64,000 nucleotides of DNA, taken from a virus. This document shows, piece by piece, positions 1 to 64,000 of the stretch. Numbering within the stretch: the first letter of the stretch is position 1; each line of letters opens with the position of its first letter. The translations under genes were made by a program, and so were the position numbers. The notes under the pieces were generated by a model. The model made no database searches. It was not told the origin of the DNA and worked only from the letters and a program-made list of their open reading frames with translations. The DNA is taken from the IMG/VR virus record IMGVR_UViG_3300025115_000006, positions 3,920 through 67,919 of that record. One strand, given 5' to 3'.

Positions 1-1360
1 TAAGATAAAGATTTCCTTCAAGTGTGTCTAGTATATTTTTTGCTGAAACACTATAATCAGTCTTCTCAATAAACTCACCAGAATCATTGACTAATCCATC
101 TCTTAGATTCCAAAACAATTCCTCATCTGAAATATCTTCAAGTGCTTCATAGAGTGACTCTAAAGACATCTCCTTTTGCTCATAGGCTGTTTTTGCATCT
201 TTAAGTGCTTTGATATATCCAAGTCTTCTAAACTGCTTAAAAACTCTATTTCCAACCGAATTCTCACCATCTTTTGCAAGAGATGTTTTTCTTAGTTGTA
301 ATAAGTCATGCACAAAGATTTCAATCTCATTTAACTTATTTATTTCATTAGAAGATAGATTTTCCTCTTCTATTAATTTAGCATCAATAATTGTGGAAGT
401 ATCAATAATTATATATGAGACTGAATTTATATCTTCATCTTCATTTTTATATGAAATTAAATTGTATCCTTTTGCTAAAATAAAGTCTCTGAATATCTTT
501 GAATACTGCTCTTTTTTATCTCTTCTGTGTGATACAATTCTTAATTTAGTTAGCAGTCTTTTTACTTCAATTTCATCTTCTGATAGTTTATTAGCAAGTT
601 CCGGAACTGCCCAATCAGAATTCATATCAAAATCAAACTCAAGTAAATTAAAGTTGCCTAGTTTTATTTCATATATATGTTTATAGCCTAGAGATTTAAC
701 AGCACTCTTTGTTCCACAGTGAATTCCAATCTCAGTGCTTTCCATTAAGTCTACAGTAGTAAAATCTTCTTTTGAACTTTGTGAGCCTTTATACACTGTT
801 AATGTTTTACTTGACTCAAAATCTTCTTCAATGCTTATCTTTTCATCAGACATCAATGTATTAAATCTGTCTTCCCATTTTTTAAACTCAACCTCAAACC
901 CTGCATCAATCTCATCATTTTCAAATGTTTCACTTGATGGAGTCTTTATCCAGCCATTATAAAGCGAAAAGACACCCTCTGATTGAGTGTTCGTTTCTTC
1001 TGATTCTACATATACTTCAACTTCATGACCTTTAATATTAATATCATATTTTTTGTTGAATAATGTCTTATATGCATTATATAAAATTAATAAAAGTCTT
1101 TTTTCTTCATCATTTTCAACACCAGACATGTCTGCAATGAGGTGTAAGTCTATATCACTTTCATCTGTGTAATTATAATTTGCATTGCTTCCAATGATAA
1201 TAATATCTTTTAATTTAAGTTCTATTTCATCTTCTTTTAGATTCTCAACAAAGTTGTTTGCTATTTGTAAAAGTTTTTCTTTTACTGCGGGAACAAGTTC
1301 TTCATTTTTCCACAGTTTTGTATTAAGAGTTGTTCTCACTTTCTCTCTTAACTGCTTCAT
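1..1360 (-). CDS. Pol-beta-superfamily nucleotidyltransferase with inserted ADP-ribosyltransferase-like domain (3' end outside window)
   Basis: Not in ORF track. Manual translation from ATG at 1360 (TAATG overlap with upstream stop) stays open to position 1: MKQLREKV...IIIGSNANYNYTDESDIDLHLI (GS...DxD motif)...VYKGS...GIHCGT...GYNLISYKNED...LRKTSLAKDGENSVGNRVFKQFRRLGYI. Confidence 0.8.
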   Translation of the reverse strand, partial: MKQLREKVRTTLNTKLWKNEELVPAVKEKLLQIANNFVENLKEDEIELKLKDIIIIGSNANYNYTDESDIDLHLIADMSGVENDEEKRLLLILYNAYKTLFNKKYDINIKGHEVEVYVESEETNTQSEGVFSLYNGWIKTPSSETFENDEIDAGFEVEFKKWEDRFNTLMSDEKISIEEDFESSKTLTVYKGSQSSKEDFTTVDLMESTEIGIHCGTKSAVKSLGYKHIYEIKLGNFNLLEFDFDMNSDWAVPELANKLSEDEIEVKRLLTKLRIVSHRRDKKEQYSKIFRDFILAKGYNLISYKNEDEDINSVSYIIIDTSTIIDAKLIEEENLSSNEINKLNEIEIFVHDLLQLRKTSLAKDGENSVGNRVFKQFRRLGYIKALKDAKTAYEQKEMSLESLYEALEDISDEELFWNLRDGLVNDSGEFIEKTDYSVSAKNILDTLEGNLYL

Positions 1361-2931
1361 TATTTTTGTTTCTCCCAACATTCTAATGCTGATTGATATC
1401 TTTCTTTTGGCTTAGGAAACTTTTCTTCTTTCTCTATCATGAATCTCTCAACAAATTGTTGTCTTGTTTCACCTTCAAGTTTTACAAGTTCAAACTGCTC
1501 TAAACTTTCACCCATAGATACTTCACCTATACCACCATCTGCTGTGGATGTTTCATTACCAAGTGCTTTATTAAAGAAGGCAACATTCTTTTCAACATCT
1601 CCTGCATTAGGATTTACAAATGCTCCCTTGGAACCTTTTTTATCTGTCTTTTTGTGTCTTCTTGCTGTTTTCTGTAACTCATTTTCTTCATTGAGTTCAT
1701 CTTCTTCTTCATCAAAATCATCGCCATATTGGTCATGATAACGGTCTTCATCATCTTCTGAATCATCATCTTCTGAATCATAATCATCTTTGCCTACATG
1801 TTTTTGAAGATATTCACTTTCATTTGCAATGGTTTTAAGGGCATCAAGAACATCTTCTGGAGACATGTTGTAATCTGCCTTGAAGAAAATTGCACCGTCA
1901 TCTGTAACATCAAATTCAAGTCCATCATATTTCTCATCATCAGGATAATTATCAAATGCCCAATTCTGAGTTTCTGCATCAGAAATAATTCCTTCAGGTC
2001 TTCCATCTCTTAACCAAACGGTGAAGTGAAAACCATCTTGAGTCCAATATTTGTCATAGAAATCTTTTTCTCCCTCATTTGTCATACAAACAAAGTCTTC
2101 AACAGGAGTTCCATCTTCTTTAATCCAATGCTTTTCTAATTTATTATTTTCTACTTCTTCTTTAATTTTTTTATCTTCTATTTCTTCTGGTCTAATATCT
2201 AGTCCTGCAGTAATGTGTCCATCTTTCATTAAGCCAAAATTATAGGTAATGTGAAATCTTCTATCTGGGTCAAACTTCTGAATCTTGCCTGAAATTCTAT
2301 CAAACTCTTTTTCAAATGTTTCTTTAGTGAAATTACTCTTCTTACTCACAATTTGAATGTGAACACTATAAGATTTATCATCACCAAATAAACTTCTATA
2401 CTTCTCAGAACTAGAAATTTCATATCCACCTGTCTTGAGTAAATTTAAAAATTTCTCAATTGTTTCTTCTGAAGGAGATGCATAGGTATAAGTCTCTTTC
2501 ATAGGCTCAGGATTAAGTTCTTTAAGTGGTTCAGGATTAGGCTCTTCTGAATCTTCCTCTGAATCTTTCACTGGTCTTAATTCAAGTTCTACTTCATATA
2601 TCTCTCTATAGTCAGCCTTAATAGTTTCTAAATCACACCCACTTGCACAGATGACAAAAAGGTCAGCGGGAAGTTCTTCTCCGTTGATATGTGCTGTATA
2701 GATTTCATAGCCATTTTCTTTTGCAAATTCAATTAAATCTTCAGTAGACATTCCAATCATACTTGCCAAACTATCAGCAAAAACATATCCTGGAATTTCA
2801 TTTTCCTCATCATCTAGACCCATTATTGTTGCATCATGCAATAACTCTAAGACATCAATATCTACATCAAATGTAGGAATTGTGTCTTCTGATTCGTATA
2901 ACTTATTTTTATTTTCAAATTTATTGTTCAT
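1360..2931 (-). CDS. acidic multi-domain protein, putative head-internal protein
   Basis: 523 aa, very D/E-rich, LYES/LKE/IKEE/LNEE linkers, C-terminal ETRQQFVERFM..FP...RY module, TGCTAAATT motif upstream. Confidence 0.65.
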   Translation of the reverse strand: MNNKFENKNKLYESEDTIPTFDVDIDVLELLHDATIMGLDDEENEIPGYVFADSLASMIGMSTEDLIEFAKENGYEIYTAHINGEELPADLFVICASGCDLETIKADYREIYEVELELRPVKDSEEDSEEPNPEPLKELNPEPMKETYTYASPSEETIEKFLNLLKTGGYEISSSEKYRSLFGDDKSYSVHIQIVSKKSNFTKETFEKEFDRISGKIQKFDPDRRFHITYNFGLMKDGHITAGLDIRPEEIEDKKIKEEVENNKLEKHWIKEDGTPVEDFVCMTNEGEKDFYDKYWTQDGFHFTVWLRDGRPEGIISDAETQNWAFDNYPDDEKYDGLEFDVTDDGAIFFKADYNMSPEDVLDALKTIANESEYLQKHVGKDDYDSEDDDSEDDEDRYHDQYGDDFDEEEDELNEENELQKTARRHKKTDKKGSKGAFVNPNAGDVEKNVAFFNKALGNETSTADGGIGEVSMGESLEQFELVKLEGETRQQFVERFMIEKEEKFPKPKERYQSALECWEKQK

Positions 2932-2977
2932 ATGGTCTCCTTAATGATTTTCAACATCATATAATTTAGCATTAGTT

Positions 2978-5900
2978 TTATGATTTTTTATTCTGTTTTC
3001 TGCATATTCTTTTATTTCTACTTTCCAAAAAGTTCGATGTGATGCATCTCTTTATTTTTTTCATGATAGATTTTTCATCCTCATTATTTAAATCATAGGT
3101 TGATTGTTGTCTCTTACAATATACAATTAATTGTTTATTGTCAGCATCAACTCTTCTGGAAATCCACTCCTCTAGAAGTTTCATTTGCTTTTGAGTTAAA
3201 CTGCTGTCTATAACAATCTTGCATCTATTCTCACTAAATGTTCTTCCGGTGTTTAGTGTGATAAAATTTAAATCTTCAACACAATAATTGTAGGGTCCAA
3301 TGAAAGAAAACTCATAGAACTCAGATAAAGAATAATAAAATACCGCCTCTAGAAATTCACCGTGTGTGTCATACTCAGTTGCATTTAATATGCTTCCATT
3401 TGGAGTTATTAGAATAACAGGAGTATCATAATAAATTGCGTCACTGTCAATATAAGAAATATCATCTTTGTCTGATAACTTTTCAACAGCGTCTAGAACA
3501 TCCTGCTCAGTTGGAAGTTTATATTCTTCATTTACTTCATTTATTTTATTTTCAACAACATTTGAGGTCTTATTTTTACTATAATATGATTTAATTTGTT
3601 GAATAATCTTATATCCAGTCCAGTTTCCTATCTGCTCCTCAAGACTTGTATAAGCACATGCACCTTCATATAAACTGAACACTTTATAGAATGTGTATTT
3701 TCTAGAAACTAAATCATATATTTCAGCCTTGCAGTATGAGACAGCATCTAGATATGTATCAATTATTCTCTCTAACTGTGCATATTGTTTTTGTGTAGGT
3801 TCTTTATATAGTCTTATACAAGTATCTTCTTCAAGATGAGTGCTTGAGAACTCAGCATATTCCATCTTCTGTAACTCAGGGTCCTCTCCATGATACTCCT
3901 GTAAATAGATGAGACTTCCATCATCTGTTACATATCCTGCAGTTTGAAGTTCAACACTTTCTTTAATAGTTTTATCTGCTTCAGTTAATTCATTGTTTAT
4001 TTGTTCAATCTTACTTATATCTGCCTGAGTGTATATAATCTGATACTCATCTTTGTATACAATTTTTTTAGGATGAACAATGAATTTTGTTAGATTATAT
4101 CCTAAAATTTCAAGGTCATATTTTATGTCATTAATAAACCCTTTAAATTTATTGTAACCAAATTCTGTAAAAGCACTTCTATAAATGTTTTTACCATATT
4201 TATCTCCAAATAAATTAACATTAGGAACAGGAAGTTCTTTTTCAATTTCATAAAAGGCTTCATCAAGGTCATTAATTACATCTTCTATTTCTGTGCCTAA
4301 ATATTTATCTTTTATATAACCTTGTTTATCTTTATATTTCTTTATAACACTATCTATTGACTGAAATAGTGAGCCAAATGTTTCTATTTCAAATCTGTAA
4401 AAAATGTCATCAGTCTCAATTTCAACCTCAACATCCTCTTCATCTTCTTCAGGCTCTTCTTTTTCAAGAGTTTTCTCAAGTTCTTTTATTTGAGTTCTAT
4501 ACTCATCATTAGTTAACACACCATCATTCCATTTTTTTATAACATCACTTATCTTTTTATGAACATCATCATTTGACTCTGTTAGTTTGACATTTGATAT
4601 TTTCTTTATTTCAATTATATCATCTTTTGAGTAATGTGTCAATCTTACTTCTGGAACAAGATATGCACTTCCATCTTCTGTAACATCAAATCTAAGTTGT
4701 TTATTTAAAGTCTTTTCAACCTCTAAAACATCATACTCTGCTAATATAGGTCTTATGTTTTCATTAATGTGTAATAAAACAACATAGAAGTAATCTGTTT
4801 CAAATTGATTGTTAATGTAAGTTGCAATATCATGATAATCTTCAAGTGAATATTCACTCAAAGGAAATGTGAAGATTGACTTCTTTCCAGACCATCTCAT
4901 TCCAGTGTTCATTGGTGTTATTTTATTGTTTTTCTGAAGAGCATTATATTCATTTTTGTTTATGAATCTAACATGAGTTGACTGTATATCTGTCTTACTC
5001 TCTTTAATGTTCATAACACTTGTTAATTGATAACCGTTTTTAGTAGTGTTTAGTTTATATATGTTAGTCACATCCTTTATTGTATACATAGATAGTCCAT
5101 ACTCAGTGACCTCCATTGTTGCTTCCCAATAATCATTAGGGTCTTCATAGTCTTCTTTTGATACATATACGTCACTATAAATACCTACACCTTTTTTAAC
5201 AGTATTTCTAGGAACTTCAATAACTACAACATAATCCTCAGAAACAATACCTGTCATAAATCTAGTTGCTTCATTTGCAATATAATCATTGTCTTTATAC
5301 TCAAGAAAAAATAAGTTCTTACCCTTTAATGTTGTATTGCCTTTTGCTGAATTATAAGCAATAATAGGCTTGCCTTGACTTAAAAGTTCGTATTCTCTTT
5401 GACCAATGAATCTAAAAAGTTTAATTGTATCTAATGTAGACGACTCCTTAAGTTTACCTGCGTGAGTTGCTTTTTTATTTGATTTACTCTCTATGGTATT
5501 CATATCATCTTGATGTGTAAGAATGTGATACAGTTCATTTTGACTTAAAAGATTATCACAGTAATCTCTTGCAAACTCCTCAACAACTTCTTCCTCATCT
5601 AATTCATCTAATTCAAAGACATCATTTAGATACTGAAATAGCCCGTGACCAACTTCATGAGCAATAGTTGACTTGATATCCATTCTTAAATCATCACCAT
5701 TTGCTTTTATAGACTGTTTATTTAAAGCAATAGGAAAAACACTTGCATCATCTTGAAGACTGTTTAAAAACATTCCTACACTGTCATTTTTAAATTCATA
5801 GTCTTTGACATATTCTGTCTCAAAGCCAAATCTATATAGGAATTTGTTTATTTCATTAAACTCATTTTCAACAACTGTTGTGAATCTATCTTTTTTTGAT

Positions 5901-7663
5901 TCCTCTAATTTTCCATTTGCATAGTATTTTGTAATCTTCTTGATAATCTCAGATGTATCAGGATACTCATCTTTGTTATACTTTGTTGCTGACCATGAAT
6001 TTCCTTCAACATACACTCTCAGTTTATCTTTACCCTCTTTAAAGAACTGATGAAATATATACTCATCAAGAGTGTCTAATGCTTGATTGGTAGGTCTTGT
6101 TTTTGGAAGATTGACATATAGATTGTCAAATAAGGTATCACCACTATTAACTTTAATGCAACCATTTTGAACAAGTGAATCTTCATCATCACTTAATCTG
6201 TAATTTGTGTCTAGTGTGTTATCTTTCACACCTAATTTATAATTTATAAAGTATTGAACCAACGAGTGAACGGGAAAATTACTAGGACGCATTTTATCCC
6301 AGTCTACTTTGTTATTAGGAATTCCTTTATATAAAGGCTCTCTAGCAACATCATCAAAATCTAACTCTTCACTACCAAAATAATCTTTCCACCACTGTTC
6401 CATATCAAGAAATTCTCCTGTTGGAAGAATGTATGAACTATATTTTGGTGGTCTTTTTGTGACTCCAAACTCATCTTTAACTAACTTATAAATTTTACTC
6501 CAAGAAGCATTTACAACTGATTCATTTACATTATCTACCAACTGAACTCTTGGAGTATTGCCATCAATCCAACCATTATGAACATAATGCTCTTTATATT
6601 TACCTAATGCCTTTGCTAGAGGACTTGCTTTGTATCTATCATCACTTCTTGTAGTAACTACACCAAAGTCATAAATAAATTTTCCTTCATAGCCGTCTTC
6701 TGAGACATCACTTCCATAAGTTTCTTTTTCTTTTCCATTTGGAGCATAAATATAGTAAATGACATTTCTGCCATAATCATCTAAGTATTCATCAAGTTCC
6801 CAAGATTTCATGTCACCATAATAACCACGATTAAGAGCCATTCTTACCATGTCACCATGAATGTAATCATAGGCATCACAGACAAAGAACCTGTTTAACT
6901 TTCTATCCCAAAGTATTCTCAATGAGATAGAAGATGCTTTTATGCGATTAGCAACCTCAATAGGACTTTTTGTTGTAAATATTTCTTTTTCATCATCAAC
7001 AAACTCTTCTTTTAGAATTCTCTCTTCCTTTAAAAATTTACCTAATGAATAGTATTGAACAATTGACTTAATAACATCATCATCACTGTCAACACTTAAA
7101 TCAAACACTGTGATATCTTTTGGTGTTTGAATAAGTAAAGGCTGTTCCATGTCATAAATGTCATTATTATCTATTTTATTTATTTTACTTGCAATGTCTC
7201 CAACAGCAAAATCAAACTCACCTTTTCTAGAAATTATTTGTCTGATTGCAGATATTTGAGATGCTGTGATTCTTGTATTTGGTAAATATAGATATGGATA
7301 TGTTACATTCATTTTAATTGAATTTTCTAATAGAGTTGTTACACCATCATTTCCAAACTTAGTATAAACCCAATCATCAAAATCTGAGTGTTCATAAGCC
7401 AGACTAAAATCAAAGTCATTAGAATCCATATTTTTTTCTGGATTTAAAAAATGACCATTAGGAAGTATATATGTTGACCACATATAAATTTTCTTTTGAC
7501 CAAACTGATTATCTATGGCGTCTAGTATTTCTTTATCTGTCACGCCTTCTGATGTTTGTTCAAGGATTCCATTGTCTAGATAGTTCTTTTTAAGCGTTTT
7601 TATTTTTAAATTTTTATCTTGTCTGTTCAAATTGATTGCCCTCACTATCCTATGAATAACCAC
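2978..7663 (-). CDS. large polyvalent protein (4 copies of an unknown domain, HExxH zincin, ART-like domains)
   Basis: 1561 aa ORF; AHEVGHG...EEFARDY; repeated YILPxG...CIKVN...PT..Q...IK.YY..G.LEES units; likely true start is TTG at 7630 after GAGGG. Confidence 0.75.
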   Translation of the reverse strand: MVIHRIVRAINLNRQDKNLKIKTLKKNYLDNGILEQTSEGVTDKEILDAIDNQFGQKKIYMWSTYILPNGHFLNPEKNMDSNDFDFSLAYEHSDFDDWVYTKFGNDGVTTLLENSIKMNVTYPYLYLPNTRITASQISAIRQIISRKGEFDFAVGDIASKINKIDNNDIYDMEQPLLIQTPKDITVFDLSVDSDDDVIKSIVQYYSLGKFLKEERILKEEFVDDEKEIFTTKSPIEVANRIKASSISLRILWDRKLNRFFVCDAYDYIHGDMVRMALNRGYYGDMKSWELDEYLDDYGRNVIYYIYAPNGKEKETYGSDVSEDGYEGKFIYDFGVVTTRSDDRYKASPLAKALGKYKEHYVHNGWIDGNTPRVQLVDNVNESVVNASWSKIYKLVKDEFGVTKRPPKYSSYILPTGEFLDMEQWWKDYFGSEELDFDDVAREPLYKGIPNNKVDWDKMRPSNFPVHSLVQYFINYKLGVKDNTLDTNYRLSDDEDSLVQNGCIKVNSGDTLFDNLYVNLPKTRPTNQALDTLDEYIFHQFFKEGKDKLRVYVEGNSWSATKYNKDEYPDTSEIIKKITKYYANGKLEESKKDRFTTVVENEFNEINKFLYRFGFETEYVKDYEFKNDSVGMFLNSLQDDASVFPIALNKQSIKANGDDLRMDIKSTIAHEVGHGLFQYLNDVFELDELDEEEVVEEFARDYCDNLLSQNELYHILTHQDDMNTIESKSNKKATHAGKLKESSTLDTIKLFRFIGQREYELLSQGKPIIAYNSAKGNTTLKGKNLFFLEYKDNDYIANEATRFMTGIVSEDYVVVIEVPRNTVKKGVGIYSDVYVSKEDYEDPNDYWEATMEVTEYGLSMYTIKDVTNIYKLNTTKNGYQLTSVMNIKESKTDIQSTHVRFINKNEYNALQKNNKITPMNTGMRWSGKKSIFTFPLSEYSLEDYHDIATYINNQFETDYFYVVLLHINENIRPILAEYDVLEVEKTLNKQLRFDVTEDGSAYLVPEVRLTHYSKDDIIEIKKISNVKLTESNDDVHKKISDVIKKWNDGVLTNDEYRTQIKELEKTLEKEEPEEDEEDVEVEIETDDIFYRFEIETFGSLFQSIDSVIKKYKDKQGYIKDKYLGTEIEDVINDLDEAFYEIEKELPVPNVNLFGDKYGKNIYRSAFTEFGYNKFKGFINDIKYDLEILGYNLTKFIVHPKKIVYKDEYQIIYTQADISKIEQINNELTEADKTIKESVELQTAGYVTDDGSLIYLQEYHGEDPELQKMEYAEFSSTHLEEDTCIRLYKEPTQKQYAQLERIIDTYLDAVSYCKAEIYDLVSRKYTFYKVFSLYEGACAYTSLEEQIGNWTGYKIIQQIKSYYSKNKTSNVVENKINEVNEEYKLPTEQDVLDAVEKLSDKDDISYIDSDAIYYDTPVILITPNGSILNATEYDTHGEFLEAVFYYSLSEFYEFSFIGPYNYCVEDLNFITLNTGRTFSENRCKIVIDSSLTQKQMKLLEEWISRRVDADNKQLIVYCKRQQSTYDLNNEDEKSIMKKIKRCITSNFLESRNKRICRKQNKKS

Positions 7664-7770
7664 TCATCTAATTTAGCAACAAAAAAAGAGTGTTTTAATT
7701 TGTCATTGAAAACAAAATAAAGTCTACATAAATACATGATGTAGACATTATTATACAATATTTTATTTTT

Positions 7771-8133
7771 TTAAATGAAGTCAGTTCTGCTCACACCAAA
7801 GTATGCATAAGGGTCTCTTTCATAATCTCTAGCATCTTTGTAATATTCAAAAGCCTCATCTTCAAAGTGTGCTAATATATCATCTTCAAACCATTCAATA
7901 AATTCATCTTCATGCTCACTAATAAAATCTGTGAGCATTGAAAAGTCAAAATCTTTTTCATTAATATCTTCCCAAGTTGAGATTACTTGTATCTTCTTCT
8001 CATCAGAAAGTTTTGACCCTATTTCATGAACAAACTCTAAAATCTGTTCTTTTGAAATTATTTTGATGAAATCATTCAATTCAATCTCATACTCAAAGTC
8101 TGTATCATTAAAGTTATATATAATTGTAGACAT
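7771..8133 (-). CDS. small acidic hypothetical protein
   Basis: 120 aa, AAGGAG RBS, D/E-rich. Confidence 0.7.
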   Translation of the reverse strand: MSTIIYNFNDTDFEYEIELNDFIKIISKEQILEFVHEIGSKLSDEKKIQVISTWEDINEKDFDFSMLTDFISEHEDEFIEWFEDDILAHFEDEAFEYYKDARDYERDPYAYFGVSRTDFI

Positions 8134-8150
8134 TAATTTAGTCTCCTTGT

Positions 8151-10982
8151 TTATTTCACATCAAAAAAATAGTGAATATCATTATTAGTATTGTATATAA
8201 TTCCAATTTTTTGTTTTTCATTAACGGCTGTTATAACCTCTTTTTCAAGTGCCTGTTTTGGTAATTTTCTATCTCCACTATATAAATTCTTCTCATCAAG
8301 ATATAAACAAGAATCAAAAATAACCTGAGACATGTCTGTTGCATCCCATAAATTGTCAGTATCTACTGTATTTATACAGTTACCAAAATAATACCAAGAT
8401 GAATATTTTTTACTGCATACTTCTAAGTTGTCTATATTCATACCACTGTCCACAGGTATACTCATTTTTAGAAAGTCTTTATTTATATTACTTTCCTCTA
8501 ATCTGCCAGTTGCATAGTATCTTTTTATCTTCTTTATAATGTCTTCTGGAAAGTTTTCTTCTGAATAGTAAACCTTTCTATTTGCCTGTGAGCCACGCCA
8601 ATCTAAAACATATATCTTAGAATGATTAATAAAATAATATTCAAGCCATCTTAAAAGAGAATCAAATTGTTTTGAGTTAGGTCTTACTTCGGGCATGACC
8701 ATATACTCTTCAAAACCTGTGTTCACTCTAATGCAGTTGTGATTAAGATAATAACTTCCTCTGAATTGTTGAACATGTTTACCAATATAGCCGTCAACAT
8801 CTAAATGCTGTGCCTTACCACTAAAACTTTCTCCACCACTCATTCCATTTATATCAACATTTGCTTCCCATATCTTTAGAAATGAGCCGTCTCTCATGAT
8901 ATAACTAGGACCATCAACAGGTTCTGAACTTGTTCCAAGGTCTTTCATAACTCTTTTCTCAATCTCATCTCTTGTTAATACTTGGTCTGCTTGTTCTGAT
9001 TCATTTATATATCTCTCTTCTAATATATCTACAACCGAACTAAATGGAATAATTCCATGATACTCATATGTGTGAGGAATATTATCATCATCTAAAACTA
9101 CATTTGAATCAATTTTTAATTTATTAGGTTCAAGTTTGCTGACATCTATCTTTAACACAATTATATTTTCAGCATACTTATCATAGTCAGCAACATCATC
9201 TAGCCACTCGGCAGTTTCCGCATAACTATAGGCAACATCCTTATCATCCGCTAAATAAACAACTCCTCTTACAGAGTCAGTCCACATTTTTCTTTTTGTG
9301 TTTCCTAAACCTTTTTCTTTAATTGACTTTAAAAATGGTTTGTAGGTAGCATGATATAAATATTTATAATTTTTATCTTCTGATTCATTTATATAATCTA
9401 TATAGCCTATTTGATTTTCATCTTCAAAAACAATGTTTACATTATTTCTATTTATTTCTGTTTTAACTAATGACCAGTCACCTTCATTTAAAAGTTTACT
9501 AATTCTATTAAATTTATCAAAATTTCTTTTCACAAATTCATTAGAAAAGGCAAATTTAACATCATCACCTAACCACTTCTCAGGAACTACATGTTGTTGC
9601 ATCAGGTCATCAATAATGTTTTCTAATTCATCGTCATTATCTTCATCATCTTCATTATCATAAATGTATTTCCAAACGGGTGAAAAAAGACCGCCCAAAT
9701 CATCTCCAAAAGCATCTTTAGTTGTAAATCTATAAAAAATATTATTTGTGCTTAATGATTTCTCATTTATATTTTTACTGTTTGTAGGTTTCTTATTGTC
9801 TATTGATTTTATATCATTTGCATTAAAGACACCAAATGTAATGTGACCAAGTTCAATGCACTTCAATCCATCATAACCTTTTTTAACTACTAGATTCTTG
9901 AATTGATTGCTTCTAGTCAGAACATGTATTTTCATCTTATAGCCATTTCTAGGCTCATCATATTCTTCTGCAACTTCTTCAATCATTGCTCTCATCTCTT
10001 TCTCATCTGCGTTTAGTGATTTTAAAATGTCTTTAAACACAGGGGAAAAGTCATAGGGCATGATTGGTCTAAGAGTGAATATATTTTCATCAGTAGAGCC
10101 ACAATCAAGCACCCTAGAGCAACCTAGATAGCATTGGTATTGATGCCCACCATTACGGTCCTTATTAGTCCAATTACCATACTCTTTTGCATAGTCTTTA
10201 CTAACTGAAAACCAATTTATTTGAGAAGTAAATTCCTCTTTATCAAACTTCTTATGAGTTCCATGATAAACAACCAATAATCTATTTTCATCATCTCTAA
10301 CTTGACTGTTTTTGAAGAATTCAATTTGTTCATTGGTTAGTTTATTTCCTTGACTATCTACATTTTCTGATGATGCATCTTCATCAAGTCTATTTAAATT
10401 ATGCATTGCTTCAATGTTACTTAGTTTCATTTTTTGCATCATACTTGATTCAACCAATCTTCCTGTTTGATAGTAATTCTTTATGATATATATTATATCA
10501 TCTGATGTCTTGTTTGTCAAGGAGAAATATTTATATTGTGACTTTTGATGAGGCTCTAATATCATTAAATCAGAACTCCATCTCCACATAACATGTCTTC
10601 CCCAAAACTTATCAAGTAAGTTTAAAAGAGCCTTATATTGTCTTGATGTAGGCTCAACTTTAGAAAGCATAATAAAACCTTCAGTGTCAAGATTTACTCT
10701 GATGCACCCAAGGTCTTCAATTGGAGGGCATCCTCCTGTGTAAGTGTCAGATTCATGTTCTACATATTCATTCTTTATAAGCCAATGTAGCACACTTGCA
10801 TGTGAGTTATGTCCTAATGCAAGAATTTTTCCAGAAGGAAAAACATAACTCCTTGAAGATGGCTCATCACTAATTGTGTATCTTTGTGATAGAACCTTCT
10901 CAAAGTCATTTATGTTTGTTAGTATTTTTGTAGAATCAGATTCAACAAGAAGAGAGGACTTGTCTAACTTTATTTTTGACAT
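8151..10982 (-). CDS. polyvalent protein with ART-PolyVal-like and KptA/Tpt1-like ADP-ribosyltransferase-fold domains
   Basis: VVYHGT...WFS...YAKEYG...GYDG; YLYHAT...SIKEKGL...VYLA...VLKID; two copies of the repeated YI..G/CIRVN domain; GGAGG RBS. Confidence 0.75.
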   Translation of the reverse strand: MSKIKLDKSSLLVESDSTKILTNINDFEKVLSQRYTISDEPSSRSYVFPSGKILALGHNSHASVLHWLIKNEYVEHESDTYTGGCPPIEDLGCIRVNLDTEGFIMLSKVEPTSRQYKALLNLLDKFWGRHVMWRWSSDLMILEPHQKSQYKYFSLTNKTSDDIIYIIKNYYQTGRLVESSMMQKMKLSNIEAMHNLNRLDEDASSENVDSQGNKLTNEQIEFFKNSQVRDDENRLLVVYHGTHKKFDKEEFTSQINWFSVSKDYAKEYGNWTNKDRNGGHQYQCYLGCSRVLDCGSTDENIFTLRPIMPYDFSPVFKDILKSLNADEKEMRAMIEEVAEEYDEPRNGYKMKIHVLTRSNQFKNLVVKKGYDGLKCIELGHITFGVFNANDIKSIDNKKPTNSKNINEKSLSTNNIFYRFTTKDAFGDDLGGLFSPVWKYIYDNEDDEDNDDELENIIDDLMQQHVVPEKWLGDDVKFAFSNEFVKRNFDKFNRISKLLNEGDWSLVKTEINRNNVNIVFEDENQIGYIDYINESEDKNYKYLYHATYKPFLKSIKEKGLGNTKRKMWTDSVRGVVYLADDKDVAYSYAETAEWLDDVADYDKYAENIIVLKIDVSKLEPNKLKIDSNVVLDDDNIPHTYEYHGIIPFSSVVDILEERYINESEQADQVLTRDEIEKRVMKDLGTSSEPVDGPSYIMRDGSFLKIWEANVDINGMSGGESFSGKAQHLDVDGYIGKHVQQFRGSYYLNHNCIRVNTGFEEYMVMPEVRPNSKQFDSLLRWLEYYFINHSKIYVLDWRGSQANRKVYYSEENFPEDIIKKIKRYYATGRLEESNINKDFLKMSIPVDSGMNIDNLEVCSKKYSSWYYFGNCINTVDTDNLWDATDMSQVIFDSCLYLDEKNLYSGDRKLPKQALEKEVITAVNEKQKIGIIYNTNNDIHYFFDVK

Positions 10983-10995
10983 ATTTACCTCCTTG

Positions 10996-11289
10996 TTATC
11001 TAATTTTATATGTTTTGTTTTTTAAACCTTCATGTAGTTTGTGATACAACACATCAAACCCAGTGATTCTAGATGGAGACTGTCTAGTGACACTTGTCTT
11101 AGATAAGAATTTTTGAATAAGAACCTCTAAGTCAGTTTCTGTCTTTAACACAATTGGTCTATCTAGATACTCATGAGTTTCTTTAGAGTTGATTCCTCTT
11201 TTAACATGATACCCATAAACAACACCATAAGGATTGTGTTCTTTAAAAAGGTCATTAGCAAGTTTGAGTGCTTGTTCCTGTGAAATCAT
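10996..11289 (-). CDS. hypothetical protein
   Basis: 97 aa ORF, translationally coupled to upstream gene. Confidence 0.6.
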   Translation of the reverse strand: MISQEQALKLANDLFKEHNPYGVVYGYHVKRGINSKETHEYLDRPIVLKTETDLEVLIQKFLSKTSVTRQSPSRITGFDVLYHKLHEGLKNKTYKIR

Positions 11290-11639
11290 TATTCTTCATC
11301 CTCCTCATCTTGCTCTTCATCTTCTTCTTCATCTTCTTTTTCTTCAATGAATTCTTCAAGAGCCTTTTCTCTGCATTTTTCAGTAACATAGTCAATGAAG
11401 TATTCATCATCTTCAATTTCACTTAATGCACCAAGACCAGATAGAACATTAAAGATGTGATTATCTGTTCCATCAAGTCCAACTTCATTTACATCAAAAT
11501 ATGCAACTACGCCTGCAATGTAGTCTTCAAAAGAAACATTGTATGAAAAGTATTCCTCTTTCTTATCTTTATATTTAAATTTATAGTCAATATAGAAATC
11601 ACTTCTATTGCTTTTTTTCCAAGAATCATAATAGCCCAT
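11289..11639 (-). CDS. small acidic hypothetical protein
   Basis: 116 aa, AAGGAG RBS, acidic tail. Confidence 0.7.
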   Translation of the reverse strand: MGYYDSWKKSNRSDFYIDYKFKYKDKKEEYFSYNVSFEDYIAGVVAYFDVNEVGLDGTDNHIFNVLSGLGALSEIEDDEYFIDYVTEKCREKALEEFIEEKEDEEEDEEQDEEDEE

Positions 11640-11654
11640 ATTTATCTCCTTATA

Positions 11655-13019
11655 CTAAATCTTAGTAATTTTATAAGATGCTGAGTAAGTATCAGAGCCA
11701 TCTTCTTCGGTGACATTAGACTCAATGTCAATATCAATATTTTTTTCATCGAAGAATTTTTGAATAGTTCTCTTAAAGAATAGATGTTGATGTTTCCAAT
11801 CTCCCCACTCAATTTGAGCCTCAATAACACCGGCAGAACTCCAGATGTCAAAGTATTCACCTTCATCAAAGAATTTTTGTGTCAACTCTTTAACAAATTT
11901 ATTTGCTTCTTCTTCACTGAACTTTTTACCAACTGATTCTTTAATGGTCTTCTTAGTCAACGACTCATCAGCAAATCTGACATAATTGTAAGATAATCCT
12001 TCACTGTCTTCGCCTGCATAGCCAACTTCTGCTTTCTTGAAGTCAGCAATCATTTCATCCCAAAGTTCTTTAATTCTTTCTCTAGAGATAGCAGGATTAC
12101 CAAAGTTATCAGCCTTTAAGAAGTTACCAAGATATCTGTTTTTGATTTCTCTTTCAAACAATTTGTTAAATGATTCATCACTGTCACCAGGTTTTGCGCC
12201 ATAGACAAGAATGCTTACCATCATATTTTGAGCGGAATTTTCTACATACTCAATTTTTTCTGCGTCACTCATCTTTGACCTTTCTTTTCCATACAATTCT
12301 TTTCTCTTAGCATCAATTTGCTTTTGTGTTGCTTCTTTGATATATACTTTCTTAGATTCAATGAGAATGTCTTCGTATGCAAACTCATCTGCAGAACATA
12401 AATAATCAGGATGTAGTTTATATTCAAGTTCATCAGCAAGTGCTTCTAAATCTTTGAGAGGTCCTTCAACAAAGAAGTCTGGGTCATCTCCATCTTTTTG
12501 TCCCATTCCAAGACCTTTTCCTAAGAAAGTCAATTCAAATTCATCGCAAAGTCTTTCAAACTCTGGCAAGAAGTTTTCAATTGAACTAGGAAATTGATAT
12601 ACCATAATTTCAGTTGATTCAGAATCAAACTCTTCATTTATGTTGATACCTTGTAGTCTGTCAATAACGGGTTGCAACATTTTTTCAACAGTTGACTGGT
12701 CATCATAAGGAGTATCAATGTCAAGAATAATTTCTTCATTGTCTTCAAATGCTGTTAATCCTGATGATTCTAGATACTTTCTTCCAAGGTCAGTAATGGA
12801 GTCATTTGAAACATGATATTCAGTCCACAATACATTACCTTCAAAAAGAAGACATTCCACTCTGAACAGTTTTTTACCATTTAAAACAACATCTGCAATG
12901 TATTGACAGATTCCATCCCACTCAGACATGTCATCTGTTGGGTCAGTTTCAATCTCATGAAAGTATTCTTCCCAAGTTTTTGTTTCTTGATTTAATAATT
13001 TAAACTCATTGTTGTTCAT
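11655..13019 (-). CDS. acidic multi-domain protein
   Basis: 454 aa, INEE/LIES/IKEA/IKES linkers; ATG overlaps upstream stop. Confidence 0.7.
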   Translation of the reverse strand: MNNNEFKLLNQETKTWEEYFHEIETDPTDDMSEWDGICQYIADVVLNGKKLFRVECLLFEGNVLWTEYHVSNDSITDLGRKYLESSGLTAFEDNEEIILDIDTPYDDQSTVEKMLQPVIDRLQGININEEFDSESTEIMVYQFPSSIENFLPEFERLCDEFELTFLGKGLGMGQKDGDDPDFFVEGPLKDLEALADELEYKLHPDYLCSADEFAYEDILIESKKVYIKEATQKQIDAKRKELYGKERSKMSDAEKIEYVENSAQNMMVSILVYGAKPGDSDESFNKLFEREIKNRYLGNFLKADNFGNPAISRERIKELWDEMIADFKKAEVGYAGEDSEGLSYNYVRFADESLTKKTIKESVGKKFSEEEANKFVKELTQKFFDEGEYFDIWSSAGVIEAQIEWGDWKHQHLFFKRTIQKFFDEKNIDIDIESNVTEEDGSDTYSASYKITKI

Positions 13020-15604
13020 AATTTATATCCAATTCCTTTCAACGCATTAGCGATATTTTTTTCAAATTCAATATCTTGACCAATTAAATATTTTTTCTTT
13101 TGCCATCTCTTTGCAATTTTTTCTTTTGGAAAAACAGTGATAAACTGAGTGTCTCCTTTATACATTTGTGAGAATGTTGCAGAATCTCCATCTTTTCCAT
13201 TTTCCTGATACTTAAACACAAAATCAAAATTCTCTAGTGTTTCAATTACATCAGAAATTGAGTGTCTTAAATCTTCTTCTTTTATTAAACTATTAAAATC
13301 ATTCCACATTTTGTCTACCTTATCAACATCATGTGACAAACCCTCAATTGTTGCAACCCAAAAACCTGAATTATCCAATCTATTGGCTACGATTTTAACA
13401 TTGTTTTCAAAACATAATTTTCTTAAATCTTTTTCTTGAACTGTTTTATAAAATATGATTGTGTTGTATTTGTAAGACTCATTTTTATTTTTTTTTCTGT
13501 TTTTAAATTTACTATAAGCAACTGCTAGTCTTTGTTTTTGATTTGGAAAGTCTTTCTTTGCTAGTTTTGTTCCCATGAATCGAGAAACATACTCTTTTTC
13601 TTTTTCATCTTTTTTAGGCTCAATAAGTTTTTCATTTTTAGACTTTTTCATTGACTCATCAAACTGCTCAATCCATGAAACACTGTTGATGTAGTCACAA
13701 ATGCTTGAACTGTATTTATTATCTTTAATATATTTACACAATGCTTTCTTAACATCTGTCTCAGTTCCACTGTCTAATGCTCTTGTAATCTCATCAGCAA
13801 CTTCACCATACTGCATTGCATCACTGTAAAATTGTTCAGGATTATATTCAATTCCATCTTTTCTGTCTAAAATTAAATCAACAATCATTTCATTAAGTTG
13901 CTTTCCTTCTTTATAGTTTATACTATCATGAATAATTCTTGATTTAATGCCTTTTGATTTATCTAGTTCAGCAAGTTTGTCTGCAACCTTTTTAAAATCT
14001 TCTTTTTCTGTTTTAATAGAGTCAACAGCATTTATGTCAAGATAAATGGACCAATTTTCACCATTCTTACTTGTTGCCCAGTGATACTCAGATTCATCAT
14101 ATGGATGAAAAGACTTTACTTCATAAAAATCTTTTTTATTTAGCCATTCAATGTAGTGGGTTGCACCAAAACGAACACTGTCAATGTATCCTAAATCATA
14201 ACTATCATAAGAGCCGTTTTTCTCTTTACTGTGTTTTGGCTCTAGTTTTTCTTCAATTTCTTCTTCTTCTAACGATTCTTCTCTTGCCCATAATTCAAAT
14301 TGAGTTGCAAATTGTGCTTGACCTGAGATTGAGAATAAGAATTCACCATTAGGATGTTTATCTAATGCTGTCTGTAAAATTTCTTTAGGACTGTCATTTC
14401 TATCATACCAGCCACTTTCAAAGTCAGATTCAATTCTAATAAAACCTAGTTCTTCTAAGTTGTCATCAGTTAGAATTGTATTCGCTAATCTTTCTTTATT
14501 GATTAATGACTGAACATATTCTTCAGCATGATTGCCTCTAACACAATCGCCACAAAGAATTTCACCATCAGTAACCCAATAATCAGGAACAAATGAATAA
14601 CTGTCTGGTTGAGTTCTAATAACTTTACCACACTCATCACATCTACTCCACTCATCAGAAAAGCCCCATTCAACATCTTTTAAATTGTCAATAACACTTG
14701 TATCATATTCATCTTCAGGCTTGAAATCAGGCTTGATAATTTGTTGCATTTGTTTAATGGTATCCCAGCCATAGACAATTAAAAAGACTTTTCCATCTTC
14801 ATCTTCTGCTTCTTGAAAGTCAACGCCTGAATCATATAAATCATTAACAATTTCAGAAGTTAATTCAATCTTTTCTTGTGCCTCATTTATCTTTTGTTCA
14901 TTACTGCTTTCTTTCATGCCAGGAACTACAACCATTGTAACACTATCTTCCCACTCAAAATAAGCATCATTACCAAAGTCTGCTTTAATTGCTTGTTCTA
15001 GTTGAGGAAAAATGTCATCTGAGACATCAGGAATTTTAGCCCCAAATTCATCTGCAACTTGCTGATAAAAATACATCTGGTCTTCTTCATAGTTAAAGGT
15101 ATATTGTTCATTTGCATCATATAAGAACCATTGACCATCTCTTTGTTCCAAGTTAAAATTAAAAATCGGTTCAAAAACTTCATCTTCAAACTCTACAGGT
15201 TTATTTAATTTAATAATTAATTCTTTTAGATGTTTAGGCTCTTTATTCACAGCCTCTGTCATTGCTTCTTGAACAGTCCAAAGTTTTGGCTGAGTCTCTT
15301 TAAACTCGCCTAAAATTTTTAATTTACTAAGTGTTTCATTTGCAAATTCCAATGCATCAGGACCAACTTTTTCAGGATTGTATAATCCATCTTTATAGTA
15401 GTCTTTAAATACCTCACGATACAGAGTTCTCAATTCTTTAAATGACTCATCATCTCCAAAGTATTCTAAGCATTCACTGTAATCAGAGCCATCTGGCCAG
15501 ACATAGAGCCATCCACTACCATAGTAGGCATCTTCATTGTTCATTGCGGAAATGACTTGATTCATTTTCCACGCTTGTTTTGCGTTTGAGATTTTTTTGT
15601 CCAT
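13016..15604 (-). CDS. acidic multi-domain protein with CxxC...CxxC module
   Basis: 862 aa, RCDECG...LCGDC, linkers MKES/INEA/LNEM/IKEE, AAGGAG RBS. Confidence 0.7.
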   Translation of the reverse strand: MDKKISNAKQAWKMNQVISAMNNEDAYYGSGWLYVWPDGSDYSECLEYFGDDESFKELRTLYREVFKDYYKDGLYNPEKVGPDALEFANETLSKLKILGEFKETQPKLWTVQEAMTEAVNKEPKHLKELIIKLNKPVEFEDEVFEPIFNFNLEQRDGQWFLYDANEQYTFNYEEDQMYFYQQVADEFGAKIPDVSDDIFPQLEQAIKADFGNDAYFEWEDSVTMVVVPGMKESSNEQKINEAQEKIELTSEIVNDLYDSGVDFQEAEDEDGKVFLIVYGWDTIKQMQQIIKPDFKPEDEYDTSVIDNLKDVEWGFSDEWSRCDECGKVIRTQPDSYSFVPDYWVTDGEILCGDCVRGNHAEEYVQSLINKERLANTILTDDNLEELGFIRIESDFESGWYDRNDSPKEILQTALDKHPNGEFLFSISGQAQFATQFELWAREESLEEEEIEEKLEPKHSKEKNGSYDSYDLGYIDSVRFGATHYIEWLNKKDFYEVKSFHPYDESEYHWATSKNGENWSIYLDINAVDSIKTEKEDFKKVADKLAELDKSKGIKSRIIHDSINYKEGKQLNEMIVDLILDRKDGIEYNPEQFYSDAMQYGEVADEITRALDSGTETDVKKALCKYIKDNKYSSSICDYINSVSWIEQFDESMKKSKNEKLIEPKKDEKEKEYVSRFMGTKLAKKDFPNQKQRLAVAYSKFKNRKKNKNESYKYNTIIFYKTVQEKDLRKLCFENNVKIVANRLDNSGFWVATIEGLSHDVDKVDKMWNDFNSLIKEEDLRHSISDVIETLENFDFVFKYQENGKDGDSATFSQMYKGDTQFITVFPKEKIAKRWQKKKYLIGQDIEFEKNIANALKGIGYKL

Positions 15605-15629
15605 GTTTGTATCAATTCTCCTTATTTAT

Positions 15630-15658
15630 ATTATACAACTTATTTTATTTAATGTCAA
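15630..15658 (-). promoter_or_regulatory. sigma-A/sigma-70 promoter
   Basis: TTGACA-17 nt-TATAAT on minus strand, 26 nt upstream of the 862-aa ORF. Confidence 0.8.
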
Positions 15659-15736
15659 CTGACAGAAAAGACAAATTGTCTAAATTTGCTATCAATTAAT
15701 TTAGCATCTAATTTATCAAATAAATGAATACAAATG

Positions 15737-15764
15737 AAAAAGAGACTCTTTACAGAGTCTCTTT
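15737..15764 (-). terminator. intrinsic terminator after major capsid gene
   Basis: 11-bp stem AAAGAGACTCT/AGAGTCTCTTT, 4-nt loop, T-tract. Confidence 0.75.
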
Positions 15765-15790
15765 GTTTTTTACTAAATTAGTTAATTAAC

Positions 15791-17128
15791 TTATTCTTCT
15801 ACTGCAGTAAGAATTGCAGGAAGAGCATCAGTGTTAATTTCACCGGCAACTACTAACAAGTCATTCAATGTTTCAAGTGCATACATTGTTGACCAGCCTT
15901 GACTCATACCACCGTCTGAATAACCAAGTAATTGAGTAGGAACCACAGCCATGTATGGAGCATAAACGGCCGCTGAGGATTGCATGTCATCACCATTAAC
16001 ACCAAGGACAAACTTACCAGCCGCGATGTTTGGAGTAACAAACACTTTAATACCATCTAATGTTCCTGCAAGGTATGGACCATTCATTGAGCCAACTCTT
16101 GATGCCACGAAGCCTTTTAAGAACTTCAAGACAGGAAGAACATTACTTGCAATGAGCATATAGTTAGGAGTAAATCTCTTAGTTCTATCATAGATTAATT
16201 GTTTACCAATTTCAACGATTTCACTAAAGCCTTCATAGTGTTCAGCCTTGGACACGCCAACAGGAACAACTTTTGACCACTTGAGTAATGAGTTTGAAGC
16301 ACCAGCAAGTTCAATAAGTTTGTCTGTGATTTCAGTGTCAATTTCATAAGCCAATTGTCCAACTGCTTTTTCTGCTAATTGGTCACCTAAGTCAAATCCA
16401 TAGTCAGTCTTTGCTTGGAATGCCGCGATTTGTGAGTAGTAAATAGCAACTCTACGAGCCTTAGCAATAAGAGCAATACTTGCTAACTTAGCATTGATAA
16501 CTGGAAGGTCATTTTGAGGAATAACCACATTATCATATGTGTAAGCAATACGCACAGATGCGCCATTAGCAGGAGCCACCAACAGTGTAACAACACCAGT
16601 TGATGCAACAAAAGTAGAGCCCGCAACTTCAGAACCAGCAACAATAACTTTACCTAATGCAAGAACAGGAGTCCAAGCAACAGTAAATGTAGTGGCAGAG
16701 CCATTACCAGTAAATTCTTCAACAACTGCTGAAGATGTGTAAGCAGGGTCAACTGCGCCAAGTTTGAAAGGTTCATTGAATACATCACCTTGAGCGGTAG
16801 CACCTTTAGTGGAACCTGCTGTGTATTGAATGTAAGTGATGTAACCACTCATTGAAGCCATTGGATGAACAATAACTAAGTCATGAGCAATTAAGTTAGG
16901 AAGAGCAACTGTGGTTAAGTTTAATGTGAATTTCTTGAATAATCCCAAATCTGAGCGTTGGGTTCCAACTGAGTTGGCGAAGGCTTCATTCATGAACTTG
17001 TTAGTATTGTTTAAGACCATAGCAACAGCCATTTTCTTAGTATTACTTAAAGTATCGCCTTCATGTGCTTTTGAATAAACGCTTTCTGCAACGCTTAATC
17101 TTTTAGCATATGTTTCTAATAGTGTCAT
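15791..17128 (-). CDS. major capsid protein (T4 gp23-like)
   Basis: LPNLIAHDLVIVHPM, AKARR, QLAYEID.EI, AVYAPY motifs; follows the prohead protease; strongly biased codon usage; followed by terminator. Confidence 0.92.
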   Translation of the reverse strand: MTLLETYAKRLSVAESVYSKAHEGDTLSNTKKMAVAMVLNNTNKFMNEAFANSVGTQRSDLGLFKKFTLNLTTVALPNLIAHDLVIVHPMASMSGYITYIQYTAGSTKGATAQGDVFNEPFKLGAVDPAYTSSAVVEEFTGNGSATTFTVAWTPVLALGKVIVAGSEVAGSTFVASTGVVTLLVAPANGASVRIAYTYDNVVIPQNDLPVINAKLASIALIAKARRVAIYYSQIAAFQAKTDYGFDLGDQLAEKAVGQLAYEIDTEITDKLIELAGASNSLLKWSKVVPVGVSKAEHYEGFSEIVEIGKQLIYDRTKRFTPNYMLIASNVLPVLKFLKGFVASRVGSMNGPYLAGTLDGIKVFVTPNIAAGKFVLGVNGDDMQSSAAVYAPYMAVVPTQLLGYSDGGMSQGWSTMYALETLNDLLVVAGEINTDALPAILTAVEE

Positions 17129-17168
17129 TTTAAATTCTCCTTATGAATTTTATTTTTATTTTGTGTTT

Positions 17169-18677
17169 TTATTTTTTTAAGTTTGCGAGAGTCAACAATG
17201 AATCGTCAATCTCATCGTCCATATCAGAACCAGGTCTTAGATATTCATTCTTTGACTCTGTAACTTTAACCTTGACTTTTCTGCCAACGCTGAATGGAAG
17301 TTTGCTTATGTTTAGAGCATAAGACTGAAGTTCTTCACAGATTTTGTCAATGTCATCAATAGTGTATGTTTCATTTAATCTGTTCTTGATTTCATTTGCT
17401 GACACCCCAAGCATGGTAGCCTTTGATTCAATATATCTACGAACTGTATCATTAGCAATCTTCTTATAGTTCTCTGCCAACTTTTCAGTCTTCGATAATT
17501 TGCTTGTGATTTCTTTTTTCTGTGTTTCTAACAATTCTTTGGACTCATTGAGGCTTTCACTGAGTGTTCTAATCTTTTGATTGATTTCTGAGTTTTCATT
17601 TTTCAATGAGGTTAAACTTTCATTCAACTTTTTAATCTCTTGGTCTTTCTTAGATGCTGATTCTTGTAATCCAACTTGTGAATCTTTAACAGATTCATTT
17701 AGTGTCTCAATTTTAGCCCTTTGAGTTTTTATTACTCTAGTTTTGACTTCTAACTTTTCTTCTAACACGGAAACTGTTTTTTTGAGTTCCTTGGACTCTT
17801 TTGCTAAATTACTCAATCTAACTGTTGTAGACTTATATCTACTCAGTTCTTCTTCTAATTTGCCAACCTTAGCATCGCTAACTGCCAACTTGTTTTGAAG
17901 TTCAAGTAAACTTGCTTCTAAACCCGATTTACTCTTGACTGCTTCCTGAAGACTCTTCAATAATTCGTCAGACCCGTTATTAACGGCTTCATCTGATTCT
18001 GATGAATCTTTGTTATCAGTAACTACTATATTATCACTCTCTTTTGAAGAGGAATAATCAATCTTTAATGTGTCTAAGGTTTCTTGCATCAGTTTTCTTT
18101 CTGTATCACTTGATTGTTCAAGTGCCTCATTAAGAGCCTGTTTGAAAGTTTTTTTACCAACTGATTCAACTACTGGAGTTAATCTAGCCGCCTTGACTGC
18201 AGGTAGTAATACAACATCAAACGCTTGAAAGTCATATGTATCACTATCTACTTGCTCATTACCATTGTCATCTGCAAACACATCACCTGTGCCTCTTGAA
18301 CTGATTCCAATCTTATAACCATAATCTACAAATGTTTTAAGAATTCTACCATTAGGTGTATTTAAGATGTCCCACTTGCCCATTAATAAACCTTTATTGT
18401 TTTTTTTAGGTGCTTCTTTCATACAGATAGCAATCTTTTCCATATCTGTTTCACTTCTATCTGCAGGATGACCAAGTTCACCGAAAATACCACCATTTTC
18501 AAAATGTTCTTTTACAACATCACTGTTGAAAACTTTTTGCCACAGTTCTTCACTGTAACCTCTTCCATTTCTAGTAGGATTTATAATATCGGCACACGGT
18601 CCAACAAGAGTGCCTAAAATAGCAGAATTATTTTTTTCTGATGCGACATATGTCAATTTTTCATCTTTTTTTGCCAT
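17169..18677 (-). CDS. prohead protease (gp21-like) fused to coiled-coil scaffold (gp22-like)
   Basis: NGRGYS, FGELGHP, ILNTPNGRIL, IGISSRGTG, FDVV..P; C-terminal coiled coil with many LxES sites. Confidence 0.9.
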   Translation of the reverse strand: MAKKDEKLTYVASEKNNSAILGTLVGPCADIINPTRNGRGYSEELWQKVFNSDVVKEHFENGGIFGELGHPADRSETDMEKIAICMKEAPKKNNKGLLMGKWDILNTPNGRILKTFVDYGYKIGISSRGTGDVFADDNGNEQVDSDTYDFQAFDVVLLPAVKAARLTPVVESVGKKTFKQALNEALEQSSDTERKLMQETLDTLKIDYSSSKESDNIVVTDNKDSSESDEAVNNGSDELLKSLQEAVKSKSGLEASLLELQNKLAVSDAKVGKLEEELSRYKSTTVRLSNLAKESKELKKTVSVLEEKLEVKTRVIKTQRAKIETLNESVKDSQVGLQESASKKDQEIKKLNESLTSLKNENSEINQKIRTLSESLNESKELLETQKKEITSKLSKTEKLAENYKKIANDTVRRYIESKATMLGVSANEIKNRLNETYTIDDIDKICEELQSYALNISKLPFSVGRKVKVKVTESKNEYLRPGSDMDDEIDDSLLTLANLKK

Positions 18678-18946
18678 TCAGTATCTCCTCGCTAACTTGA
18701 TTGAAAAGTGCGTCACTTGAACAAATTAATGCCACATTAATGTTCATTTAAATTTAGCACTGATATATTTCAAATTTTATTTCTTTATGAAAATTTTTGT
18801 AAATGTGTTTTAGCCTTATAATTTTTCTTGTATAACCATAATAATTTATTATTAAGTTTATATAGATGCTAGACCTATTATTTATTATTTCTTTAGGAAG
18901 TGCATTAGCAAATGTTTTGCTAAGTCATTTCACATCTGCTAATTTA

Positions 18947-19396
18947 TTATTTTATAGATTCTAATGCCTTTAAATCTGCCTTAATTAGTTTCATTAATCT
19001 CAATGCATTTGTGATATCATAGGTTTTAAAGTAGTTCTCTAGAACCTTTGTTATCTCATCTGCTCTTGAGTGTTTAAGAAACAGTTGTTTATTTTCTAAT
19101 TGTCTGCTAAACAATAAAATTTGTGTTAGCATTGCTGACAATGTAACAAGAACTTCCTGAGGCTCCTCAATTTCTTTAACTATATTAATATATAGATTAC
19201 TCTTTTTCTTATTGTAGTTAACTCTCACTCTCTCATAAAAACTTAGAACATCAAGTTGTCTGTTATCATTGATGAACTTCAAAACATCAAGAGACATTTC
19301 TTTAGAACTCATTAACTGTGAAATCTGTTTACTAACATTGATTCCTTTTTCTTGCATCTCAGTTAGCAGTAATATACAGTCATTTTTCTTAATCAT
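18947..19396 (-). CDS. hypothetical protein between portal and protease
   Basis: 149 aa ORF in head module. Confidence 0.7.
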   Translation of the reverse strand: MIKKNDCILLLTEMQEKGINVSKQISQLMSSKEMSLDVLKFINDNRQLDVLSFYERVRVNYNKKKSNLYINIVKEIEEPQEVLVTLSAMLTQILLFSRQLENKQLFLKHSRADEITKVLENYFKTYDITNALRLMKLIKADLKALESIK

Positions 19397-19423
19397 ACTA
19401 TCTACCTATTCCTTTTCATAGTG

Positions 19424-21397
19424 TTATTTATTTTTTGTTAGGTCAAGACCTAGTTCAGTAGGCTTTGGTAAATAATCTGCTTCTTGACCATTTTGTTCTG
19501 GTTCTTGCTCTGTTGAAACAATTTCTTCGGGGGCTGATTCTTCAGAAGATTCTGCTTCATCTGTTCCACCAAACACCTTATCTTCAAAAGATTTTCCTTT
19601 TTCAACAGGCTCAGTTGTCATTGATTCTTCAGGTGTCTTTTCTTTTTCAGAAGATTCAGACTTACCTTCTTCTTGTTCTTGAAGTTTCTCAATTTCTTCT
19701 TCAAGAAGTGCAATAACCTCAGAGTCTGAAATTGATGATGAAAGTAGTGACTTAAGAATCTTTAACTTAGTTGAAGAAGATGATACATCACCTAAAGTGT
19801 TCATAATATCACTTACAACTCTAATCTTATTGGTAACATTATCTCTTTTATCAATTTCTTCTTGAGTAATAGGAGCAGACATTCTTAAGTTGAACTTGTT
19901 GATATAAGCAGTTAAGCCCTTATCTAATAACATTAGATTAACAACATCAGTTAATGCTTGAATCAATGTGTTTTGAATTCTCTTGATTGCCTTACCATAT
20001 CTACTAGAGATGATTGATAGTGATGAGCCACCATTGAAACCGGCGGCGTCATCTGTAACACCAAAGAATTGTTTAGGAGTTCTAAATGAACCAAAGAATT
20101 TATCTTGAAAGTATGATAAGTCTGTTAATTGTTTAGGGTCAACATCTCCACCAATTTGCTGTGTGCTAATTGCTCCTACACCACCATGAGTAGGAATGTA
20201 GATGTTATTTTCAATTGGACCTGGATTGGTATACTCTTGCATGTTATTGCCTGTATTAACGGCCGATTTTTGCTCAATCAAATTCTTTATGCTCATTAAA
20301 TGAGCACCAACATTTTCTTTTGGCATGTCACCTACTTCAATTGAAATCATTCTAACAATTGAAGACTTAGTGACACGATTAAGTAACACAGAACTTTCAA
20401 GAAGAGATAATTCTCTCCAAACTTTGAAAGCACTGTAAAGCATTGATTGACCTCTTCTTACAGTATATTTAATATGTTTTCCATTTTCATCTTCAATATT
20501 ATTATCTAAGAAAATGTCTACTTCTTCAGGCTGTCTTGCACTTGTGTCCTCAAGAGCCGCGTGAACAAAGTCAGTTGCTTCATAAATGTTGACATCGCCT
20601 TTTCTCATTCTGTATTGCATTGGCATATAAAGATTTGCTAATGAATTTTGTTTTACAGTTTGAATTCTCACAGGTGCTTCAACATAACCCATTGTCTTAC
20701 CAAAACGAGTTAGTTCAAACATGTCTCCAGGATTAGATACAGACTCAATATAGTGAACATAGTGGTCATCTTTATCATGAGTAATTACATTAACATCTTC
20801 TTTAAGTGTTTGTTGTCTTTCATTTTCTTTTTTTATTACTTCAGATATTGCAATTTGTTCATCGTCTGGACCAAGATTTTCAAGTGTTTCATTAAGTTTC
20901 TTTTGCTTTTCATTTGAGCCAAACAGTAAATCATCACCATAATCTGATTCTTTGTATAGTCTTAAATATAAATCACCATATTTAATTAGACCATATGCCC
21001 AACCATAAAGATGCTTATCAACATTCATTGACTCTAGTAGATATGTTACATATTTTGCAACATTAGAATCAGAGGATTCACACCACATTACTTTTCCTTC
21101 ATCATTTGTTTCAACAGTGTCTTCGGCATATGTCTCAAGAATAGAGGCAATCATACTATCATTTCCCATTGAGTCCAAAATCTTATACATGTTTTCTCTG
21201 GTTTGTGATACAGCGGAAAAGCCTTCTAGTTTTGAAATATCTAAGACACCATTAATGGCGGCACTTAGAATATTCTTCTCTAGATTTCCTGTTGTGTCCA
21301 CTCCAATTTCAGGTGCTTTTGCAGGAACAGGTTTAATCTTTACTCCTGCTAATGTTCCCTTTTTAGTTTTATCTTTGTTATCTTCCATTTTATTCAA
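19424..21397 (-). CDS. portal protein (T4 gp20-like)
   Basis: LIKYGDLY, GQSMLYSAFKVWRELSLLESSVLLNRV, DLSYFQDKFF...PK, acidic C-tail; adjacent to terminase. Confidence 0.88.
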   Translation of the reverse strand: MNKMEDNKDKTKKGTLAGVKIKPVPAKAPEIGVDTTGNLEKNILSAAINGVLDISKLEGFSAVSQTRENMYKILDSMGNDSMIASILETYAEDTVETNDEGKVMWCESSDSNVAKYVTYLLESMNVDKHLYGWAYGLIKYGDLYLRLYKESDYGDDLLFGSNEKQKKLNETLENLGPDDEQIAISEVIKKENERQQTLKEDVNVITHDKDDHYVHYIESVSNPGDMFELTRFGKTMGYVEAPVRIQTVKQNSLANLYMPMQYRMRKGDVNIYEATDFVHAALEDTSARQPEEVDIFLDNNIEDENGKHIKYTVRRGQSMLYSAFKVWRELSLLESSVLLNRVTKSSIVRMISIEVGDMPKENVGAHLMSIKNLIEQKSAVNTGNNMQEYTNPGPIENNIYIPTHGGVGAISTQQIGGDVDPKQLTDLSYFQDKFFGSFRTPKQFFGVTDDAAGFNGGSSLSIISSRYGKAIKRIQNTLIQALTDVVNLMLLDKGLTAYINKFNLRMSAPITQEEIDKRDNVTNKIRVVSDIMNTLGDVSSSSTKLKILKSLLSSSISDSEVIALLEEEIEKLQEQEEGKSESSEKEKTPEESMTTEPVEKGKSFEDKVFGGTDEAESSEESAPEEIVSTEQEPEQNGQEADYLPKPTELGLDLTKNK

Positions 21398-21408
21398 ATC
21401 CTTTCATT

Positions 21409-23466
21409 TTACCAAACAAGAATTCCATCTTTCACTAAAGCATTTGGAACACTTGTAGGCTTAGATATGTTTGACTGCTGAGGTTGCTGTTGAGCAGAGT
21501 TTTTATTCTGTGCTTGAGCATTTTGTCTTTCATTAAATTTAGCAAGAGGGTCAAGTAGTTTTAACTCTTCCTCAAAATCTACGGTTATTTGTCTTCTCAA
21601 GTTTGAGGAGTCATTGTTGGTCTTAAGTATTGACTCTAGAGACTCACCAAAATCAAATGCAAACTCTTCCGCATGTTGAGATGCATTATACACAGCACCA
21701 CACACCGCATCCGCACTGTCCTTTGAATTGACTCCTGTGATATCATGGTCAATCTTACCATTATTATCTCTTTTAAGACCTACAACTTCTTCTGTTAGCA
21801 ATGCTGTTTTATAGGTCTCAATTCTCTCATCATAAATTGTAGTCTTGAAATATTGATAAGGTTTATTGATTCTATCTTTATCAACTTTATCCACAGATAT
21901 GATATCATAATTGAATCCTTTTACTTTTAATGTTTGTCCTGTATCATAAGATTGATATGTATCTGTTGATATACCCTTTACATTAAAGCCTTGCTCTCTT
22001 AGCCAAAACACAAACTGTCTGTTCTTTTCAAAACTAATCTGATGACCTTTTGGAGCCTTGATAGATGTATTAAATGCTAGTCTATATTTTAAGTCTTTTG
22101 AAGCAGGTCTTCCTTCTTCAACCTTGTCTTTCTTTCCTGTAATCCACACCCCTGCAATACCTGTTTTGTCACCACTAATAGACATATCTAGATGAACATA
22201 TAAAGGTCTTGCTTTCAAATCTGATGGAACTTGTTCTAAATCAAAGAAGTCATAATATTGACTTGTGTCATCAGCACTATTGCCAACTGTAATAACATCT
22301 TTAGTAAATGGATTCTTTATACTTGTATTAACACATTTAGACCATCTCTCACCACTAATATATCTTGTTGAGTTAGATGTTGATACACCAGCAATATCTG
22401 TTAGTGCAATATCAATATCATCAAGAAATGCTTCATAGTAACCCATGGGAACTTTAAGAAGTGTATAACCACGATTTCTATAAATCTGCAACTCTTCTTC
22501 AGATGCAGTTAGAGGAACCATTTCACTGTTTAAGAATCTATTACCAACAGCAACATAGAACTTGTTAGGGCTATCTTTATCTGTTCTAACCACCCACTGT
22601 GGCTCATCAATAATAAGAGTTGTTTTACTCTCATTCTTTTTCTTCATTTCTATATAAGATTCAAGAAATGATTGGTCTGTTCTTTTAGATGATGCAAGAA
22701 TATGGAGTGTAGGCAATTTCTCACCTCTCATGAATCTTGACTGCATACGCGCATCTACAGAACTAATAAGCATTTTTGCTCTTTCTTTTTGTTTGTTAAT
22801 GTCTTGATTTGGCATAAATGATATTTCATCTTCAAATGAACAATACACAGCACGACCAATAACATGTCGAGGTTGTGAGCCATATAGAAGTTCAATATTC
22901 TTATTTGGTTGCCATTCAGGCTGTAATTGTTTACTGACTCTTCCCTTATTTAAAAACCAAGGAGATGATTGAAGTAATTCTTGACATTTTGACCATGCAA
23001 CACCTTTGGCCGCATCAAGTGTAATGTTCATGAAACTGAATGTAATCTTGTCAATAGACTGTAGTCCATGATGAAGATAAGGGTCTTTAAGACACATCAT
23101 TCTATAGAGCATGTATAACATTGCAATGACAGCAACAAAAGATTTACCAAGACCAATAGCACCAGATAAAATAATAGTGTTATATGCTGTGTCAACATTA
23201 TTTGGAAACATTTTTTTCAATGTTTCTACCCAATAAGGAAACACTGTAAATTTTCCTTCTTTATTGACTAGACCCGCTCCTAAGTAAAGCGGATTTCTTA
23301 AAAACTCTTCTATAGTAACAGGAATTTCTTCATAGTCTTCATAGATAAGATTGTTTAAAGTAGATGATTCACCTTTGTCAGTTATTTCTTTTAAAATGGA
23401 AAGAGCCAAGGCTTTTTCCTCGGCTGTTAGGTTATTTAAAATTGTTGTCTGTGAACTATTAGGCAT
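21409..23466 (-). CDS. terminase large subunit
   Basis: Walker A GAIGLGKS, Walker B FEDE, nuclease VHLDMSISGD...STDTYQS...SKDSADA. Confidence 0.9.
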   Translation of the reverse strand: MPNSSQTTILNNLTAEEKALALSILKEITDKGESSTLNNLIYEDYEEIPVTIEEFLRNPLYLGAGLVNKEGKFTVFPYWVETLKKMFPNNVDTAYNTIILSGAIGLGKSFVAVIAMLYMLYRMMCLKDPYLHHGLQSIDKITFSFMNITLDAAKGVAWSKCQELLQSSPWFLNKGRVSKQLQPEWQPNKNIELLYGSQPRHVIGRAVYCSFEDEISFMPNQDINKQKERAKMLISSVDARMQSRFMRGEKLPTLHILASSKRTDQSFLESYIEMKKKNESKTTLIIDEPQWVVRTDKDSPNKFYVAVGNRFLNSEMVPLTASEEELQIYRNRGYTLLKVPMGYYEAFLDDIDIALTDIAGVSTSNSTRYISGERWSKCVNTSIKNPFTKDVITVGNSADDTSQYYDFFDLEQVPSDLKARPLYVHLDMSISGDKTGIAGVWITGKKDKVEEGRPASKDLKYRLAFNTSIKAPKGHQISFEKNRQFVFWLREQGFNVKGISTDTYQSYDTGQTLKVKGFNYDIISVDKVDKDRINKPYQYFKTTIYDERIETYKTALLTEEVVGLKRDNNGKIDHDITGVNSKDSADAVCGAVYNASQHAEEFAFDFGESLESILKTNNDSSNLRRQITVDFEEELKLLDPLAKFNERQNAQAQNKNSAQQQPQQSNISKPTSVPNALVKDGILVW

Positions 23467-23491
23467 AATCTACTTAGTTCTCCTTTTGAGG

Positions 23492-23872
23492 CTATTTGTT
23501 GATGACCTTGAGTTGATAAATCATTGCCTCGATTTGTTCTTTCAGATATGTTTCCATGTCACCAAAGTTGTCTTTGATGTATACTTGTAACTCATCAGTC
23601 AATTGAGACTTGATAATTGAAAGTGCTTTTTCATTAGCAATTTTTTGCTCTTCAGCAGTAAACTTGCCTTGTTTCTTAAGTGCATCAACATATGTTTGAA
23701 ATACTGATTGAACAGCACTCATAACAATTTTAGTAATTGCTGTTGACCACATTGCAATATTTCTGTCTTTAATCTTGCTGTTTAGAAATGCAATGAGAAC
23801 AGTTGTCGCCCAGGTGGCTAGACCTGTTCCAATAGTTCCTACAATACTCCATAATACTTGTTCAAATTCCAT
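23492..23872 (-). CDS. holin-like membrane protein (LL-H-like)
   Basis: N-terminal TM helix, then QTYVDALKKQGKFT..EQ helical domain. Confidence 0.55.
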   Translation of the reverse strand: MEFEQVLWSIVGTIGTGLATWATTVLIAFLNSKIKDRNIAMWSTAITKIVMSAVQSVFQTYVDALKKQGKFTAEEQKIANEKALSIIKSQLTDELQVYIKDNFGDMETYLKEQIEAMIYQLKVINK

Positions 23873-23979
23873 AATAATTTCTCCTTTTTAGGTTTTTACC
23901 TCTTGACATATCACTACTTTGTTTCATATGAAACTTAATTAAATGTCTCATTTAATTTAGCACTATCTTAAAGTTTATT

Positions 23980-24834
23980 TTAAACTTTATTGGGTTCTTC
24001 TGTATTCTCATCATCAGAGAAATCAAGAGGAAGTTTTTCTTCTGACTCAGGCTTTTCTTTCTTTTGAAATCTGTAAGGATTTCCTGGAGTAAATTGACCA
24101 CTCTTACGACCAATTTTATTGATATCATCTAAAGTAAACGGTGATGAATCAAAATCATCTGTATCAAAAATATCTAATTGAATGGCTCTATCATATCTCA
24201 TTCCATAAATCTTAGGAAATATGTAATCAGCATATAGTCTTTGCATAGACTGTTTTGCATATTTAATATAATTGTTAATTACACTTGTGACCTTTAGAAT
24301 CCAATCCATGTTTGCTAACACTAACATTACATGCTTACAACCACTTCCTTTTGAGTCACTTGGATTAGTAATATCACTGACTCTTGTTTCCACAGGTCCA
24401 CTGTTGTAATTCTTCTGTGTTGCCCAATATGCTTGTCTATATTTCCAATCTTCACAGGTGCATGAAACAAAAACATCTTCAGTGTTAAAAATTCTAATCA
24501 ATGAAGTTAGAATAGTTTTAAACTCAAGTTTGTTATTGTTCTTTTTAACTTCTTTAGCCACTTCTTCAAGAATTCCTTTGAATTTAATTTTAGTGATATA
24601 CTCATCAGTTTCACCAATTACTTTTATACCAACTAAAAGAATATCATGCTTGAAGAAAAGGTTCATGTCCAGATTATTGTATTGAGCGACATTAGTATAA
24701 ATACGAGAGTGTTTTCTTCTCTCATATCTGTTTCGACCTTTGAATCTATTACTAGGAACATATTGGTCGCCTCTTTTACCTTTGTCAATAAGGTCTCGTC
24801 TGCTGGCCTCATCTAGAATTACTCTTTTTATCAT
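23980..24834 (-). CDS. SWIM zinc-finger protein
   Basis: VSCTCEDWKYR...GCKHV (CxC...CxH). Confidence 0.7.
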   Translation of the reverse strand: MIKRVILDEASRRDLIDKGKRGDQYVPSNRFKGRNRYERRKHSRIYTNVAQYNNLDMNLFFKHDILLVGIKVIGETDEYITKIKFKGILEEVAKEVKKNNNKLEFKTILTSLIRIFNTEDVFVSCTCEDWKYRQAYWATQKNYNSGPVETRVSDITNPSDSKGSGCKHVMLVLANMDWILKVTSVINNYIKYAKQSMQRLYADYIFPKIYGMRYDRAIQLDIFDTDDFDSSPFTLDDINKIGRKSGQFTPGNPYRFQKKEKPESEEKLPLDFSDDENTEEPNKV

Positions 24835-24859
24835 TAAGAACCCTTCCCACTCTCTTTAT

Positions 24860-25384
24860 TTATTCATTTAAAATTCTTGATGTAGATTGTGTAGATGATG
24901 TGGGCTTATTTGTTGTTCTAGGTTTTGTAGTTGTTTTAGGTTTAGGTTTTCCTTCAGGTAAGCCTAAAATAGAGTGATAGAGATTATCCATAACACCATT
25001 TTTACCTAGTTGATGATATTGTGTATATATATTATTAAAATCATCTTTTACATTTCTAGGACAATAGCCCTTCATCAGCCACTCGTCTGCCATTATAGCA
25101 AGGTCATGTCTTAATCCAGCCTGAGTGCCTTTCTTAATCATGATTAAATCTTCTTTGATAGGTTTAACCACCTCTTCAATGGCGTCCTTCATATCATTTT
25201 TTATAGTTTCTCTTTCCTCATGAGCCTTATGTTCTCTAAGTTCAGATAACTCCTCTAGTTCTTTATCTCTTTTTTGAAAATATTTATCAAAACTTCTCTT
25301 CAGCAATAAGCCTACAACAGAAGTTAAAATTGTAGTTCCTAGTAGAGACACAAACGCAAATAACACAACACTCATATCAATCAT
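24860..25384 (-). CDS. single-TM protein, holin-associated type
   Basis: N-terminal TM, coiled coil, QAGLRHDL...KGY...YHQLGKNG motif typical of Bacillota phage lysis regions. Confidence 0.55.
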   Translation of the reverse strand: MIDMSVVLFAFVSLLGTTILTSVVGLLLKRSFDKYFQKRDKELEELSELREHKAHEERETIKNDMKDAIEEVVKPIKEDLIMIKKGTQAGLRHDLAIMADEWLMKGYCPRNVKDDFNNIYTQYHQLGKNGVMDNLYHSILGLPEGKPKPKTTTKPRTTNKPTSSTQSTSRILNE

Positions 25385-25474
25385 ACATACCTTCTCCTTG
25401 ATGTCTAATATCTTTTAAAAGATAGACTTCATCTATCTAATTTAATTTAGCAACTATATTTCAATACTTTATTT

Positions 25475-25675
25475 CTAAAACAGATATTCTACCCATTGAC
25501 CTGCAACAGATAAAATATAATCTTTTTTGTTTTCAAGACATCTCATAGTGGAGCCCGGATGAACTCCTTCATCTAGACCAGGCATGTTTGCGATGTCAAC
25601 AATTAGGTCACAGATGAACTCTCTAGTATATTGTCCTAAACCATTATTAGTTCTTTTAGTTTCAATTAGCGCCAT
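25475..25675 (-). CDS. small hypothetical protein, paralog of 25685-25870
   Basis: shared RTNNGLG.Y...F..D...D...V..GS...CLEN.K.YILS....W. Confidence 0.7.
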   Translation of the reverse strand: MALIETKRTNNGLGQYTREFICDLIVDIANMPGLDEGVHPGSTMRCLENKKDYILSVAGQWVEYLF

Positions 25676-25684
25676 ATTGTTCTC

Positions 25685-25870
25685 CTATTGAATTGTCCAT
25701 ATCTTATCAGTTGATAAGATATATTTTTTACTATTTTCTAAGCAGAGTATAACACTACCAACAGCAACTTCAGTTGTGATGTCTTCAACATCTAAAATTG
25801 TGTCAGCAAGAAATACTACTATGTAATCTCCTAAACCATTGTTTGTTCTTGATACTACTGAAAATGCCAT
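25685..25870 (-). CDS. small hypothetical protein, paralog of 25475-25675
   Basis: same motif; AAGGAG RBS. Confidence 0.7.
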   Translation of the reverse strand: MAFSVVSRTNNGLGDYIVVFLADTILDVEDITTEVAVGSVILCLENSKKYILSTDKIWTIQ

Positions 25871-25897
25871 AATTTATTTTCTCCTTTAAATATTTAA

Positions 25898-26407
25898 TTA
25901 ACTCCAGTCATGCATTATTTCTTGATTTCTAGAAACTAATCTAAGAACTACTCTGTATCCAAAATAACTTGCATCTGGTATAACCACAGTCAGATTTGTG
26001 GAATGGTCAACTCTAAACTGAATAAAATCTAAATAAAAATGAATTCTCTGTGCAGTGTTTAGTGGAACATATATCAATGTTGCTCCCTCATAATTATCAG
26101 TGTCATTATACATCTTTACTCTTAGTTCATATACATCAGCCATTTCTCCTGAATCTGGATTATCTGGTCTTGTTGAGTTTAAAGGTTGTTCTAACATATT
26201 TGAAATTATATCACCTAACAATGCTGATGTTGTTCCTTGCCAATATAAATCAGATTTAGGAATAACAATCACATCACCAACTGCAACTCCATCTTTTAAT
26301 AAGTTATACTCATGAAGATTTTCAGGCGCTGGTGTTTCATTCTCAGCAATTGTATAGTCAGGACTTTCTTTGACTTCATAATTTAATTTCGCATAAATAT
26401 AATCCAT
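25898..26407 (-). CDS. hypothetical virion-region protein
   Basis: 169 aa, AGGAG RBS. Confidence 0.65.
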   Translation of the reverse strand: MDYIYAKLNYEVKESPDYTIAENETPAPENLHEYNLLKDGVAVGDVIVIPKSDLYWQGTTSALLGDIISNMLEQPLNSTRPDNPDSGEMADVYELRVKMYNDTDNYEGATLIYVPLNTAQRIHFYLDFIQFRVDHSTNLTVVIPDASYFGYRVVLRLVSRNQEIMHDWS

Positions 26408-26417
26408 ATTTTATCTC

Positions 26418-26867
26418 CTATGAAAGAACAATGAAAGGAGTTTTTTTGACAATGGTATTAATATACTCCTTACTGTCTTTTGTTATCTTTGCTCTAATTT
26501 GATAATAGTAATTTCCTGGCAATAAGAATCTGGTGTCAATACTTGCAAATTCAACCACAACATCGCCATTTTCATTTAAATCATCTTTTGTAAATGTTTT
26601 TCTAACTACTGCATTCTCAAAGTAGATGTCAATCTCAGGAATACCTAAGTAAGTGATTTCATCTTCAATGAAGATTATAGTTCCTTCAGTGTCTAATAAG
26701 TAATTAGCACCTGCAGAGAATATACCAAGATAAACTTCATCTGTTCCTTTTAACACATATCTAACAGGTTCTAATTCTGTTCCCTGATTGATGAATAAAG
26801 GCACAGAGAAGTCATCACCTCTATTAACTGTTATAATTCCATTATTAGATATTGTTAACATTAGCAA
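26418..26867 (-). CDS. Ig/BppU-like beta-sandwich protein
   Basis: ITVNRGDDF...DTRFLLPGNYYYQI pattern. Confidence 0.5.
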   Translation of the reverse strand: MLMLTISNNGIITVNRGDDFSVPLFINQGTELEPVRYVLKGTDEVYLGIFSAGANYLLDTEGTIIFIEDEITYLGIPEIDIYFENAVVRKTFTKDDLNENGDVVVEFASIDTRFLLPGNYYYQIRAKITKDSKEYINTIVKKTPFIVLS

Positions 26868-26879
26868 TGACTCCCTTCT

Positions 26880-27323
26880 TTATTTGTCTTCTGTGTTGTG
26901 TTCATGTTCTTCAGACTGACCATCTATAATTAGATTTGCATTTGATGAAACAAGAATTAATGCCTTTTGTAGTTGTCCAACATGAATGTTTTCTTCATTG
27001 GTAATCTCAGTAAGTATTTCAATAATGTCTTCATATTTTGCAATAACTTCAACATTTTTTTCTTTACTTATTAAATCTCTAATTGTTGCAATTTGAGAGT
27101 TATATGTATCAATTGCCTCAAACTCATCAATGATGGCCAAGTTTAATAAACTTGCTATTCCAAATCCTTCTTCAGTTACAGGAGGAGTAGAAACCTCAGA
27201 TGTAGAAATCTCAGGTGTAGATATTTCAGGAGTAATTACAACTTCATCATCTGTAAGAGAATCTTCTTTTAAAATAGTTCTAACAACATCATCAACAGGT
27301 TCTTCTAAAATAAGTTTAGTCAT
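26880..27323 (-). CDS. ferritin-like four-helix-bundle protein
   Basis: AIIDEFEAIDTY...EENIHVGQL; likely start MTKLILEE at 27323 overlapping upstream stop. Confidence 0.6.
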   Translation of the reverse strand: MTKLILEEPVDDVVRTILKEDSLTDDEVVITPEISTPEISTSEVSTPPVTEEGFGIASLLNLAIIDEFEAIDTYNSQIATIRDLISKEKNVEVIAKYEDIIEILTEITNEENIHVGQLQKALILVSSNANLIIDGQSEEHEHNTEDK

Positions 27324-30198
27324 TAATGTCTTCATCTTCATCTTCCTCTTCATCATCTTCAGGCTCAGCAATTCCTAATTGCTCTAGAATCATTTCTGAA
27401 TCAAACCATAAAATGTCATTGAGTTGAGTAACAGTGAGACCTTCAGGATATAAATCCTCTAACATACTTTCAAGTTCATCAATCATATTTTCTTCTTCAA
27501 TTTTGTTCCAGGTATCAACCGCACCAGCCCAAGGACTATATTGACTAATATCTGAAATTATCTTTAAATCTTCATCTAGTTTTTTTGGTTGAGAAACTTT
27601 ACTGACTTTTTTCTCTGTGACCTTTTTAGGCTCTTGTTTAACTTGCTTACTTTCATTCCATGTTTCAGCACCATCATAACCAAACACTGTAACATCATTT
27701 TCATCAATAACTTCTACTGATGCAATTCCATCTCTATCAACCATTTTCTTGGCAACAACAATTGCTTCTTTCTTGTCTGTGAAAGAATCCATGAAGATAT
27801 CACTAAATCCTTCTTCTCTGTCTTCTTCAGTTGCCCAATATTTAATTGTAAATTCTTCTTCAATCTCTTGAATTTGTTCTTTGACATCAGTAGACTCTTT
27901 AATATGACCATCTGCTTTAAGTTCTTCTCTAGCAACTTCAGCATCTTTACCAACTAATTTGTATCTACCTTTAACACCTGTATTCACAGCCTCACATTGC
28001 CACATTTCACAGTAAGCATTAATTTCCTGAAGATTCATGTCAGGACAAGTGACAACAATTTCTTCTTTTGATTCTGTAACAACAGATTTTAATGATTCTA
28101 ATTTTTTCTTTAGAACATTAAAGTCTACATTCTTGTCTACATAATTTCCTTCTTTATCAAATAAAACATAGTAATCAACAGAATCATTTGTTTCTGGTTT
28201 GTTGTTAATGTATTTAACTATTTTACCATTTTTTGCTGTTAAGAATACTTCTTCTTTCCAATTAGACTTGTTCGCTTCTGTAACAACAGACTCATCTTTA
28301 AAACCATAGTCTTTAGCAATTTGAGCAGATGACTCTGCCTTGAAGTCGTGTTGCTTCAAGAATTCTTTGACATGTCTGAGAGTTGTTGCAGATGTGTTCC
28401 ATGCAGGAAGAAGTTCAACTTTACCTCCAGCAATTCTTGCGACAGGAGTATTATAACTAATTAATGTTTCAACTTGACCATCTGCAGAGGCATCAACTCT
28501 TGCTTTACCATAGAATGATTGTCTACTATTATATTGTGAAGAAAGGTCATAGATAGGAGCCTCTTGTAATTGAGTATTCTCATTAAAACCATAGTCTTTA
28601 GCAATTTTATTTGAAGCACTTTCGTCAACAATTAAATGAGCAATAAACTCAACACCACTGTCCTCAAAGAAATATTTACCTAAAAAGTCATATGCAGGCT
28701 CTAATACATTTACTTCTGTTCCATGTTCATTGTATAAAATAGCATTAATGTAGTAATCATGTCCAGTTCCCTCAATTCTAATATCAGCCTCATGTTTATC
28801 TTTATCATTGAACTTCACAGTAAAAACTTTATATGTTCCATCTAAAGCATCTTCATCATCTTCTCTTGATAGCAACTCCTCAATTTCATTGGCATCTTTC
28901 TTTGAAATAATTTTTGTTGCCTCAACTTTTTTAGAATCAACAGACTCCTCTTTGATGACTTGTTCATCAAAGAAATTTTTCTTTGCATCTTGTTTAAAGC
29001 CATTAACAAGTTCTTGTTTTGTTTTATCAGACGCACTCTTAATATATTTAACTGCTTCTGTCTTAGAGAAACCAAATGCATCCATTACAGCATCAAGTAA
29101 TTCTTTTTCAGAATAAGATTCACCTAACTTCTTTGATTCGTCCATTCCATCAATTGATTGAAGTTCTTTAATATAGCCTCTGCACTCACCAATTTCTTGA
29201 TAAATGCCATCAAGTTGTTCAGATACTTTATCAATTTCTTCTTGACTTGCTTTGTTTGCAATAAGTTTCTTTTGTTCTGCTTTTAATTCTTTTTGTCTTT
29301 TTTCTAGTTGTGCGATTTTATCATAAGTCTTTTGATATTCGCCTTCTTTTAATTGTTTACTTTCAAACTGAACATTAGATGCAGGAGCCTTATCTAGTTC
29401 TTGTTCATCATAAGCAGGCGCAATAGAAATTTGAAGTTCTCTTGCTTTTGACAAAGGTCTACCAAAAAGTTCAGCAAACTTCTTGATTGCCAACTTCTTA
29501 GCACCATATAATGAATCTGCTTCACCTTTTCTAATTTCAACTTTCTTACCATCTAAGATAGCAATCCAGCCACTAACTTCTTCTTTTAATTTCTTTGCTT
29601 CAGCAACAGGCGCTGTCTTCTTATAGTTTTGTGCAAAGTAATCAAGGGCTCTGTCAAGTCCATTTGTCTTTTCAATACATTCTCTTGCAAATTTATCTTC
29701 AATGCCAGCATCTTTCATTGCATCAATCAAAGCACTAGCAAAGTTAAATCTTTGCCAAGGACGATTTTGCCATCTGTATGAGCCACGCCCTTCTTTGTTA
29801 CCAAATCTGAATGTAACATCTTCATAATTATATGTTCTTGTGTGTCTAGTGCTTCCTACAGCCATTAATCTTGTTCCATCCGGCATAACAGCACTTGCCA
29901 TATCACTATAAGCCTCTGTAAGAGATTTATTTGATAGATTTGCTAATTTGCTTTCCCACATTTCTTTTTTATTTGCGCCTGAAGAGACAACAAATTCAGC
30001 ATCAAAAATGAAGACACCTTCAAGACTATTACCTAATAACTCTTTAGGAATGTCAACTGAACGACCTTCAAATAAAACTTTGTCAGTGTCTAAATCATAA
30101 ATTCTGACTTTTTCAAGTTGTTCAGGAGCACTCAATTCTCCAATGACTTCTTGAATTGTTGTATTACCAAAGAATGACTCTTTTAATTTTTTACTCAT
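27316..30198 (-). CDS. large multi-domain protein built from short modules separated by KKLKES-type linkers
   Basis: likely start MSKKLKES at 30198 (AAGGAG RBS); more than 10 [L/I/V]xE[S/E/A] linkers; duplicated linker DNA. Confidence 0.75.
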   Translation of the reverse strand: MSKKLKESFFGNTTIQEVIGELSAPEQLEKVRIYDLDTDKVLFEGRSVDIPKELLGNSLEGVFIFDAEFVVSSGANKKEMWESKLANLSNKSLTEAYSDMASAVMPDGTRLMAVGSTRHTRTYNYEDVTFRFGNKEGRGSYRWQNRPWQRFNFASALIDAMKDAGIEDKFARECIEKTNGLDRALDYFAQNYKKTAPVAEAKKLKEEVSGWIAILDGKKVEIRKGEADSLYGAKKLAIKKFAELFGRPLSKARELQISIAPAYDEQELDKAPASNVQFESKQLKEGEYQKTYDKIAQLEKRQKELKAEQKKLIANKASQEEIDKVSEQLDGIYQEIGECRGYIKELQSIDGMDESKKLGESYSEKELLDAVMDAFGFSKTEAVKYIKSASDKTKQELVNGFKQDAKKNFFDEQVIKEESVDSKKVEATKIISKKDANEIEELLSREDDEDALDGTYKVFTVKFNDKDKHEADIRIEGTGHDYYINAILYNEHGTEVNVLEPAYDFLGKYFFEDSGVEFIAHLIVDESASNKIAKDYGFNENTQLQEAPIYDLSSQYNSRQSFYGKARVDASADGQVETLISYNTPVARIAGGKVELLPAWNTSATTLRHVKEFLKQHDFKAESSAQIAKDYGFKDESVVTEANKSNWKEEVFLTAKNGKIVKYINNKPETNDSVDYYVLFDKEGNYVDKNVDFNVLKKKLESLKSVVTESKEEIVVTCPDMNLQEINAYCEMWQCEAVNTGVKGRYKLVGKDAEVAREELKADGHIKESTDVKEQIQEIEEEFTIKYWATEEDREEGFSDIFMDSFTDKKEAIVVAKKMVDRDGIASVEVIDENDVTVFGYDGAETWNESKQVKQEPKKVTEKKVSKVSQPKKLDEDLKIISDISQYSPWAGAVDTWNKIEEENMIDELESMLEDLYPEGLTVTQLNDILWFDSEMILEQLGIAEPEDDEEEDEDEDIND

Positions 30199-30202
30199 TT
30201 GA

Positions 30203-31030
30203 TTATTCTCCTTTAATCTCATCAACAATAGAACGAATGTCAGACTCAAATTCTGATACAACTTCATCCCAATCTAAACTATCTGGACCTGATGCATAAT
30301 GTTGAGCGATTGTCCATTGGTCTGCAATGTATGTCAATGCAGTATCAACAGCATCTTGAACTTCAGCATCAATTTCATCTGCATTTTCAAAATCAATTCT
30401 TTCTAATACATCTGAAACAATTTCTAAGAAATCAAAATCACCTGAATAATCAAAGTGCTTTCCAATCAAGTCTTTGTGAGGAGATGAAGTAAGAGATTTT
30501 GCTTCGCCTAATTTCTTAGTTGTCTTCTTAACTTGTGTTTGAATTTGGTCAGTCTTGTTTACTTCTTCATTTAACACTTCAAATTTATAATTAAATTGAT
30601 AGCCTTCTGCAATTCTATTGATGCTATACTTAACATCATTTGTTCTTGCATTTTCAATCAACTTAGTGATTGTTGCTCTTGATGTTGTCAGAACAGACAT
30701 AACATTTTCTTTAATTGTAACTTTTCCTTTGAGAGTTCCAACAACAAAATCCTCAACTAATTTCATCTTTTTCATGGCGTCAGTTTGAGGTGTTTTATTG
30801 GCAGTTCTTGTTACAGTTTGAGCAACTAACTCTTTTGTCTCTTTATCTTTTTCTTTCATTCTATCTGTTGCTAATTTTCTGTTTGCTTGAGATGATACAA
30901 TTGCGTCAACAAAGGAGGGTGTTGCAACAGCCTGCACCTTCTTCTCAACTTCAAACATCTCATTCTTTCGTGTCTTCTGATAGGCTTTGATTGATTCCAC
31001 GATGTCTCGTTTTGTCTTTTTTAACTTCAT
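30203..31030 (-). CDS. hypothetical protein, basic N-terminus and acidic C-terminal domain
   Basis: likely start MKLKKTK at 31030 (AAGGAG RBS, TGCTAAATT motif upstream). Confidence 0.7.
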   Translation of the reverse strand: MKLKKTKRDIVESIKAYQKTRKNEMFEVEKKVQAVATPSFVDAIVSSQANRKLATDRMKEKDKETKELVAQTVTRTANKTPQTDAMKKMKLVEDFVVGTLKGKVTIKENVMSVLTTSRATITKLIENARTNDVKYSINRIAEGYQFNYKFEVLNEEVNKTDQIQTQVKKTTKKLGEAKSLTSSPHKDLIGKHFDYSGDFDFLEIVSDVLERIDFENADEIDAEVQDAVDTALTYIADQWTIAQHYASGPDSLDWDEVVSEFESDIRSIVDEIKGE

Positions 31031-31111
31031 AGTTTTTCTCCTTATAATGTGATTGTGTAACTCATTTAAATTTAGCACATTGGATAAAACACTAATTGGT
31101 TTTTGACAAAA

Positions 31112-31819
31112 TTATTTTTTATAAAGTTCTTTTAGTTCCCCTAAAACATTCTCAGGAAGATGAGAACTAATAAATTTAGGTTTATTGTAATTATCTGTGC
31201 TTAATCTATTAAGTCTTATCATTGTTCCTACATGTGTAAATAAAAGAAATTTAAATGGAAGATGAGTTACAATATCATTATGATTTCTAATGACAGTATA
31301 GTTATACCATCTTTCTCTAAGTTCTTTCTTAACAAATAGACCTTTGTAGAATCTTGGTGATTCAAAGCCAAAGCCATAAATATCATGTCTAATGTCAGGT
31401 CGATTAAACCATACACACTCATGACACAAACCACTCAAAGCACCACCTTGAGAGTATCCTGCAATCACAATCTTTCTAAATCTGTAATCAGGTCTATCAA
31501 TGAAGTCAGTATCATTATACCAAGTTCTTAGAGTATAAGGGGTCTTAACCTCTTTAATCTTAGCAATAACAATATCTTGAACTTCTTTCCACGCAGACAA
31601 GAAACCACCATGAACATAATAAGGAATGTTCATGTTCTTGTAAGGTTTTTTAAATAGCCAGAAGTTTCTAAGCCAGTCTGACATTGAATTGCTGTGTTGA
31701 AAGTAGATATATAAAACATCATCATCTTCAACAAATGCATAGTTCACACCTTTTTCTGTTTGATTGTATTTAATATTGTAAACACAATCTTCAAACAATT
31801 TAGCCAAAATAATTTCCAT
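31112..31819 (-). CDS. class 3 lipase / alpha-beta hydrolase
   Basis: VHGGFL.AW, IAGYSQGGA (GxSxG), FESPR, NHNDIVTHLP, terminal His. Confidence 0.85.
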   Translation of the reverse strand: MEIILAKLFEDCVYNIKYNQTEKGVNYAFVEDDDVLYIYFQHSNSMSDWLRNFWLFKKPYKNMNIPYYVHGGFLSAWKEVQDIVIAKIKEVKTPYTLRTWYNDTDFIDRPDYRFRKIVIAGYSQGGALSGLCHECVWFNRPDIRHDIYGFGFESPRFYKGLFVKKELRERWYNYTVIRNHNDIVTHLPFKFLLFTHVGTMIRLNRLSTDNYNKPKFISSHLPENVLGELKELYKK

Positions 31820-31880
31820 TATAATTTTCTCCTTTTATCATAATGTTAAAAGACTCTCAGTTTATTAAGAGTCTCAATTT

Positions 31881-33116
31881 CTATTCTTCAGTTATCTCAT
31901 CAAGCATTTTGAAGACATCTTTTAAAGAATCAGCATTTTTATCTGTTTTAGAATCATTAGTATTCTTGTCTTCTTTCCAAGTAACTTTACCACGAGTGAT
32001 AATGTTTTGCTTAACACCTTTATACTCTTTATGGTCTTTGATTGTTGCAACAATGCTATCAATTTTCTTAATGTCTTCTTCAAAAATACCATTAGTTGTT
32101 GACCACACATAGACAATACCTTTAGCATCAATGATTTCAATGACCGCTGTGTCAGATGCATAATAAGAGTATCTTCCACCATCTTTGACATAAAGAGTTC
32201 TAATAGACTTAATATCAGTGATGATTACTTTGTCTCCAACTTTTCCAACATACTCAGCATTGTTTGCAGTTTTATCTCTTACAACTTTTTGAACTTTGTC
32301 TTTAAGATAAACACTGACAAATGATGACATTAGTGCAATGTCACGATACTCAGCATACTCTTTAGTCCAAGCAGATTTTGCATTCCACATATAATCTGAT
32401 TTGGAAGTATCTACATCTTTGACCCAAGCATCCATTTCTTTAACTTCTTCTTCAGTTGCTTCGGGAAGAGGTTCATTTGAAATACCAAATAAGGATTTAG
32501 CCAAGAATTTTCCTGTTTCTTGAGGAACATATCCATTCTTCTTCACATAGCCAAACAGTTTCTTCTTGATGCTTTCAGTTTCAAGTCCATAAGAGCCAGA
32601 AGAGAAACCACCAAAATTAAAATCTTGATATTCATCTGCAAGAGATTCAATTGCTGAAAGCATACTAGCAAACAATGCACATCTTTCAGCATCTAGACCA
32701 CCGGTGTATCCACGAAGACAGGTTTTTCCAACTTGTTTAAACTCTTGATTAGTTTCATTGAAAACTAGATAAGTGTCTTTACGGTCACGCACTTGATGAC
32801 AGTGTTCACATTCTTGTCCAACAGTTCTATACTTAGTAGGAATTTTGCCTTCAAGAGATGTATCAAATGAACGAATGATATTACCAGAACTTGCATGTTC
32901 AATTGTTCCAACAAATCGCCAATCTTCAATTTGATATTTACCTTCAACTTCAACTTCTACACATTTGACAGAAGCCTTAGCACCACTTGGAAGTTCATAT
33001 TCAAGAACAACCTCTTTACCAACATTAAAAACAATATCAGCACCTTTATTCTTAATATGATTAATCTTCTTGGTTAGTTCTTCCATATTTTCCATGGGAA
33101 TTTGAAATGTTGTCAT
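31881..33116 (-). CDS. conserved phage protein with Zn-ligand motif and C-terminal OB-fold-like domain
   Basis: CEHC..R.R...VGKTCL..YTG; YVGKVGDK...ATIKDHKEYKGVKQ; own promoter (TTGATT-17-TATAAT near 33146-33174). Confidence 0.65.
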   Translation of the reverse strand: MTTFQIPMENMEELTKKINHIKNKGADIVFNVGKEVVLEYELPSGAKASVKCVEVEVEGKYQIEDWRFVGTIEHASSGNIIRSFDTSLEGKIPTKYRTVGQECEHCHQVRDRKDTYLVFNETNQEFKQVGKTCLRGYTGGLDAERCALFASMLSAIESLADEYQDFNFGGFSSGSYGLETESIKKKLFGYVKKNGYVPQETGKFLAKSLFGISNEPLPEATEEEVKEMDAWVKDVDTSKSDYMWNAKSAWTKEYAEYRDIALMSSFVSVYLKDKVQKVVRDKTANNAEYVGKVGDKVIITDIKSIRTLYVKDGGRYSYYASDTAVIEIIDAKGIVYVWSTTNGIFEEDIKKIDSIVATIKDHKEYKGVKQNIITRGKVTWKEDKNTNDSKTDKNADSLKDVFKMLDEITEE

Positions 33117-33423
33117 AATATTTACCTCTTTTCTTCTACAGTATAATTATAGCACATATCAAATAAAAAATCAACTACTTTTGATTGATTTCTTTAAAAT
33201 CAACCATTTTTAATTGATTCTCAACTTTCAATCTGTTTGAGTTGATTGTGATGTCATTTGATTCATTTTGCAACTTTTCACTATCTACCCTATATATATT
33301 AGGGCATCTAATATTGAGACCTAATTATATATCTATTGACTAGATGTGATATTAAAAGGTATATATAGGTTTATGAGGTTTTATAGTCGACTTCTTCATG
33401 TAGATTTTTAGTATATTTTTAGG

Positions 33424-33620
33424 TGTAATTTTTTGCACAGTAGACGATACATATCTAGATAGGACTATTTGAATTTATCTTTCAAATCTAGATAAGGTTA
33501 TTGTAATTTTTTGCAGAGTAGATTTGCACAGTAGAAGGTGCATATCTAGATAGGACTTTTTGGATTTATCTTTCAATGCACAGTTTCAATGCACAGTAAG
33601 TAAGACATATCTAGATAAGA
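33424..33620. repeat. iteron-like direct repeats in long non-coding region (candidate origin)
   Basis: TGCACAGT x4, palindrome ATCTAGAT x4, a roughly 50-nt unit present twice. Confidence 0.6.
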
Positions 33621-33843
33621 TTATTTAGATTTAAGAGTGTCTTAGAGAAATGAAAATTATTTAGTGGTAAAACACAAATTTAGCAGTTTTAGCAGTTATC
33701 TAGTTATAATCTCATTACAGACACTTTAAAACTCAATCCTATGCTGTTTATTCTTTGTTTGGCAGACTTTTAAGTGTTTCTGATATAAAGTAACTGACTC
33801 ACATTAAAAACCAGCCTAAACAGTTTTTTGACACTATTAATTG

Positions 33844-34161
33844 CTAATGTGTTCCATCATTCAATTTATTGATAATGAATTTTGTCATCTCAACAATTTG
33901 TCGTCCATATATACCAATAAAATCACATACAACTTCATGATTAAATTCAACCTGATAGAAACCATATTCCCACATATAAGCATGACTTAGTTCATGAGTA
34001 ATGGTGTTAGTAAGGTCTGGCTCTTTTAAAGACTTATCAACATAAATGATTCTATGAACATTATGTGTTATGCCCATACTATCCTCTAATCTTGCATCAT
34101 CAGTAGATATAAACTCAATGAGCCATTTTATCTTATTAATTTTGACTGTTATCTTGTTCAT
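33844..34161 (-). CDS. small HExxH zinc metallopeptidase-like protein
   Basis: TITHELSHAY; likely start MNKIT at 34161. Confidence 0.65.
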   Translation of the reverse strand: MNKITVKINKIKWLIEFISTDDARLEDSMGITHNVHRIIYVDKSLKEPDLTNTITHELSHAYMWEYGFYQVEFNHEVVCDFIGIYGRQIVEMTKFIINKLNDGTH

Positions 34162-34370
34162 TTGTTTTCTACACCTTCCCCATACAGCCAAGTCTTAAGT
34201 TCTCCATAAGTAATGTCTAAAATCTCCATAATAATTAATGCTTCTTTAAGAATAGTCTTGTTTCTCTCATAATAGTTATCTAAGGCTCTTCTTGTAGGAA
34301 AACTAGATTTGATTGATTCTCTGTAATACTCTCCCAATCTAAAACTTAAATCTTTAGTTTTGTCTTTCAT
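34158..34370 (-). CDS. hypothetical protein
   Basis: 70 aa, AAGGAG RBS. Confidence 0.6.
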   Translation of the reverse strand: MKDKTKDLSFRLGEYYRESIKSSFPTRRALDNYYERNKTILKEALIIMEILDITYGELKTWLYGEGVENK

Positions 34371-34423
34371 GTATTTCTCTCCTTATTAACTTCTTAGTAA
34401 TGCTTCTAATTCCATCTTAGATT

Positions 34424-34696
34424 TCATTTGTTTTCTACCTTTTTCAATTGAATATAGCCTTTCTCCAAGTTGGTAAACTCTTCAACAATCTGCAGTTTTT
34501 CTTTGCTTTCAATGTAGATGAAATCATCTCCCGTTTCAAAATAAAAATCATCCGACATAGATAGCATATAATTCAATTCACTTAGATAAAGAGGCATATT
34601 TTTAATGATTCTTTCAAATGTCTCATCAGATACTTCTTCTTCAGGATAAAGTTTTAAAATCTCTTGAAGTAATCTAGTTATTTGATTTGCTGTCAT
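34424..34696 (-). CDS. hypothetical protein
   Basis: 90 aa, ATGA overlap. Confidence 0.6.
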   Translation of the reverse strand: MTANQITRLLQEILKLYPEEEVSDETFERIIKNMPLYLSELNYMLSMSDDFYFETGDDFIYIESKEKLQIVEEFTNLEKGYIQLKKVENK

Positions 34697-35070
34697 TTTA
34701 TTTTTCCTTGATGAGTGTTTCCAATAACTTCAAATTCATTCCAATCACAATATGAAGAGAAGCCTCCAAATTCGTCCATACAAATTGCCATGTCTTGATA
34801 ATACTCAACATGAGCAATCCAGTTACCTTCATTTGTCAGAACAATATCTCCTTCAAAAATTTTAATATTGTTTTTGTCTTTAACTCCAATGTGCTGTTCA
34901 ACAATCCAATCATTGTTAATAACAACTTCATCAAATGAATACTTAATACTCTCATCTGATTCACAGACAAAAAATAGATGATTATCAATCTCTCTCATCA
35001 CAAACTTTCTTGGCTGATTCTTTTGTCTTTCAATTTCATATTTCTGCCATGCTCTGAATTCATATTTCAT
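34693..35070 (-). CDS. YopX family protein
   Basis: MKYEFRAW...EQHIGVKDKN..KIFEGDIV...FEVIGN. Confidence 0.85.
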   Translation of the reverse strand: MKYEFRAWQKYEIERQKNQPRKFVMREIDNHLFFVCESDESIKYSFDEVVINNDWIVEQHIGVKDKNNIKIFEGDIVLTNEGNWIAHVEYYQDMAICMDEFGGFSSYCDWNEFEVIGNTHQGKIK

Positions 35071-35083
35071 TGTATATTTCCTC

Positions 35084-35380
35084 CTATATACTGTCTACAT
35101 TATAGTAGTGAAAATATTTTCCTTTATACTTAAACACAAACTCTAGATAAGAATCATAACCACCATCATAGTTGGTTGAAATAGAATCATTTCTAAGCAC
35201 CTTAACTTCCAGCAAAGGAAATGGCTGATGACCTACATTGTGATATAGGTCTAGGTCTTTGATATATCTAATCTCATAACCATTTATAATTAGTTTACGA
35301 TATTCTTCTTCTGAGACCACTTCAATTGAATCATTTTCAAATTCAAATAGTTCTTCTAGAAATCTCTCTGTTTTACTCAT
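35084..35380 (-). CDS. hypothetical protein
   Basis: 98 aa ORF, coupled to upstream gene. Confidence 0.6.
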   Translation of the reverse strand: MSKTERFLEELFEFENDSIEVVSEEEYRKLIINGYEIRYIKDLDLYHNVGHQPFPLLEVKVLRNDSISTNYDGGYDSYLEFVFKYKGKYFHYYNVDSI

Positions 35381-36270
35381 TCTAGTTTATCTCCAAATGT
35401 GTCATACAATACACCATTATCAATTACAAGCACATTGCAGAAGTAGATATATCTTTCTTGATATTTTCTTACACCGCCATCAAGACCAATGATTCCTTTG
35501 CTGAAGTATATATCTGTTCGATTTGAATAATTATCATTTAAATGTTTGTAAAAGTCATCTGTGTTCCAATGACCTACAACAAGAGTTTTTCCTTTTTTCT
35601 CTTCTTCAGAGAATAGACCTGCTTGATACATGGCCCAAGGGTTACCCCATCTAGCATCTTTCCACACTTCTTTTGAAGTTTCTCTCCAATTAGGATTATA
35701 CTCATACACATCATTATAAGTCAAAGTCTCTACTGTCTTGTCATAGTCTTTAACAGTTAATGGAATAAACGCATGAGTCAAGATTAAATTATCTAATTCA
35801 TAATACTCAATCCACTCATCCGATTCAAGCCAACTAACAACTTCTTTTACTCTTTTATGATTTACAATTTTTCTCCACAATTTATTGACCGCTGAAACTT
35901 TATCAAGGTCTTCTTCAATTGCAAATAAAAAGTATTCCTCAAAAAACATTTCCATTTTTGTTTTTGGTGTCTCTGATAGTTGAAGCATAGTATCTACAGT
36001 GCCGTTGTGAATGTCATGTTTACTGGGTCTTTCTTTCTTAACTGCTTCAAGAATTAACTGTTCATGATTTCCTTTAATTAAGATTCTTCTCTCTTTAGGA
36101 ATTTCTCTAATGAACTCATACATCTTTATTGCATCTGGACCACGGTCAAACAAGTCACCATTGACAATCAATGTGTGTGACTCATTATTTTTAGAATAAC
36201 CTGCCTGCAGTAGTGATGATACCATATCAAAATAAAAACTGTGAACATCTGAAACTACAAAATATTTCAT
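35377..36270 (-). CDS. calcineurin-like metallophosphoesterase
   Basis: SDVH, GDLFDRG, GNHE, THA, VGHW, GLDGG. Confidence 0.9.
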   Translation of the reverse strand: MKYFVVSDVHSFYFDMVSSLLQAGYSKNNESHTLIVNGDLFDRGPDAIKMYEFIREIPKERRILIKGNHEQLILEAVKKERPSKHDIHNGTVDTMLQLSETPKTKMEMFFEEYFLFAIEEDLDKVSAVNKLWRKIVNHKRVKEVVSWLESDEWIEYYELDNLILTHAFIPLTVKDYDKTVETLTYNDVYEYNPNWRETSKEVWKDARWGNPWAMYQAGLFSEEEKKGKTLVVGHWNTDDFYKHLNDNYSNRTDIYFSKGIIGLDGGVRKYQERYIYFCNVLVIDNGVLYDTFGDKLE

Positions 36271-36506
36271 TTACATCTCCTTCTTACCAACTTAGGTATC
36301 TTTCAATAAAACTATTTTCATTCTCCTCAGATACAGCAAAGTGGTAGTCAATTACTTCGTTGTCTACTTTGTCAATTACTGCAACTCCAAAATTAATTCC
36401 TTCAATCACTCTTACAATCTTAACAGAGTTTAAATCTTTAACAATCTCATTAGTAATAAGCATGAATACACTTCTCCCTTATATGTCATTATAGTATCAC
36501 ATATAT

Positions 36507-36535
36507 ATTATACAACTTTTTAAACTCTTTGTCAA
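36507..36535 (-). promoter_or_regulatory. sigma-A promoter
   Basis: TTGACA-17-TATAAT. Confidence 0.8.
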
Positions 36536-36536
36536 T

Positions 36537-36730
36537 AAAAAAAGCCACTAATGGGGAATAAAGTGGCTTTAGTTTATCAAGCACATCATCTTATGAAAGG
36601 AAAAGTTAGGTGTGTGCATTATTAGTTAAAAAAACTGTCTGGTTTTACAAAGGGAGGTGTTAAAATATAATTTAGAAAGGAGGAAATTACATGATACACC
36701 AGACAGTTTGAAACCAAATGTAATTATGAT
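36537..36730 (-). ncRNA. putative sRNA with C/U-rich (anti-SD-like) loops ending in an intrinsic terminator
   Basis: 12-bp stem 36632-36643/36698-36709, second stem 36581-36617, terminator stem 36541-36570 plus U-tract; loops carry CCUCCUUUCUA, CACCUCCCUUU, CUUUUCCUUUC and UUCCCC. Confidence 0.5.
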
Positions 36731-36797
36731 TTCACTATATATATACAATATAATTCTATGCACACAACAATAAGATTAATTAATTTATAAAAAATGT

Positions 36798-36870
36798 TGT
36801 CTCATCTTGGAGTTGAACCAAGGTCTACACCTCTACAGAGGCTTCTCTATACCCATTAAGATAATGAGAC
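36798..36870 (-). pseudogene. degenerate tRNA (Tyr-GTA-like)
   Basis: GTCTCAT/ATGAGAC acceptor, T-loop TTCAACT, anticodon loop only 6 nt (CTGTAG), ends ACA not CCA. Confidence 0.55.
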
Positions 36871-36873
36871 ATA

Positions 36874-36961
36874 TGGCGGAAAGTGTAGGATTTGAACCTA
36901 CGCACCATTTAAGGCCTAGCACGTTAGCAGTGTGCCCTCTTAACCACTTGAGTAACTTTCC
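36874..36961 (-). tRNA. tRNA-Ser(GCT)
   Basis: cloverleaf, long variable arm, loop CT-GCT-AA, GCCA end. Confidence 0.92.
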
Positions 36962-37128
36962 GAATTGTTCAGTTTTATAGGTGTCCACCACCGACCATAA
37001 GGTCCTCATATAGAGGTCAAGTTTTACGATACCTGCCATCGCTCAAGAAATTTATTCTGAGATGATTGGATTTCAATGCTGAACGTCACTATGCAATTTA
37101 ATAGGCATTGCATCAACCTTAAATCATT

Positions 37129-37213
37129 TGGTGGCTCTAGAGAGACTTGAACTCTCAAGCATTTCTGCATCAGTTTCTAAGACTGACATGTTTACCAGTT
37201 TCATCACAGAGCC
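37129..37213 (-). tRNA. tRNA-Leu(TAG)
   Basis: TCAGT-CTTAGAA-ACTGA, variable arm, ACCA end. Confidence 0.92.
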
Positions 37214-37220
37214 ATTCGCG

Positions 37221-37277
37221 GGCTAACATGTGGAATCGAACCACTAGTGTGCACCTTCCGCCAGGAGATAGTTAGCC
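37221..37277 (-). ncRNA. tRNA-like RNA lacking an anticodon arm
   Basis: 7-bp GGCTAAC/GTTAGCC stem, T-arm GTGG-TTCGATT-CCAC, 57 nt. Confidence 0.5.
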
Positions 37278-37283
37278 ATATTA

Positions 37284-37360
37284 TGGTGGACCCTGCAGGA
37301 CTTGAACCTACAACTTACCGCTTATGAGGCGGTGACTCTAACCAATTAAGTTAAGGGTCC
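37284..37360 (-). tRNA. tRNA(CAT), probably Ile2 (lysidine type)
   Basis: ACCGC-CTCATAA-GCGGT; GGACCCT acceptor resembles Bacillota Ile2. Confidence 0.88.
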
Positions 37361-37375
37361 ATAATACTGTTATTT

Positions 37376-38020
37376 TTATTTGCTGTTCTTTATTCTATTG
37401 TAAGCATCTTCAATAGCCTTATCTAAGTTAATATTTAAATGAAGAGACATAATAACTAATGCAACATAAATATCACCAAGACGTTCTGGAATAATTTCTT
37501 TGTTATTTCTAGACACACAACTTGATAATTTTCCTACTTCTTCCATCAGTGTAACCATTTGTTTACTAGCATCAAATTTATTAAGACCTTGCTCAATTGC
37601 CCATTTCTCAATATTTTTTCTTATAGATGCAATAACTGGTTCATTGTTAACATATAATGTATTATCACTTATATCAACAGTGGTCCATGTTCCTGTTGAT
37701 GCTAGTGCTGAACCTGAGACAAATGCTGTGCCTGTAATGGAACCATTTACAGTTATGGTCTGAGTTTCACTTAAAACTTTATCAGTGTCAATTTTATTAG
37801 TTGGTTCTGAGACAACTTTAATTTTTGATTTACCATTTTGTGTAGACATAGAGTATCTAGTTCCACACTTACCACATGTATAATCAGTTGTGTGAATATT
37901 AGGGTCATTGTTTACATAATTACCCTTTTCATCATAATAAGCACTCCAGCCCATGCAGGTTGAAGTTGACATACCAATGTGTGCAGATAGACTTCCGCAT
38001 TTAGGACATTTTCTTTCCAT
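37376..38020 (-). CDS. Zn-ribbon + MazG-like domain protein
   Basis: CPKCG...CGKCG; C-terminal LMEEVGKL...LGDIYVAL (partly degenerate MazG motif). Confidence 0.65.
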   Translation of the reverse strand: MERKCPKCGSLSAHIGMSTSTCMGWSAYYDEKGNYVNNDPNIHTTDYTCGKCGTRYSMSTQNGKSKIKVVSEPTNKIDTDKVLSETQTITVNGSITGTAFVSGSALASTGTWTTVDISDNTLYVNNEPVIASIRKNIEKWAIEQGLNKFDASKQMVTLMEEVGKLSSCVSRNNKEIIPERLGDIYVALVIMSLHLNINLDKAIEDAYNRIKNSK

Positions 38021-38021
38021 A

Positions 38022-38249
38022 TTATTCCTCTTTCTTTGTTATTTGAATATCAGTGTATGTATCATCACTGCCATAATTTTCACGAGATTTACTTTTCATT
38101 AGTTCAAGCAATTCTTCAACAGTCATAGTTGAATCAACTTCAATACTATCGCTAAAATCAAAACGAGTTGGTGTGTCAATAATCTCTTCTTCCCAACCAT
38201 ATTCAACATCTGTATAGTTGTATGAAAATGACACAATAAATTTAGACAT
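38022..38249 (-). CDS. hypothetical protein
   Basis: 75 aa, AAGGAG RBS. Confidence 0.6.
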   Translation of the reverse strand: MSKFIVSFSYNYTDVEYGWEEEIIDTPTRFDFSDSIEVDSTMTVEELLELMKSKSRENYGSDDTYTDIQITKKEE

Positions 38250-38280
38250 ATCTTATCTCCTTAAGGAAGTTAATTTCAAT

Positions 38281-38647
38281 TGGTGGACCTGAGGGGAATT
38301 GAACCCCTGTCTTAACACACTTATTCTCAACATCTACATTTTGTCTCATCTAAGTTTTTATGCAATCACAATGAGAGATGATTACATAGATTTAGTTTCT
38401 GTGTTTTGCAGATGCTTTGAAACTAGAAAGTCAGCATCTGCTAGTCCAGTTCTGACGAAGAGTGCTGTTACTAGACATCACAGGTCTTCGGAGTTCATAG
38501 TTTTTCTAACTAATACTGTCCGCCGATTAGGCTAAGACAGTTTGAACTCTACTAAATAGAGATTTAGCGTTTATTGTTTTTGTGGTTTAAGGTGACCAAC
38601 CAATGCAGTTGAGAGTAACATATGCCAATCGAACCCAAAACAGGCCC
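38281..38647 (-). ncRNA. ssrA: tmRNA
   Basis: GGGCCTG/CAGGTCC acceptor with G3.U70, T-arm, CCA; resume after AATAAAC, tag AKSLFSRVQTVLA* (38568-38527). Confidence 0.93.
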
Positions 38648-38680
38648 ATATATTTAGAGCCTCACTGAGACTCTACTAAT

Positions 38681-38709
38681 ATTATACACTTTAATTAGTG
38701 ATTTGTCAA
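38681..38709 (-). promoter_or_regulatory. sigma-A promoter of tmRNA
   Basis: TTGACA-17-TATAAT, 34 nt upstream of tmRNA. Confidence 0.8.
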
Positions 38710-38712
38710 CAG

Positions 38713-39105
38713 TTATTTTGGAAATAACACAACATCAATTTCAACAATCTTATGCTCTTCAGAATAGTTAGCATCTTTGATTTGAAAGTTTTGGTCACTA
38801 TTCATTAATTCTTCAGGTGTGACCTCTTCATTTGTCTTAAGATTGATAATGAAATTATTTGTTCCAAAAACAAAGAATCTGAATTTATAGCCCTCAAATT
38901 GTTTTACAAGAGATTCAAGTAAATTTCTATTCTCTGTTACAATTTTCTCAATGTCAACTTCAACACTGTCTTCTTGTAGAAGTTCATCTACAGTTGCTTC
39001 AGCATCATCTTCTTCAATTTCAAGACCTTCAAGTCTCATCTGTTCTCTGTCATTTGATTCATCTTCACGCATTTCTTCAAGTCTTTTTAATTCTCTGTCT
39101 GTCAT
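38713..39105 (-). CDS. acidic hypothetical protein
   Basis: likely start MTDREL at 39105 with GGAGG RBS. Confidence 0.65.
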   Translation of the reverse strand: MTDRELKRLEEMREDESNDREQMRLEGLEIEEDDAEATVDELLQEDSVEVDIEKIVTENRNLLESLVKQFEGYKFRFFVFGTNNFIINLKTNEEVTPEELMNSDQNFQIKDANYSEEHKIVEIDVVLFPK

Positions 39106-39194
39106 AATATTCCTCCAATATAATTTTTTACATGCACTTATACTATACAATTATTTTTTCACTGTAACAATAAAAATATAATTTAATTTTTATT

Positions 39195-39707
39195 CTAGGA
39201 CTGTCTGTCAAGCCATTTGTAAATAATAAATTTCAAATCAGTCGGATGTTTAATAAGTTCTACTCTTTCATGAGGTCTATTTGAAGGACGAAAAGGCTTA
39301 TGAGTTTCTTTCAACTCTTCAATAACGTCGTCATATTTTAATATGTGAGCCATCAATGCACGAACATTTTTGTCATAGTCAGATTTACCAATACTATCTT
39401 GAACTCTCTGAGCCAACATATATGTCCAATTATGTATAGACTCAACTTCAGGTATAACAAAGATAAAATCAATTCCCAGACTGTTTAAAGTCTCTCTGAC
39501 TACTAAATGACTTGAGATGAATAAAACATCAACGTCAGTCATTTTAATCATCTCAGCAACATAGTCTTTATACCAATCAGGATTAGACTTGTCAAAATTA
39601 GAACTTTCAAAGTCAATTGATACAATCTCTTCTCCATATCTCTCTACATGAGAAGTCTTTGCAAATGTAGACTTTCCAACACCTTGATATCCGCTTACTA
39701 TAATCAT
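39195..39707 (-). CDS. P-loop kinase-like protein
   Basis: IIVSGYQGVGKST, IDFESS. Confidence 0.65.
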   Translation of the reverse strand: MIIVSGYQGVGKSTFAKTSHVERYGEEIVSIDFESSNFDKSNPDWYKDYVAEMIKMTDVDVLFISSHLVVRETLNSLGIDFIFVIPEVESIHNWTYMLAQRVQDSIGKSDYDKNVRALMAHILKYDDVIEELKETHKPFRPSNRPHERVELIKHPTDLKFIIYKWLDRQS

Positions 39708-39992
39708 TACACATACCTTTCTCTTTCTTTAATTTTAAATTGCAATATAAACATCAATAATAATCAAATTGCTGAATAATGAGTAATATTTTACACATTA
39801 ATAGTAAAAATTATTGTTAATGAGCAATATAATGCTCATTATTGATTTATAGGTCCCATTCATCAAGGGCAAACACGCAGGCTTCATCTTCAGTCATTCC
39901 CATGGAAATACCTTGATTATATGAGAATAAAACTTCCCACTCAAGACCATACTCACTAGCAAGTTCTAACATTTGTTCATATAATGATTTCA

Positions 39993-42900
39993 TTAGTTAA
40001 TTCTCACTTTCATATTAATTACTACAACTGTATCTCTATTTTCATCTAGGCCTTCATATAAAACTTTTGACTTCATCATCTTTCTCTCAGATTTGAAATC
40101 ATTAGTAACATATAGTCCAGCAATCCAAGAACTGAATGGAAGATTGTTTTTACCAAATATCCAAACTCTTGTATTTGGGTCCAGCATAAGTAAATACTCT
40201 TTAAGAGTCACTTTAAATCATCTCCTTATATTTCACTCAATAACCTCTACCAAGCCTGCCTCAATGAGGTCTTGAATGTATAATTCAATGTTTGCATGGT
40301 CATCATCATTCCACTGAAAATGTCTTGTATCATCTTGATATGATTTTGATTTATAGTTACCATAAGATAATACAATATAAACCTCAGTGTCAAGACTTTC
40401 AACTCGTCTTGTTCCATGAATCAAAGGTGTTGAATGAGAATTTTCTATTGTTTCCATTTCAAAGTTATGTTCAATCAACTGTTCTTCAGTTTCAGTATAT
40501 TTGTATATCATTATTATTTTTTACCTCTTTCTATTTCTTCATAGAATCTAATAATCATTTGAATAACATTTAATGGAAGATACATATTAAATGACCATTT
40601 ACCATCACCATAGGTTTCTGTGATAAACTGTTCATAGACATACTCTTCATTCATCTCAGTCTCTTTTTCAATATAATAAAACTCATGTGTCACAGTGCTG
40701 TATAGAACTTCAGTTTGTGCTATCTCTGAAAGTAGTTTTAATATCTCATCAACAGTTGATATTCTTTTAAGTTCCTCAAGTTCAACAAATGCCAATTTAA
40801 CAATGTTCTTTTCCTCTGTCATACCATCTCCAAGATAGTTTGTAAGTTCAGTTTCAATTTTTTCAAATGCTTCTTTAGGTTTCATCATTGTCTTCTACCC
40901 TCCATAATTATCACATCTAAAACCTCTAACATACTATAATTCATTGGCAGATACTCTCCATTGATATCATAATACTTGTCATCAATCATAATAATCGCAT
41001 GATGATTATATCTGTCCCAATAAATAGTTTCATGTTTAAATTCTTGTTTCATCATTAATGCAAAGCCATAACAATATCTTTTAGTGAATAAGCGTTTAAT
41101 ATCACCAACAGTGTCAAAGTCTAAAACACTTTGTATAAATTCTTTAGGTGTCATTATTAGTTGTCCACTCTAGAATTTCTTTAATATCTTTACTGATTCT
41201 TCAAGTGAGGTCACTTTAAGTCCCCCTTAAAGTCTTTGATTTGATGAAATAAGTCAATCAATTTATCATCTACAATTGATATCTCAGCATCTGGATTATT
41301 AGAACTTAAGACTTCACACTCTGTTGACATACCCCAACTGTCATCATAACTTTCTATCTCACTATTTAAAGATAGTTGTTTGAAGAATGATTTATGCAAC
41401 TCAGATAATTTATCTTTGCTCTCTTCTTGTTGTTTATTTGCATTCATCTCTTCTAGTCGTGATTCATATCCACTTGCTGTGCAAAGTGCAATCACAATTA
41501 AACCAAACATAAAACCTAAAATAAAACCAATTACAAGAACAGCCCACATACTAGTAATCATTCTTTAATCTCCCAACCTGTGAGTTCTCCATCCCAACCA
41601 CCCGTTTCTTCACCTAAATGACACCACAGATTAAAGATATCTGTGTCTGTGATAGGTCTTACCTCAACCAATTCATCATCATCATTGTAATAAGCAACGT
41701 CTTCAAATCCTGCTTCAGCAAAATCTTCATGTGTATAATTACTAATACTAAATCTACAAATTAAGTTCATTTCAGTTTCTCCTTACGCACCATGCGTTTA
41801 ATTTTCATAAAAAATATAATAGTAACATTTGTCTCAAAACCATTATCCTCGGCAATATTTTTAGAAAGTAAATCTATCTCATCAGAATTGTCAAGTTTAC
41901 AATCTAACAATACAGAGCAATGCCCATATACAGTTTTGTTATTACTGACAAAAATATAAGATACAAAGTAAATATGTTTTTTAGGTTTCATTCTATAAAT
42001 CACAAAAAAACCGATTATTGATATGATAAAGTAAAAAATTAAAAACAAAGCAAACTTGTCGATAAGTGTCATTGCTGTTCCTCCAATAGTTGCCAATACC
42101 CCATAGTTTGGTTATAAACAACAAGTTTCCAAACTCCATCAACAAATACAAATGTGTCATAATCATAGTTATTTCTACGAGTATTGTAATTTCTGTATGC
42201 TGTTGTTGTAATAATATCTTTTCCATTGGTGGACAGCAATTCTATTGTTTTTTCGTTCATTTCAGTTTCTCCTTACTTTACAAGTTTCCATATATTGCCT
42301 TGATTGATTAAGTCTATGATTTCACTAATCATTCTTATCTCATCAAAACTGAAACTCCACTGTATTCCTCTTGTGTTGCCATTTTTAAACTTACGATAAA
42401 CAAACACTGCTGTGTCCAAGGGTGAGACATTAATCAAATATGTCATTCTTGAATCAGTTTTATGTTCAATGCAAATGCCTTCTGATTCATCAATGTCAGT
42501 TACTGTCCATATTAGACCATCAGCCAAAAAGGTTTCACCAAGTTTAATTTCTTTTTGTGTCATCTGTGTGACCTCACTTCTTTAAACTGTCTGAAGAATT
42601 TGTTGATGATGTGGTATAGGTAGGAGCACCTTCAACAACCTTATCATTCCATGTATCAATTAAGATATATGTTCCATCAGGTGTTTGTATCCACTGAAAT
42701 CTGTCAATCATTTTTTGTTCCTCCACTTTATCTTTTTCTTTGTTTTTCAAAAACTTTGAAACTTTCTTTACTTTGTCATTCCAGTTTTTAATTGCTTGGT
42801 CATAACTTGTCTTCTCTTCTACTCTTGAAACATCATCAGCACCTGATTCTAATAGTTTACAAGTAGGACAAGTAAAATCATGTCTATAGCAATCATGATA

Positions 42901-45254
42901 ACCATGTGAGCCGTGCCACATAGGTGATTTTTCATAATGAGGCTCTGAGCCACAGATAGGACACTTTAAAGTTTTCATTTGACTTCCTTTCCATGATGAA
43001 AGACTTTAACAATATTAAATAAGTCATATGATTTTTTCTGCAAGTCTATTGCCTCATCAAGTGTTTCAAACTCATTTAGTTGCATAGGATACACATCATC
43101 ATAATAACCAATAACTTTATATGTTGAATCAACAACTTCACTATCAAGTTCTTCATTCAGTTCTTCTTGCTTATCTAGACTGAAACTCTCTATAAAATTA
43201 TATTCATCTTTAGTTAAAGGTTCATTCATAATCTTTTCTTCTGCTTTGATTGGATTGTATGGTTTCATTTTACTTCCTCTACTAAAGACACTTCTTGAAT
43301 ATTGAAACCATATTCAATATCATCATTTTCATAATGGTCCTCACCAGCATACATCTCAGAATTATTTTTCTTAAACTTAACACCACGTGACTCATTCATA
43401 TAATTGATGAGTGCTTTTTTTGTTTTGAAGATTTTATAATTAGAAAATGTCCAATTAGTGTAGTATGAGCCACATTCTGCAATATAGAATTTATTTTTCA
43501 TTTCATTTCCTCCAAATACTCTAAATATTCAGGTATAATAGCAATTGCTTCTTTACCCACCTCATAGACTGTAACTGTTTTGTCATGAAGATAAATGATA
43601 ATTCTTTGCTCATCTTTACTGAACTTATGAGAGAAGTCCATGTTGGCCCAGTCTACATCTACAGTCAGTTCAAATCCTAGTTCAATCAATCTATCATGAG
43701 GTGATGTATATGGCTTAAGATGCTCGTATTTAAAAGGTAATTCTTGAGCGTATTGTTTAAATACTATCCATGTATATATATTATCTAGAGCATTAATTAC
43801 TCCAACTCCTAGTGGTGTGATTACTGTCACAATTACTCCAAGAATCAAACTCTCTGAGAGCCTTAGACAACATTTCAACTCTATCATGACCTTCAATATC
43901 ATGAGCATGAACATTATCTTTTGTGACATAATATTCTAACATGTAGCGAAGAAATGTCACAAACAAATACAGGCCATCATAATCAAAAGGAGTAGATTGC
44001 TTTACTTGATTCATGAGCATCTTTCGATACTTCTTAACAATTCTATTATACAACTTATTCTTTCTCAAGTCAAGGACCTCTTTCCTGAATAAGTAAATTG
44101 GCGATACTATCAGTGTAACATCATTCAATTTACTTTAGCAACTCAATTTACTTGGTTTTTACTTATTTCTGAAAATCTTTCATTTTGTTACAACACATGT
44201 TTGAACTCAATAATGAATAAAGTGATGAATGATATGCCACCTACTACTGCAGGTATAATCATTGTTTTATGAGGAAAGAATATAAACTCTGTAATGAATC
44301 CTAATGTATTATACATGACCACATAATTTATAATTGCTATAGATACAGATGATGCTATGATTAATTCATTGTTTCATCATATAAATGATTCTGCTTATCT
44401 TATCTACTGCAATGTCATAAGGTGTTCTTTTAACTCTTAGATAATGCCAGCCTGCATATTTCATTAAGAACTTGAATTGTTTTCTACTGAGTCTTCTCTT
44501 AGGAAGTAAATCAAAGTTCAAAGTCTCTTGCCAGAACTTCTCAGCATCTGCACAATCTTCACATAGAGGACTATTTGGCTCATGACTCATATTGTCTTGA
44601 TATATTTCATTGATGTCTCTATGACAAACACTACATTGTATTTTCATATGACTAACTCTCTTTTGGTAATCCAGGTGTTCTATTATGACTTGTAATGTCG
44701 TCAACATTTGTAGATGAGTCAATACTTGTGATTGAATAAATATCACCTATCTTAGGTTGTATTGTTAGTGATTCACCACAATTGAAAACAACAAGACAGT
44801 AATTTTCATGTAAGTTATATTGAAGAATATGAATAGACCAATCAGGATGATTTTTAAGGTCCTGATTTATCTGCTCATCAATGCCCATGTCTTTAGTTTT
44901 TTGTCTGAAGTCACCAATCTTTTTCTGATAGGTTTTTACATATTGTTTCATAGTCTAGCCTCTTATAACTACTTTTTTACCAAAAATGGACTGTAATTTC
45001 TCACCATGTTGCCAATAGTGCCTAAGATAACCTTTTGACAGTTCATACATTGCACCTGAGATACCTTCAACATCTGCAATATCTGAAAGATTTTCAACTG
45101 ATTTCTTTGTTAGTTTGCCACCATCTTCAAGTTCTGCTTCCATTAGATTAGCCCATCTAATCATGAAACTTAAAGCACCACTAGAGTAAGGGTCTTTGCT
45201 GTTTGATTCAATAAATTTTTCCCAATCTTTTTCAAGTCCAGTTTTTACTATCAT
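39993..45254 (-). other. cluster of about 17 small, tightly packed hypothetical early ORFs
   Basis: ORFs 39993-40211, 40233-40511, 40514-40888, 40885-41154, 41211-41561, 41558-41770, 41767-42096, 42069-42260, 42273-42563, 42574-42978, 42975-43268, 43265-43501, 43498-43929, 43793-44128, 44366-44746, 44652-44951, 44955-45254; many ATGA overlaps and AGGAG RBSs. Confidence 0.65.
42574..42978 (-). CDS. Lar-like (restriction alleviation) Zn-finger protein
   Basis: LKCPICG...CPTC...AIKNWN pattern. Confidence 0.55.
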   Translation of the reverse strand: MKTLKCPICGSEPHYEKSPMWHGSHGYHDCYRHDFTCPTCKLLESGADDVSRVEEKTSYDQAIKNWNDKVKKVSKFLKNKEKDKVEEQKMIDRFQWIQTPDGTYILIDTWNDKVVEGAPTYTTSSTNSSDSLKK

Positions 45255-45266
45255 AATTTATTCTCC

Positions 45267-45854
45267 TTAAACTTCTGTTCCAAAATGCTGAGCAAGTTGT
45301 TGCAACACACGCTTCAATGAGTATTCCGCATTTGGTGTCAATTGACGAGTCCAGGCTTGAATGCTAGGTGCCCACTTAAAACCATTTGTCTTGAGAATAT
45401 CTCTAACCTGTTCATCAGGAATGCTGTCAAAGAAAAGATTCATACGAGTATCTTCTACATCACGCACAACATTGAATCCAAACTCTTCATGATTCTCTTC
45501 AGTCTTTTCAACTGCTGATTCAATCTCTTGAAGATGTGCTTCCAAGTCTTTCAAATCATTGCGAACATATGTATTAACAGCAACAGAATATGTTTGTGCA
45601 AAGATTGCAGAAGTGTCTCTGAGATAGGCACGCTTCATTTCTTCTGGCATCCATGTCTCGTTGGCAAGAAACTCTTTTAGTGCCTCAATCATTCCAGGTC
45701 TTGGTGCATCATGCCAGCCATTGAAGTTAGTAACATTATTTTTCTTCATGTATTCTCTTGCAAACTTGTTAACACGATTATTTAATTCAATTCTATTTTG
45801 AGTAAGTTCAATAAGTTTTACAGTTTCTTCCTTGCTAAGTTGTTTTGTTTTCAT
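45267..45854 (-). CDS. hypothetical protein with conserved C-terminal phage/plasmid domain
   Basis: RMNLFFD.IPD..VR.ILK.NGFKWAPS..AW.RQLT.NA; start MKTKQL with GGAGG RBS. Confidence 0.65.
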   Translation of the reverse strand: MKTKQLSKEETVKLIELTQNRIELNNRVNKFAREYMKKNNVTNFNGWHDAPRPGMIEALKEFLANETWMPEEMKRAYLRDTSAIFAQTYSVAVNTYVRNDLKDLEAHLQEIESAVEKTEENHEEFGFNVVRDVEDTRMNLFFDSIPDEQVRDILKTNGFKWAPSIQAWTRQLTPNAEYSLKRVLQQLAQHFGTEV

Positions 45855-45879
45855 GTAATATCCTCCTTGATACAATACT

Positions 45880-45908
45880 ATTATATCACTATTTCATTTG
45901 ATTGTCAA
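45880..45908 (-). promoter_or_regulatory. sigma-A promoter
   Basis: TTGACA-17-TATAAT with extended TG. Confidence 0.8.
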
Positions 45909-45913
45909 TGCAA

Positions 45914-45976
45914 ATTATACCCTTTCGGGACTAATTCATTAATTTATCTTGACATTAATACCCGAAAGGGTATAAT
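45914..45976. repeat. perfect 16-bp inverted repeat containing TATAAT in each arm
   Basis: ATTATACCCTTTCGGG (45914-45929) / CCCGAAAGGGTATAAT (45961-45976). Confidence 0.85.
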
Positions 45977-46015
45977 AACAGGTCCTAATTGACATAAAGT
46001 TTTTTCATGAATAAA

Positions 46016-48399
46016 TTATTTCTCCTCATCATTGATTAGTTTATTGACATCAACATAGATTGTCTCAGTCTTTTCTGTTTGCTTGTTCTTGTAATACTGT
46101 CTCAGTGATTCTTCAAATTCTGTAGAATCGCCAAGTAAGTTTCTCAAATCATTCTTTGTTGCAAGAACACTTTGTCTCATGCCAGCATAAAATTCTCTAT
46201 CTTTTTCAGACAGATTGGTGTCATAATAGTTTTTTGAGTATTCATCATAAACATTTGAAAGTTGTTCATTGACATACTTCTTAATCTCATTCAATTGCAT
46301 TAATGCTTCTTCAATAATATCAAATTCAATTTTAAAAACACTTGCAAAATGTCTATCATACTGCTCAATGTTAGGAACAGAAATTGTAGGCATCATGCCT
46401 AATTCATCACAGGACACTGAGATGTTACAAAGTGCTTCATGTGGGGTCATTTTTATGTGTTTACTCATGTTTATCTACTCCTTGTTCTCAATGAGATATT
46501 TAATGGCACGATTAACTTCTTTTATAAACAAATCAATAATTGGCTTGTCATAAGGAGTCACAACAAATGAACGACTCTTTGTTCTAATGTCTCCAAGTTT
46601 ACTGTCAATAGTGATATATACTTCCTCACTGAATGAATACTCATGAACAGAAATTTCAAATTCTTGACCTTCTAGTTCAATGACAATATTATATCTTGAA
46701 GAGTCAATTTCTTTTGCAATATGTCTCCAGTCATCACGAACTGCTTCAAATACTTTATCAATCATTTTCTTGCCTCCTGATATTCTTTTCTTTATTGCCA
46801 ACCTACAAAATCTCTTCCATGTTGTGTAAAGTCATAACTCACTAGATTAGAACTCACATGTGAGATGCTATACAATTCAACTTTTTCTAGATGCTTCTTC
46901 ATTGCTGTTATTAAACTTTGAAGAGTATTCTTTTCAATAACCTTGGAGTGCTGAACTCCTTTATGGTCAAAATACTGATACTGAACATTGAACATTGAAG
47001 TTTCCTCTTTTCTTATTTTGATTCTTCTAAAAAGATTGTGATTTCTTTATATTCAACAAGAATACTGTGAACCTCACGATTCCCTAGGGAGTCTTGTATT
47101 TTACAAAATTCATCTGCAGAGAGCCATGAGCCAAAATAAACAGTATATTCACCACTTGAACTTACTTGTTTTACATTGAGAAGAACCTCTGATTGTGAAC
47201 TCACAAAAAAATTTTTAAATAACATTGTGCTATCCTTCGCTTTATTTTATTTATCTATCTACTTCTATTATACACTTTTATTCATTAAAAGTCAATGATT
47301 ATCTACAAGAATCTAAAAAATTAAGGGCGTCATCAATGTTTGAAAAATATGTTCCCTGCCACCATGACTCAACAGATTGACCAATCTCAGTGTCACTAAT
47401 GAGAGTTGCAACAACAAAGGGCATTCCATTTCCAACAAACAGAAACAGTCCTTTTTCACATTTTTTCTTAAGAAGAATTTTCATATTTATTTACTCCAAA
47501 ATCTTTTTGCCCACTCTTCACGAGTCTCAAACTGTTCACAGACATCATGAACATCATGTCTGTTGTAATGAACATGACATTTACCATTGTCAATTTGACT
47601 GGCAGTAGTAAAATGGGCACACTTTAAACAAGACTTATTCAACTCATTAGCAAACTTGATTACTGCTTCTTTTTGCTCATCAGTTCTTCCTGAATCACTG
47701 TTATTATAAATAGGATACTCTTTAATTTTCATTTTAATTCTCCACTAGAAACACATGAACTGTGTCATCAATTAAAACTGTCTTCTCTACTGTCCATGTT
47801 TGAACACACAACATAATATGTTCATCTACTTCTTGATTTTCATCATATACAGTATCATTTAAATGCCAGGCAACATGTGTGGTTTCAGCAATAGTTGCTC
47901 TTGCATACTCTTGACCTGTTAAACCAGTGTATTGATAGTTATCCATATTTTATCTCTCCTTTTATTACCAGGTTCTTGAAATGCCACCATTACGAGGTGC
48001 AACTCCAATACTACCTAGTTCACCTTCATTATATTCAACATTAACAATATATGCAATAGTCTCACCTGTCATTAAATCATGTAAATCTGACGCCCAGTCA
48101 CTTTGATGACGACTGACATATAGAATAGCAAGTAAGTCACCAAACTCTGTATGACTCAATTGTGCATGATATACAAGAGCACCAAACTCCTTTTCAAAGT
48201 CACTGACAATCTTAACAAAGTTATCTTCATTACTAATCCAATAAAGAATTCCATCAAAAAAACGATTTTGACGCTCGCTGTAATAAACAACATCTTCTTT
48301 TTCAAAGTCTTTAATCACATTACTAGAAAGTTTAAGTGTCTTCATGCGTCTTACTGCTTCTTGTTTTTGCATTTCTTTTAAGTTGTTCATATCAATCAC
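46016..48399 (-). other. cluster of small hypothetical early ORFs
   Basis: 46016-46468, 46475-46801, 46792-46995, 47013-47225, 47299-47484, 47487-47732, 47734-47946, 47965-48399; promoters at 47267-47295 (TTGACT-17-TATAAT) and 48410-48438 (TTGACA-17-TATAAT). Confidence 0.65.
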
Positions 48400-48448
48400 C
48401 TCTACATCTATTATACATCTTTATTGATTAGTTGTCAACATAAAATAT

Positions 48449-48474
48449 AAAAAAGCACCCATTAAAGTGCTTTT
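48449..48474 (-). terminator. intrinsic terminator after bS21
   Basis: AAAAGCAC/GTGCTTTT stem plus T-tract. Confidence 0.65.
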
Positions 48475-48491
48475 AAATTTAAAATCAATTA

Positions 48492-48722
48492 CTACTTCTT
48501 AGAAGACTTGAGTGCAAGAATTCTTGCTCGTTTGGACTTTTCTCTTCGTTTGTCAGAATTTCTAACAAAGTATTGTTTTCTTCTGACTTCATCAAGAATG
48601 CTCTCTTCATTGACAGCCTTCTTAAATCTGCGAAGCATTGAATCAACAGACTCAGTTAACTTACCTGATGCTCTGGCATCTGATTCAAACTTGTTTACTA
48701 CAACTTTCGCCACACTTTTCAC
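48492..48722 (-). CDS. rpsU: 30S ribosomal protein bS21
   Basis: ESVDSMLRRFKK......ILDEVRRKQYFVRNSDKRREK..RAR matches the S21 signature. Confidence 0.85.
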   Translation of the reverse strand: MKSVAKVVVNKFESDARASGKLTESVDSMLRRFKKAVNEESILDEVRRKQYFVRNSDKRREKSKRARILALKSSKK

Positions 48723-48764
48723 TCCTTCTTTTATTTTATTTTTATTCTATAGTTCTATCTACAA

Positions 48765-48849
48765 TGGTGGCCCTGGTCGGATTTGAACCAACACGGATTT
48801 CTCCAACGGATTTTAAGTCCGGTGCGTCTGCCAGTTTCGCCACAGGGCC
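48765..48849 (-). tRNA. tRNA-Leu(TAA)
   Basis: loop CT-TAA-AA, variable arm, ACCA. Confidence 0.92.
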
Positions 48850-48857
48850 ATTATTAA

Positions 48858-49097
48858 TTAATCTTCAAAGTCTTTTAATCTTCTCAACTCACTGATTCTC
48901 GGTCCAGCAACTTTTCTTTTAAAAGCACCATTACACATAGGACAACTACAATGCACTTTTCCTTTTATTAATTTTCCTAAGAATCTTGAATTGATTAAAA
49001 TATCTTCTGAACTTCTCCAAGTATGTTTAACAATCTGAATCTTTCTATTCTTCTTGACCTGGTCTTTAAATTTGTGATATGCTCTGTTGTGTATCAT
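48858..49097 (-). CDS. small basic protein with CSCPMC motif
   Basis: 79 aa, GAGGTG RBS, GKVHCSCPMC. Confidence 0.65.
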   Translation of the reverse strand: MIHNRAYHKFKDQVKKNRKIQIVKHTWRSSEDILINSRFLGKLIKGKVHCSCPMCNGAFKRKVAGPRISELRRLKDFED

Positions 49098-49132
49098 ACT
49101 ATCACCTCATTGAAGTTATTTCATAGACCATC

Positions 49133-49269
49133 AGTAGTATTTAATAATAAATAACTTATTCACCTCTAGCACCTAGTGTAGTCTGCAGTTTCAAGGTCTC
49201 TGAGGGTTTCTGCGGTAGATACTTGCAAGATATCTATTGTCCACCATTCTCTTATTATTAAATACTACT
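49133..49269 (-). ncRNA. putative structured RNA closed by a perfect 18-bp stem
   Basis: AGTAGTATTTAATAATAA (49133-49150) / TTATTATTAAATACTACT (49252-49269), internal hairpins; starts 3 nt after tRNA-Thr CCA. Confidence 0.45.
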
Positions 49270-49271
49270 CA

Positions 49272-49347
49272 TGGTGCCGACTGCAGGATTTGAACCCGCA
49301 ACCTACTGATTACAGGTCAGTTGCACTACCAATTGTGCTAAGTCGGC
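49272..49347 (-). tRNA. tRNA-Thr(TGT), C33 variant
   Basis: GCCGACT acceptor, ACTGA-CCTGTAA-TCAGT. Confidence 0.9.
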
Positions 49348-49350
49348 ATA

Positions 49351-49440
49351 TGGCGGAGGCTGTGAGATTCGAACTCACGGACCCATTACTGGGCCGCTGG
49401 TTTTCAAGACCAGTTCCTTAAACCGCTCGGACAAACCTCC
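49351..49440 (-). tRNA. tRNA-Ser(TGA)
   Basis: CTGGT-CTTGAAA-ACCAG, long variable arm, GCCA. Confidence 0.93.
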
Positions 49441-49443
49441 ATA

Positions 49444-49522
49444 TGGTTGGGAGAACGTGATTCGAACACGCATGATGTCTTGCTTCCAATGCAAGAGGCT
49501 TAGCCAGTTAGCCCATCTCCCA
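49444..49522 (-). tRNA. tRNA-Pro(TGG)
   Basis: CTTGC-ATTGGAA-GCAAG, ACCA. Confidence 0.88.
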
Positions 49523-49525
49523 AGA

Positions 49526-49598
49526 TGGTTGCAGAGGTGGGAGTTGAACCCACGAGGTCTGGCTTATGAGGCCTGATTGAATACCAATTCTCTCTGCG
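49526..49598 (-). tRNA. tRNA-fMet-like (CAT)
   Basis: C1:A72 mismatch (CGCAGAG/CTCTGCA), CTCATAA loop, short D-arm. Confidence 0.8.
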
Positions 49599-49831
49599 AT
49601 ATTAGACTGACTAACTATGATTTAAGATAGACAGTCTATGTTAAGTCTTCCACTAAGGCAGGAACTCTCCCTTTCAACCCAACCATTTATGAATCGCATA
49701 TTGGTCAGCGATTGTTGAACATAATTCTTAAGCATTTTGTTCAACTAAATTGTGAAAAGGCTAAGCACATTCCAGGCACAGAACCTAATCAATATCTCTT
49801 TCTACACAATGGCAGATGAGTTAAATTTTTA

Positions 49832-49885
49832 GAGGAACTCTCAGAGTTGAACTGAGAAGTGATAGTTTGCATCGTGCAGTTCCTC
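49832..49885 (-). ncRNA. tRNA-like RNA lacking an anticodon arm
   Basis: 7-bp GAGGAAC/GTTCCTC stem, TGCA-CGA-TGCA hairpin, T-arm CTCAG-TTCAACT-CTGAG, 54 nt. Confidence 0.55.
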
Positions 49886-49889
49886 ATAT

Positions 49890-49963
49890 TGGTGGACCTG
49901 AAGGGAATCGAACCCTCAACCCATGATTGCAGGTCATGAATTTTCCCATTAAACTACAAGCCC
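49890..49963 (-). tRNA. tRNA-Ala(TGC), C33 variant
   Basis: G3.U70, CATGA-CCTGCAA-TCATG, ACCA. Confidence 0.9.
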
Positions 49964-50055
49964 AATTGCTGAGAGAAAAAGGTCCCTCATCATATAATAT
50001 ACAATTTTTTATTTCTTTAGAAACTTTTTAATCTGAGATTTTGATTCAATCTTTA

Positions 50056-50604
50056 CTAGCATGTCTTTTCTTCGTATGTCTCAGTGCTTATGGTAAATCC
50101 TTCTACAATGTTCTTATTTAAATACTCATCATCTAGCAACAACTCTTTTTGTTGCTTTAATGTGTCAATTTGTTTTTGAAGTTTGCTGACTTCCTCATCA
50201 ATCTCTTTGTATATCTGAGGTAGCCAAGAACTACTATCATCTCTCATATACTCAATGACAGATTTTTTATCTTGAAGATGGCCTGTGAATCTTGTATTAC
50301 TGCTTCTTTGAGTTCTAATGAGATTGCGTTCATGCAATGTATATATTCTAATTGCTGTTTTTTTAAACTCTTCAAATGCAGACTCAGTTAATAGCATGCC
50401 CATATCATAGTTATACAGACTGTAGTATTTAACATCATCAATTACAACAGAACGAAACTGTTTAACATCATCAAACATGAATGTGTAATTTTCACTATTA
50501 CTAATTGTTTCTAAATACTTATTAAAGTCATCGTAGATGTTATATTCTTTAGTGACTCTCTCATGAATTAATTTTGAAATCTTTTTAACTTCTTGTCCTG
50601 GCAT
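50056..50604 (-). CDS. hypothetical protein
   Basis: 182 aa, GAGGA RBS. Confidence 0.65.
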   Translation of the reverse strand: MPGQEVKKISKLIHERVTKEYNIYDDFNKYLETISNSENYTFMFDDVKQFRSVVIDDVKYYSLYNYDMGMLLTESAFEEFKKTAIRIYTLHERNLIRTQRSSNTRFTGHLQDKKSVIEYMRDDSSSWLPQIYKEIDEEVSKLQKQIDTLKQQKELLLDDEYLNKNIVEGFTISTETYEEKTC

Positions 50605-50616
50605 TGTTTTTTCCTC

Positions 50617-51810
50617 TCAATCTTCACTTGCTTTAAAGTTGTATACAGGCTTGATAAGTTTTTCAATTACAACAGTGTCATCAATGTAATCAATGATGTC
50701 TTCAATGTTTTTATATGCCCTTGGGCTCTCATCAATTGTTGACTGATTGGCAGTTGTAGTGTAAATGCCTTTCATATCTTCTGTGAAGTCTTTGACAGTT
50801 AGAGTTGACTTTGCCTGACTTCTAGACATCAATCTACCGGCACCATGAGGAGCAGAGTAGTTCCAATCAGCATTGCCTTTACCTCTGCCTAAGATGCAAC
50901 CATCTTGCATGTTGATAGGAATAATGACTCTTTGATTCTCATGAGCAGAGATTGCACCTTTACGAACAATGTTACTGTCATCAATATAGTTGTGAACAGA
51001 TTCAAACTCATCAACAACTTTCCAGTCCATCGCATCAATAATATTACTAGCAATGTATTTTCTATTAAGAGATGCGAACTCTTGACACAATCTCATGTCA
51101 TGTAGGTAGTTATCTCTATCTTGATTTTCTAGATAAGAAAGGTCCTTAGGAACTTTGATAGATGGAGTCAACGCTCTTAATGCATCAGGAATATCTCTCT
51201 GTTTTCCTTGTGCTTTTAATTTAGCAACAACTTCTTGTCTATCTTCCACACGCACTGAAGAAATATTTTTTATTGCAATGTCTTGATAGATTTCTGCAAC
51301 TTGTTTACCTAAGTTTCTTGAGCCTGTATGAATAATTAAATACTTTTCACCGTCATCGTCTTGGTCAATCTCAATAAAGTGATTTCCGCCTCCAAGAGAT
51401 GCAATACCAAATATCAATCTGTTGTAGTTATTTAACTTCTTAAAGCATCTCATTTGATTGACAATTCTCTCAGCATCTTCTTTTGCGTGCCAGTTTAGTC
51501 TTTCATTGATGTTGTGTCCACTAGGAATATATAACTTAATAAACTTGTCAAGTTTTTCATAATCAATATCAATGTTGCCTAGATGAACTACACAAACACC
51601 ACAGCCAATATCAACTCCAACAACATTTGGAATAACCTTTTGACCAAGGTCTGCTGTAAAACCAATCACACAACCGGCACCTGCATGAACATCAGGCATA
51701 ATTCTAACCTTAGCATCAGAAAACGCTTCCTGTTCTAGAAGAGTGTAGACTTGATTAACTGCCTTTTGGTCAAGTGTGGCTTGATTAGCGAATATTTTTA
51801 AATCTCTCAT
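50617..51810 (-). CDS. rtcB: RtcB family RNA ligase
   Basis: MPDVHAG.G, VGVDIGCG, LGGGNHFIE, HTGSR, HNY, RKGA, SAPHGAGR, DESP.AYK. Confidence 0.95.
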   Translation of the reverse strand: MRDLKIFANQATLDQKAVNQVYTLLEQEAFSDAKVRIMPDVHAGAGCVIGFTADLGQKVIPNVVGVDIGCGVCVVHLGNIDIDYEKLDKFIKLYIPSGHNINERLNWHAKEDAERIVNQMRCFKKLNNYNRLIFGIASLGGGNHFIEIDQDDDGEKYLIIHTGSRNLGKQVAEIYQDIAIKNISSVRVEDRQEVVAKLKAQGKQRDIPDALRALTPSIKVPKDLSYLENQDRDNYLHDMRLCQEFASLNRKYIASNIIDAMDWKVVDEFESVHNYIDDSNIVRKGAISAHENQRVIIPINMQDGCILGRGKGNADWNYSAPHGAGRLMSRSQAKSTLTVKDFTEDMKGIYTTTANQSTIDESPRAYKNIEDIIDYIDDTVVIEKLIKPVYNFKASED

Positions 51811-51837
51811 TGTATTGCCTCCTTATTGTTGACAGAA

Positions 51838-52215
51838 CTATTTAGAGATATTATTAAACTCTAATTTAATTTCATCTTCAATATATTCAAGTCTTTGTAA
51901 AATAGAATCTACTTCAAACATTTGTTTAACAAGGTCATTAAAATAGATTTCAACTTTTCGTTTAAAGCGATTAAGAGCCTTTCTTTGAAGAACATTAAAC
52001 ACAAGTTTCTTTCCTGTCTCTTCATTGAAGACATCATCATCACGAAGTCTAACAGTTGCATCAACATCTCCCATGTGAAACCAACCAAGTTCTGGCTGAA
52101 ACAGATTCACATCAGCATGTCCCTTAGTAACTTCTTTGCCATCAGTTTCATACTTAACATTACAGATTCTAACCTTAAAACCATGTGCATTAACAAACAT
52201 ATTCTTCTTAGACAT
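51838..52215 (-). CDS. hypothetical protein
   Basis: 125 aa, GGGAG RBS, DVFNEETGKKL motif. Confidence 0.6.
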   Translation of the reverse strand: MSKKNMFVNAHGFKVRICNVKYETDGKEVTKGHADVNLFQPELGWFHMGDVDATVRLRDDDVFNEETGKKLVFNVLQRKALNRFKRKVEIYFNDLVKQMFEVDSILQRLEYIEDEIKLEFNNISK

Positions 52216-52252
52216 ATTCTTCTCCCTTACTGTATCAGTAATTTTTTTATCA

Positions 52253-52329
52253 TGGCATCCCGAGTAGGACTCGAACCTACAACCGACGGCTTAGAAGGCC
52301 GTTGCACCATCCAATTGTGCTATCGGGAT
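52253..52329 (-). tRNA. tRNA-Arg(TCT)
   Basis: ACGGC-CTTCTAA-GCCGT, GCCA. Confidence 0.93.
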
Positions 52330-52386
52330 ATTTAAAGAGCATGTGCTAGACATGCTCGGTTGTTTTATATCACCAAGTTGTCTACA

Positions 52387-53007
52387 CTATAGAGTATACA
52401 ACTTTTCTTTTAATTTGTCAACATGTTTTGAGGAAATTTCTAAAACTTTTTCTTCTGTTAGATTGTTGGTGTTAATAACAACATATGGAATTTCATAGAT
52501 GTCACACTGAGCAACTAACTTTTTAACATAGTTTTTAATTAGTGCCTCAAAATATTCTTTATTGTTTTCAAAATTATCAATCTCTTGCTGACGACCACGC
52601 TTCATGATTCTATCTTCAAAAGACTTCCAATCAACATCAAGAATAATATACAAATCTGGATGAGATACATCATTCATGTATTGATGAAATAAACCATTAT
52701 ACATATTTAATACCTTGGGTTTACTTGATAGATTAATCTGAGCAAACAGCCAGTGTTCAATAATATGTCTATCAACAATTACATTGTCATTGAATTCCAT
52801 TTGAGCCAGCCAATGTTTGTGAAGAAAGTAAATTTGAAGTAACATCTCAACATTTTCTTTTCCTTCATAGAGCCATTGTAGTAATGTATTAAATACATCA
52901 TCATCTTGCTCAAATTCATTCATCAGTGGAATGTTATACTTCTCTGCTAACTGTTTAACTAAAGTGCTTTTACCTGAGGCAATCATGCCACCAACTGCTA
53001 TTTTCAT
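52387..53007 (-). CDS. deoxynucleoside kinase
   Basis: GMIASGKST, LQIYFL, IVDRH, PDLYIILD, RIMKRGRQQE. Confidence 0.9.
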   Translation of the reverse strand: MKIAVGGMIASGKSTLVKQLAEKYNIPLMNEFEQDDDVFNTLLQWLYEGKENVEMLLQIYFLHKHWLAQMEFNDNVIVDRHIIEHWLFAQINLSSKPKVLNMYNGLFHQYMNDVSHPDLYIILDVDWKSFEDRIMKRGRQQEIDNFENNKEYFEALIKNYVKKLVAQCDIYEIPYVVINTNNLTEEKVLEISSKHVDKLKEKLYTL

Positions 53008-53031
53008 TTGTGTATTACCGTTTATCCTTAT

Positions 53032-53514
53032 TTATTTTTTGACTCTTTTATAGGTATAGGGAAAATCTTTATTTTCAATTCTATTAATCCAGATTGTTCC
53101 CCATTTAGATGCTGTATACTCAAACCACACATAATCATAATCTTGTTTTAGTCCTCTTTTAGAGAGTCTAGAATACCAATATCTTGCTCCACTTGGAATT
53201 CCAACCAAGAATAATTGAAGAGGTCCAAAAATTAATTGTTGAACGCTGTGCCCAAATTCATGTCTTCTAACATGTTCAAAGAACTTTGGACTTGTGATGC
53301 TATAATTTCCACACAGGGATACCGCACCAAGGGATACACCACCCCAGTTTTGTCCTATTTCTACGATGAAGGAATATCCATTTCTATGAATCTTTCCTCC
53401 TAATAGAATACAAATTCCTGAGATTATTAGTCCAGGAATTGTAATCAATGCTCCCCAAGTTAATTGCCATAGCCAGAACAATATGCCTTGAAGTATAATT
53501 TTTTTGTTTGTCAT
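53032..53514 (-). CDS. membrane protein with HExxH motif
   Basis: TM segments, GVSLG, RHEFGHSVQ, WFE..A. Confidence 0.6.
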   Translation of the reverse strand: MTNKKIILQGILFWLWQLTWGALITIPGLIISGICILLGGKIHRNGYSFIVEIGQNWGGVSLGAVSLCGNYSITSPKFFEHVRRHEFGHSVQQLIFGPLQLFLVGIPSGARYWYSRLSKRGLKQDYDYVWFEYTASKWGTIWINRIENKDFPYTYKRVKK

Positions 53515-53542
53515 GTTAAATTACTCCTCTCAGTTTATGAGA

Positions 53543-55003
53543 CTACTGAATACGAACTGAGTCATACATTGGGTCATTAAGTGTCTCAAGCATCAATTCA
53601 TAGGCTGAAAATTCAACGCCTTTGATGAGAGATTTAAATGCAGATGCAGATTGACCTGAAATAAACTGAACACCTTTTTGACTTACTTGTGCATGAAAAG
53701 TATCTTGACGAGCATCAACATTCCAGAACACTACAGTTGGAAGTTCATAACCAGCATTTGCATACTTAGTTGTGAGATGGTCAAAATAAGTTGTTCTTGA
53801 ACTTCCATTTGCTGAATCAAACTCCATGTCAGAGATGATAATCAATGACTTAGGCAAATCTGATTGTGCAAGTTTATTGTCAACTGCAACCTTCAAAATT
53901 AAATTGAAGGCAGCCTCAATGTTTGTGCTTTGATTCCAATTGGCACACATTGTCTCAGAAACATTGTCTCTTAAAGTTTTACCTTTAAGTGTAACAAACT
54001 CAGGATTGGTTGAGAATGTCATGAACTTGTTTTGATAAGGACCATGATTTCTCTGAGCAAAGTAGATAGCAAGACCAACAGATGTTGCCATAGGTCTTCC
54101 AGTCATTGAGCCGGAGACATCTGCCATAACCATGAAGTTGTTTTCACCTTCAACATAGTTAGGAAGAGCCTTCCATTGTGCTTCAATGGTTCTGTCATCA
54201 TTGACACCATTCATGTATTTTTCAACAAGGTCATAAGGATAAAGAGTTGTTGCTTTGATTGCAACTTCTCCACTCTCAACCTTTGTCAAGAAAGCATTGA
54301 ATCTTTCTTCATCATGAAGTCTAAATGCATTGTGATAGTTGCTCATTGCCTTAGAAGGAACAGTAACATAGTTAATTGTTTCCCAAGCATTCTTTGACAT
54401 GAAGACTTCAGTAACACCAAGTGCTTTTCTAATAGCAGTTAATGATTTACGATATTGTCTTTCACCAATTTCAAAATACTTAGCAGTCAAGAGACCAAGA
54501 TTACGAGTTTCTAAAGAATGAGAGTTTGCAGACTTCAACCATTTTCCAAGAAGAGAGATAGGACGACCTTGTTCTAGTCCAAACAAATCTGCACGAAATT
54601 GAGCATTCATATAATTGAATGCAAGTGCTTCAATACTTGTTTCAACAAACGCATAGAAATCATCCCAACGACCAAACTTAGCAATGTTATCAAAGTTAAT
54701 AACAACATGAGCAGAATTTCTTTCTGCAATCCATCTAAGAATTGTTTTGAAAACTTTTCTTTCACCTAGACCACCACGAATGTTACGAGCATAGAAAAGC
54801 ATCTTCAATGCAAGTAGATTGTCTTCATTGTAAGCCTTCATGAAAGTCTGCTCAACATCTTCATCTGACCTACTTCTTAATGCACCAATAGTGCCAAAAA
54901 GGTCAAGTAGAGAATCTCTAGTTGATTTTAGTGCATCAGCACCATTCTCAGTGAACTTCCAATTTGTTTCAGTTGTCATTCCATTCAAAAATTTATTTTC
55001 CAT
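53543..55003 (-). CDS. DUF2828 / TROVE(Ro60)-like protein with C-terminal vWA domain
   Basis: TENGA..ST..LLDLF, RNIRGGLGER, GRWDD, LLGKW, VPSKAM, MIDAS DVSGSM, STN, ISDMEFD, VFWNV. Confidence 0.85.
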   Translation of the reverse strand: MENKFLNGMTTETNWKFTENGADALKSTRDSLLDLFGTIGALRSRSDEDVEQTFMKAYNEDNLLALKMLFYARNIRGGLGERKVFKTILRWIAERNSAHVVINFDNIAKFGRWDDFYAFVETSIEALAFNYMNAQFRADLFGLEQGRPISLLGKWLKSANSHSLETRNLGLLTAKYFEIGERQYRKSLTAIRKALGVTEVFMSKNAWETINYVTVPSKAMSNYHNAFRLHDEERFNAFLTKVESGEVAIKATTLYPYDLVEKYMNGVNDDRTIEAQWKALPNYVEGENNFMVMADVSGSMTGRPMATSVGLAIYFAQRNHGPYQNKFMTFSTNPEFVTLKGKTLRDNVSETMCANWNQSTNIEAAFNLILKVAVDNKLAQSDLPKSLIIISDMEFDSANGSSRTTYFDHLTTKYANAGYELPTVVFWNVDARQDTFHAQVSQKGVQFISGQSASAFKSLIKGVEFSAYELMLETLNDPMYDSVRIQ

Positions 55004-55015
55004 AAAATTTCCTTT

Positions 55016-55386
55016 CTAGACCCGCATTATTATCTCTTCAAATAGATTTTTTTGTTTGCTGTATGGGTCTCTTTATGGTTTTAATTTAATTAGATTACTA
55101 GACTCTATGAAGTTAAACAAAGTGAGACATTTCTGAATCTGAATTCTCCTTAAAGAAAATTCTACATTTAATATTCGCTGTAGTTGATTGCTATAAGAGT
55201 CTACCTTTTGAATCACTTATCTTATTTTATTTTTAATCAATTTACTAGACCCACTGTTTTTTTATCTACCTATAAGATTATTTTGAGATTGCTGTAGGGG
55301 TCTAAAATTTTCTATCTTGAATGTTAAATGTCTAGACTCACTTCAAATTTTATCAGAAATTGTATGTGTGATTGCTGTTGGAGTCT
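55016..55386 (-). repeat. array of four hairpin units AGACYC-nn-AYAGCAA...GRGTCTAG
   Basis: units at 55332-55386, 55245-55303, 55098-55202 and 55016-55070; compensatory AGACCC/GGGTCT vs AGACTC/GAGTCT stems. Confidence 0.85.
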
Positions 55387-55450
55387 ATTTTAACGCTTCT
55401 GCTATATGTATACAACTAATTTTTTTCTTGGTGACATTTTTTAAATAGTT

Positions 55451-56122
55451 TTATAAAATATTTGAGATGTGATATATTTTACTGATTGCATCTGATTTTG
55501 ATTTTACAGAAAAGAAAGCACAAATAGAGAATTCAGATGAATCTTCTTTTTTATTACGACTAGAAATGTATGAACCAAAATATGCACTAATAAGTCTGTT
55601 GAGTTCATCAGTGTTCTCAATATTCACATCAAGGTAGTAGTTACACTTCTCAGAATTGACCTCACCAGTGCCACTTCTATCTTTATAAATAGTGCAGATG
55701 TTTTTAGTAAACAATGTTGCTTTAGTATCTGAATTCTTTGGAAGAGCATCAACTAACTCATGACTACTTGTTAAGTTATCATATAAATAAAGATTTTCTT
55801 TAATATGTGTCTCAATAGCAACATCCAGTGATGAATCAGTCTTTACATGTAAAACAGAGGAATCTCTAAAGATTTCATCTAGTTCATTATCAGAGTATAT
55901 GAAAACAATATTAATTCCTTTATCTTTTTCTGCTATCTCTTTTGCAAATAACATTTCATCTTTGTTTTTTGCTATGAGAATTGGAATACAGCCAATGTCA
56001 CTGTATAATTTTGCAAATCCAATATTTGTTCTAGGCTCTTGCAAATCAGACATTAGATAAATCTGATTAACAGGCCTTGATAATTTATAGACCTCAAGTT
56101 TTTTATTTGTGCATATAATCAT
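55451..56122 (-). CDS. hypothetical protein
   Basis: 223 aa, AAGGAG RBS. Confidence 0.65.
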   Translation of the reverse strand: MIICTNKKLEVYKLSRPVNQIYLMSDLQEPRTNIGFAKLYSDIGCIPILIAKNKDEMLFAKEIAEKDKGINIVFIYSDNELDEIFRDSSVLHVKTDSSLDVAIETHIKENLYLYDNLTSSHELVDALPKNSDTKATLFTKNICTIYKDRSGTGEVNSEKCNYYLDVNIENTDELNRLISAYFGSYISSRNKKEDSSEFSICAFFSVKSKSDAISKIYHISNIL

Positions 56123-56133
56123 GTTGTTTCTCC

Positions 56134-56520
56134 TTATTTTTTAGTAATATACTTATTTCCTGTAAGCATATTCACAATTGTAGTTCCTGACTCATGATTA
56201 GCATCTAGTTCATTCTTTTCCTCATCAGAGAAGTCAGATTTTTGTTCTTTATAGTTTTTGATAAAATCTGCAACCTGAGCATCACGTTTATTGCTTGTTG
56301 CTTGTCTATCAAAATCATATCCTGCATACTCAAGTTTTTCACAGAAGTCATCTGGAATATAGTTGCCACTTTTCTTCCATTTAATAGCACCATCAGTCTC
56401 AACTATAGAATCTTCATTTGCAAGTTTTACAGCCTTAATAACTTCATCTTCAGCATTTTTCTTCCAGAAGTCTCCTAGTTGTCCACTAATTTCTCTTTGA
56501 AATCTTGACATGTTTATCAC
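56134..56520 (-). CDS. hypothetical protein
   Basis: 128 aa, AAAGGA RBS. Confidence 0.65.
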   Translation of the reverse strand: MINMSRFQREISGQLGDFWKKNAEDEVIKAVKLANEDSIVETDGAIKWKKSGNYIPDDFCEKLEYAGYDFDRQATSNKRDAQVADFIKNYKEQKSDFSDEEKNELDANHESGTTIVNMLTGNKYITKK

Positions 56521-56543
56521 AATCCTTTCTGTAATTACAGAAT

Positions 56544-56864
56544 CTAGTAAATATCAAATGTGTTCATTAATTGTTTTTCATACTCTTGAATAACTTCTTC
56601 ATCTCCTGAACTTTGTAACCAATCACAGTAAGAACAAGAGCCATAGGATTGTCTTAAATAAAAGTATACCTTTCTTCCCTCAAAGACTCCTTCAAGATGA
56701 AGGTCTTCAACACCTTGATAGCCCGGGTCTTCATCATTGAAGTAAACTCTTGCGTTTTTTACTCCAATGTTTTTAGAAGCCTGCAAAAGACAGTCAGCAT
56801 ATCCTTTATATTTTCCAACTTTTTCAATGAAACTGAAATTACGATAGTTTAAATTTTTTGGCAT
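56544..56864 (-). CDS. hypothetical protein with YGSCSYCD motif
   Basis: 106 aa, AAGGAG RBS. Confidence 0.65.
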   Translation of the reverse strand: MPKNLNYRNFSFIEKVGKYKGYADCLLQASKNIGVKNARVYFNDEDPGYQGVEDLHLEGVFEGRKVYFYLRQSYGSCSYCDWLQSSGDEEVIQEYEKQLMNTFDIY

Positions 56865-56899
56865 GTTCTTATTCTCCTTACTACTTTGATTATATTATA

Positions 56900-57166
56900 T
56901 TACTCTTCATCAGAAATGTCAAGGTCAAGATAACTGATTTCACCACTTACTAACATATCAACAACTCTAGAGTGTTTACTTGGTCTTGTTCCCCACACTT
57001 CACTCCAATTTGTGATGTTTCCGTCAGAATCACTTTCAAAGATATATGTCTCATTACCAAAAGCATTGTTGATACTGCTAACAATAAAATACTTTTTGCT
57101 CATTTCATCATATACTAATGTTCGCTTTTCATTTCCATTGTTTGTTTCAGGCTTAATGATTTTCAT
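56900..57166 (-). CDS. hypothetical protein
   Basis: 88 aa, GAGGA RBS, promoter TTGTAA-17-TATAAT at 57204-57232. Confidence 0.65.
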   Translation of the reverse strand: MKIIKPETNNGNEKRTLVYDEMSKKYFIVSSINNAFGNETYIFESDSDGNITNWSEVWGTRPSKHSRVVDMLVSGEISYLDLDISDEE

Positions 57167-57235
57167 ATTAGTGTCCTCTTTTCTATTTTTACTTCTTACT
57201 TATATTATATCACTTTATCTTTAAAATTACAACAA

Positions 57236-58153
57236 CTATTTGTTATTTTCTTTCTTAATAAATCTCTCAAGAATAACTTGATGTCTTTCATCACCTTGCC
57301 AATAGTTTTCAACATTCATTGTCTTATTATCTCTGGTCCATTTACAGAAGTATGGACATAGATTCTTTGCTTCTGCAGGCTGATTTGGATAAGTATTGCT
57401 GAACACGCACCAATGACAAAGTGGAGTTTGAACAGGAGGAAATATCTTTTTGTCTACTCCATTGAATACATCTTGAAGACCTTCAGATACAATATTTATG
57501 TCAATAATACTTCTCTGTATTTTGTCACAAAGAGGAAGATTATATTGACATTCAATAGTTGGACTATCTCCAATGATATTTCTAAGAGCATGTGTATATA
57601 TATGCATCTGAAGAGACGACTTCAATTCTTTATCAGTTAAAAGTTTGGTATATGTCTTAACATCTTCTATGATATATTTATTATTTATTTTGTCATACAA
57701 TATTCTATCAATGAATCCACCAAACTTTCTATTCATAATTGTAACTTCAAATTCAAGTTCAAGTGCATAGATTGATACATTAGTATTATTGTTCAGAAAT
57801 CTTTGAAGTCTGTAAATACCCACCTCTAGATAAATTAGAGCCTTATCTCCATAGGTTAGTCCTTGTTTGTTAGGTTCATTCCAATCATCATAGTATTTGT
57901 TTTTAAGATGAGTGACTCCTACAGCGTTTTCATTGTTTATGTTCAGAAAAAGATTTGCGTAGTGATTATAATCAATCTCTTTGCCACTCTTTATATCTAG
58001 TCCAATTTGTTCTTCAATGTAATGAACAAGTGTTCCAAACTCTGTTGCAACAGTGTCTACTTCTATTTTATGACCGTCAACATAAGTGAGTTTGTATTTG
58101 AATGGACACTTATTATATACCTCAAGTCTAGAATAACTAAATGAATCACTCAT
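57236..58153 (-). CDS. PD-(D/E)XK nuclease (Cas4/AddB-like, Fe-S cysteines)
   Basis: SYSRL...CP, FGT.VH, GFIDRI, IEDVKT, Q..IY, C.WC...CP. Confidence 0.85.
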   Translation of the reverse strand: MSDSFSYSRLEVYNKCPFKYKLTYVDGHKIEVDTVATEFGTLVHYIEEQIGLDIKSGKEIDYNHYANLFLNINNENAVGVTHLKNKYYDDWNEPNKQGLTYGDKALIYLEVGIYRLQRFLNNNTNVSIYALELEFEVTIMNRKFGGFIDRILYDKINNKYIIEDVKTYTKLLTDKELKSSLQMHIYTHALRNIIGDSPTIECQYNLPLCDKIQRSIIDINIVSEGLQDVFNGVDKKIFPPVQTPLCHWCVFSNTYPNQPAEAKNLCPYFCKWTRDNKTMNVENYWQGDERHQVILERFIKKENNK

Positions 58154-60018
58154 TATTTGACCACCTTTTCAACATGTTTACAGTTTGGATATCCAGAACA
58201 ACCAAAGAACGGTCCATATTTGCCTGTTCTATAAACAAGAGGACTTCCACATTCAGGACACCGTTTCTCTGTTTTCTCAGATATGTTTTCATGTGGTGCA
58301 ACTTTGTCTATTGATTCATTAAGTTTTTTATAAAACATGGTTAAGAATTTAGTCTCATCAAGTTTATCTGATGCAATCATATCAAGGTCTTTTTCAAGTT
58401 CTGAGGTGTAGTTGATGTTAATGATATCTGGAAATGATTTCTCCAAGAACTTAGATAGAGTCATTCCTTTCTCAGTTGGAACAATGTATTTATCTTTAAC
58501 TACACAGTAACCTCTAGACTCACTAAGCAGAGTTTCAACAGTGCTGGCGAATGTAGAAGGTCTTCCAATTCCTCTTGATTCAAGTTCTTTAATAAAAGTT
58601 GATTCTTTGTATCTTGCTGGAGGAGTTGTTCTCTTCTCAAGTGCTTCAAGAGTAGGATTGTTTAAAACTTCATTAACAGTGAATGTTTCTTTTGTAGTGT
58701 CTCCATCTTCTTTATCTTCAAATGAGCCATAGACCTTTTTATATCCATCAAACAAGAGTTCTCTTGAGGTTAGACTAAAAAGATGTTTATCATTCATGAT
58801 AGTATATGTTGTCTCACTTGTGATTGAACTTGCCATTGCTGTTGCAATAGTTCTTTTATAGATGATGTCATAGACTTTGAGCAGACTCTTATCAGTAATA
58901 TGTTTTGCCAATCTCTCAGGAGTCATGTCTAAGTCAACAGGACGAATCGCTTCATGACCTTCTTGAGCATTTTCAGACTTCTTTGCTTTTCTGACTGATG
59001 CAAAATATTGCTTTCCATAGACCGCTTTAACATAACTTTCAAGCACAGGAAGAAAATCAGGAGATAACTCAGCACTGTCTGTTCTAATATATGTAATGAG
59101 AGCAAGATGCTGACCATTAACATCAATTCCTTCAAACAGTTTTTGAGCATATGACATCGCCTCTTTGACACCAATGCCAAGTTTATTTGAAACCTCTTGT
59201 TGAAATGTAGATGTAGTAAAAGGAGCCTTAGGATTGCTAAGTTTCTCTTTTGTTTCAATCTTATTAATTGCATATGTGTTTGTCTTCTTACAATCTTTTA
59301 CAATTGCCTCAACATCATTAAGACTATTTAATCTCTTTACTTCTTTATCAACAGTGCCAAAATATTTTCCTTTAAATACTACATCATTTTTTGAAAAGAG
59401 AATGTTTAAATCAAAATAAGTCTCAATGACAAATCTGTTGATTTCTTCTTCTCTATCAACAATTAATCTAAGACCTGCACTTTGAACTCTTCCAACACTT
59501 CTTGCGTCAACTTGTTTTCTAGAGATTGGAGAAAGTCTATAACCAACTATCTTATCAAGTTTTTGTCTTGCTTGAGAAGCACTGACTAGATTGTCATCAA
59601 TCTTCCTTGGATTGTCAAATGCTTGTAATACAGCCTTCTTAGTGATTTCATGAAAAGTAACACGCTGATATTTCTCATTAGGTATCTTAAGAAACTTCTT
59701 TAGACTCCAGGCAATTGCTTCACCCTCTCTATCAGGGTCAGATGCAATGTATATAACATCAGAAACTTCAACTTGCTCTTTTAGTCTATCTACTACATCT
59801 TTCTTTTCAGGTGAAACTACATAGTCTGCTTTAAATTTATTCTCAGGGTCAATTCCCATGTTATAGACACCACTGTTTTTTATCTCTGAAATATGACCAA
59901 CAGATGCCATAACAACACACTTCTTATGACCCGCGTCTTTAAGTATTTGAGAAATGGTTTTAACCTTGTTAGGACTCTCACAGATTATCAAGGTTCTTTG
60001 CTCATTTGATATTGCCAT
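58153..60018 (-). CDS. topA: DNA topoisomerase IA
   Basis: ICESPNK, ASVGH, ASDPDREGEAI, SVGRVQS, ITYIRTDS, QEGHEAIRP, GIGRPST, C-terminal C4 Zn ribbon. Confidence 0.95.
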   Translation of the reverse strand: MAISNEQRTLIICESPNKVKTISQILKDAGHKKCVVMASVGHISEIKNSGVYNMGIDPENKFKADYVVSPEKKDVVDRLKEQVEVSDVIYIASDPDREGEAIAWSLKKFLKIPNEKYQRVTFHEITKKAVLQAFDNPRKIDDNLVSASQARQKLDKIVGYRLSPISRKQVDARSVGRVQSAGLRLIVDREEEINRFVIETYFDLNILFSKNDVVFKGKYFGTVDKEVKRLNSLNDVEAIVKDCKKTNTYAINKIETKEKLSNPKAPFTTSTFQQEVSNKLGIGVKEAMSYAQKLFEGIDVNGQHLALITYIRTDSAELSPDFLPVLESYVKAVYGKQYFASVRKAKKSENAQEGHEAIRPVDLDMTPERLAKHITDKSLLKVYDIIYKRTIATAMASSITSETTYTIMNDKHLFSLTSRELLFDGYKKVYGSFEDKEDGDTTKETFTVNEVLNNPTLEALEKRTTPPARYKESTFIKELESRGIGRPSTFASTVETLLSESRGYCVVKDKYIVPTEKGMTLSKFLEKSFPDIININYTSELEKDLDMIASDKLDETKFLTMFYKKLNESIDKVAPHENISEKTEKRCPECGSPLVYRTGKYGPFFGCSGYPNCKHVEKVVK

Positions 60019-60054
60019 AAAATCACTCCTTCATTTGTCTATTTAGATATACAA

Positions 60055-60630
60055 TTAATATTTTTGTTTCCACACTTGTTTGTTTGTAGATTCAATATTA
60101 ACTTTGTTTGAGGCCTTTTTGAATTCATCATAAGAGCAGTTGACAATTCCACGAACAGGAAAGTATTTAGGTGAACTGATACGACTGTCAACAAACGCAA
60201 ACATTTCATTCAAAATCTCTTGCTGGTCAGGTCTGTTGTTCTTATCGTCAATATTATGCACAGATTTGATTGCGTTGAATTTAAGAGCATTTCGCAGTGC
60301 TTTAAGCAGTTCTACATTAGTTGCATGATACTTGAACTGATATTCACTTAACTTTGCATCAGATGCTTTAAATAAATATAATTCTGCTTGAAAAACACGC
60401 AGACTTGGCATCTCATTCTTATGAGTGCTACAACCATAAAATCCAAGGGGTTTACCATCAGGATAATAAGTTGTAAATGGATTTGTTTTAGATGCAAACA
60501 TGATGGCAATTTGAACATTCTCATCATCTGTGCTAAAGACATAAATAGGATGGTCAGAAACAATTGTGCCATCATGATTAATAAACTTAGAGCATAAGTA
60601 ACTACTTCCAACAATTCCTGTAATTTTCAT
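60055..60630 (-). CDS. hypothetical protein
   Basis: 191 aa, ATGA overlap. Confidence 0.6.
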   Translation of the reverse strand: MKITGIVGSSYLCSKFINHDGTIVSDHPIYVFSTDDENVQIAIMFASKTNPFTTYYPDGKPLGFYGCSTHKNEMPSLRVFQAELYLFKASDAKLSEYQFKYHATNVELLKALRNALKFNAIKSVHNIDDKNNRPDQQEILNEMFAFVDSRISSPKYFPVRGIVNCSYDEFKKASNKVNIESTNKQVWKQKY

Positions 60631-60851
60631 TGAACGGTGCCTCTCTTATCATATGATTGATATTTATAGTTTTGTTTTACTAATTCAAATTTTGCTTGTT
60701 CAACTGGATTAAGCCAATGATGATACTTCTTACCAGATTTCTTATCAGCGAAATTTGCTCTGATATGACCATTTTCACTTTGACACCAAGAGACCATCTT
60801 GAGAGATGGTCTCATTTGTTGAAATGCTTTTCCTTGAAGTCTTTGACTCAT
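60627..60851 (-). CDS. hypothetical protein
   Basis: 74 aa ORF in operon. Confidence 0.55.
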   Translation of the reverse strand: MSQRLQGKAFQQMRPSLKMVSWCQSENGHIRANFADKKSGKKYHHWLNPVEQAKFELVKQNYKYQSYDKRGTVQ

Positions 60852-60852
60852 A

Positions 60853-61698
60853 TTATTTAACCTTGTGAACTAATACACGATAATGAAATACTTGAATATG
60901 ATATCCACCCGCTGAGATTGTTTCAACCTTTGCTGTTCCTTTACTTCCTTTAACTGTTCCATTAATCTCACCATTTTTATTTCCAATGCTAAGATTTGAA
61001 ACATCTTGAATCTCACCAACAACATTAGTGATTCTAAGAACAAGGTCCTTGTATTTAGCAACAACTTCATCATCAAGAACTTTATTCAACATGGCAGTGT
61101 CAATCTTAGAATAGCCTGTGAATTCTTTTGTGAAAGAGTTAATTTCTCTGTAGTATTCTTTTTCAAATTGTCTTTCATGATAATATTTTTCTCTGAATTG
61201 AAATTTCTTACCTGCTTTTTCTTCTTGTTCTTGTAGATATTTTTCCAACTCTTGTTTTTCATTTGCTCTGAGTTTCAAGTATTCTTGAGCATTTGTCATA
61301 TACCAGTTGTAAGCATGTTCACGCCACTGCTTTAAAAACTCAACTAGAACTTCAATCTTGTCTTCATTCTCAAAGTTTACAATCTCAGTCATTTGAACTT
61401 CATACTTAGCAAGAGTGAGTTGTGCATCTCTTAGGTCACTATATGCATTTGCAAGTTCATAAATCTCAGAGTCAGGGTTTTTTGGATTTTTAACGAATAT
61501 CATAAACTTTTCTCTTGTTTCTTTTTTAAGAGGATGCTCATAATGCATCATTCCAAATTCTTTAGCAATATCAAGTTCTTCTTTAGTTAGACCTACAGAC
61601 CACTTGACAATACGCTTGTTGATTTTCTCAATCTCTTTGTGCTTCTTTTCAATTCTTTCAGCAACTTGTTCTTTTGTCATCATATATTTTTCCTCCAA
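60853..61698 (-). CDS. hypothetical coiled-coil protein with conserved C-terminal domain
   Basis: GEINGTV.G.KG.AKVETI.AGGYHIQ.FHYR.L; GGAGG RBS implies start near 61683; promoter TTGACA-17-TATAAT at 61719-61747. Confidence 0.7.
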   Translation of the reverse strand: MEEKYMMTKEQVAERIEKKHKEIEKINKRIVKWSVGLTKEELDIAKEFGMMHYEHPLKKETREKFMIFVKNPKNPDSEIYELANAYSDLRDAQLTLAKYEVQMTEIVNFENEDKIEVLVEFLKQWREHAYNWYMTNAQEYLKLRANEKQELEKYLQEQEEKAGKKFQFREKYYHERQFEKEYYREINSFTKEFTGYSKIDTAMLNKVLDDEVVAKYKDLVLRITNVVGEIQDVSNLSIGNKNGEINGTVKGSKGTAKVETISAGGYHIQVFHYRVLVHKVK

Positions 61699-61802
61699 GA
61701 GTTTATCTTCACACTATAATTATATCACTAATATTGTTTTATGTCAAGTTAAAAAAGAAAAAATGTGCTAATATAACACATTTCACTTTTAACATTTCTT
61801 CA

Positions 61803-62006
61803 TTAAAACTTAATGAGACTGGAAGATATGTCACCTCTAGCAAGAATTTTTCCATAAAAGTCTCTTGTGATATTACTCTTCTTATCATATTTACCTAGAA
61901 TGACTTTATAAAAGTCTCTGACAATTTTGTTTCCTTGACTGTCAGTTTCAATGTAACCAACGATTCGTCCACTAAAGTCTCTTATTATTTGAACATCTTT
62001 TGCCAT
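61803..62006 (-). CDS. small beta-repeat protein
   Basis: three RDF(S/Y)..I(V/L) repeats, GGAGG RBS. Confidence 0.65.
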   Translation of the reverse strand: MAKDVQIIRDFSGRIVGYIETDSQGNKIVRDFYKVILGKYDKKSNITRDFYGKILARGDISSSLIKF

Positions 62007-62028
62007 TGTGTATTTACCTCCAAATCAA

Positions 62029-62394
62029 TTATATATACTCTCTCATGCACTCAACAAGGTCTACACATAAATCAAGTGCCTCACTCATTGTTAGTTGTCT
62101 TACATCTTCAACCTTAACTTTAGGGCTATCAGAAATGAATGTTTTGATTATTTTCTTTATCTTCGTTTCATTATATTCAAATCTTGATATGGTGCAGGAG
62201 ATGTTATTACCAACGAACTTAAGGCCAAGAAAAACTGGACCTTGTTCAAATACAACTGTTTCACCCATGATTGTTTTGATAACTAGATAATGATACATTC
62301 CATTAGCGTCTGTCATTTCAAGGGCACATTGACCAATGTTGCTGATATCAATTGTTGCTTCAAATTTTCTTATCTGTCTATAATCAAATTTCAT
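62029..62394 (-). CDS. hypothetical protein
   Basis: 121 aa ORF in operon. Confidence 0.6.
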   Translation of the reverse strand: MKFDYRQIRKFEATIDISNIGQCALEMTDANGMYHYLVIKTIMGETVVFEQGPVFLGLKFVGNNISCTISRFEYNETKIKKIIKTFISDSPKVKVEDVRQLTMSEALDLCVDLVECMREYI

Positions 62395-62396
62395 TA

Positions 62397-63086
62397 TTAA
62401 TTCTTAGGTTCTTCAGATTCAGTCTTTTGTTCATTGTTCAACTTTTCCAATTGAACCTCTCCTTTTGCGACTGCATTAATAAATTTAGCACCATCTGAAA
62501 TCTTTTTCAAGTCGGGGTCATTCTCAATTTCTTTGTTGAGTTTTTTATATTTACGCTTTAAGAACTTCATATACTCTTTAAGTAGTTCTTGCTTCTCTTC
62601 ATCAGTTGCTGATTCAAACTCAGGAAGAATCTCAAGACCAAAATCAGAAATTAACACACCATCAAGCATGTCAACTTGTTGTTGAAAGATTTCGGCTGCC
62701 AGACCTTCAAACTTGTTTGATTCCGGTCTTCCATCACCTCTCTGATAAACAGCATAGATGACCTCACTTCTTGGAACAATAAACTCTCTATCAGGAATGC
62801 TTGGACTCTTTTCACGAACAAATTTGAATCCTTCAGTTTTTGTAATAACAGGATTAATAAATGCTCTCACATCACCATTAAAGTTGATGCAGAAAACTCT
62901 ATCAAATCTTTCAATCTGTGATGCAGATAAAGATGTAATATTAAGACTCTTGTTTGCTCTGATGGTGTCCTTCAAGTCACGAATTGTTTGAGCGGTCTTG
63001 GTATAATCAGTTCTCATATTTATCTCATCAGAACGCTGAGATAGTTTCTGAATGTCTTGTGATATTTCAAATCCATAATATGTCAT
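62397..63086 (-). CDS. peptide deformylase-fold protein with degenerate active site
   Basis: PDF architecture (FINPVI, SIP...VPR...I) but SLSASQI / EKSPS / QQQVDMLDG replace GLAAxQ / EGCLS / HExDHLxG. Confidence 0.75.
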   Translation of the reverse strand: MTYYGFEISQDIQKLSQRSDEINMRTDYTKTAQTIRDLKDTIRANKSLNITSLSASQIERFDRVFCINFNGDVRAFINPVITKTEGFKFVREKSPSIPDREFIVPRSEVIYAVYQRGDGRPESNKFEGLAAEIFQQQVDMLDGVLISDFGLEILPEFESATDEEKQELLKEYMKFLKRKYKKLNKEIENDPDLKKISDGAKFINAVAKGEVQLEKLNNEQKTESEEPKN

Positions 63087-63087
63087 A

Positions 63088-63360
63088 TTAAATTACCTCC
63101 TCAATCACTAACCTATAAATATCTCTCTCTAGGTCTGCTGAAAGAGTCAATTCAAAATCTTCATTTGTTAATTTAAGAGATGTTAAATTCTGATTAATGA
63201 CTACAGACTCAGGCTCAAGGTCTACTAAATCAGAGTCAGACAAAATAGTGTATATCTTTGCGTAATCATTACTGTCCTTTAAGATAACAGTTGCAACACC
63301 ATTATCATACTCAACTTCATTTTCAATTCCTAAGTCTTTTACAAAGTCTTCAATTCTCAT
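63088..63360 (-). CDS. hypothetical protein
   Basis: 90 aa, ATGA overlap. Confidence 0.6.
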   Translation of the reverse strand: MRIEDFVKDLGIENEVEYDNGVATVILKDSNDYAKIYTILSDSDLVDLEPESVVINQNLTSLKLTNEDFELTLSADLERDIYRLVIEEVI

Positions 63361-63710
63361 TTTGTTTTTTCCTTCTTTATATATTCTTTAAACTTTTTCA
63401 AATCATCTTGTATCTCACTGAGAACTCTGTCTTGGGAAGTGTTCTCAAAGTAATTATACAATTTTTTATTTTGACTCTTATGTCTATTTAGTTTTTTATC
63501 TCTTGTTGGTTGATTTAAAAGAAGAATGATATACGAAAGTCTTTCATAGTGGTCCTTGGTTTTGTCAAGCATCATCTGAGATTGTTCAACCTGCTCTTCA
63601 GTAACATAGCCACCTTTTAGTGCTTCATCAAAATCTTTAACATCCTCAAGCATCTCAAAGTATAAATCTTGAATTTGTTTATAATAACTCATTACATGTT
63701 TCTTCGCCAT
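63357..63710 (-). CDS. hypothetical protein
   Basis: 117 aa, AAGGA RBS. Confidence 0.65.
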   Translation of the reverse strand: MAKKHVMSYYKQIQDLYFEMLEDVKDFDEALKGGYVTEEQVEQSQMMLDKTKDHYERLSYIILLLNQPTRDKKLNRHKSQNKKLYNYFENTSQDRVLSEIQDDLKKFKEYIKKEKTK

Positions 63711-63732
63711 ATTTTCTTCCTTATCTTATGTT

Positions 63733-64000
63733 TTATAAAAGTTCTTTTACTCTGTCATCACTTAATTTCTTCAGTGCTGAAAAATTGATGATTGGATTAC
63801 GAAACTTCTTAAGAATGATTTCCCAATTATCTCTCCAGAACTCAGTAAAAGACCTGTTCAAAAGTTCAAAAATGTATTTTGATGACCAGTCACCATAGTG
63901 TTCAATAATCTTTGATTTCTCTTTGAGAATATGCTCATCTGTAATCATCTTAGAGATTTCATATTCAATAAGATTCTTATCTTTGTTGTCTGAGTTTTCT
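63733..64000 (-). CDS. 3' part of a hypothetical protein starting outside the window
   Basis: frame of the 71-aa ORF stays open to the window end (ENSDNKDKNLIEYEISKMITDEH...). Confidence 0.55.
   Translation of the reverse strand, partial: ENSDNKDKNLIEYEISKMITDEHILKEKSKIIEHYGDWSSKYIFELLNRSFTEFWRDNWEIILKKFRNPIINFSALKKLSDDRVKELL

Follow-up and report, generated by a model that had tools for sequence, protein, structure and literature searches.

An exact 18-nt direct repeat in a 64,000-nt stretch of viral DNA (the window, that is, the whole stretch analysed) encodes the same linker peptide on both sides of a predicted ADP-ribosyltransferase (ART)-like module in a large multi-domain protein. Because a related phage that lacks exactly this domain keeps one linker, the linkers seem to be joints for domain addition or loss. 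Probably, the linker-coding repeat DNA is the joint at which the module is gained and lost, and the linker peptide is kept as a prohead-protease site.

The repeat, TTCTGATTCATTTATATA, is found as an exact 18-mer at 8994-9011 and 9378-9395, within a minus-strand gene (8151-10982). Its copies are spaced by 384 nt, that is, 128 codons, and are in frame; both consist of the codons TAT ATA AAT GAA TCA GAA and are translated to YINESE, at aa 530-535 (upstream copy, 9378-9395) and at aa 658-663 (downstream copy, 8994-9011). Sequence identity between the copies ends at both edges of the 18 nt. The exact repeat and its two YINESE peptides had been reported in a preliminary description of this DNA, which the sequence search bore out. 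No third copy was found in the window, even at two mismatches, and two matches occurred in 0 of 100 shuffles. Direct pairs of at least 18 nt within 1 kb numbered 4 in the window, against a mean of 0.02 in 100 dinucleotide shuffles; for pairs of at least 14 nt within 1 kb, the corresponding values were 102 and 43.

The gene encodes a protein of 943 aa, which carries the following modules, all on the minus strand. S1, the first copy of a repeated domain (aa 25-178; 10449-10910), ends with GRLVE|S and is followed by an ART-PolyVal domain (PF18760; aa 230-400; 9783-10295; E 8.3e-13, 49.7 bits, cut-off 31.2). A third linker, SKNINE (aa 402-407; 9762-9779), followed by KS, closes the ART-PolyVal domain; it contains the 10-mer TCATTTATAT (9763-9772), which is present in each of the gene's three I-N-E linkers and occurs 4 times in the 64 kb (0.79 expected), three of the four occurrences being these linkers. 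The module M2 (aa 408-529; 9396-9761) has no family match and is found in other contexts in the homologues P0007 and P0184. The upstream YINESE copy lies between M2 and the Tpt1/KptA-like module (aa 536-657; 9012-9377), and the downstream copy leads directly into S2 (8493-8993), the second copy of the repeated domain of about 155-170 aa, which ends with YYATGRLEE|S. The C-terminal module (aa 831-943; 8154-8492) has an 81% identical copy in P0013 and is absent from P0002 as well as from the X2 and X3 contigs. For the fold of the S domain, the comparisons gave nothing clear (Foldseek best E 0.24; best VIA-align Z 4.5 among 48,161 chains, gelsolin-like).

Polyvalent proteins of phages and conjugative elements have been described by Iyer, Burroughs, Anand, de Souza and Aravind (2017; PMC5512222). 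The 943-aa protein has two of their hallmarks: several unrelated domains (S1, ART-PolyVal, M2, Tpt1-like, S2 and C-terminal) are contained in one polypeptide, and its gene is directly preceded, on the same strand, by those for Terminase, Portal_T4, Peptidase_S77 and Gp23, so that the neighbourhood is that of virion or late genes. A second large multi-module protein of 1561 aa (2978-7663, minus strand) also contains S-domain copies and hydrophobic-x-E-S boundaries, and it carries an HEVGH motif at aa 669 that is shared with the distant locus L002 and has no Pfam match at E<=0.1. Across 22 mapped homologues the architectures are mosaic, with modules in other orders and combinations in relatives; the proteins P0009-P0012 stop exactly at a YINESE-type linker.

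The bracketed module

The unit between the repeats has 122 residues and is predicted to form a compact fold with disordered ends. The AlphaFold model of the module has a pLDDT of 88.4, with an ordered core at residues 11-126 and a pLDDT of 55 in the ten residues at either end. Among library representatives, 552 show homology (E<=0.001), which extends from about query residue 11 to about residues 121-128; many of the 552 are stand-alone proteins of 110-140 aa, and in others the domain occupies varied positions. In a tblastn search against Lak phages, the match was confined to aa 539/540-650/655. The homology limits, the AlphaFold core and the tblastn range agree, and thus corroborate the earlier claim that the repeat flanks a whole KptA/Tpt1-like module.

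By its predicted structure, the module fits the ART fold superfamily, and its resemblance to Tpt1/KptA concerns the NAD lobe only. It was superposed by VIA-align on residues 85-177 of Pyrococcus horikoshii Tpt1 with a Z of 11.6 and an rmsd of 2.2 Å over 89 residues (28% identity); this alignment takes in only residues 85-177 of the 177 of the chain, and the Pfam profile match only positions 90-126 of 177. The best Foldseek match was also Tpt1 (E 1.3e-4), followed by DarT, the A chains of cholera and pertussis toxins, and Arr, and VIA-align gave a Z of 7-8 against DarT, the toxins and CC0527. A profile match to Tpt1/KptA had an E of 0.0013. The scores are under the curated cut-offs, with 14.5 bits for PF01885 (gathering cut-off 26) and 14.7 for the NCBIfam model (cut-off 239), and 5 of 58 members of the module family reach E<=0.01 against PF01885. 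In the 58 sequences, Y14, H15, A16, T17, S41, E60, D96, N98 and Y112 show no or almost no variation. The Tpt1/KptA-like identity proposed earlier is therefore upheld as an ART fold resembling the Tpt1/KptA lobe, by both profile and structure comparison: the module matches the NAD-binding ART lobe in the superposition and is devoid of the N-terminal RNA-binding lobe. It is a family of about 115 aa separate from Tpt1/KptA. Arr-ms and PARP were the named clusters closest to the homologue P0266 and can serve only as leads.

Natural alleles lacking the module

The preliminary description had predicted an allele with a single linker, and such an allele was found in record 16 of X3, a contig of 1403 nt with a depth of 5.5 from another metagenome that is about 90% identical to the window. 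Its positions 1-405 map to 9378-9782 and its positions 406-899 to 8509-8993, so that 8993 is joined to 9378 and exactly 384 nt are skipped with nothing in between (17 ambiguous bases, side of 255). The joint keeps a single linker copy. A second joint is present in record 23 of X4, in which positions 1-653 map to 9763-10415 and positions 654-871 to 8783-9000. Here, 9000 is joined to 9763, and the allele is without 762 nt, comprising M2 and the Tpt1-like module; the joint has 10 ambiguous bases and falls in the 10-mer shared by the three I-N-E linkers, that is, in the third linker. The same arrangement without the two modules is seen in the protein P0003 (...NSNNINE|SEQSEK...), which is listed from three sources. 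The 384-nt joint of X3 and the 762-nt joint of X4 and P0003 both support the previously suggested insertion or excision by recombination at linker DNA. A unit flanked by repeats, together with a natural allele that has one copy and no unit, is the configuration that defines gain or loss between short direct repeats.

The exact 384-nt empty allele is represented by one low-depth metagenome contig and was read from mapping coordinates, the 762-nt-shorter allele by one contig and the protein P0003, and the alleles were compared between assembled contigs. No protein form of the 384-nt empty allele was present among the 120 matches listed out of 192. One candidate for this form, P0173, proved to be a broken fragment that stops just after NINESE. 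No relative turned up in viral contigs scanned with the whole protein or with P0003, and a scan of metagenome contigs yielded a single distant locus, L002, which is 59% identical in S2, has another architecture and is of no use at the DNA level. In the source run X1, contigs end and start at 9398-9424, beside the upstream repeat, which was not counted as evidence.

Identity at the DNA level had also been taken to indicate a recent duplication. This part of the earlier proposal was not supported: NINESE and YINESE already flank the orthologous module in P0002, which is 88% identical, so that a recent duplication is not needed and the linker pair predates the split of P0002 from the window. In the quick tree, the Tpt1-like modules of the two proteins are sisters (SH-aLRT 97); thus, the module was present before this split. 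A few shared letters suggest that the X2 and X3 sequences are more alike than either is to the window, and this would speak for deletion; they were not used, as only 40 of 314 differences are visible and one site conflicts.

Linker peptide, prohead protease and known systems

The phage has a T4-like head. The gene at 17169-18677 (minus strand) encodes a gp21-type prohead protease (Peptidase_S77, aa 31-172; PF03420, E 1.4e-11, 44.7 bits against a cut-off of 27; phrog_207) fused to a coiled-coil, scaffold-like tail that is rich in LNE|S-type motifs. The exact consensus of the T4 prohead protease is Leu/Ile-x-Glu. The motif [LIVMFY]xES occurs 8 times in the protease-scaffold protein (1.5 expected) and 30 times in the ORFs from 2 to 18677 without the capsid gene (13.5 expected), a number that was reached in 0 of 1000 shuffles. 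FMNE|A precedes the Gp23 core, and hydrophobic-x-E is found at the end of short N-terminal leaders; thus, a Glu-ending boundary motif is common to the scaffold and the capsid propeptide. YINESE fits the hydrophobic-x-Glu-Ser motif, as found at the other boundaries. T4-type prohead proteases cut after Glu, and in T4 the capsid-targeting leaders of Alt and of internal proteins are removed by gp21 (PMC5694885). The linker is therefore, judging from the sequence motif, a putative cleavage site of the S77 protease. Alternatively, processing could be carried out by the HExxH module of the neighbouring ORF, in keeping with the role that Iyer et al. propose for MPTase domains.

We propose that both 18-nt copies encode one and the same inter-module linker peptide, placed at successive boundaries of a virion-associated polyvalent effector protein. 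Recombination within the short stretches of identical linker DNA would add and remove modules, via deletion between the direct repeats or via unequal crossover between co-infecting relatives. Since these joints preserve the frame and are located in a disordered linker, a readable protein would result each time. The linker peptide would be kept because the gp21-type prohead protease cuts hydrophobic-x-Glu|Ser, and cleavage would release the modules from the head-packaged polyprotein. If the protease does cut at the linker, one short element would be both cleavage site and recombination joint.

The likeness to the polyvalent proteins of Iyer et al. (PMC5512222) includes a large multi-domain protein with ART-PolyVal, a location beside virion genes, predicted packaging and injection, extensive domain mosaicism and a proposed processing into functional units. 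Two differences concern the boundaries: processing is ascribed there to MPTase domains, whereas here the boundary motif fits the prohead protease, and natural presence/absence alleles are joined here in the boundary DNA itself. In the full text of Iyer et al. (PMC5512222), the strings 'linker' and 'shuffl' occur zero times. The mosaicism of polyvalent proteins was thus already known, but no explanation of how their domains shuffle with frame, folding and processing intact was found in the literature searched. A linker that is both protease site and joint would account for the fast turnover of injected effectors, would make module boundaries predictable from sequence alone and would provide a natural design rule for swapping cargo domains of phage heads.

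With T4-type systems, the protein shares the head-packaged, injected effectors that are cut after Glu by a gp21-type protease (PMC5694885), the cleavage here being deduced from the motif. T4-type genomes also contain PeSL cassettes, which are shuffled as modules at short repeats (Arbiol et al., 2010, PMC2839356). These loci are likewise highly variable, with short conserved homologies of <50 bp as sites of cassette gain and loss, and correspond to the 'linker' idea of Botstein and Campbell (PMC2839356). In PeSL loci, however, the joints are intergenic promoter and stem-loop elements and whole-gene cassettes move (PMC2839356), whereas here the joints are within one reading frame and encode a peptide linker, and protein domains move. 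In polymorphic toxin systems, too, cassette recombination diversifies the effector domains and retains the remainder of the protein, and the toxin domain is freed by releasing peptidases (Zhang et al., 2012, PMC3482391). In those systems the exchange affects the C-terminal tip and brings an immunity gene with it (PMC3482391); here, internal modules come and go between repeated linkers, and no immunity gene is evident. Indeed, the Tpt1-like module is not a C-terminal tip but lies internally, between M2 and S2.

Deletions between short direct repeats are known from the genetics of the phages T4 and T7. They resemble the present case in the exact direct repeat of about 18 nt and in a shorter allele that is without one copy and the intervening DNA. 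The difference is that the repeat is here a conserved functional element at domain boundaries, and this placement keeps the products in frame and modular. More tentatively, and with somewhat less than even confidence, this might hold for phages with T4-like heads in general, in that the cleavage-site linkers of head-packaged effector polyproteins would form a built-in, in-frame recombination grammar, with one protease-matched, largely DNA-identical linker per lineage at every boundary. If so, recombination between any pair of boundaries, whether in one genome or in co-infecting relatives, could give a new readable, cleavable combination, which would amount to exon shuffling without introns for injected anti-host arsenals, and populations would be polymorphic for effector content at measurable frequency.

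Alternative origins of the linker identity

The repeat might be a by-product of selection on the peptide: the boundaries need the same motif, an AT-rich codon bias gives DNA identity, and indels that arise by illegitimate recombination only look repeat-joined. The same peptide motif does occur at many boundaries, and the Ile codon of I-N-E is ATA in 6 of 9 cases. An empirical control points in the same direction, as the DNA is identical in 5 of the 21 pairs of identical hexapeptides in the window ORFs, the YINESE pair included; the other four pairs are mostly acidic or from a tandem domain repeat. With the codon usage of the window, the chance that all six codons are identical given the same peptide is 0.02. 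Furthermore, Y at -3 and E at +2 are repeated although they are outside the general motif, and both of the independent natural joints map exactly to shared linker DNA. The weight of the latter is limited: as function demands a similar linker at every boundary, an ambiguous joint is expected there from any precise module indel, so that microhomology at a joint is no proof that homology drove the event.

The distribution of repeats bears on this explanation from both sides. The earlier expectation that repeats coincide with domain boundaries failed within the window, where 1 of 33 exact repeats of at least 13 nt in the polyvalent ORFs lies at a module boundary; these pairs are mostly acidic and of low complexity, and the set has no power. 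In addition, the other boundary motifs of the window, GRLVES and GRLEES, differ in codons. The pattern did recur at other loci with the domain. In-frame exact bracketing repeats of at least 11 nt surround the same domain in 4 of 20 other viral loci (16, 16, 11 and 19 nt; scanned with the closer alignment set A4), compared to 3 of 606 displaced control windows, that is, a null of 0.5%, and repeats of 16-19 nt thus recur in other lineages. Peptides that flank the module in other lineages are KHMNE/KHMNE, GVAE/GVAE and ENFADG/ENFADG, and the bracketing repeats of each viral lineage encode its own linker. Taken together, a mere by-product is unlikely.

Gene conversion could keep the linkers identical by concerted evolution, the identity then being irrelevant to the gain or loss of modules. 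This would explain the shared 10-nt core of the three linkers as well as the linker codons of the GVAE lineage, which are nearly uniform across loci. Homogenisation is incomplete in P0002, with NINESE versus YINESE, and we regard gene conversion as very unlikely to be the whole explanation; it is hardly separable from recombination at linker joints, because conversion itself needs recombination at the linkers.

The empty allele, seen in one metagenome contig with a depth of 5.5, might also be an artefact of assembly or mapping. Its record coordinates run on without a gap, 406 following 405 with no letters between, and the allele lacking two modules is independently present as the protein P0003 from three sources. 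Logan assemblies use 31-mers, for which reason the shared stretch of 17 nt is too short for a false join, and an artefact is highly improbable. That the module inserts itself, the 18-nt repeat being a target-site duplication made by a dedicated enzyme, is scarcely credible even though the repeat brackets the unit exactly and the module family is widespread and often stand-alone, since the 122-aa ART fold has no nuclease, transposase or intein features, the flanking repeats differ by lineage and match each lineage's linker motif, and the neighbouring M2 behaves alike, with FKHMNE on both sides of it in P0007.

The linker repeat and alleles lacking the bracketed module

The 18-nt sequence TTCTGATTCATTTATATA (plus strand) occurs at two sites, 8994-9011 and 9378-9395, and a third copy was absent from the 64-kb window even when two mismatches were allowed. 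The copies are spaced by 384 nt, that is, 128 codons, and on the minus strand both read TAT ATA AAT GAA TCA GAA (Y-I-N-E-S-E), at residues 530-535 and 658-663 of ORF E, a 943-aa ORF (8151-10982, minus strand). Sequence identity stops sharply at either edge of the copies. Two matches to the 18-mer were reached in none of 100 shuffles. Direct pairs within 1 kb numbered 4 for lengths of at least 18 nt and 102 for at least 14 nt, versus means of 0.02 and 43 in 100 dinucleotide-preserving shuffles of the window. Given the same peptide, the probability of six identical codons is 0.02 by the codon usage of the window. An empirical control was less strict: among pairs of identical hexapeptides in the ORFs of the window, 5 of 21 are identical in DNA too, including the YINESE pair, a run of acidic residues and a domain repeated in tandem. 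Taken together, the shuffle, codon and hexapeptide results indicate that the repeat is real and beyond plain chance, and that DNA identity alone is insufficient for its interpretation. The two sites, their frame and the domain-edge data bear out the preliminary description of an exact repeat, encoding YINESE in both copies, around a Tpt1-like module (9012-9377).

That description also predicted an empty allele with a single linker. Logan contigs of four sequencing runs were aligned to 7700-11300 at 80% likeness, and such an allele was found in a manure metagenome (X3, record 16; 1403 nt, depth 5.5). Bases 1-405 of this contig correspond to 9378-9782 and bases 406-899 to 8509-8993; exactly 384 nt are lacking, with no intervening bases at the joint, 17 ambiguous bases, and flanks about 90% identical to the window. 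In a wastewater contig (X4, record 23; 1797 nt), bases 1-653 correspond to 9763-10415 and bases 654-871 to 8783-9000, with 10 ambiguous bases; the missing 762 nt (254 codons) comprise the Tpt1-like module and the preceding module, M2 (9396-9761). The 10-mer at this joint, TCATTTATAT, has four copies in the window (0.79 expected; four were reached in none of 100 shuffles), of which three lie in the successive I-N-E linkers of ORF E (9001, 9385 and 9763). Among homologous proteins, P0003 (725 aa, three listed sources) reads ...NSNNINE directly followed by SEQSEKTLT..., that is, the ART domain is fused directly to the second S domain (S2), and P0002 (833 aa, 88% identical) has kept the module between the linkers NINESE and YINESE. 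A contig of run X2 crosses the upstream repeat (9228-9404). The contigs and proteins thus show that three allele types exist among close relatives, ART-M2-Tpt-S2, ART-M2-S2 and ART-S2, with joints in linker DNA.

Logan assembly uses 31-mers, so that a false join over 17 shared nt would not be expected. The main weaknesses are the representation of the exact 384-nt allele by a single contig and the ambiguous-looking joints that similar linkers give under any mechanism. The recent duplication proposed initially is not required. The P0002 module is 82% identical to that of the window (neighbouring modules, 86-92%), and the two group as sisters (SH-aLRT 97) in a quick tree built from 85 modules. 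Because P0002 carries the module with both linkers, and given this sister placement, the module and the linker pair predate the split of the two lineages. The X3 allele may be either a later deletion or an older state.

In the source run (X1), one Logan contig ends at 9424 and the next begins at 9398, adjoining the upstream repeat copy; a branching assembly graph may underlie these ends, or they may have no meaning. The region 7770-8509 is also variable: 8157-8508 is missing in X2, with 18 other letters in between, and 7846-8508 is skipped in X3, with 40 other letters in between. In both, the gene ends with ...GTLIEKNK-stop, as in P0002, and therefore the C-terminal module (aa 831-943) is missing; X3 additionally lacks most of the ORF at 7771-8133.

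The bracketed module and its linkers in other lineages

An exhaustive HMMER search with a query of 134 residues, including the linkers, matched 552 cluster representatives at E<=0.001, with homology from query residue ~11 to ~121-128. Many of the matched proteins stand alone, with lengths of 110-140 aa; in others, up to 1662 aa long, the position of the domain varies. By tblastn against phage genomes, only aa 539/540-650/655 matched, in 9 Lak megaphage records. The AlphaFold2 model of the module (58 sequences) is confident (pLDDT 88.4, pTM 0.81), with a pLDDT of 55 in the linkers (ten terminal residues at each end). Foldseek placed Tpt1/KptA on top (E 1.3e-4), ahead of DarT, the cholera and pertussis toxin A chains, and Arr; VIA-align to P. 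horikoshii Tpt1 gave Z 11.6 and an rmsd of 2.2 A over 89 residues (28% identity), confined to residues 85-177, the NAD lobe. The sequence profile matched Tpt1 chains at an E of about 0.001, the module reached neither the Pfam threshold (14.5 versus 26 bits) nor that of NCBIfam (14.7 versus 239), and only 5 of the 58 family members touched PF01885 at E<=0.01. The module is thus a mini-domain with the ART fold and a relative of the NAD lobe of KptA. Tpt1/KptA comprises an RNA-binding and an NAD lobe, whereas the phage module is a counterpart of the latter only; because the RNA-binding lobe is absent, and with scores below curated thresholds, assignment as a Tpt1 enzyme was rejected.

When seven segments of ORF E were mapped onto 22 homologues, every module recurred in different orders or combinations. 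The Tpt1-like module follows an S domain in P0005 and lies far downstream of an ART domain in P0014; M2 is also present in P0007 and P0184, P0013 holds the C-terminal module (81% identity), and P0009-P0012 terminate exactly at the ART-end linker (...NNINK-stop). In other lineages, the module is flanked on both sides by the lineage's own linker peptide, for example KHMNE/KHMNE (P0005), GVAE/GVAE, SIAED/SIAED or ENFADG/ENFADG, and M2 of P0007 has FKHMNE at either side. At the DNA level, 42 IMG/VR loci with the domain were retrieved and 40 examined, leaving out two truncated at contig ends. For 20 of these, the domain is embedded in a larger frame, with coding sequence at either end, and 4 of the 20 have an in-frame exact bracketing repeat of at least 11 nt (16, 16, 11 and 19 nt), versus 3 of 606 displaced control windows (0.5%). 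As the GVAE lineage accounts for three of them, fewer than four cases are independent. Within the window, the proposed coincidence of repeats with domain boundaries did not prove general: the YINESE pair is the sole one to show it among 33 exact repeats of at least 13 nt in the ORFs at 1-15604, and the S-domain ends GRLVES and GRLEES differ in their codons.

At two IMG/VR loci (L007 and L015), a stand-alone mini-ART gene (frames of 129 and 148 aa) lies between exact direct repeats (19 and 21 nt, respectively) situated outside the domain; the L007 repeat takes in the start codon region. The S domain of ~155-190 aa, SY(I/V)xPxGxFL ... H ... CI(R/K)VN ... RPTxxQ ... IIKKIKxYYxTGxLxE|S, alternates with effector modules. 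Copies lie at 10449-10910 and 8493-8948 in ORF E and at 7025-7498 and 5900-6478 in ORF C, its 1561-aa neighbour, with weaker copies at ORF C aa 1272-1376 and 1451-1547. It has no match in Pfam or PHROG. Its model is confident (pLDDT 82.3, pTM 0.81), and no clear PDB relative was found by Foldseek (best E 0.24) or VIA-align (best Z 4.5). The domain may serve as a unit for packaging or as a spacer.

The linker as a predicted cleavage site

The linker pattern is hydrophobic-x-Glu, then Ser, and the T4 cleavage consensus is Leu/Ile-x-Glu. The ORF E sites, LVE|S at aa 12-14 (after a short Lys-rich leader) and 176, INE|K at aa 405, INE|S at aa 531 and 659, and LEE|S at aa 828, all stand at module edges. 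A Peptidase_S77 (gp21-type) prohead protease, fused to a long coiled-coil tail (17169-18677, minus strand), is encoded between the portal and the Gp23-type major capsid protein. The tail is rich in such sites: PVVE|S adjoins the protease domain and precedes LNE|S (three copies), LQE|S, LSE|S, YIE|S and VTE|S. In the capsid protein, FMNE|A (residues 46-48) immediately precedes the Gp23 core. Compared with the means of residue shuffles, [LIVMFY]xES is enriched in the protease-scaffold protein (8 versus 1.5; reached in 0 of 500 shuffles), ORF C (7 versus 3.0; P 0.036), ORF E (5 versus 1.8; P 0.04), all ORFs at 2-18677 except the capsid gene (30 versus 13.5; 0 of 1000) and the remaining ORFs (23 versus 15.7; P 0.043). 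Prohead proteases of this family are described as cutting after Glu at short motifs, A-x-E in SPN3US, and the phiKZ, 201phi2-1 and T4 enzymes also cut C-terminal to Glu (PMC5694885). From the motif sites, their enrichment and this protease family, we infer that the polyproteins are prohead-targeted, like T4 Alt and the internal proteins, which are cut, and that the linkers are predicted cut sites. Literature on polyvalent proteins and prohead proteases together comprised, in the searches made, Iyer et al. (2017) and a preprint on a Thermus phage CRISPR system.

In ORF C, an HEVGH motif (5645-5659, minus strand; aa 669), conserved in a distant locus (L002, 1-1023), precedes an acidic stretch. 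Pfam gives no match to this region, a candidate zincin-like peptidase, judged by its motif, that might process polyvalent proteins. MPTase processing of polyvalent proteins is among the proposals of Iyer et al. (2017; PMC5512222), and the motif leaves room for it instead of linker cleavage by the prohead protease.

Proposed recombination at linker DNA and the genome setting

The core of the initial proposal, module gain or loss by recombination at linker DNA, is supported by the natural alleles. Short identical linker DNA at successive boundaries would permit deletion between direct repeats, and unequal crossovers between co-infecting relatives with different module sets would add or remove whole modules. 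Every product would be viable because the joints are in frame, in a disordered and probably cleavable linker. Such a mechanism would be an in-frame, intragenic counterpart of two known systems. One is the exchange described for T4-type genomes at short conserved sequences (PeSL cassettes with homology of <50 bp, the 'linkers' of Botstein and Campbell; PMC2839356); in contrast to PeSL exchange, intragenic, in-frame joints are the feature of the phage linker. The other is the cassette exchange described for polymorphic toxins (PMC3482391).

The source viral record comprises 67.9 kb (estimated 40% complete); the window has a G+C content of 32%, with all large ORFs on the minus strand. The gene order is large terminase, T4-type portal (PF07230), Peptidase_S77 protease with coiled-coil tail, Gp23-type capsid and a run of large ORFs that includes ORF E and ORF C. 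The presence of an ART-PolyVal domain (aa 230-400; E 8.3e-13, above cut-off) makes the ORF E product a polyvalent protein as understood by Iyer et al. (2017; PMC5512222).

The window also encodes a tmRNA (38281-38647, minus strand; Rfam RF00023, 115.6 bits) with the ARAGORN tag peptide AKSLFSRVQTVLA, and ARAGORN lists 10 tRNA genes; Rfam also gives 10 matches, one of which (36798-36870) is missing from the ARAGORN list. An RtcB-type RNA ligase (50617-51810), a phrog_850 RNA-binding protein (53543-55003) and a phosphoesterase/RNA-ligase-like protein (35377-36270) suggest an RNA-repair set in a phage with a KptA-lobe-like module in a virion protein. An intergenic motif, ...TATTATACA... and, after ~20 nt, ...GTCAA, occurs at 15624-15658, 36501-36535, 38672-38716, 44037-44073, 45872-45908, 47258-47302, 48401-48445 and 61711-61747; together with a triple 54-nt repeat (33432-33641), it possibly represents promoter-type cassettes like those reported to shuffle modules in T4-type phages. 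A 983-aa ORF (27316-30267) has in-frame exact repeats of 25 nt (28298-28322 / 28583-28607) and 15 nt (28072 / 28276), with IAKDYGF 95 codons apart, which look like a tandem duplicated domain (phrog_4264 region). Finally, the reverse complement of an exact 22-nt repeat (41765-41786 / 42255-42276) reads as a ribosome-binding site, ATG and the first codons, suggesting two adjacent small genes whose translation start regions are the same.

Follow-up and report, generated by a model that had tools for sequence, protein, structure and literature searches.

A candidate phage small RNA behind a tRNA operon, with copies of the 16S rRNA anti-Shine-Dalgarno sequence in predicted loops

Why does a large uncultured phage carry, directly behind the last gene of a tRNA operon, a gene-free stretch that copies the anti-Shine-Dalgarno end of 16S rRNA twice? 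Regulatory RNAs in phages have hardly been mapped, and a transcriptome paper describes their existence there as 'mostly yet to be explored' (PMC11512511). In the window, that is, the whole 64-kb stretch of viral DNA analysed here, the minus strand carries everything, about 88 ORFs and 11 tRNAs. The structured non-coding unit considered here occupies positions 36537-36734 of that strand, between the last tRNA of the operon and a perfect promoter, and the ORF list holds no ORF of substance within it. Its surroundings, together with a ribosomal protein gene that bears on its possible role, are the following.

Positions 38681 to 38709, minus strand: perfect promoter upstream of the tmRNA (consensus scan, 12/12)
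Positions 38281 to 38647, minus strand: tmRNA (ARAGORN and Rfam)
Positions 36798 to 36870, minus strand: last tRNA of the tmRNA/tRNA operon (Rfam RF00005, 45.1 bits)
Positions 36732 to 36747, minus strand: weak promoter-like sequence TTGTATATATATAGTG, read from the sequence, below the threshold of the consensus scan
Positions 36507 to 36535, minus strand: TTGACA-17-TATAAT promoter of the next operon (consensus scan, 12/12)
Positions 48492 to 48722, minus strand, as all ORFs: bS21 gene (PF01165, E 3.6e-12)

The minimum free energy (MFE) structure of the minus strand reaches -44.6 kcal/mol, versus -26.6 +/- 3.4 for 200 shuffled sequences (z -5.3), and no shuffle folded as well, while the plus strand gave z -1.8, with 10 of the 200 shuffles as good. 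The minus-strand structure divides into the parts below, to which a small plus-strand reading frame discussed later is added.

Positions 36709 to 36734, minus strand: 5' hairpin of 8 bp, UGAAAUCA/UGGUUUCA (36734-36727 with 36716-36709; MFE)
Positions 36628 to 36708, minus strand: core, a long-range closing stem followed by U7 (MFE)
Positions 36665 to 36692, minus strand: AU-rich sub-hairpin of 9 bp within the core (36692-36684 with 36673-36665; MFE)
Positions 36649 to 36659, minus strand: second motif, CACCUCCCUUU, in an internal single-stranded region of the core (mean probability of being unpaired 0.81)
Positions 36581 to 36617, minus strand: hairpin 2, with the pyrimidine-rich loop UAACUUUUCCUUUCAUAAG containing UUUUCCUUUC (MFE)
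Positions 36537 to 36570, minus strand: terminator-like hairpin of 9 bp followed by U7 (36570-36562 with 36549-36541; MFE)
Positions 36692 (ATG) to 36710-36712 (stop), plus strand: six-codon ORF, read from the sequence

The closing stem of the core (36708-36698 with 36643-36633) encloses both motifs that resemble the 16S tail, and its U-run lies at 36634-36628. The 10-nt loop of the sub-hairpin (36683-36674) is exactly CCUCCUUUCU, with a predicted probability of 1.00 of being unpaired at all ten bases, and the 12-nt loop of the terminator-like hairpin, UUAUUCCCCAUU, includes UUCCCC. The predicted minus-strand means for the four motifs are 1.00, 0.81, 0.94 and 0.99. The loops read as the earlier note wrote them. 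That note's description of a structured, non-coding minus-strand unit ending in a terminator is likewise borne out by the fold, the lack of a substantial ORF and the U7-tailed 9-bp hairpin. Its three successive hairpins are found as hairpins with the terminator last, but the MFE structure has four helical units; similarly, the perfect 12-bp stem exists as 12 complementary bases, AAACUGUCUGGU/ACCAGACAGUUU, of which 11 are paired in the MFE structure. Both the hairpin 36570-36541 and the stem 36708-36633 run directly into U7, as intrinsic terminators do, and the core stem with its U-run may be a first terminator. A simple terminator scan lists neither, the former because the scan allows loops of at most 8 nt. 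With four unpaired tracts and a U-tailed 9-bp hairpin at its 3' end, the RNA has the structural features of small RNAs (sRNAs) that act through C-rich or anti-Shine-Dalgarno (anti-SD) loops.

Two of these tracts copy the anti-SD end of 16S rRNA: CCUCCUUUCU makes up an entire hairpin loop, and CACCUCC lies in an internal one. The match of CCUCCUUUCU to the tail extends to 10 nt, and it uses the final 'CU(A)', which we take to belong to the Bacillota 16S tail. For the remainder, the match that the earlier note had claimed agrees with the anti-SD given in PMC10783764, namely CACCUCCUUU at -12 to -3 from the 16S 3' end in Bacillus subtilis and ACCUCCUUU for the Bacillota classes. Such sequences are scarce in the window: the plus strand of the 64 kb has eight GGAGG sites, two of them within the unit at a distance of 26 nt, and AGAAAGGAGG and GGAGGTG occur once each, both in the unit. 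The 10-mer CCUCCUUUCU is unique in the window, and the minus strand of the unit has no GGAGG. Apart from the unit, the 64 kb has no intergenic pair of CCTCC motifs on one strand, nor was any such pair found in 672 kb from 80 related phage loci. Its minus-strand GC skew is -0.32, versus a window mean of +0.18, which places it in the lowest 0.25% of 200-nt windows, and 5 of the window's 23 minus-strand C-rich motifs fall within its 200 nt.

How such an RNA would be made is suggested by its position. The earlier note pointed to a TTGTATA promoter-like site, which is present (36747-36732) but weak, scoring under the 9/12 threshold of the promoter consensus scan. This sequence, TTGTATATATATAGTG, aligns with the TTGTATAATAATATGTGAGG promoter and 5' end of comparable units in two distant phages (G007 and G018, see below), and it is unchanged among the differences listed for near relatives. 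The perfect promoter at 38681-38709 is the likely source of a transcript that crosses the tRNAs into the unit, and no hairpin followed by a U-run is found at 36735-36797, between the last tRNA and the unit. Since the unit comes right after the final tRNA of an operon with a perfect promoter, co-transcription as a 3' trailer is at least as likely as transcription from a promoter of its own. The layout is that of a tRNA 3' external transcribed spacer, the unit following the last tRNA on the same strand and reaching to the operon terminator, whereas the promoter at 36507-36535 marks its downstream boundary and lies outside the RNA. The last tRNA has no ARAGORN call and its CCA is not encoded; it would be a GUA/Tyr tRNA, as its anticodon loop reads CUGUAGA. 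The trailer, which may accumulate as a separate RNA after tRNA 3' processing, probably begins where this tRNA ends.

The unit is kept in near relatives (X2-X5), seen as two haplotypes in contigs from four DNA metagenome runs; relatives come from wastewater, manure or bioreactors. Ten sequencing runs are listed as containing the stretch, none of them RNA, so they carry no evidence either way on expression. A part of the phosphatase gene differs from the window at 28-29 of 311 nt, whereas the core (36629-36712) has one listed difference in 84 nt (Fisher p 0.009 against the coding flank); two to three differences per contig within 36437-36990 are unplaced, and if all of them lay in the core, p would be 0.26 and the contrast would be gone. 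In X5, nine differences are unplaced. All eight substitutions listed in 36537-36730 are compatible with the structure: five are unpaired and three keep or improve pairing, G36714-U36729 becoming A-U in the 5' hairpin of X2-X4, A36569-U36542 becoming G-U in the terminator hairpin, and a C.A mismatch becoming U-A through C>U at 36610 in hairpin 2. Read on the plus strand, the changes at 36714 and 36569 are C.A mismatches, and they therefore fit the minus strand only. The sole listed substitution in the core is at 36652, beside a lengthening of U7 to U8; it turns the third C of CCC in CACCUCCCUUU into A in X2-X4 and leaves CACCUCC unchanged. The two changes in the loop of the terminator hairpin are both unpaired, one of them extending the C-run, and X5 has insertions in the loop of the 5' hairpin. 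Judged from these alignments, the loop sequences are the best-kept part of the unit.

Units of comparable architecture are found in distant large phages, whose phosphatase is 39-43% identical to that of the window, and like the conservation in near relatives they lend partial support to the earlier note's interpretation. These counterparts were found by searching for the motif, in counts equal to those of reversed-pattern controls (14 versus 15; 8 versus 10); because the motif was itself the search key, its presence in them is not independent evidence, and only strand, ORF-free setting, framing by promoter and terminator, and the stem covariation between G007 and G018 are independent. The G007 unit has its own promoter, a 10-bp closing stem and a terminator (fold z -5.7), with ACACCUCCUUAAC in an internal loop and AUCCUCCUUUCUC in the loop of an AU-rich sub-hairpin. 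Its homologue in G018 (75% over 92 nt, E 1.4e-10) has a 12-bp closing stem that differs from that of G007 by compensatory changes on both stem strands, as well as two CCUCCUU motifs, and in both phages promoter and terminator frame the CCUCC strand. In G010, genes for tRNA-Ser, Lys and Met are followed by two CCUCCUUU motifs with a spacing of 22 nt, versus 21 nt in the window, and then come a terminator, a promoter and a gene. This order repeats the tRNA-trailer position of the window's unit; the fold of this unit is not significant (z -1.3). In G080 and G076, three CCUCC motifs lie on the gene strand behind a perfect promoter. The same motif is framed in G007, G018 and G010 by stems unrelated to those of the window, and such a recurrence of the architecture with different stems suggests that the motif on display is itself what is selected. 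It also yields a rule for searching other phages: a same-strand, gene-free CCUCCUU pair framed by a stem and a terminator.

Searches for sequence homologues beyond these were negative. In Rfam, positions 36400-36900 gave, at E<=10, nothing but the tRNA and chance rows, the tRNA alone passing its gathering score; the best other rows, Yfr10 (25.7 bits, gathering 43) and sau-19 (19.5, gathering 80), were both driven by the terminator, and the covariance model of RsaE/RoxS (RF01820) did not recognise the unit. No match to the unit was returned by blastn against 50,697 cultured-phage records, nor to the G007 and G080 units. In IMG/VR, the exact pattern of the motif pair with flanks had no match, and a looser motif pair had at least 120, but among those listed the enclosing stem never exceeded 9 bp, versus 12 in the window. 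A motif pair with an A-run had three matches there, all real gene starts, and the reversed motif order had 88, nearly all antisense to gene starts or coding, only G007 being of sRNA type. JGI metagenome contigs returned 25 unrelated matches to the A-run pattern and nothing by blastn of 35300-38750. The neighbouring phosphatase retrieved no relative from IMG/VR as a single query, and its alignment retrieved 80 loci of at most 44% identity, none with DNA likeness to the unit. With a covariance model built from the window sequence alone (R1), six of the 50 related records reached E<=1 (best 0.067), but none was significant. One candidate, L319, with a tRNA-like 3' end, UUCCUCCUUUCUU and a terminator, was dropped as it had no ARAGORN tRNA and just one free motif. 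Cultured distant relatives chosen by capsid protein (Bacillus HSE3, Listeria LIS04 and Streptococcus GXN1) had no clear unit, the pattern matches being coding or ambiguous; one of those in GXN1 is a C/T-rich unannotated stretch. In the literature, no paper was found on a phage RNA with an anti-SD mimic.

Taken together, we tentatively prefer to read the unit as an sRNA of about 170-260 nt from the 3' trailer of the tRNA operon, transcribed from the minus strand and pairing with Shine-Dalgarno (SD) sites. It would be made mainly as the trailer of the tmRNA/tRNA operon and be freed when the last tRNA is excised, with a possible contribution from the weak promoter near 36740, and its 3' end would be set either by the long hairpin with its U-run or by the terminator that lies another 90 nt away. 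Being G-poor and C-rich, the RNA is predicted to leave its four pyrimidine tracts unpaired, and these would pair with ribosome-binding sites of GGAG type, in mRNAs of the host, the phage or both, and exclude 30S subunits; through its two anti-SD copies the RNA may hold a single mRNA at two sites or engage two different mRNAs. Among predicted duplexes with 83 phage initiation regions, the ranking reflects SD strength alone. What counts against this reading is the low specificity of an RNA that repeats the ribosome's anti-SD exactly. The phage's own genes use AAGGAG sites, so a broad repressor would also affect the phage. If the reading is correct, the translation toolkit of large phages infecting Gram-positive hosts, with its tRNAs, tmRNA, bS21 and deformylase, would also include the ribosome's mRNA-docking sequence in diffusible form, a simple means of muting strongly SD-dependent messages.

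The same features might mark no more than the end of a tRNA operon, with two successive intrinsic terminators, a spacer and functionless CCUCC tracts, which we consider unlikely. It would account for the U7 that follows both the long and the last hairpin on the minus strand and for the strong promoter directly downstream, which makes efficient termination necessary at this place. Yet no terminator needs a 50-nt loop with a second hairpin inside. The loops are also the best-kept part in relatives, the motif pair has no second occurrence in the 64 kb and none in the 672 kb of related DNA, the same motif is framed by unrelated stems in G007, G018 and G010, and the reversed GC skew extends across the full 200 nt. 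It is rather improbable that the RNA imitates the 16S 3' tail as a decoy for a protein instead of mRNAs, be it phage or host bS21 or some nuclease or toxin with the anti-SD region as its recognition site. This idea gains from the company of bS21, whose presence had been stated correctly in the earlier note, and of the phage's other translation-related genes (tmRNA, 11 tRNAs, RtcB and peptide deformylase), from the bS21 genes of G007 and G018, and from a 10-nt tail match that exceeds what SD pairing needs. According to PMC12054373, bS21 binds OLE RNA at a CCUCCU stem in which mutations abolish binding. The anti-SD strand of OLE, however, is paired with an SD-like strand, and here both tracts are unpaired in an RNA that lacks GGAGG; moreover, G010, G080 and G076 have units and no bS21 match, and seven other bS21-bearing relatives (G003, G019, G020, G021, G027, G035, G042 and G047, minus the two carriers) have no sRNA-type unit in pattern scans. 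Across 50 related phage records, ten of which have bS21, protein and RNA units do not tightly co-occur, and tblastn of the phage bS21 against cultured phages gave no match. That the RNA stands in for the tail and captures a tail-reading factor, either bS21 or a host nuclease or toxin cutting the anti-SD region, is an idea by analogy that we judge quite improbable; if true, it would reset the dependence of ribosomes on SD pairing during infection or shield them, and with G007, G018, G010 and G080 it would make 'ribosome-tail decoy' RNAs widespread and unrecognised in large Bacillota phages.

Alternatively, the tracts could insulate the next operon in cis, CUCCCUU pairing in read-through transcripts with AAGGGAG, the next gene's ribosome-binding site, so that only transcripts from the proper promoter are translated. 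Among the 83 initiation regions, the top predicted partner of motif 2 is indeed that gene (36284-36463), at -14.9 kcal/mol against a mean of -7.9 (sd 2.5), and motif 1 pairs best with YopX (34693-35070), which belongs to this downstream operon as well. The partner ranking was examined post hoc, however; the partner positions 36652 and 36476 change in relatives without compensation, the 59-aa ORF is shortened by 126 nt in X2-X4 or gone in X5 while the RNA unit is still kept, and the G007 unit has no close downstream gene, which makes this insulator very improbable. Barely plausible is a plus-strand unit, in which an in-loop TTTACA-16-TATAAT promoter drives a short RNA with a 10-nt SD and the six-codon ORF, serving as a micro-peptide, a ribosome or SD sponge, or a CsrA-type decoy. 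Its promoter-like site scores 11/12, AGAAAGGAGG stands 7 nt ahead of the ATG at 36692, and none of its letters is altered in X2-X4; also, GGA-containing tracts do sit in loops of the plus-strand fold. The evidence on strand nevertheless favours the minus strand and disfavours the GGA-rich CsrA-type sponge that the earlier note offered as an alternative: the genes, the tRNAs and both U-tailed hairpins, like all else in the 64 kb, point the other way, the plus-strand fold is no better than shuffles, and two natural substitutions would break plus-strand pairs as C.A mismatches. No plus-strand terminator follows, so that such an RNA would run antisense into the tRNAs, and in G007 and G018 promoter and terminator lie on the CCUCC strand, with no comparable ATG-led micro-ORF opposite.

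The preferred reading, an sRNA from the trailer that pairs with SD sites, can be set beside several known systems. The stable RNAs C and D of phage T4 (species 1 and 2) are small RNAs of unknown function co-transcribed with a tRNA cluster, and the window's unit is predicted to be likewise a small RNA within a phage tRNA-cluster transcript; we know of no anti-SD motif in the T4 RNAs. 3'ETS-leuZ originates by cleavage from a tRNA-operon 3' trailer and, together with Hfq, acts as a sponge for other sRNAs in its Gram-negative host. The unit shares its position between the last tRNA of a polycistronic transcript and the operon terminator, from which tRNA processing would release the RNA, but differs in showing no sign of sRNA partners and in having a copy of the anti-SD as its seed. 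3'ETS-leuZ of Escherichia coli is described as a sponge RNA (10.1101/2021.04.25.441314). The P6 element of OLE RNA, as PMC12054373 describes it, is likewise a non-ribosomal RNA with the exact 16S tail CCUCCU, in an organism that makes bS21 as the phage does. Its tract is a helix strand with an SD-like partner in a 600-nt RNP, whereas those of the window are predicted to be single-stranded in an RNA of about 200 nt, and an anti-SD paired to an SD-like strand was not found in the unit. Closest in kind are the C-rich-loop sRNAs, among which RNAIII of Staphylococcus aureus acts on mRNAs through C-rich hairpin loops in the manner of RsaE/RoxS. In the latter, C-rich regions pair with G-rich or SD regions of mRNAs, according to three papers (PMC6158497, PMC8216469, PMC5419742). 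The unit resembles both as a candidate sRNA of Bacillota type with an intrinsic-terminator end and several unpaired C-rich tracts; it differs in being phage-encoded, in lying behind tRNA genes without an Rfam sequence or structure match, and in displaying full anti-SD copies (CCUCCUUUCU and CACCUCC) where theirs are CCCC or UCCC. By this analogy, it is best read as a putative variation on the known C-rich-loop sRNAs, a phage version that carries full copies of the anti-SD.

As far as direct reading and fold prediction reach, the sequence and structure of positions 36537-36734 (minus strand) are largely what an earlier note had described, namely successive hairpins with C-rich loops that end in a terminator. 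The minus-strand fold of this putative structured RNA, hereafter the unit, is better than those of 200/200 shuffled sequences (z -5.3), the plus-strand fold is unremarkable against shuffles (z -1.8), and its four unpaired C-rich motifs (tracts) have predicted mean unpaired probabilities of 1.00, 0.81, 0.94 and 0.99. Because PMC10783764 gives the anti-Shine-Dalgarno (anti-SD) sequence as CACCUCCUUU near the 16S 3' end of B. subtilis and as ACCUCCUUU in Bacillota classes, the two main tracts are, by sequence match, copies of the Bacillota 16S tail, the second with one extra C. The features of the unit (predicted fold, 5' to 3') and of its surroundings are the following.

Unit, minus strand: small 5' hairpin
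Unit, minus strand: 11-12-bp closing stem AAACUGUCUGGU/ACCAGACAGUUU, then U7
Unit, minus strand: 9-bp AU-rich sub-hairpin inside the closing stem, complete 10-nt loop CCUCCUUUCU
Unit, minus strand: open tract CACCUCCCUUU inside the closing stem
Unit, minus strand: second hairpin, loop containing UUUUCCUUUC
Unit, minus strand: 9-bp terminator-like hairpin, UUCCCC-containing loop, U7 tail
38709-38681, minus strand: perfect TTGACA-17-TATAAT promoter upstream of the tmRNA (consensus scan)
38281-38647, minus strand: tmRNA (Rfam, 115.6 bits; tag peptide AKSLFSRVQTVLA), heading the operon that ends in the unit
36535-36507, minus strand: second perfect promoter, for the next genes, directly past the unit's terminator
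48492-48722, minus strand: bS21 (Pfam), directly downstream of a second tRNA cluster
50617-51810, minus strand: RtcB RNA ligase (Pfam)
62397-63086, minus strand: peptide deformylase (Pfam)
44955-45254, minus strand: Tad4-type Thoeris inhibitor (Pfam)
8151-10982, minus strand: 943-aa protein with an ART-PolyVal ADP-ribosyltransferase domain (Pfam)

The window represents 64 kb of a 67.9-kb IMG/VR record with an estimated completeness of about 40% and a G+C content of about 32%. All of its roughly 88 plausible ORFs are on the minus strand, as are 11 tRNA genes and the tmRNA gene (ARAGORN finds ten tRNAs and the tmRNA, and Rfam adds a tRNA at 36798-36870). T4-type capsid, portal and prohead protease are among the Pfam matches, along with a translation-related set of bS21, RtcB and peptide deformylase. 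Judged by its capsid protein, the window is closest among cultured phages to large myoviruses that infect Bacillus, Listeria and Streptococcus (27-34% identity), the phosphatase encoded next to the unit is 25% identical to those of Enterococcus phages, and AAGGAG-type ribosome-binding sites precede most genes, which together make a Bacillota host likely.

The perfect promoter of the tmRNA is of the sigma-70 type, and downstream of the tmRNA come two ORFs, then four tRNAs, of which the final one ends at 36798, and then the unit. Since sequence inspection found no U-tailed hairpin between the last tRNA and the unit, the latter should be transcribed as the 3' trailer of the tmRNA/tRNA operon. The promoter that had been proposed at a TTGTATA site (36747-36732) falls below the threshold of the consensus scan but resembles the promoter and 5' end of the units in G007 and G018, two distantly related large phage records, and a separate, weaker start at this site is possible.

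Several other non-coding stretches of the minus strand were observed. The 167-nt gap between tRNA-Leu and tRNA-Ser (36962-37128) has no tRNA or Rfam call and may contain a decayed tRNA or a further small RNA; the near-relative contig X5 skips 36889-37300, which spans it. Numerous contigs that are otherwise unrelated, from each of the four metagenome runs, match some 36-40 nt of the promoter stretch 36499-36543 alone, and TTGTATAATA and TTGTATATTA have four exact copies and two copies in the window, always on the minus strand; this repeat is probably a multi-copy phage promoter consensus. A 'CUAUCUAGAUAUG ... CUACUGUGCA' repeat recurs in at least four copies at 33380-33640, in a region of some 730 nt that is free of genes and has reversed GC skew; the repeats resemble iterons, and the region may be an origin or have a regulatory role. 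The gene-poor stretch 55000-55450, also of reversed GC skew, has several 'GACUC..ACAGCAAUC' words paired with GGGUCUAG/GAGUCUAG.

The motifs of the unit are rare in its surroundings. The plus strand of the window has only eight GGAGG, two of them in the unit and 26 nt apart, AGAAAGGAGG and GGAGGTG are each found there and nowhere else in the window, and 5/23 minus-strand C-rich words fall in it. Its GC skew (-0.32 against a window mean of +0.18) is the most reversed in the window, in the lowest 0.25% of 200-nt windows. A script searched the gene strand, with ORFs excluded, for pairs of CCTCC spaced by 10-60 nt. The unit was its sole match in the window, and the 672 kb covered by 80 related phage loci, which were picked by a neighbouring protein and independently of the motif, yielded no same-strand, ORF-free pair; all 21 CCTCC pairs in these loci are coding, 19 of them antisense.

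Neither the cultured-phage collection nor IMG/VR nor JGI contigs yielded a homologue of the unit. Phosphatase relatives at 81-88% identity come from Logan assemblies only, and the contigs that cover the unit derive from four DNA metagenome runs of four studies (a bioreactor, two wastewater, manure) and form two haplotypes. These near relatives differ at 28-29/311 positions of the phosphatase part and at 18/554 positions of 36437-36990. The core of the unit (36629-36712) has, among the differences listed, one substitution and a lengthening of U7 to U8 (against the coding part, Fisher p 0.009), a contrast that is drawn from listed differences in two haplotypes, with 2-3 per first-haplotype contig and 9 of the second haplotype unplaced, and that is lost (p 0.26) if all unplaced differences are put in the core. 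The stretch that separates the tRNA from the unit is as variable as the coding part (4/53). Five of the eight substitutions listed in 36537-36730 are at unpaired positions, two of these in the terminator loop, where one lengthens the C-run, and another turns CACCUCCC into CACCUCCA with CCUCC unaffected. The three helix substitutions all keep or better pairing (36714, G-U to A-U; 36569, A-U to G-U; 36610, C.A to U-A). Immediately downstream of the perfect promoter at 36535-36507, a 59-aa ORF (36284-36463, minus strand) lacks 126 nt in frame in contigs X2-X4, and X5 has 3 nt in place of it; this gene is not conserved, and the unit is retained despite the ORF's shortening or loss.

Among 50 related records, a covariance model built from the window alone gave no significant match; one weak match singled out G010 (156.9 kb), whose gene strand reads tRNA-Ser, tRNA-Lys, tRNA-Met, about 130 nt, AUCCUCCUUUC and, 22 nt on, UACCUCCUUUUU, followed by a clean terminator and then, ahead of the next gene, a promoter-like site; this stretch lacks significant structure (z -1.3). 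In 80 related records the motif pair is not enriched as such over a reversed-pattern control (14 vs 15, 7 vs 2, 8 vs 10), and matches are for the most part antisense gene starts; the same-strand, ORF-free cases stand out. In G007 (237 kb) the unit starts at a promoter common to an adjacent unit, has a terminator and folds with a z of -5.7; its 10-bp closing stem is accompanied by ACACCUCCUUAAC in the internal loop and by an AU-rich sub-hairpin that has AUCCUCCUUUCUC in its loop. The G018 homologue of this unit (E 1.4e-10; 75% identical over 92 nt) is closed by a 12-bp stem, GUAAGCAUAUAU/AUAUAUGCUUAC against GUGAGGCAAU/GUUGUCUCAC in G007, with both strands changed, and two CCUCCUU tracts, one within and one past the stem. 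In G080 and G076 a perfect promoter precedes three CCUCC tracts on the gene strand of a gene-free region of about 950 nt. These counterparts were found via the motif, whose presence in them is thus not independent evidence; independent of the search are strand, gene-free setting, promoter/terminator framing, the stem covariation between G007 and G018, and the enclosing stems. In a three-way alignment the window resembles G007 around the CCUCCUUUCU module, but resemblance in such AT-rich sequence is no proof of shared ancestry. The counterparts hint at a wider, fast-evolving class of such units in large Bacillota phages.

Some further elements were observed. Immediately upstream of their anti-SD units, G007 and G018 share another conserved gene-free unit, 'Unit A', which is led by a promoter and has a UAUAUAUAGUA core (L243 1600-1740, minus strand; L345 1380-1500, plus strand), probably another phage sRNA. 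Five IMG/VR contigs of 5-43 kb (L271, L277, L279, L323, L342) share a conserved stretch that is different from the unit: one strand has a hairpin, GGAUCACCUCCUUA, the E. coli-type 16S 3' end, and then AUCCUCCUUUCUU, and the other carries a pair of strong SDs, an ORF of five codons and a terminator with a U tail. In the cultured 176-kb Streptococcus phage vB_SagM-GXN1, an unannotated, nearly G-free stretch (70020-70220; L373 1440-1640, plus strand), in which CCUCC occurs at least five times within 200 nt, may be coding on the opposite strand or an RNA.

As far as sequence and comparison reach, the unit is a selected, structured, gene-free and gene-oriented element that displays anti-SD copies. 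Conservation alone would leave room for a plus-strand reading, with an 11-of-12 promoter, a 10-nt SD and a six-codon ORF, but this is at odds with the strand evidence from the window and from G007/G018, and the substitutions at 36714 and 36569 are C.A mismatches when read on that strand. If the unit were a pure terminator that only ends transcription, neither the retained loops nor the recurrence of the motif with unrelated stems would be explained.

A cis-acting role as an insulator against read-through into the next gene draws on two points noticed post hoc: that gene (AAGGGAG) is the best predicted duplex of the second tract among 83 phage initiation regions, and YopX, in the same downstream operon, is that of the first. 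This role is ranked low because of their post hoc nature, because the near relatives carry changes at the paired positions that do not compensate each other, and because the downstream ORF is dispensable in them. The boldest reading left is a 16S-tail decoy for bS21 or another tail-reading factor, modelled on the OLE RNA, which bears a bS21-bound anti-SD within a stem according to PMC12054373; the tracts of the unit, in contrast, are predicted to be unpaired, and the co-occurrence of bS21 with such units is loose (10/50 relatives encode bS21; it is present in G007 and G018 and absent from G010, G080 and G076).

For the unit as a displayed anti-SD element, the proposed course is that it would be transcribed together with the tRNAs and set free by tRNA processing, its tracts then pairing with GGAG-type ribosome-binding sites. 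No Rfam family matches it, and no phage RNA with an anti-SD mimic was found in the literature on phage small RNAs, bS21/anti-SD, and tRNA-co-transcribed or jumbo-phage non-coding RNAs. Regulators of this type, sRNAs with C-rich or anti-SD seeds, are already well known; given both points, the unit would be a variation on a known kind of sRNA, new in being phage-borne, the trailer of a tRNA operon and, by its sequence, the bearer of two near-complete 16S-tail copies. The C-rich regions of RsaE/RoxS pair with G-rich or SD regions of mRNAs, as described in PMC6158497, PMC8216469 and PMC5419742, and the unit may act on ribosome-binding sites in the same mode as RsaE/RoxS and the loops of RNAIII.
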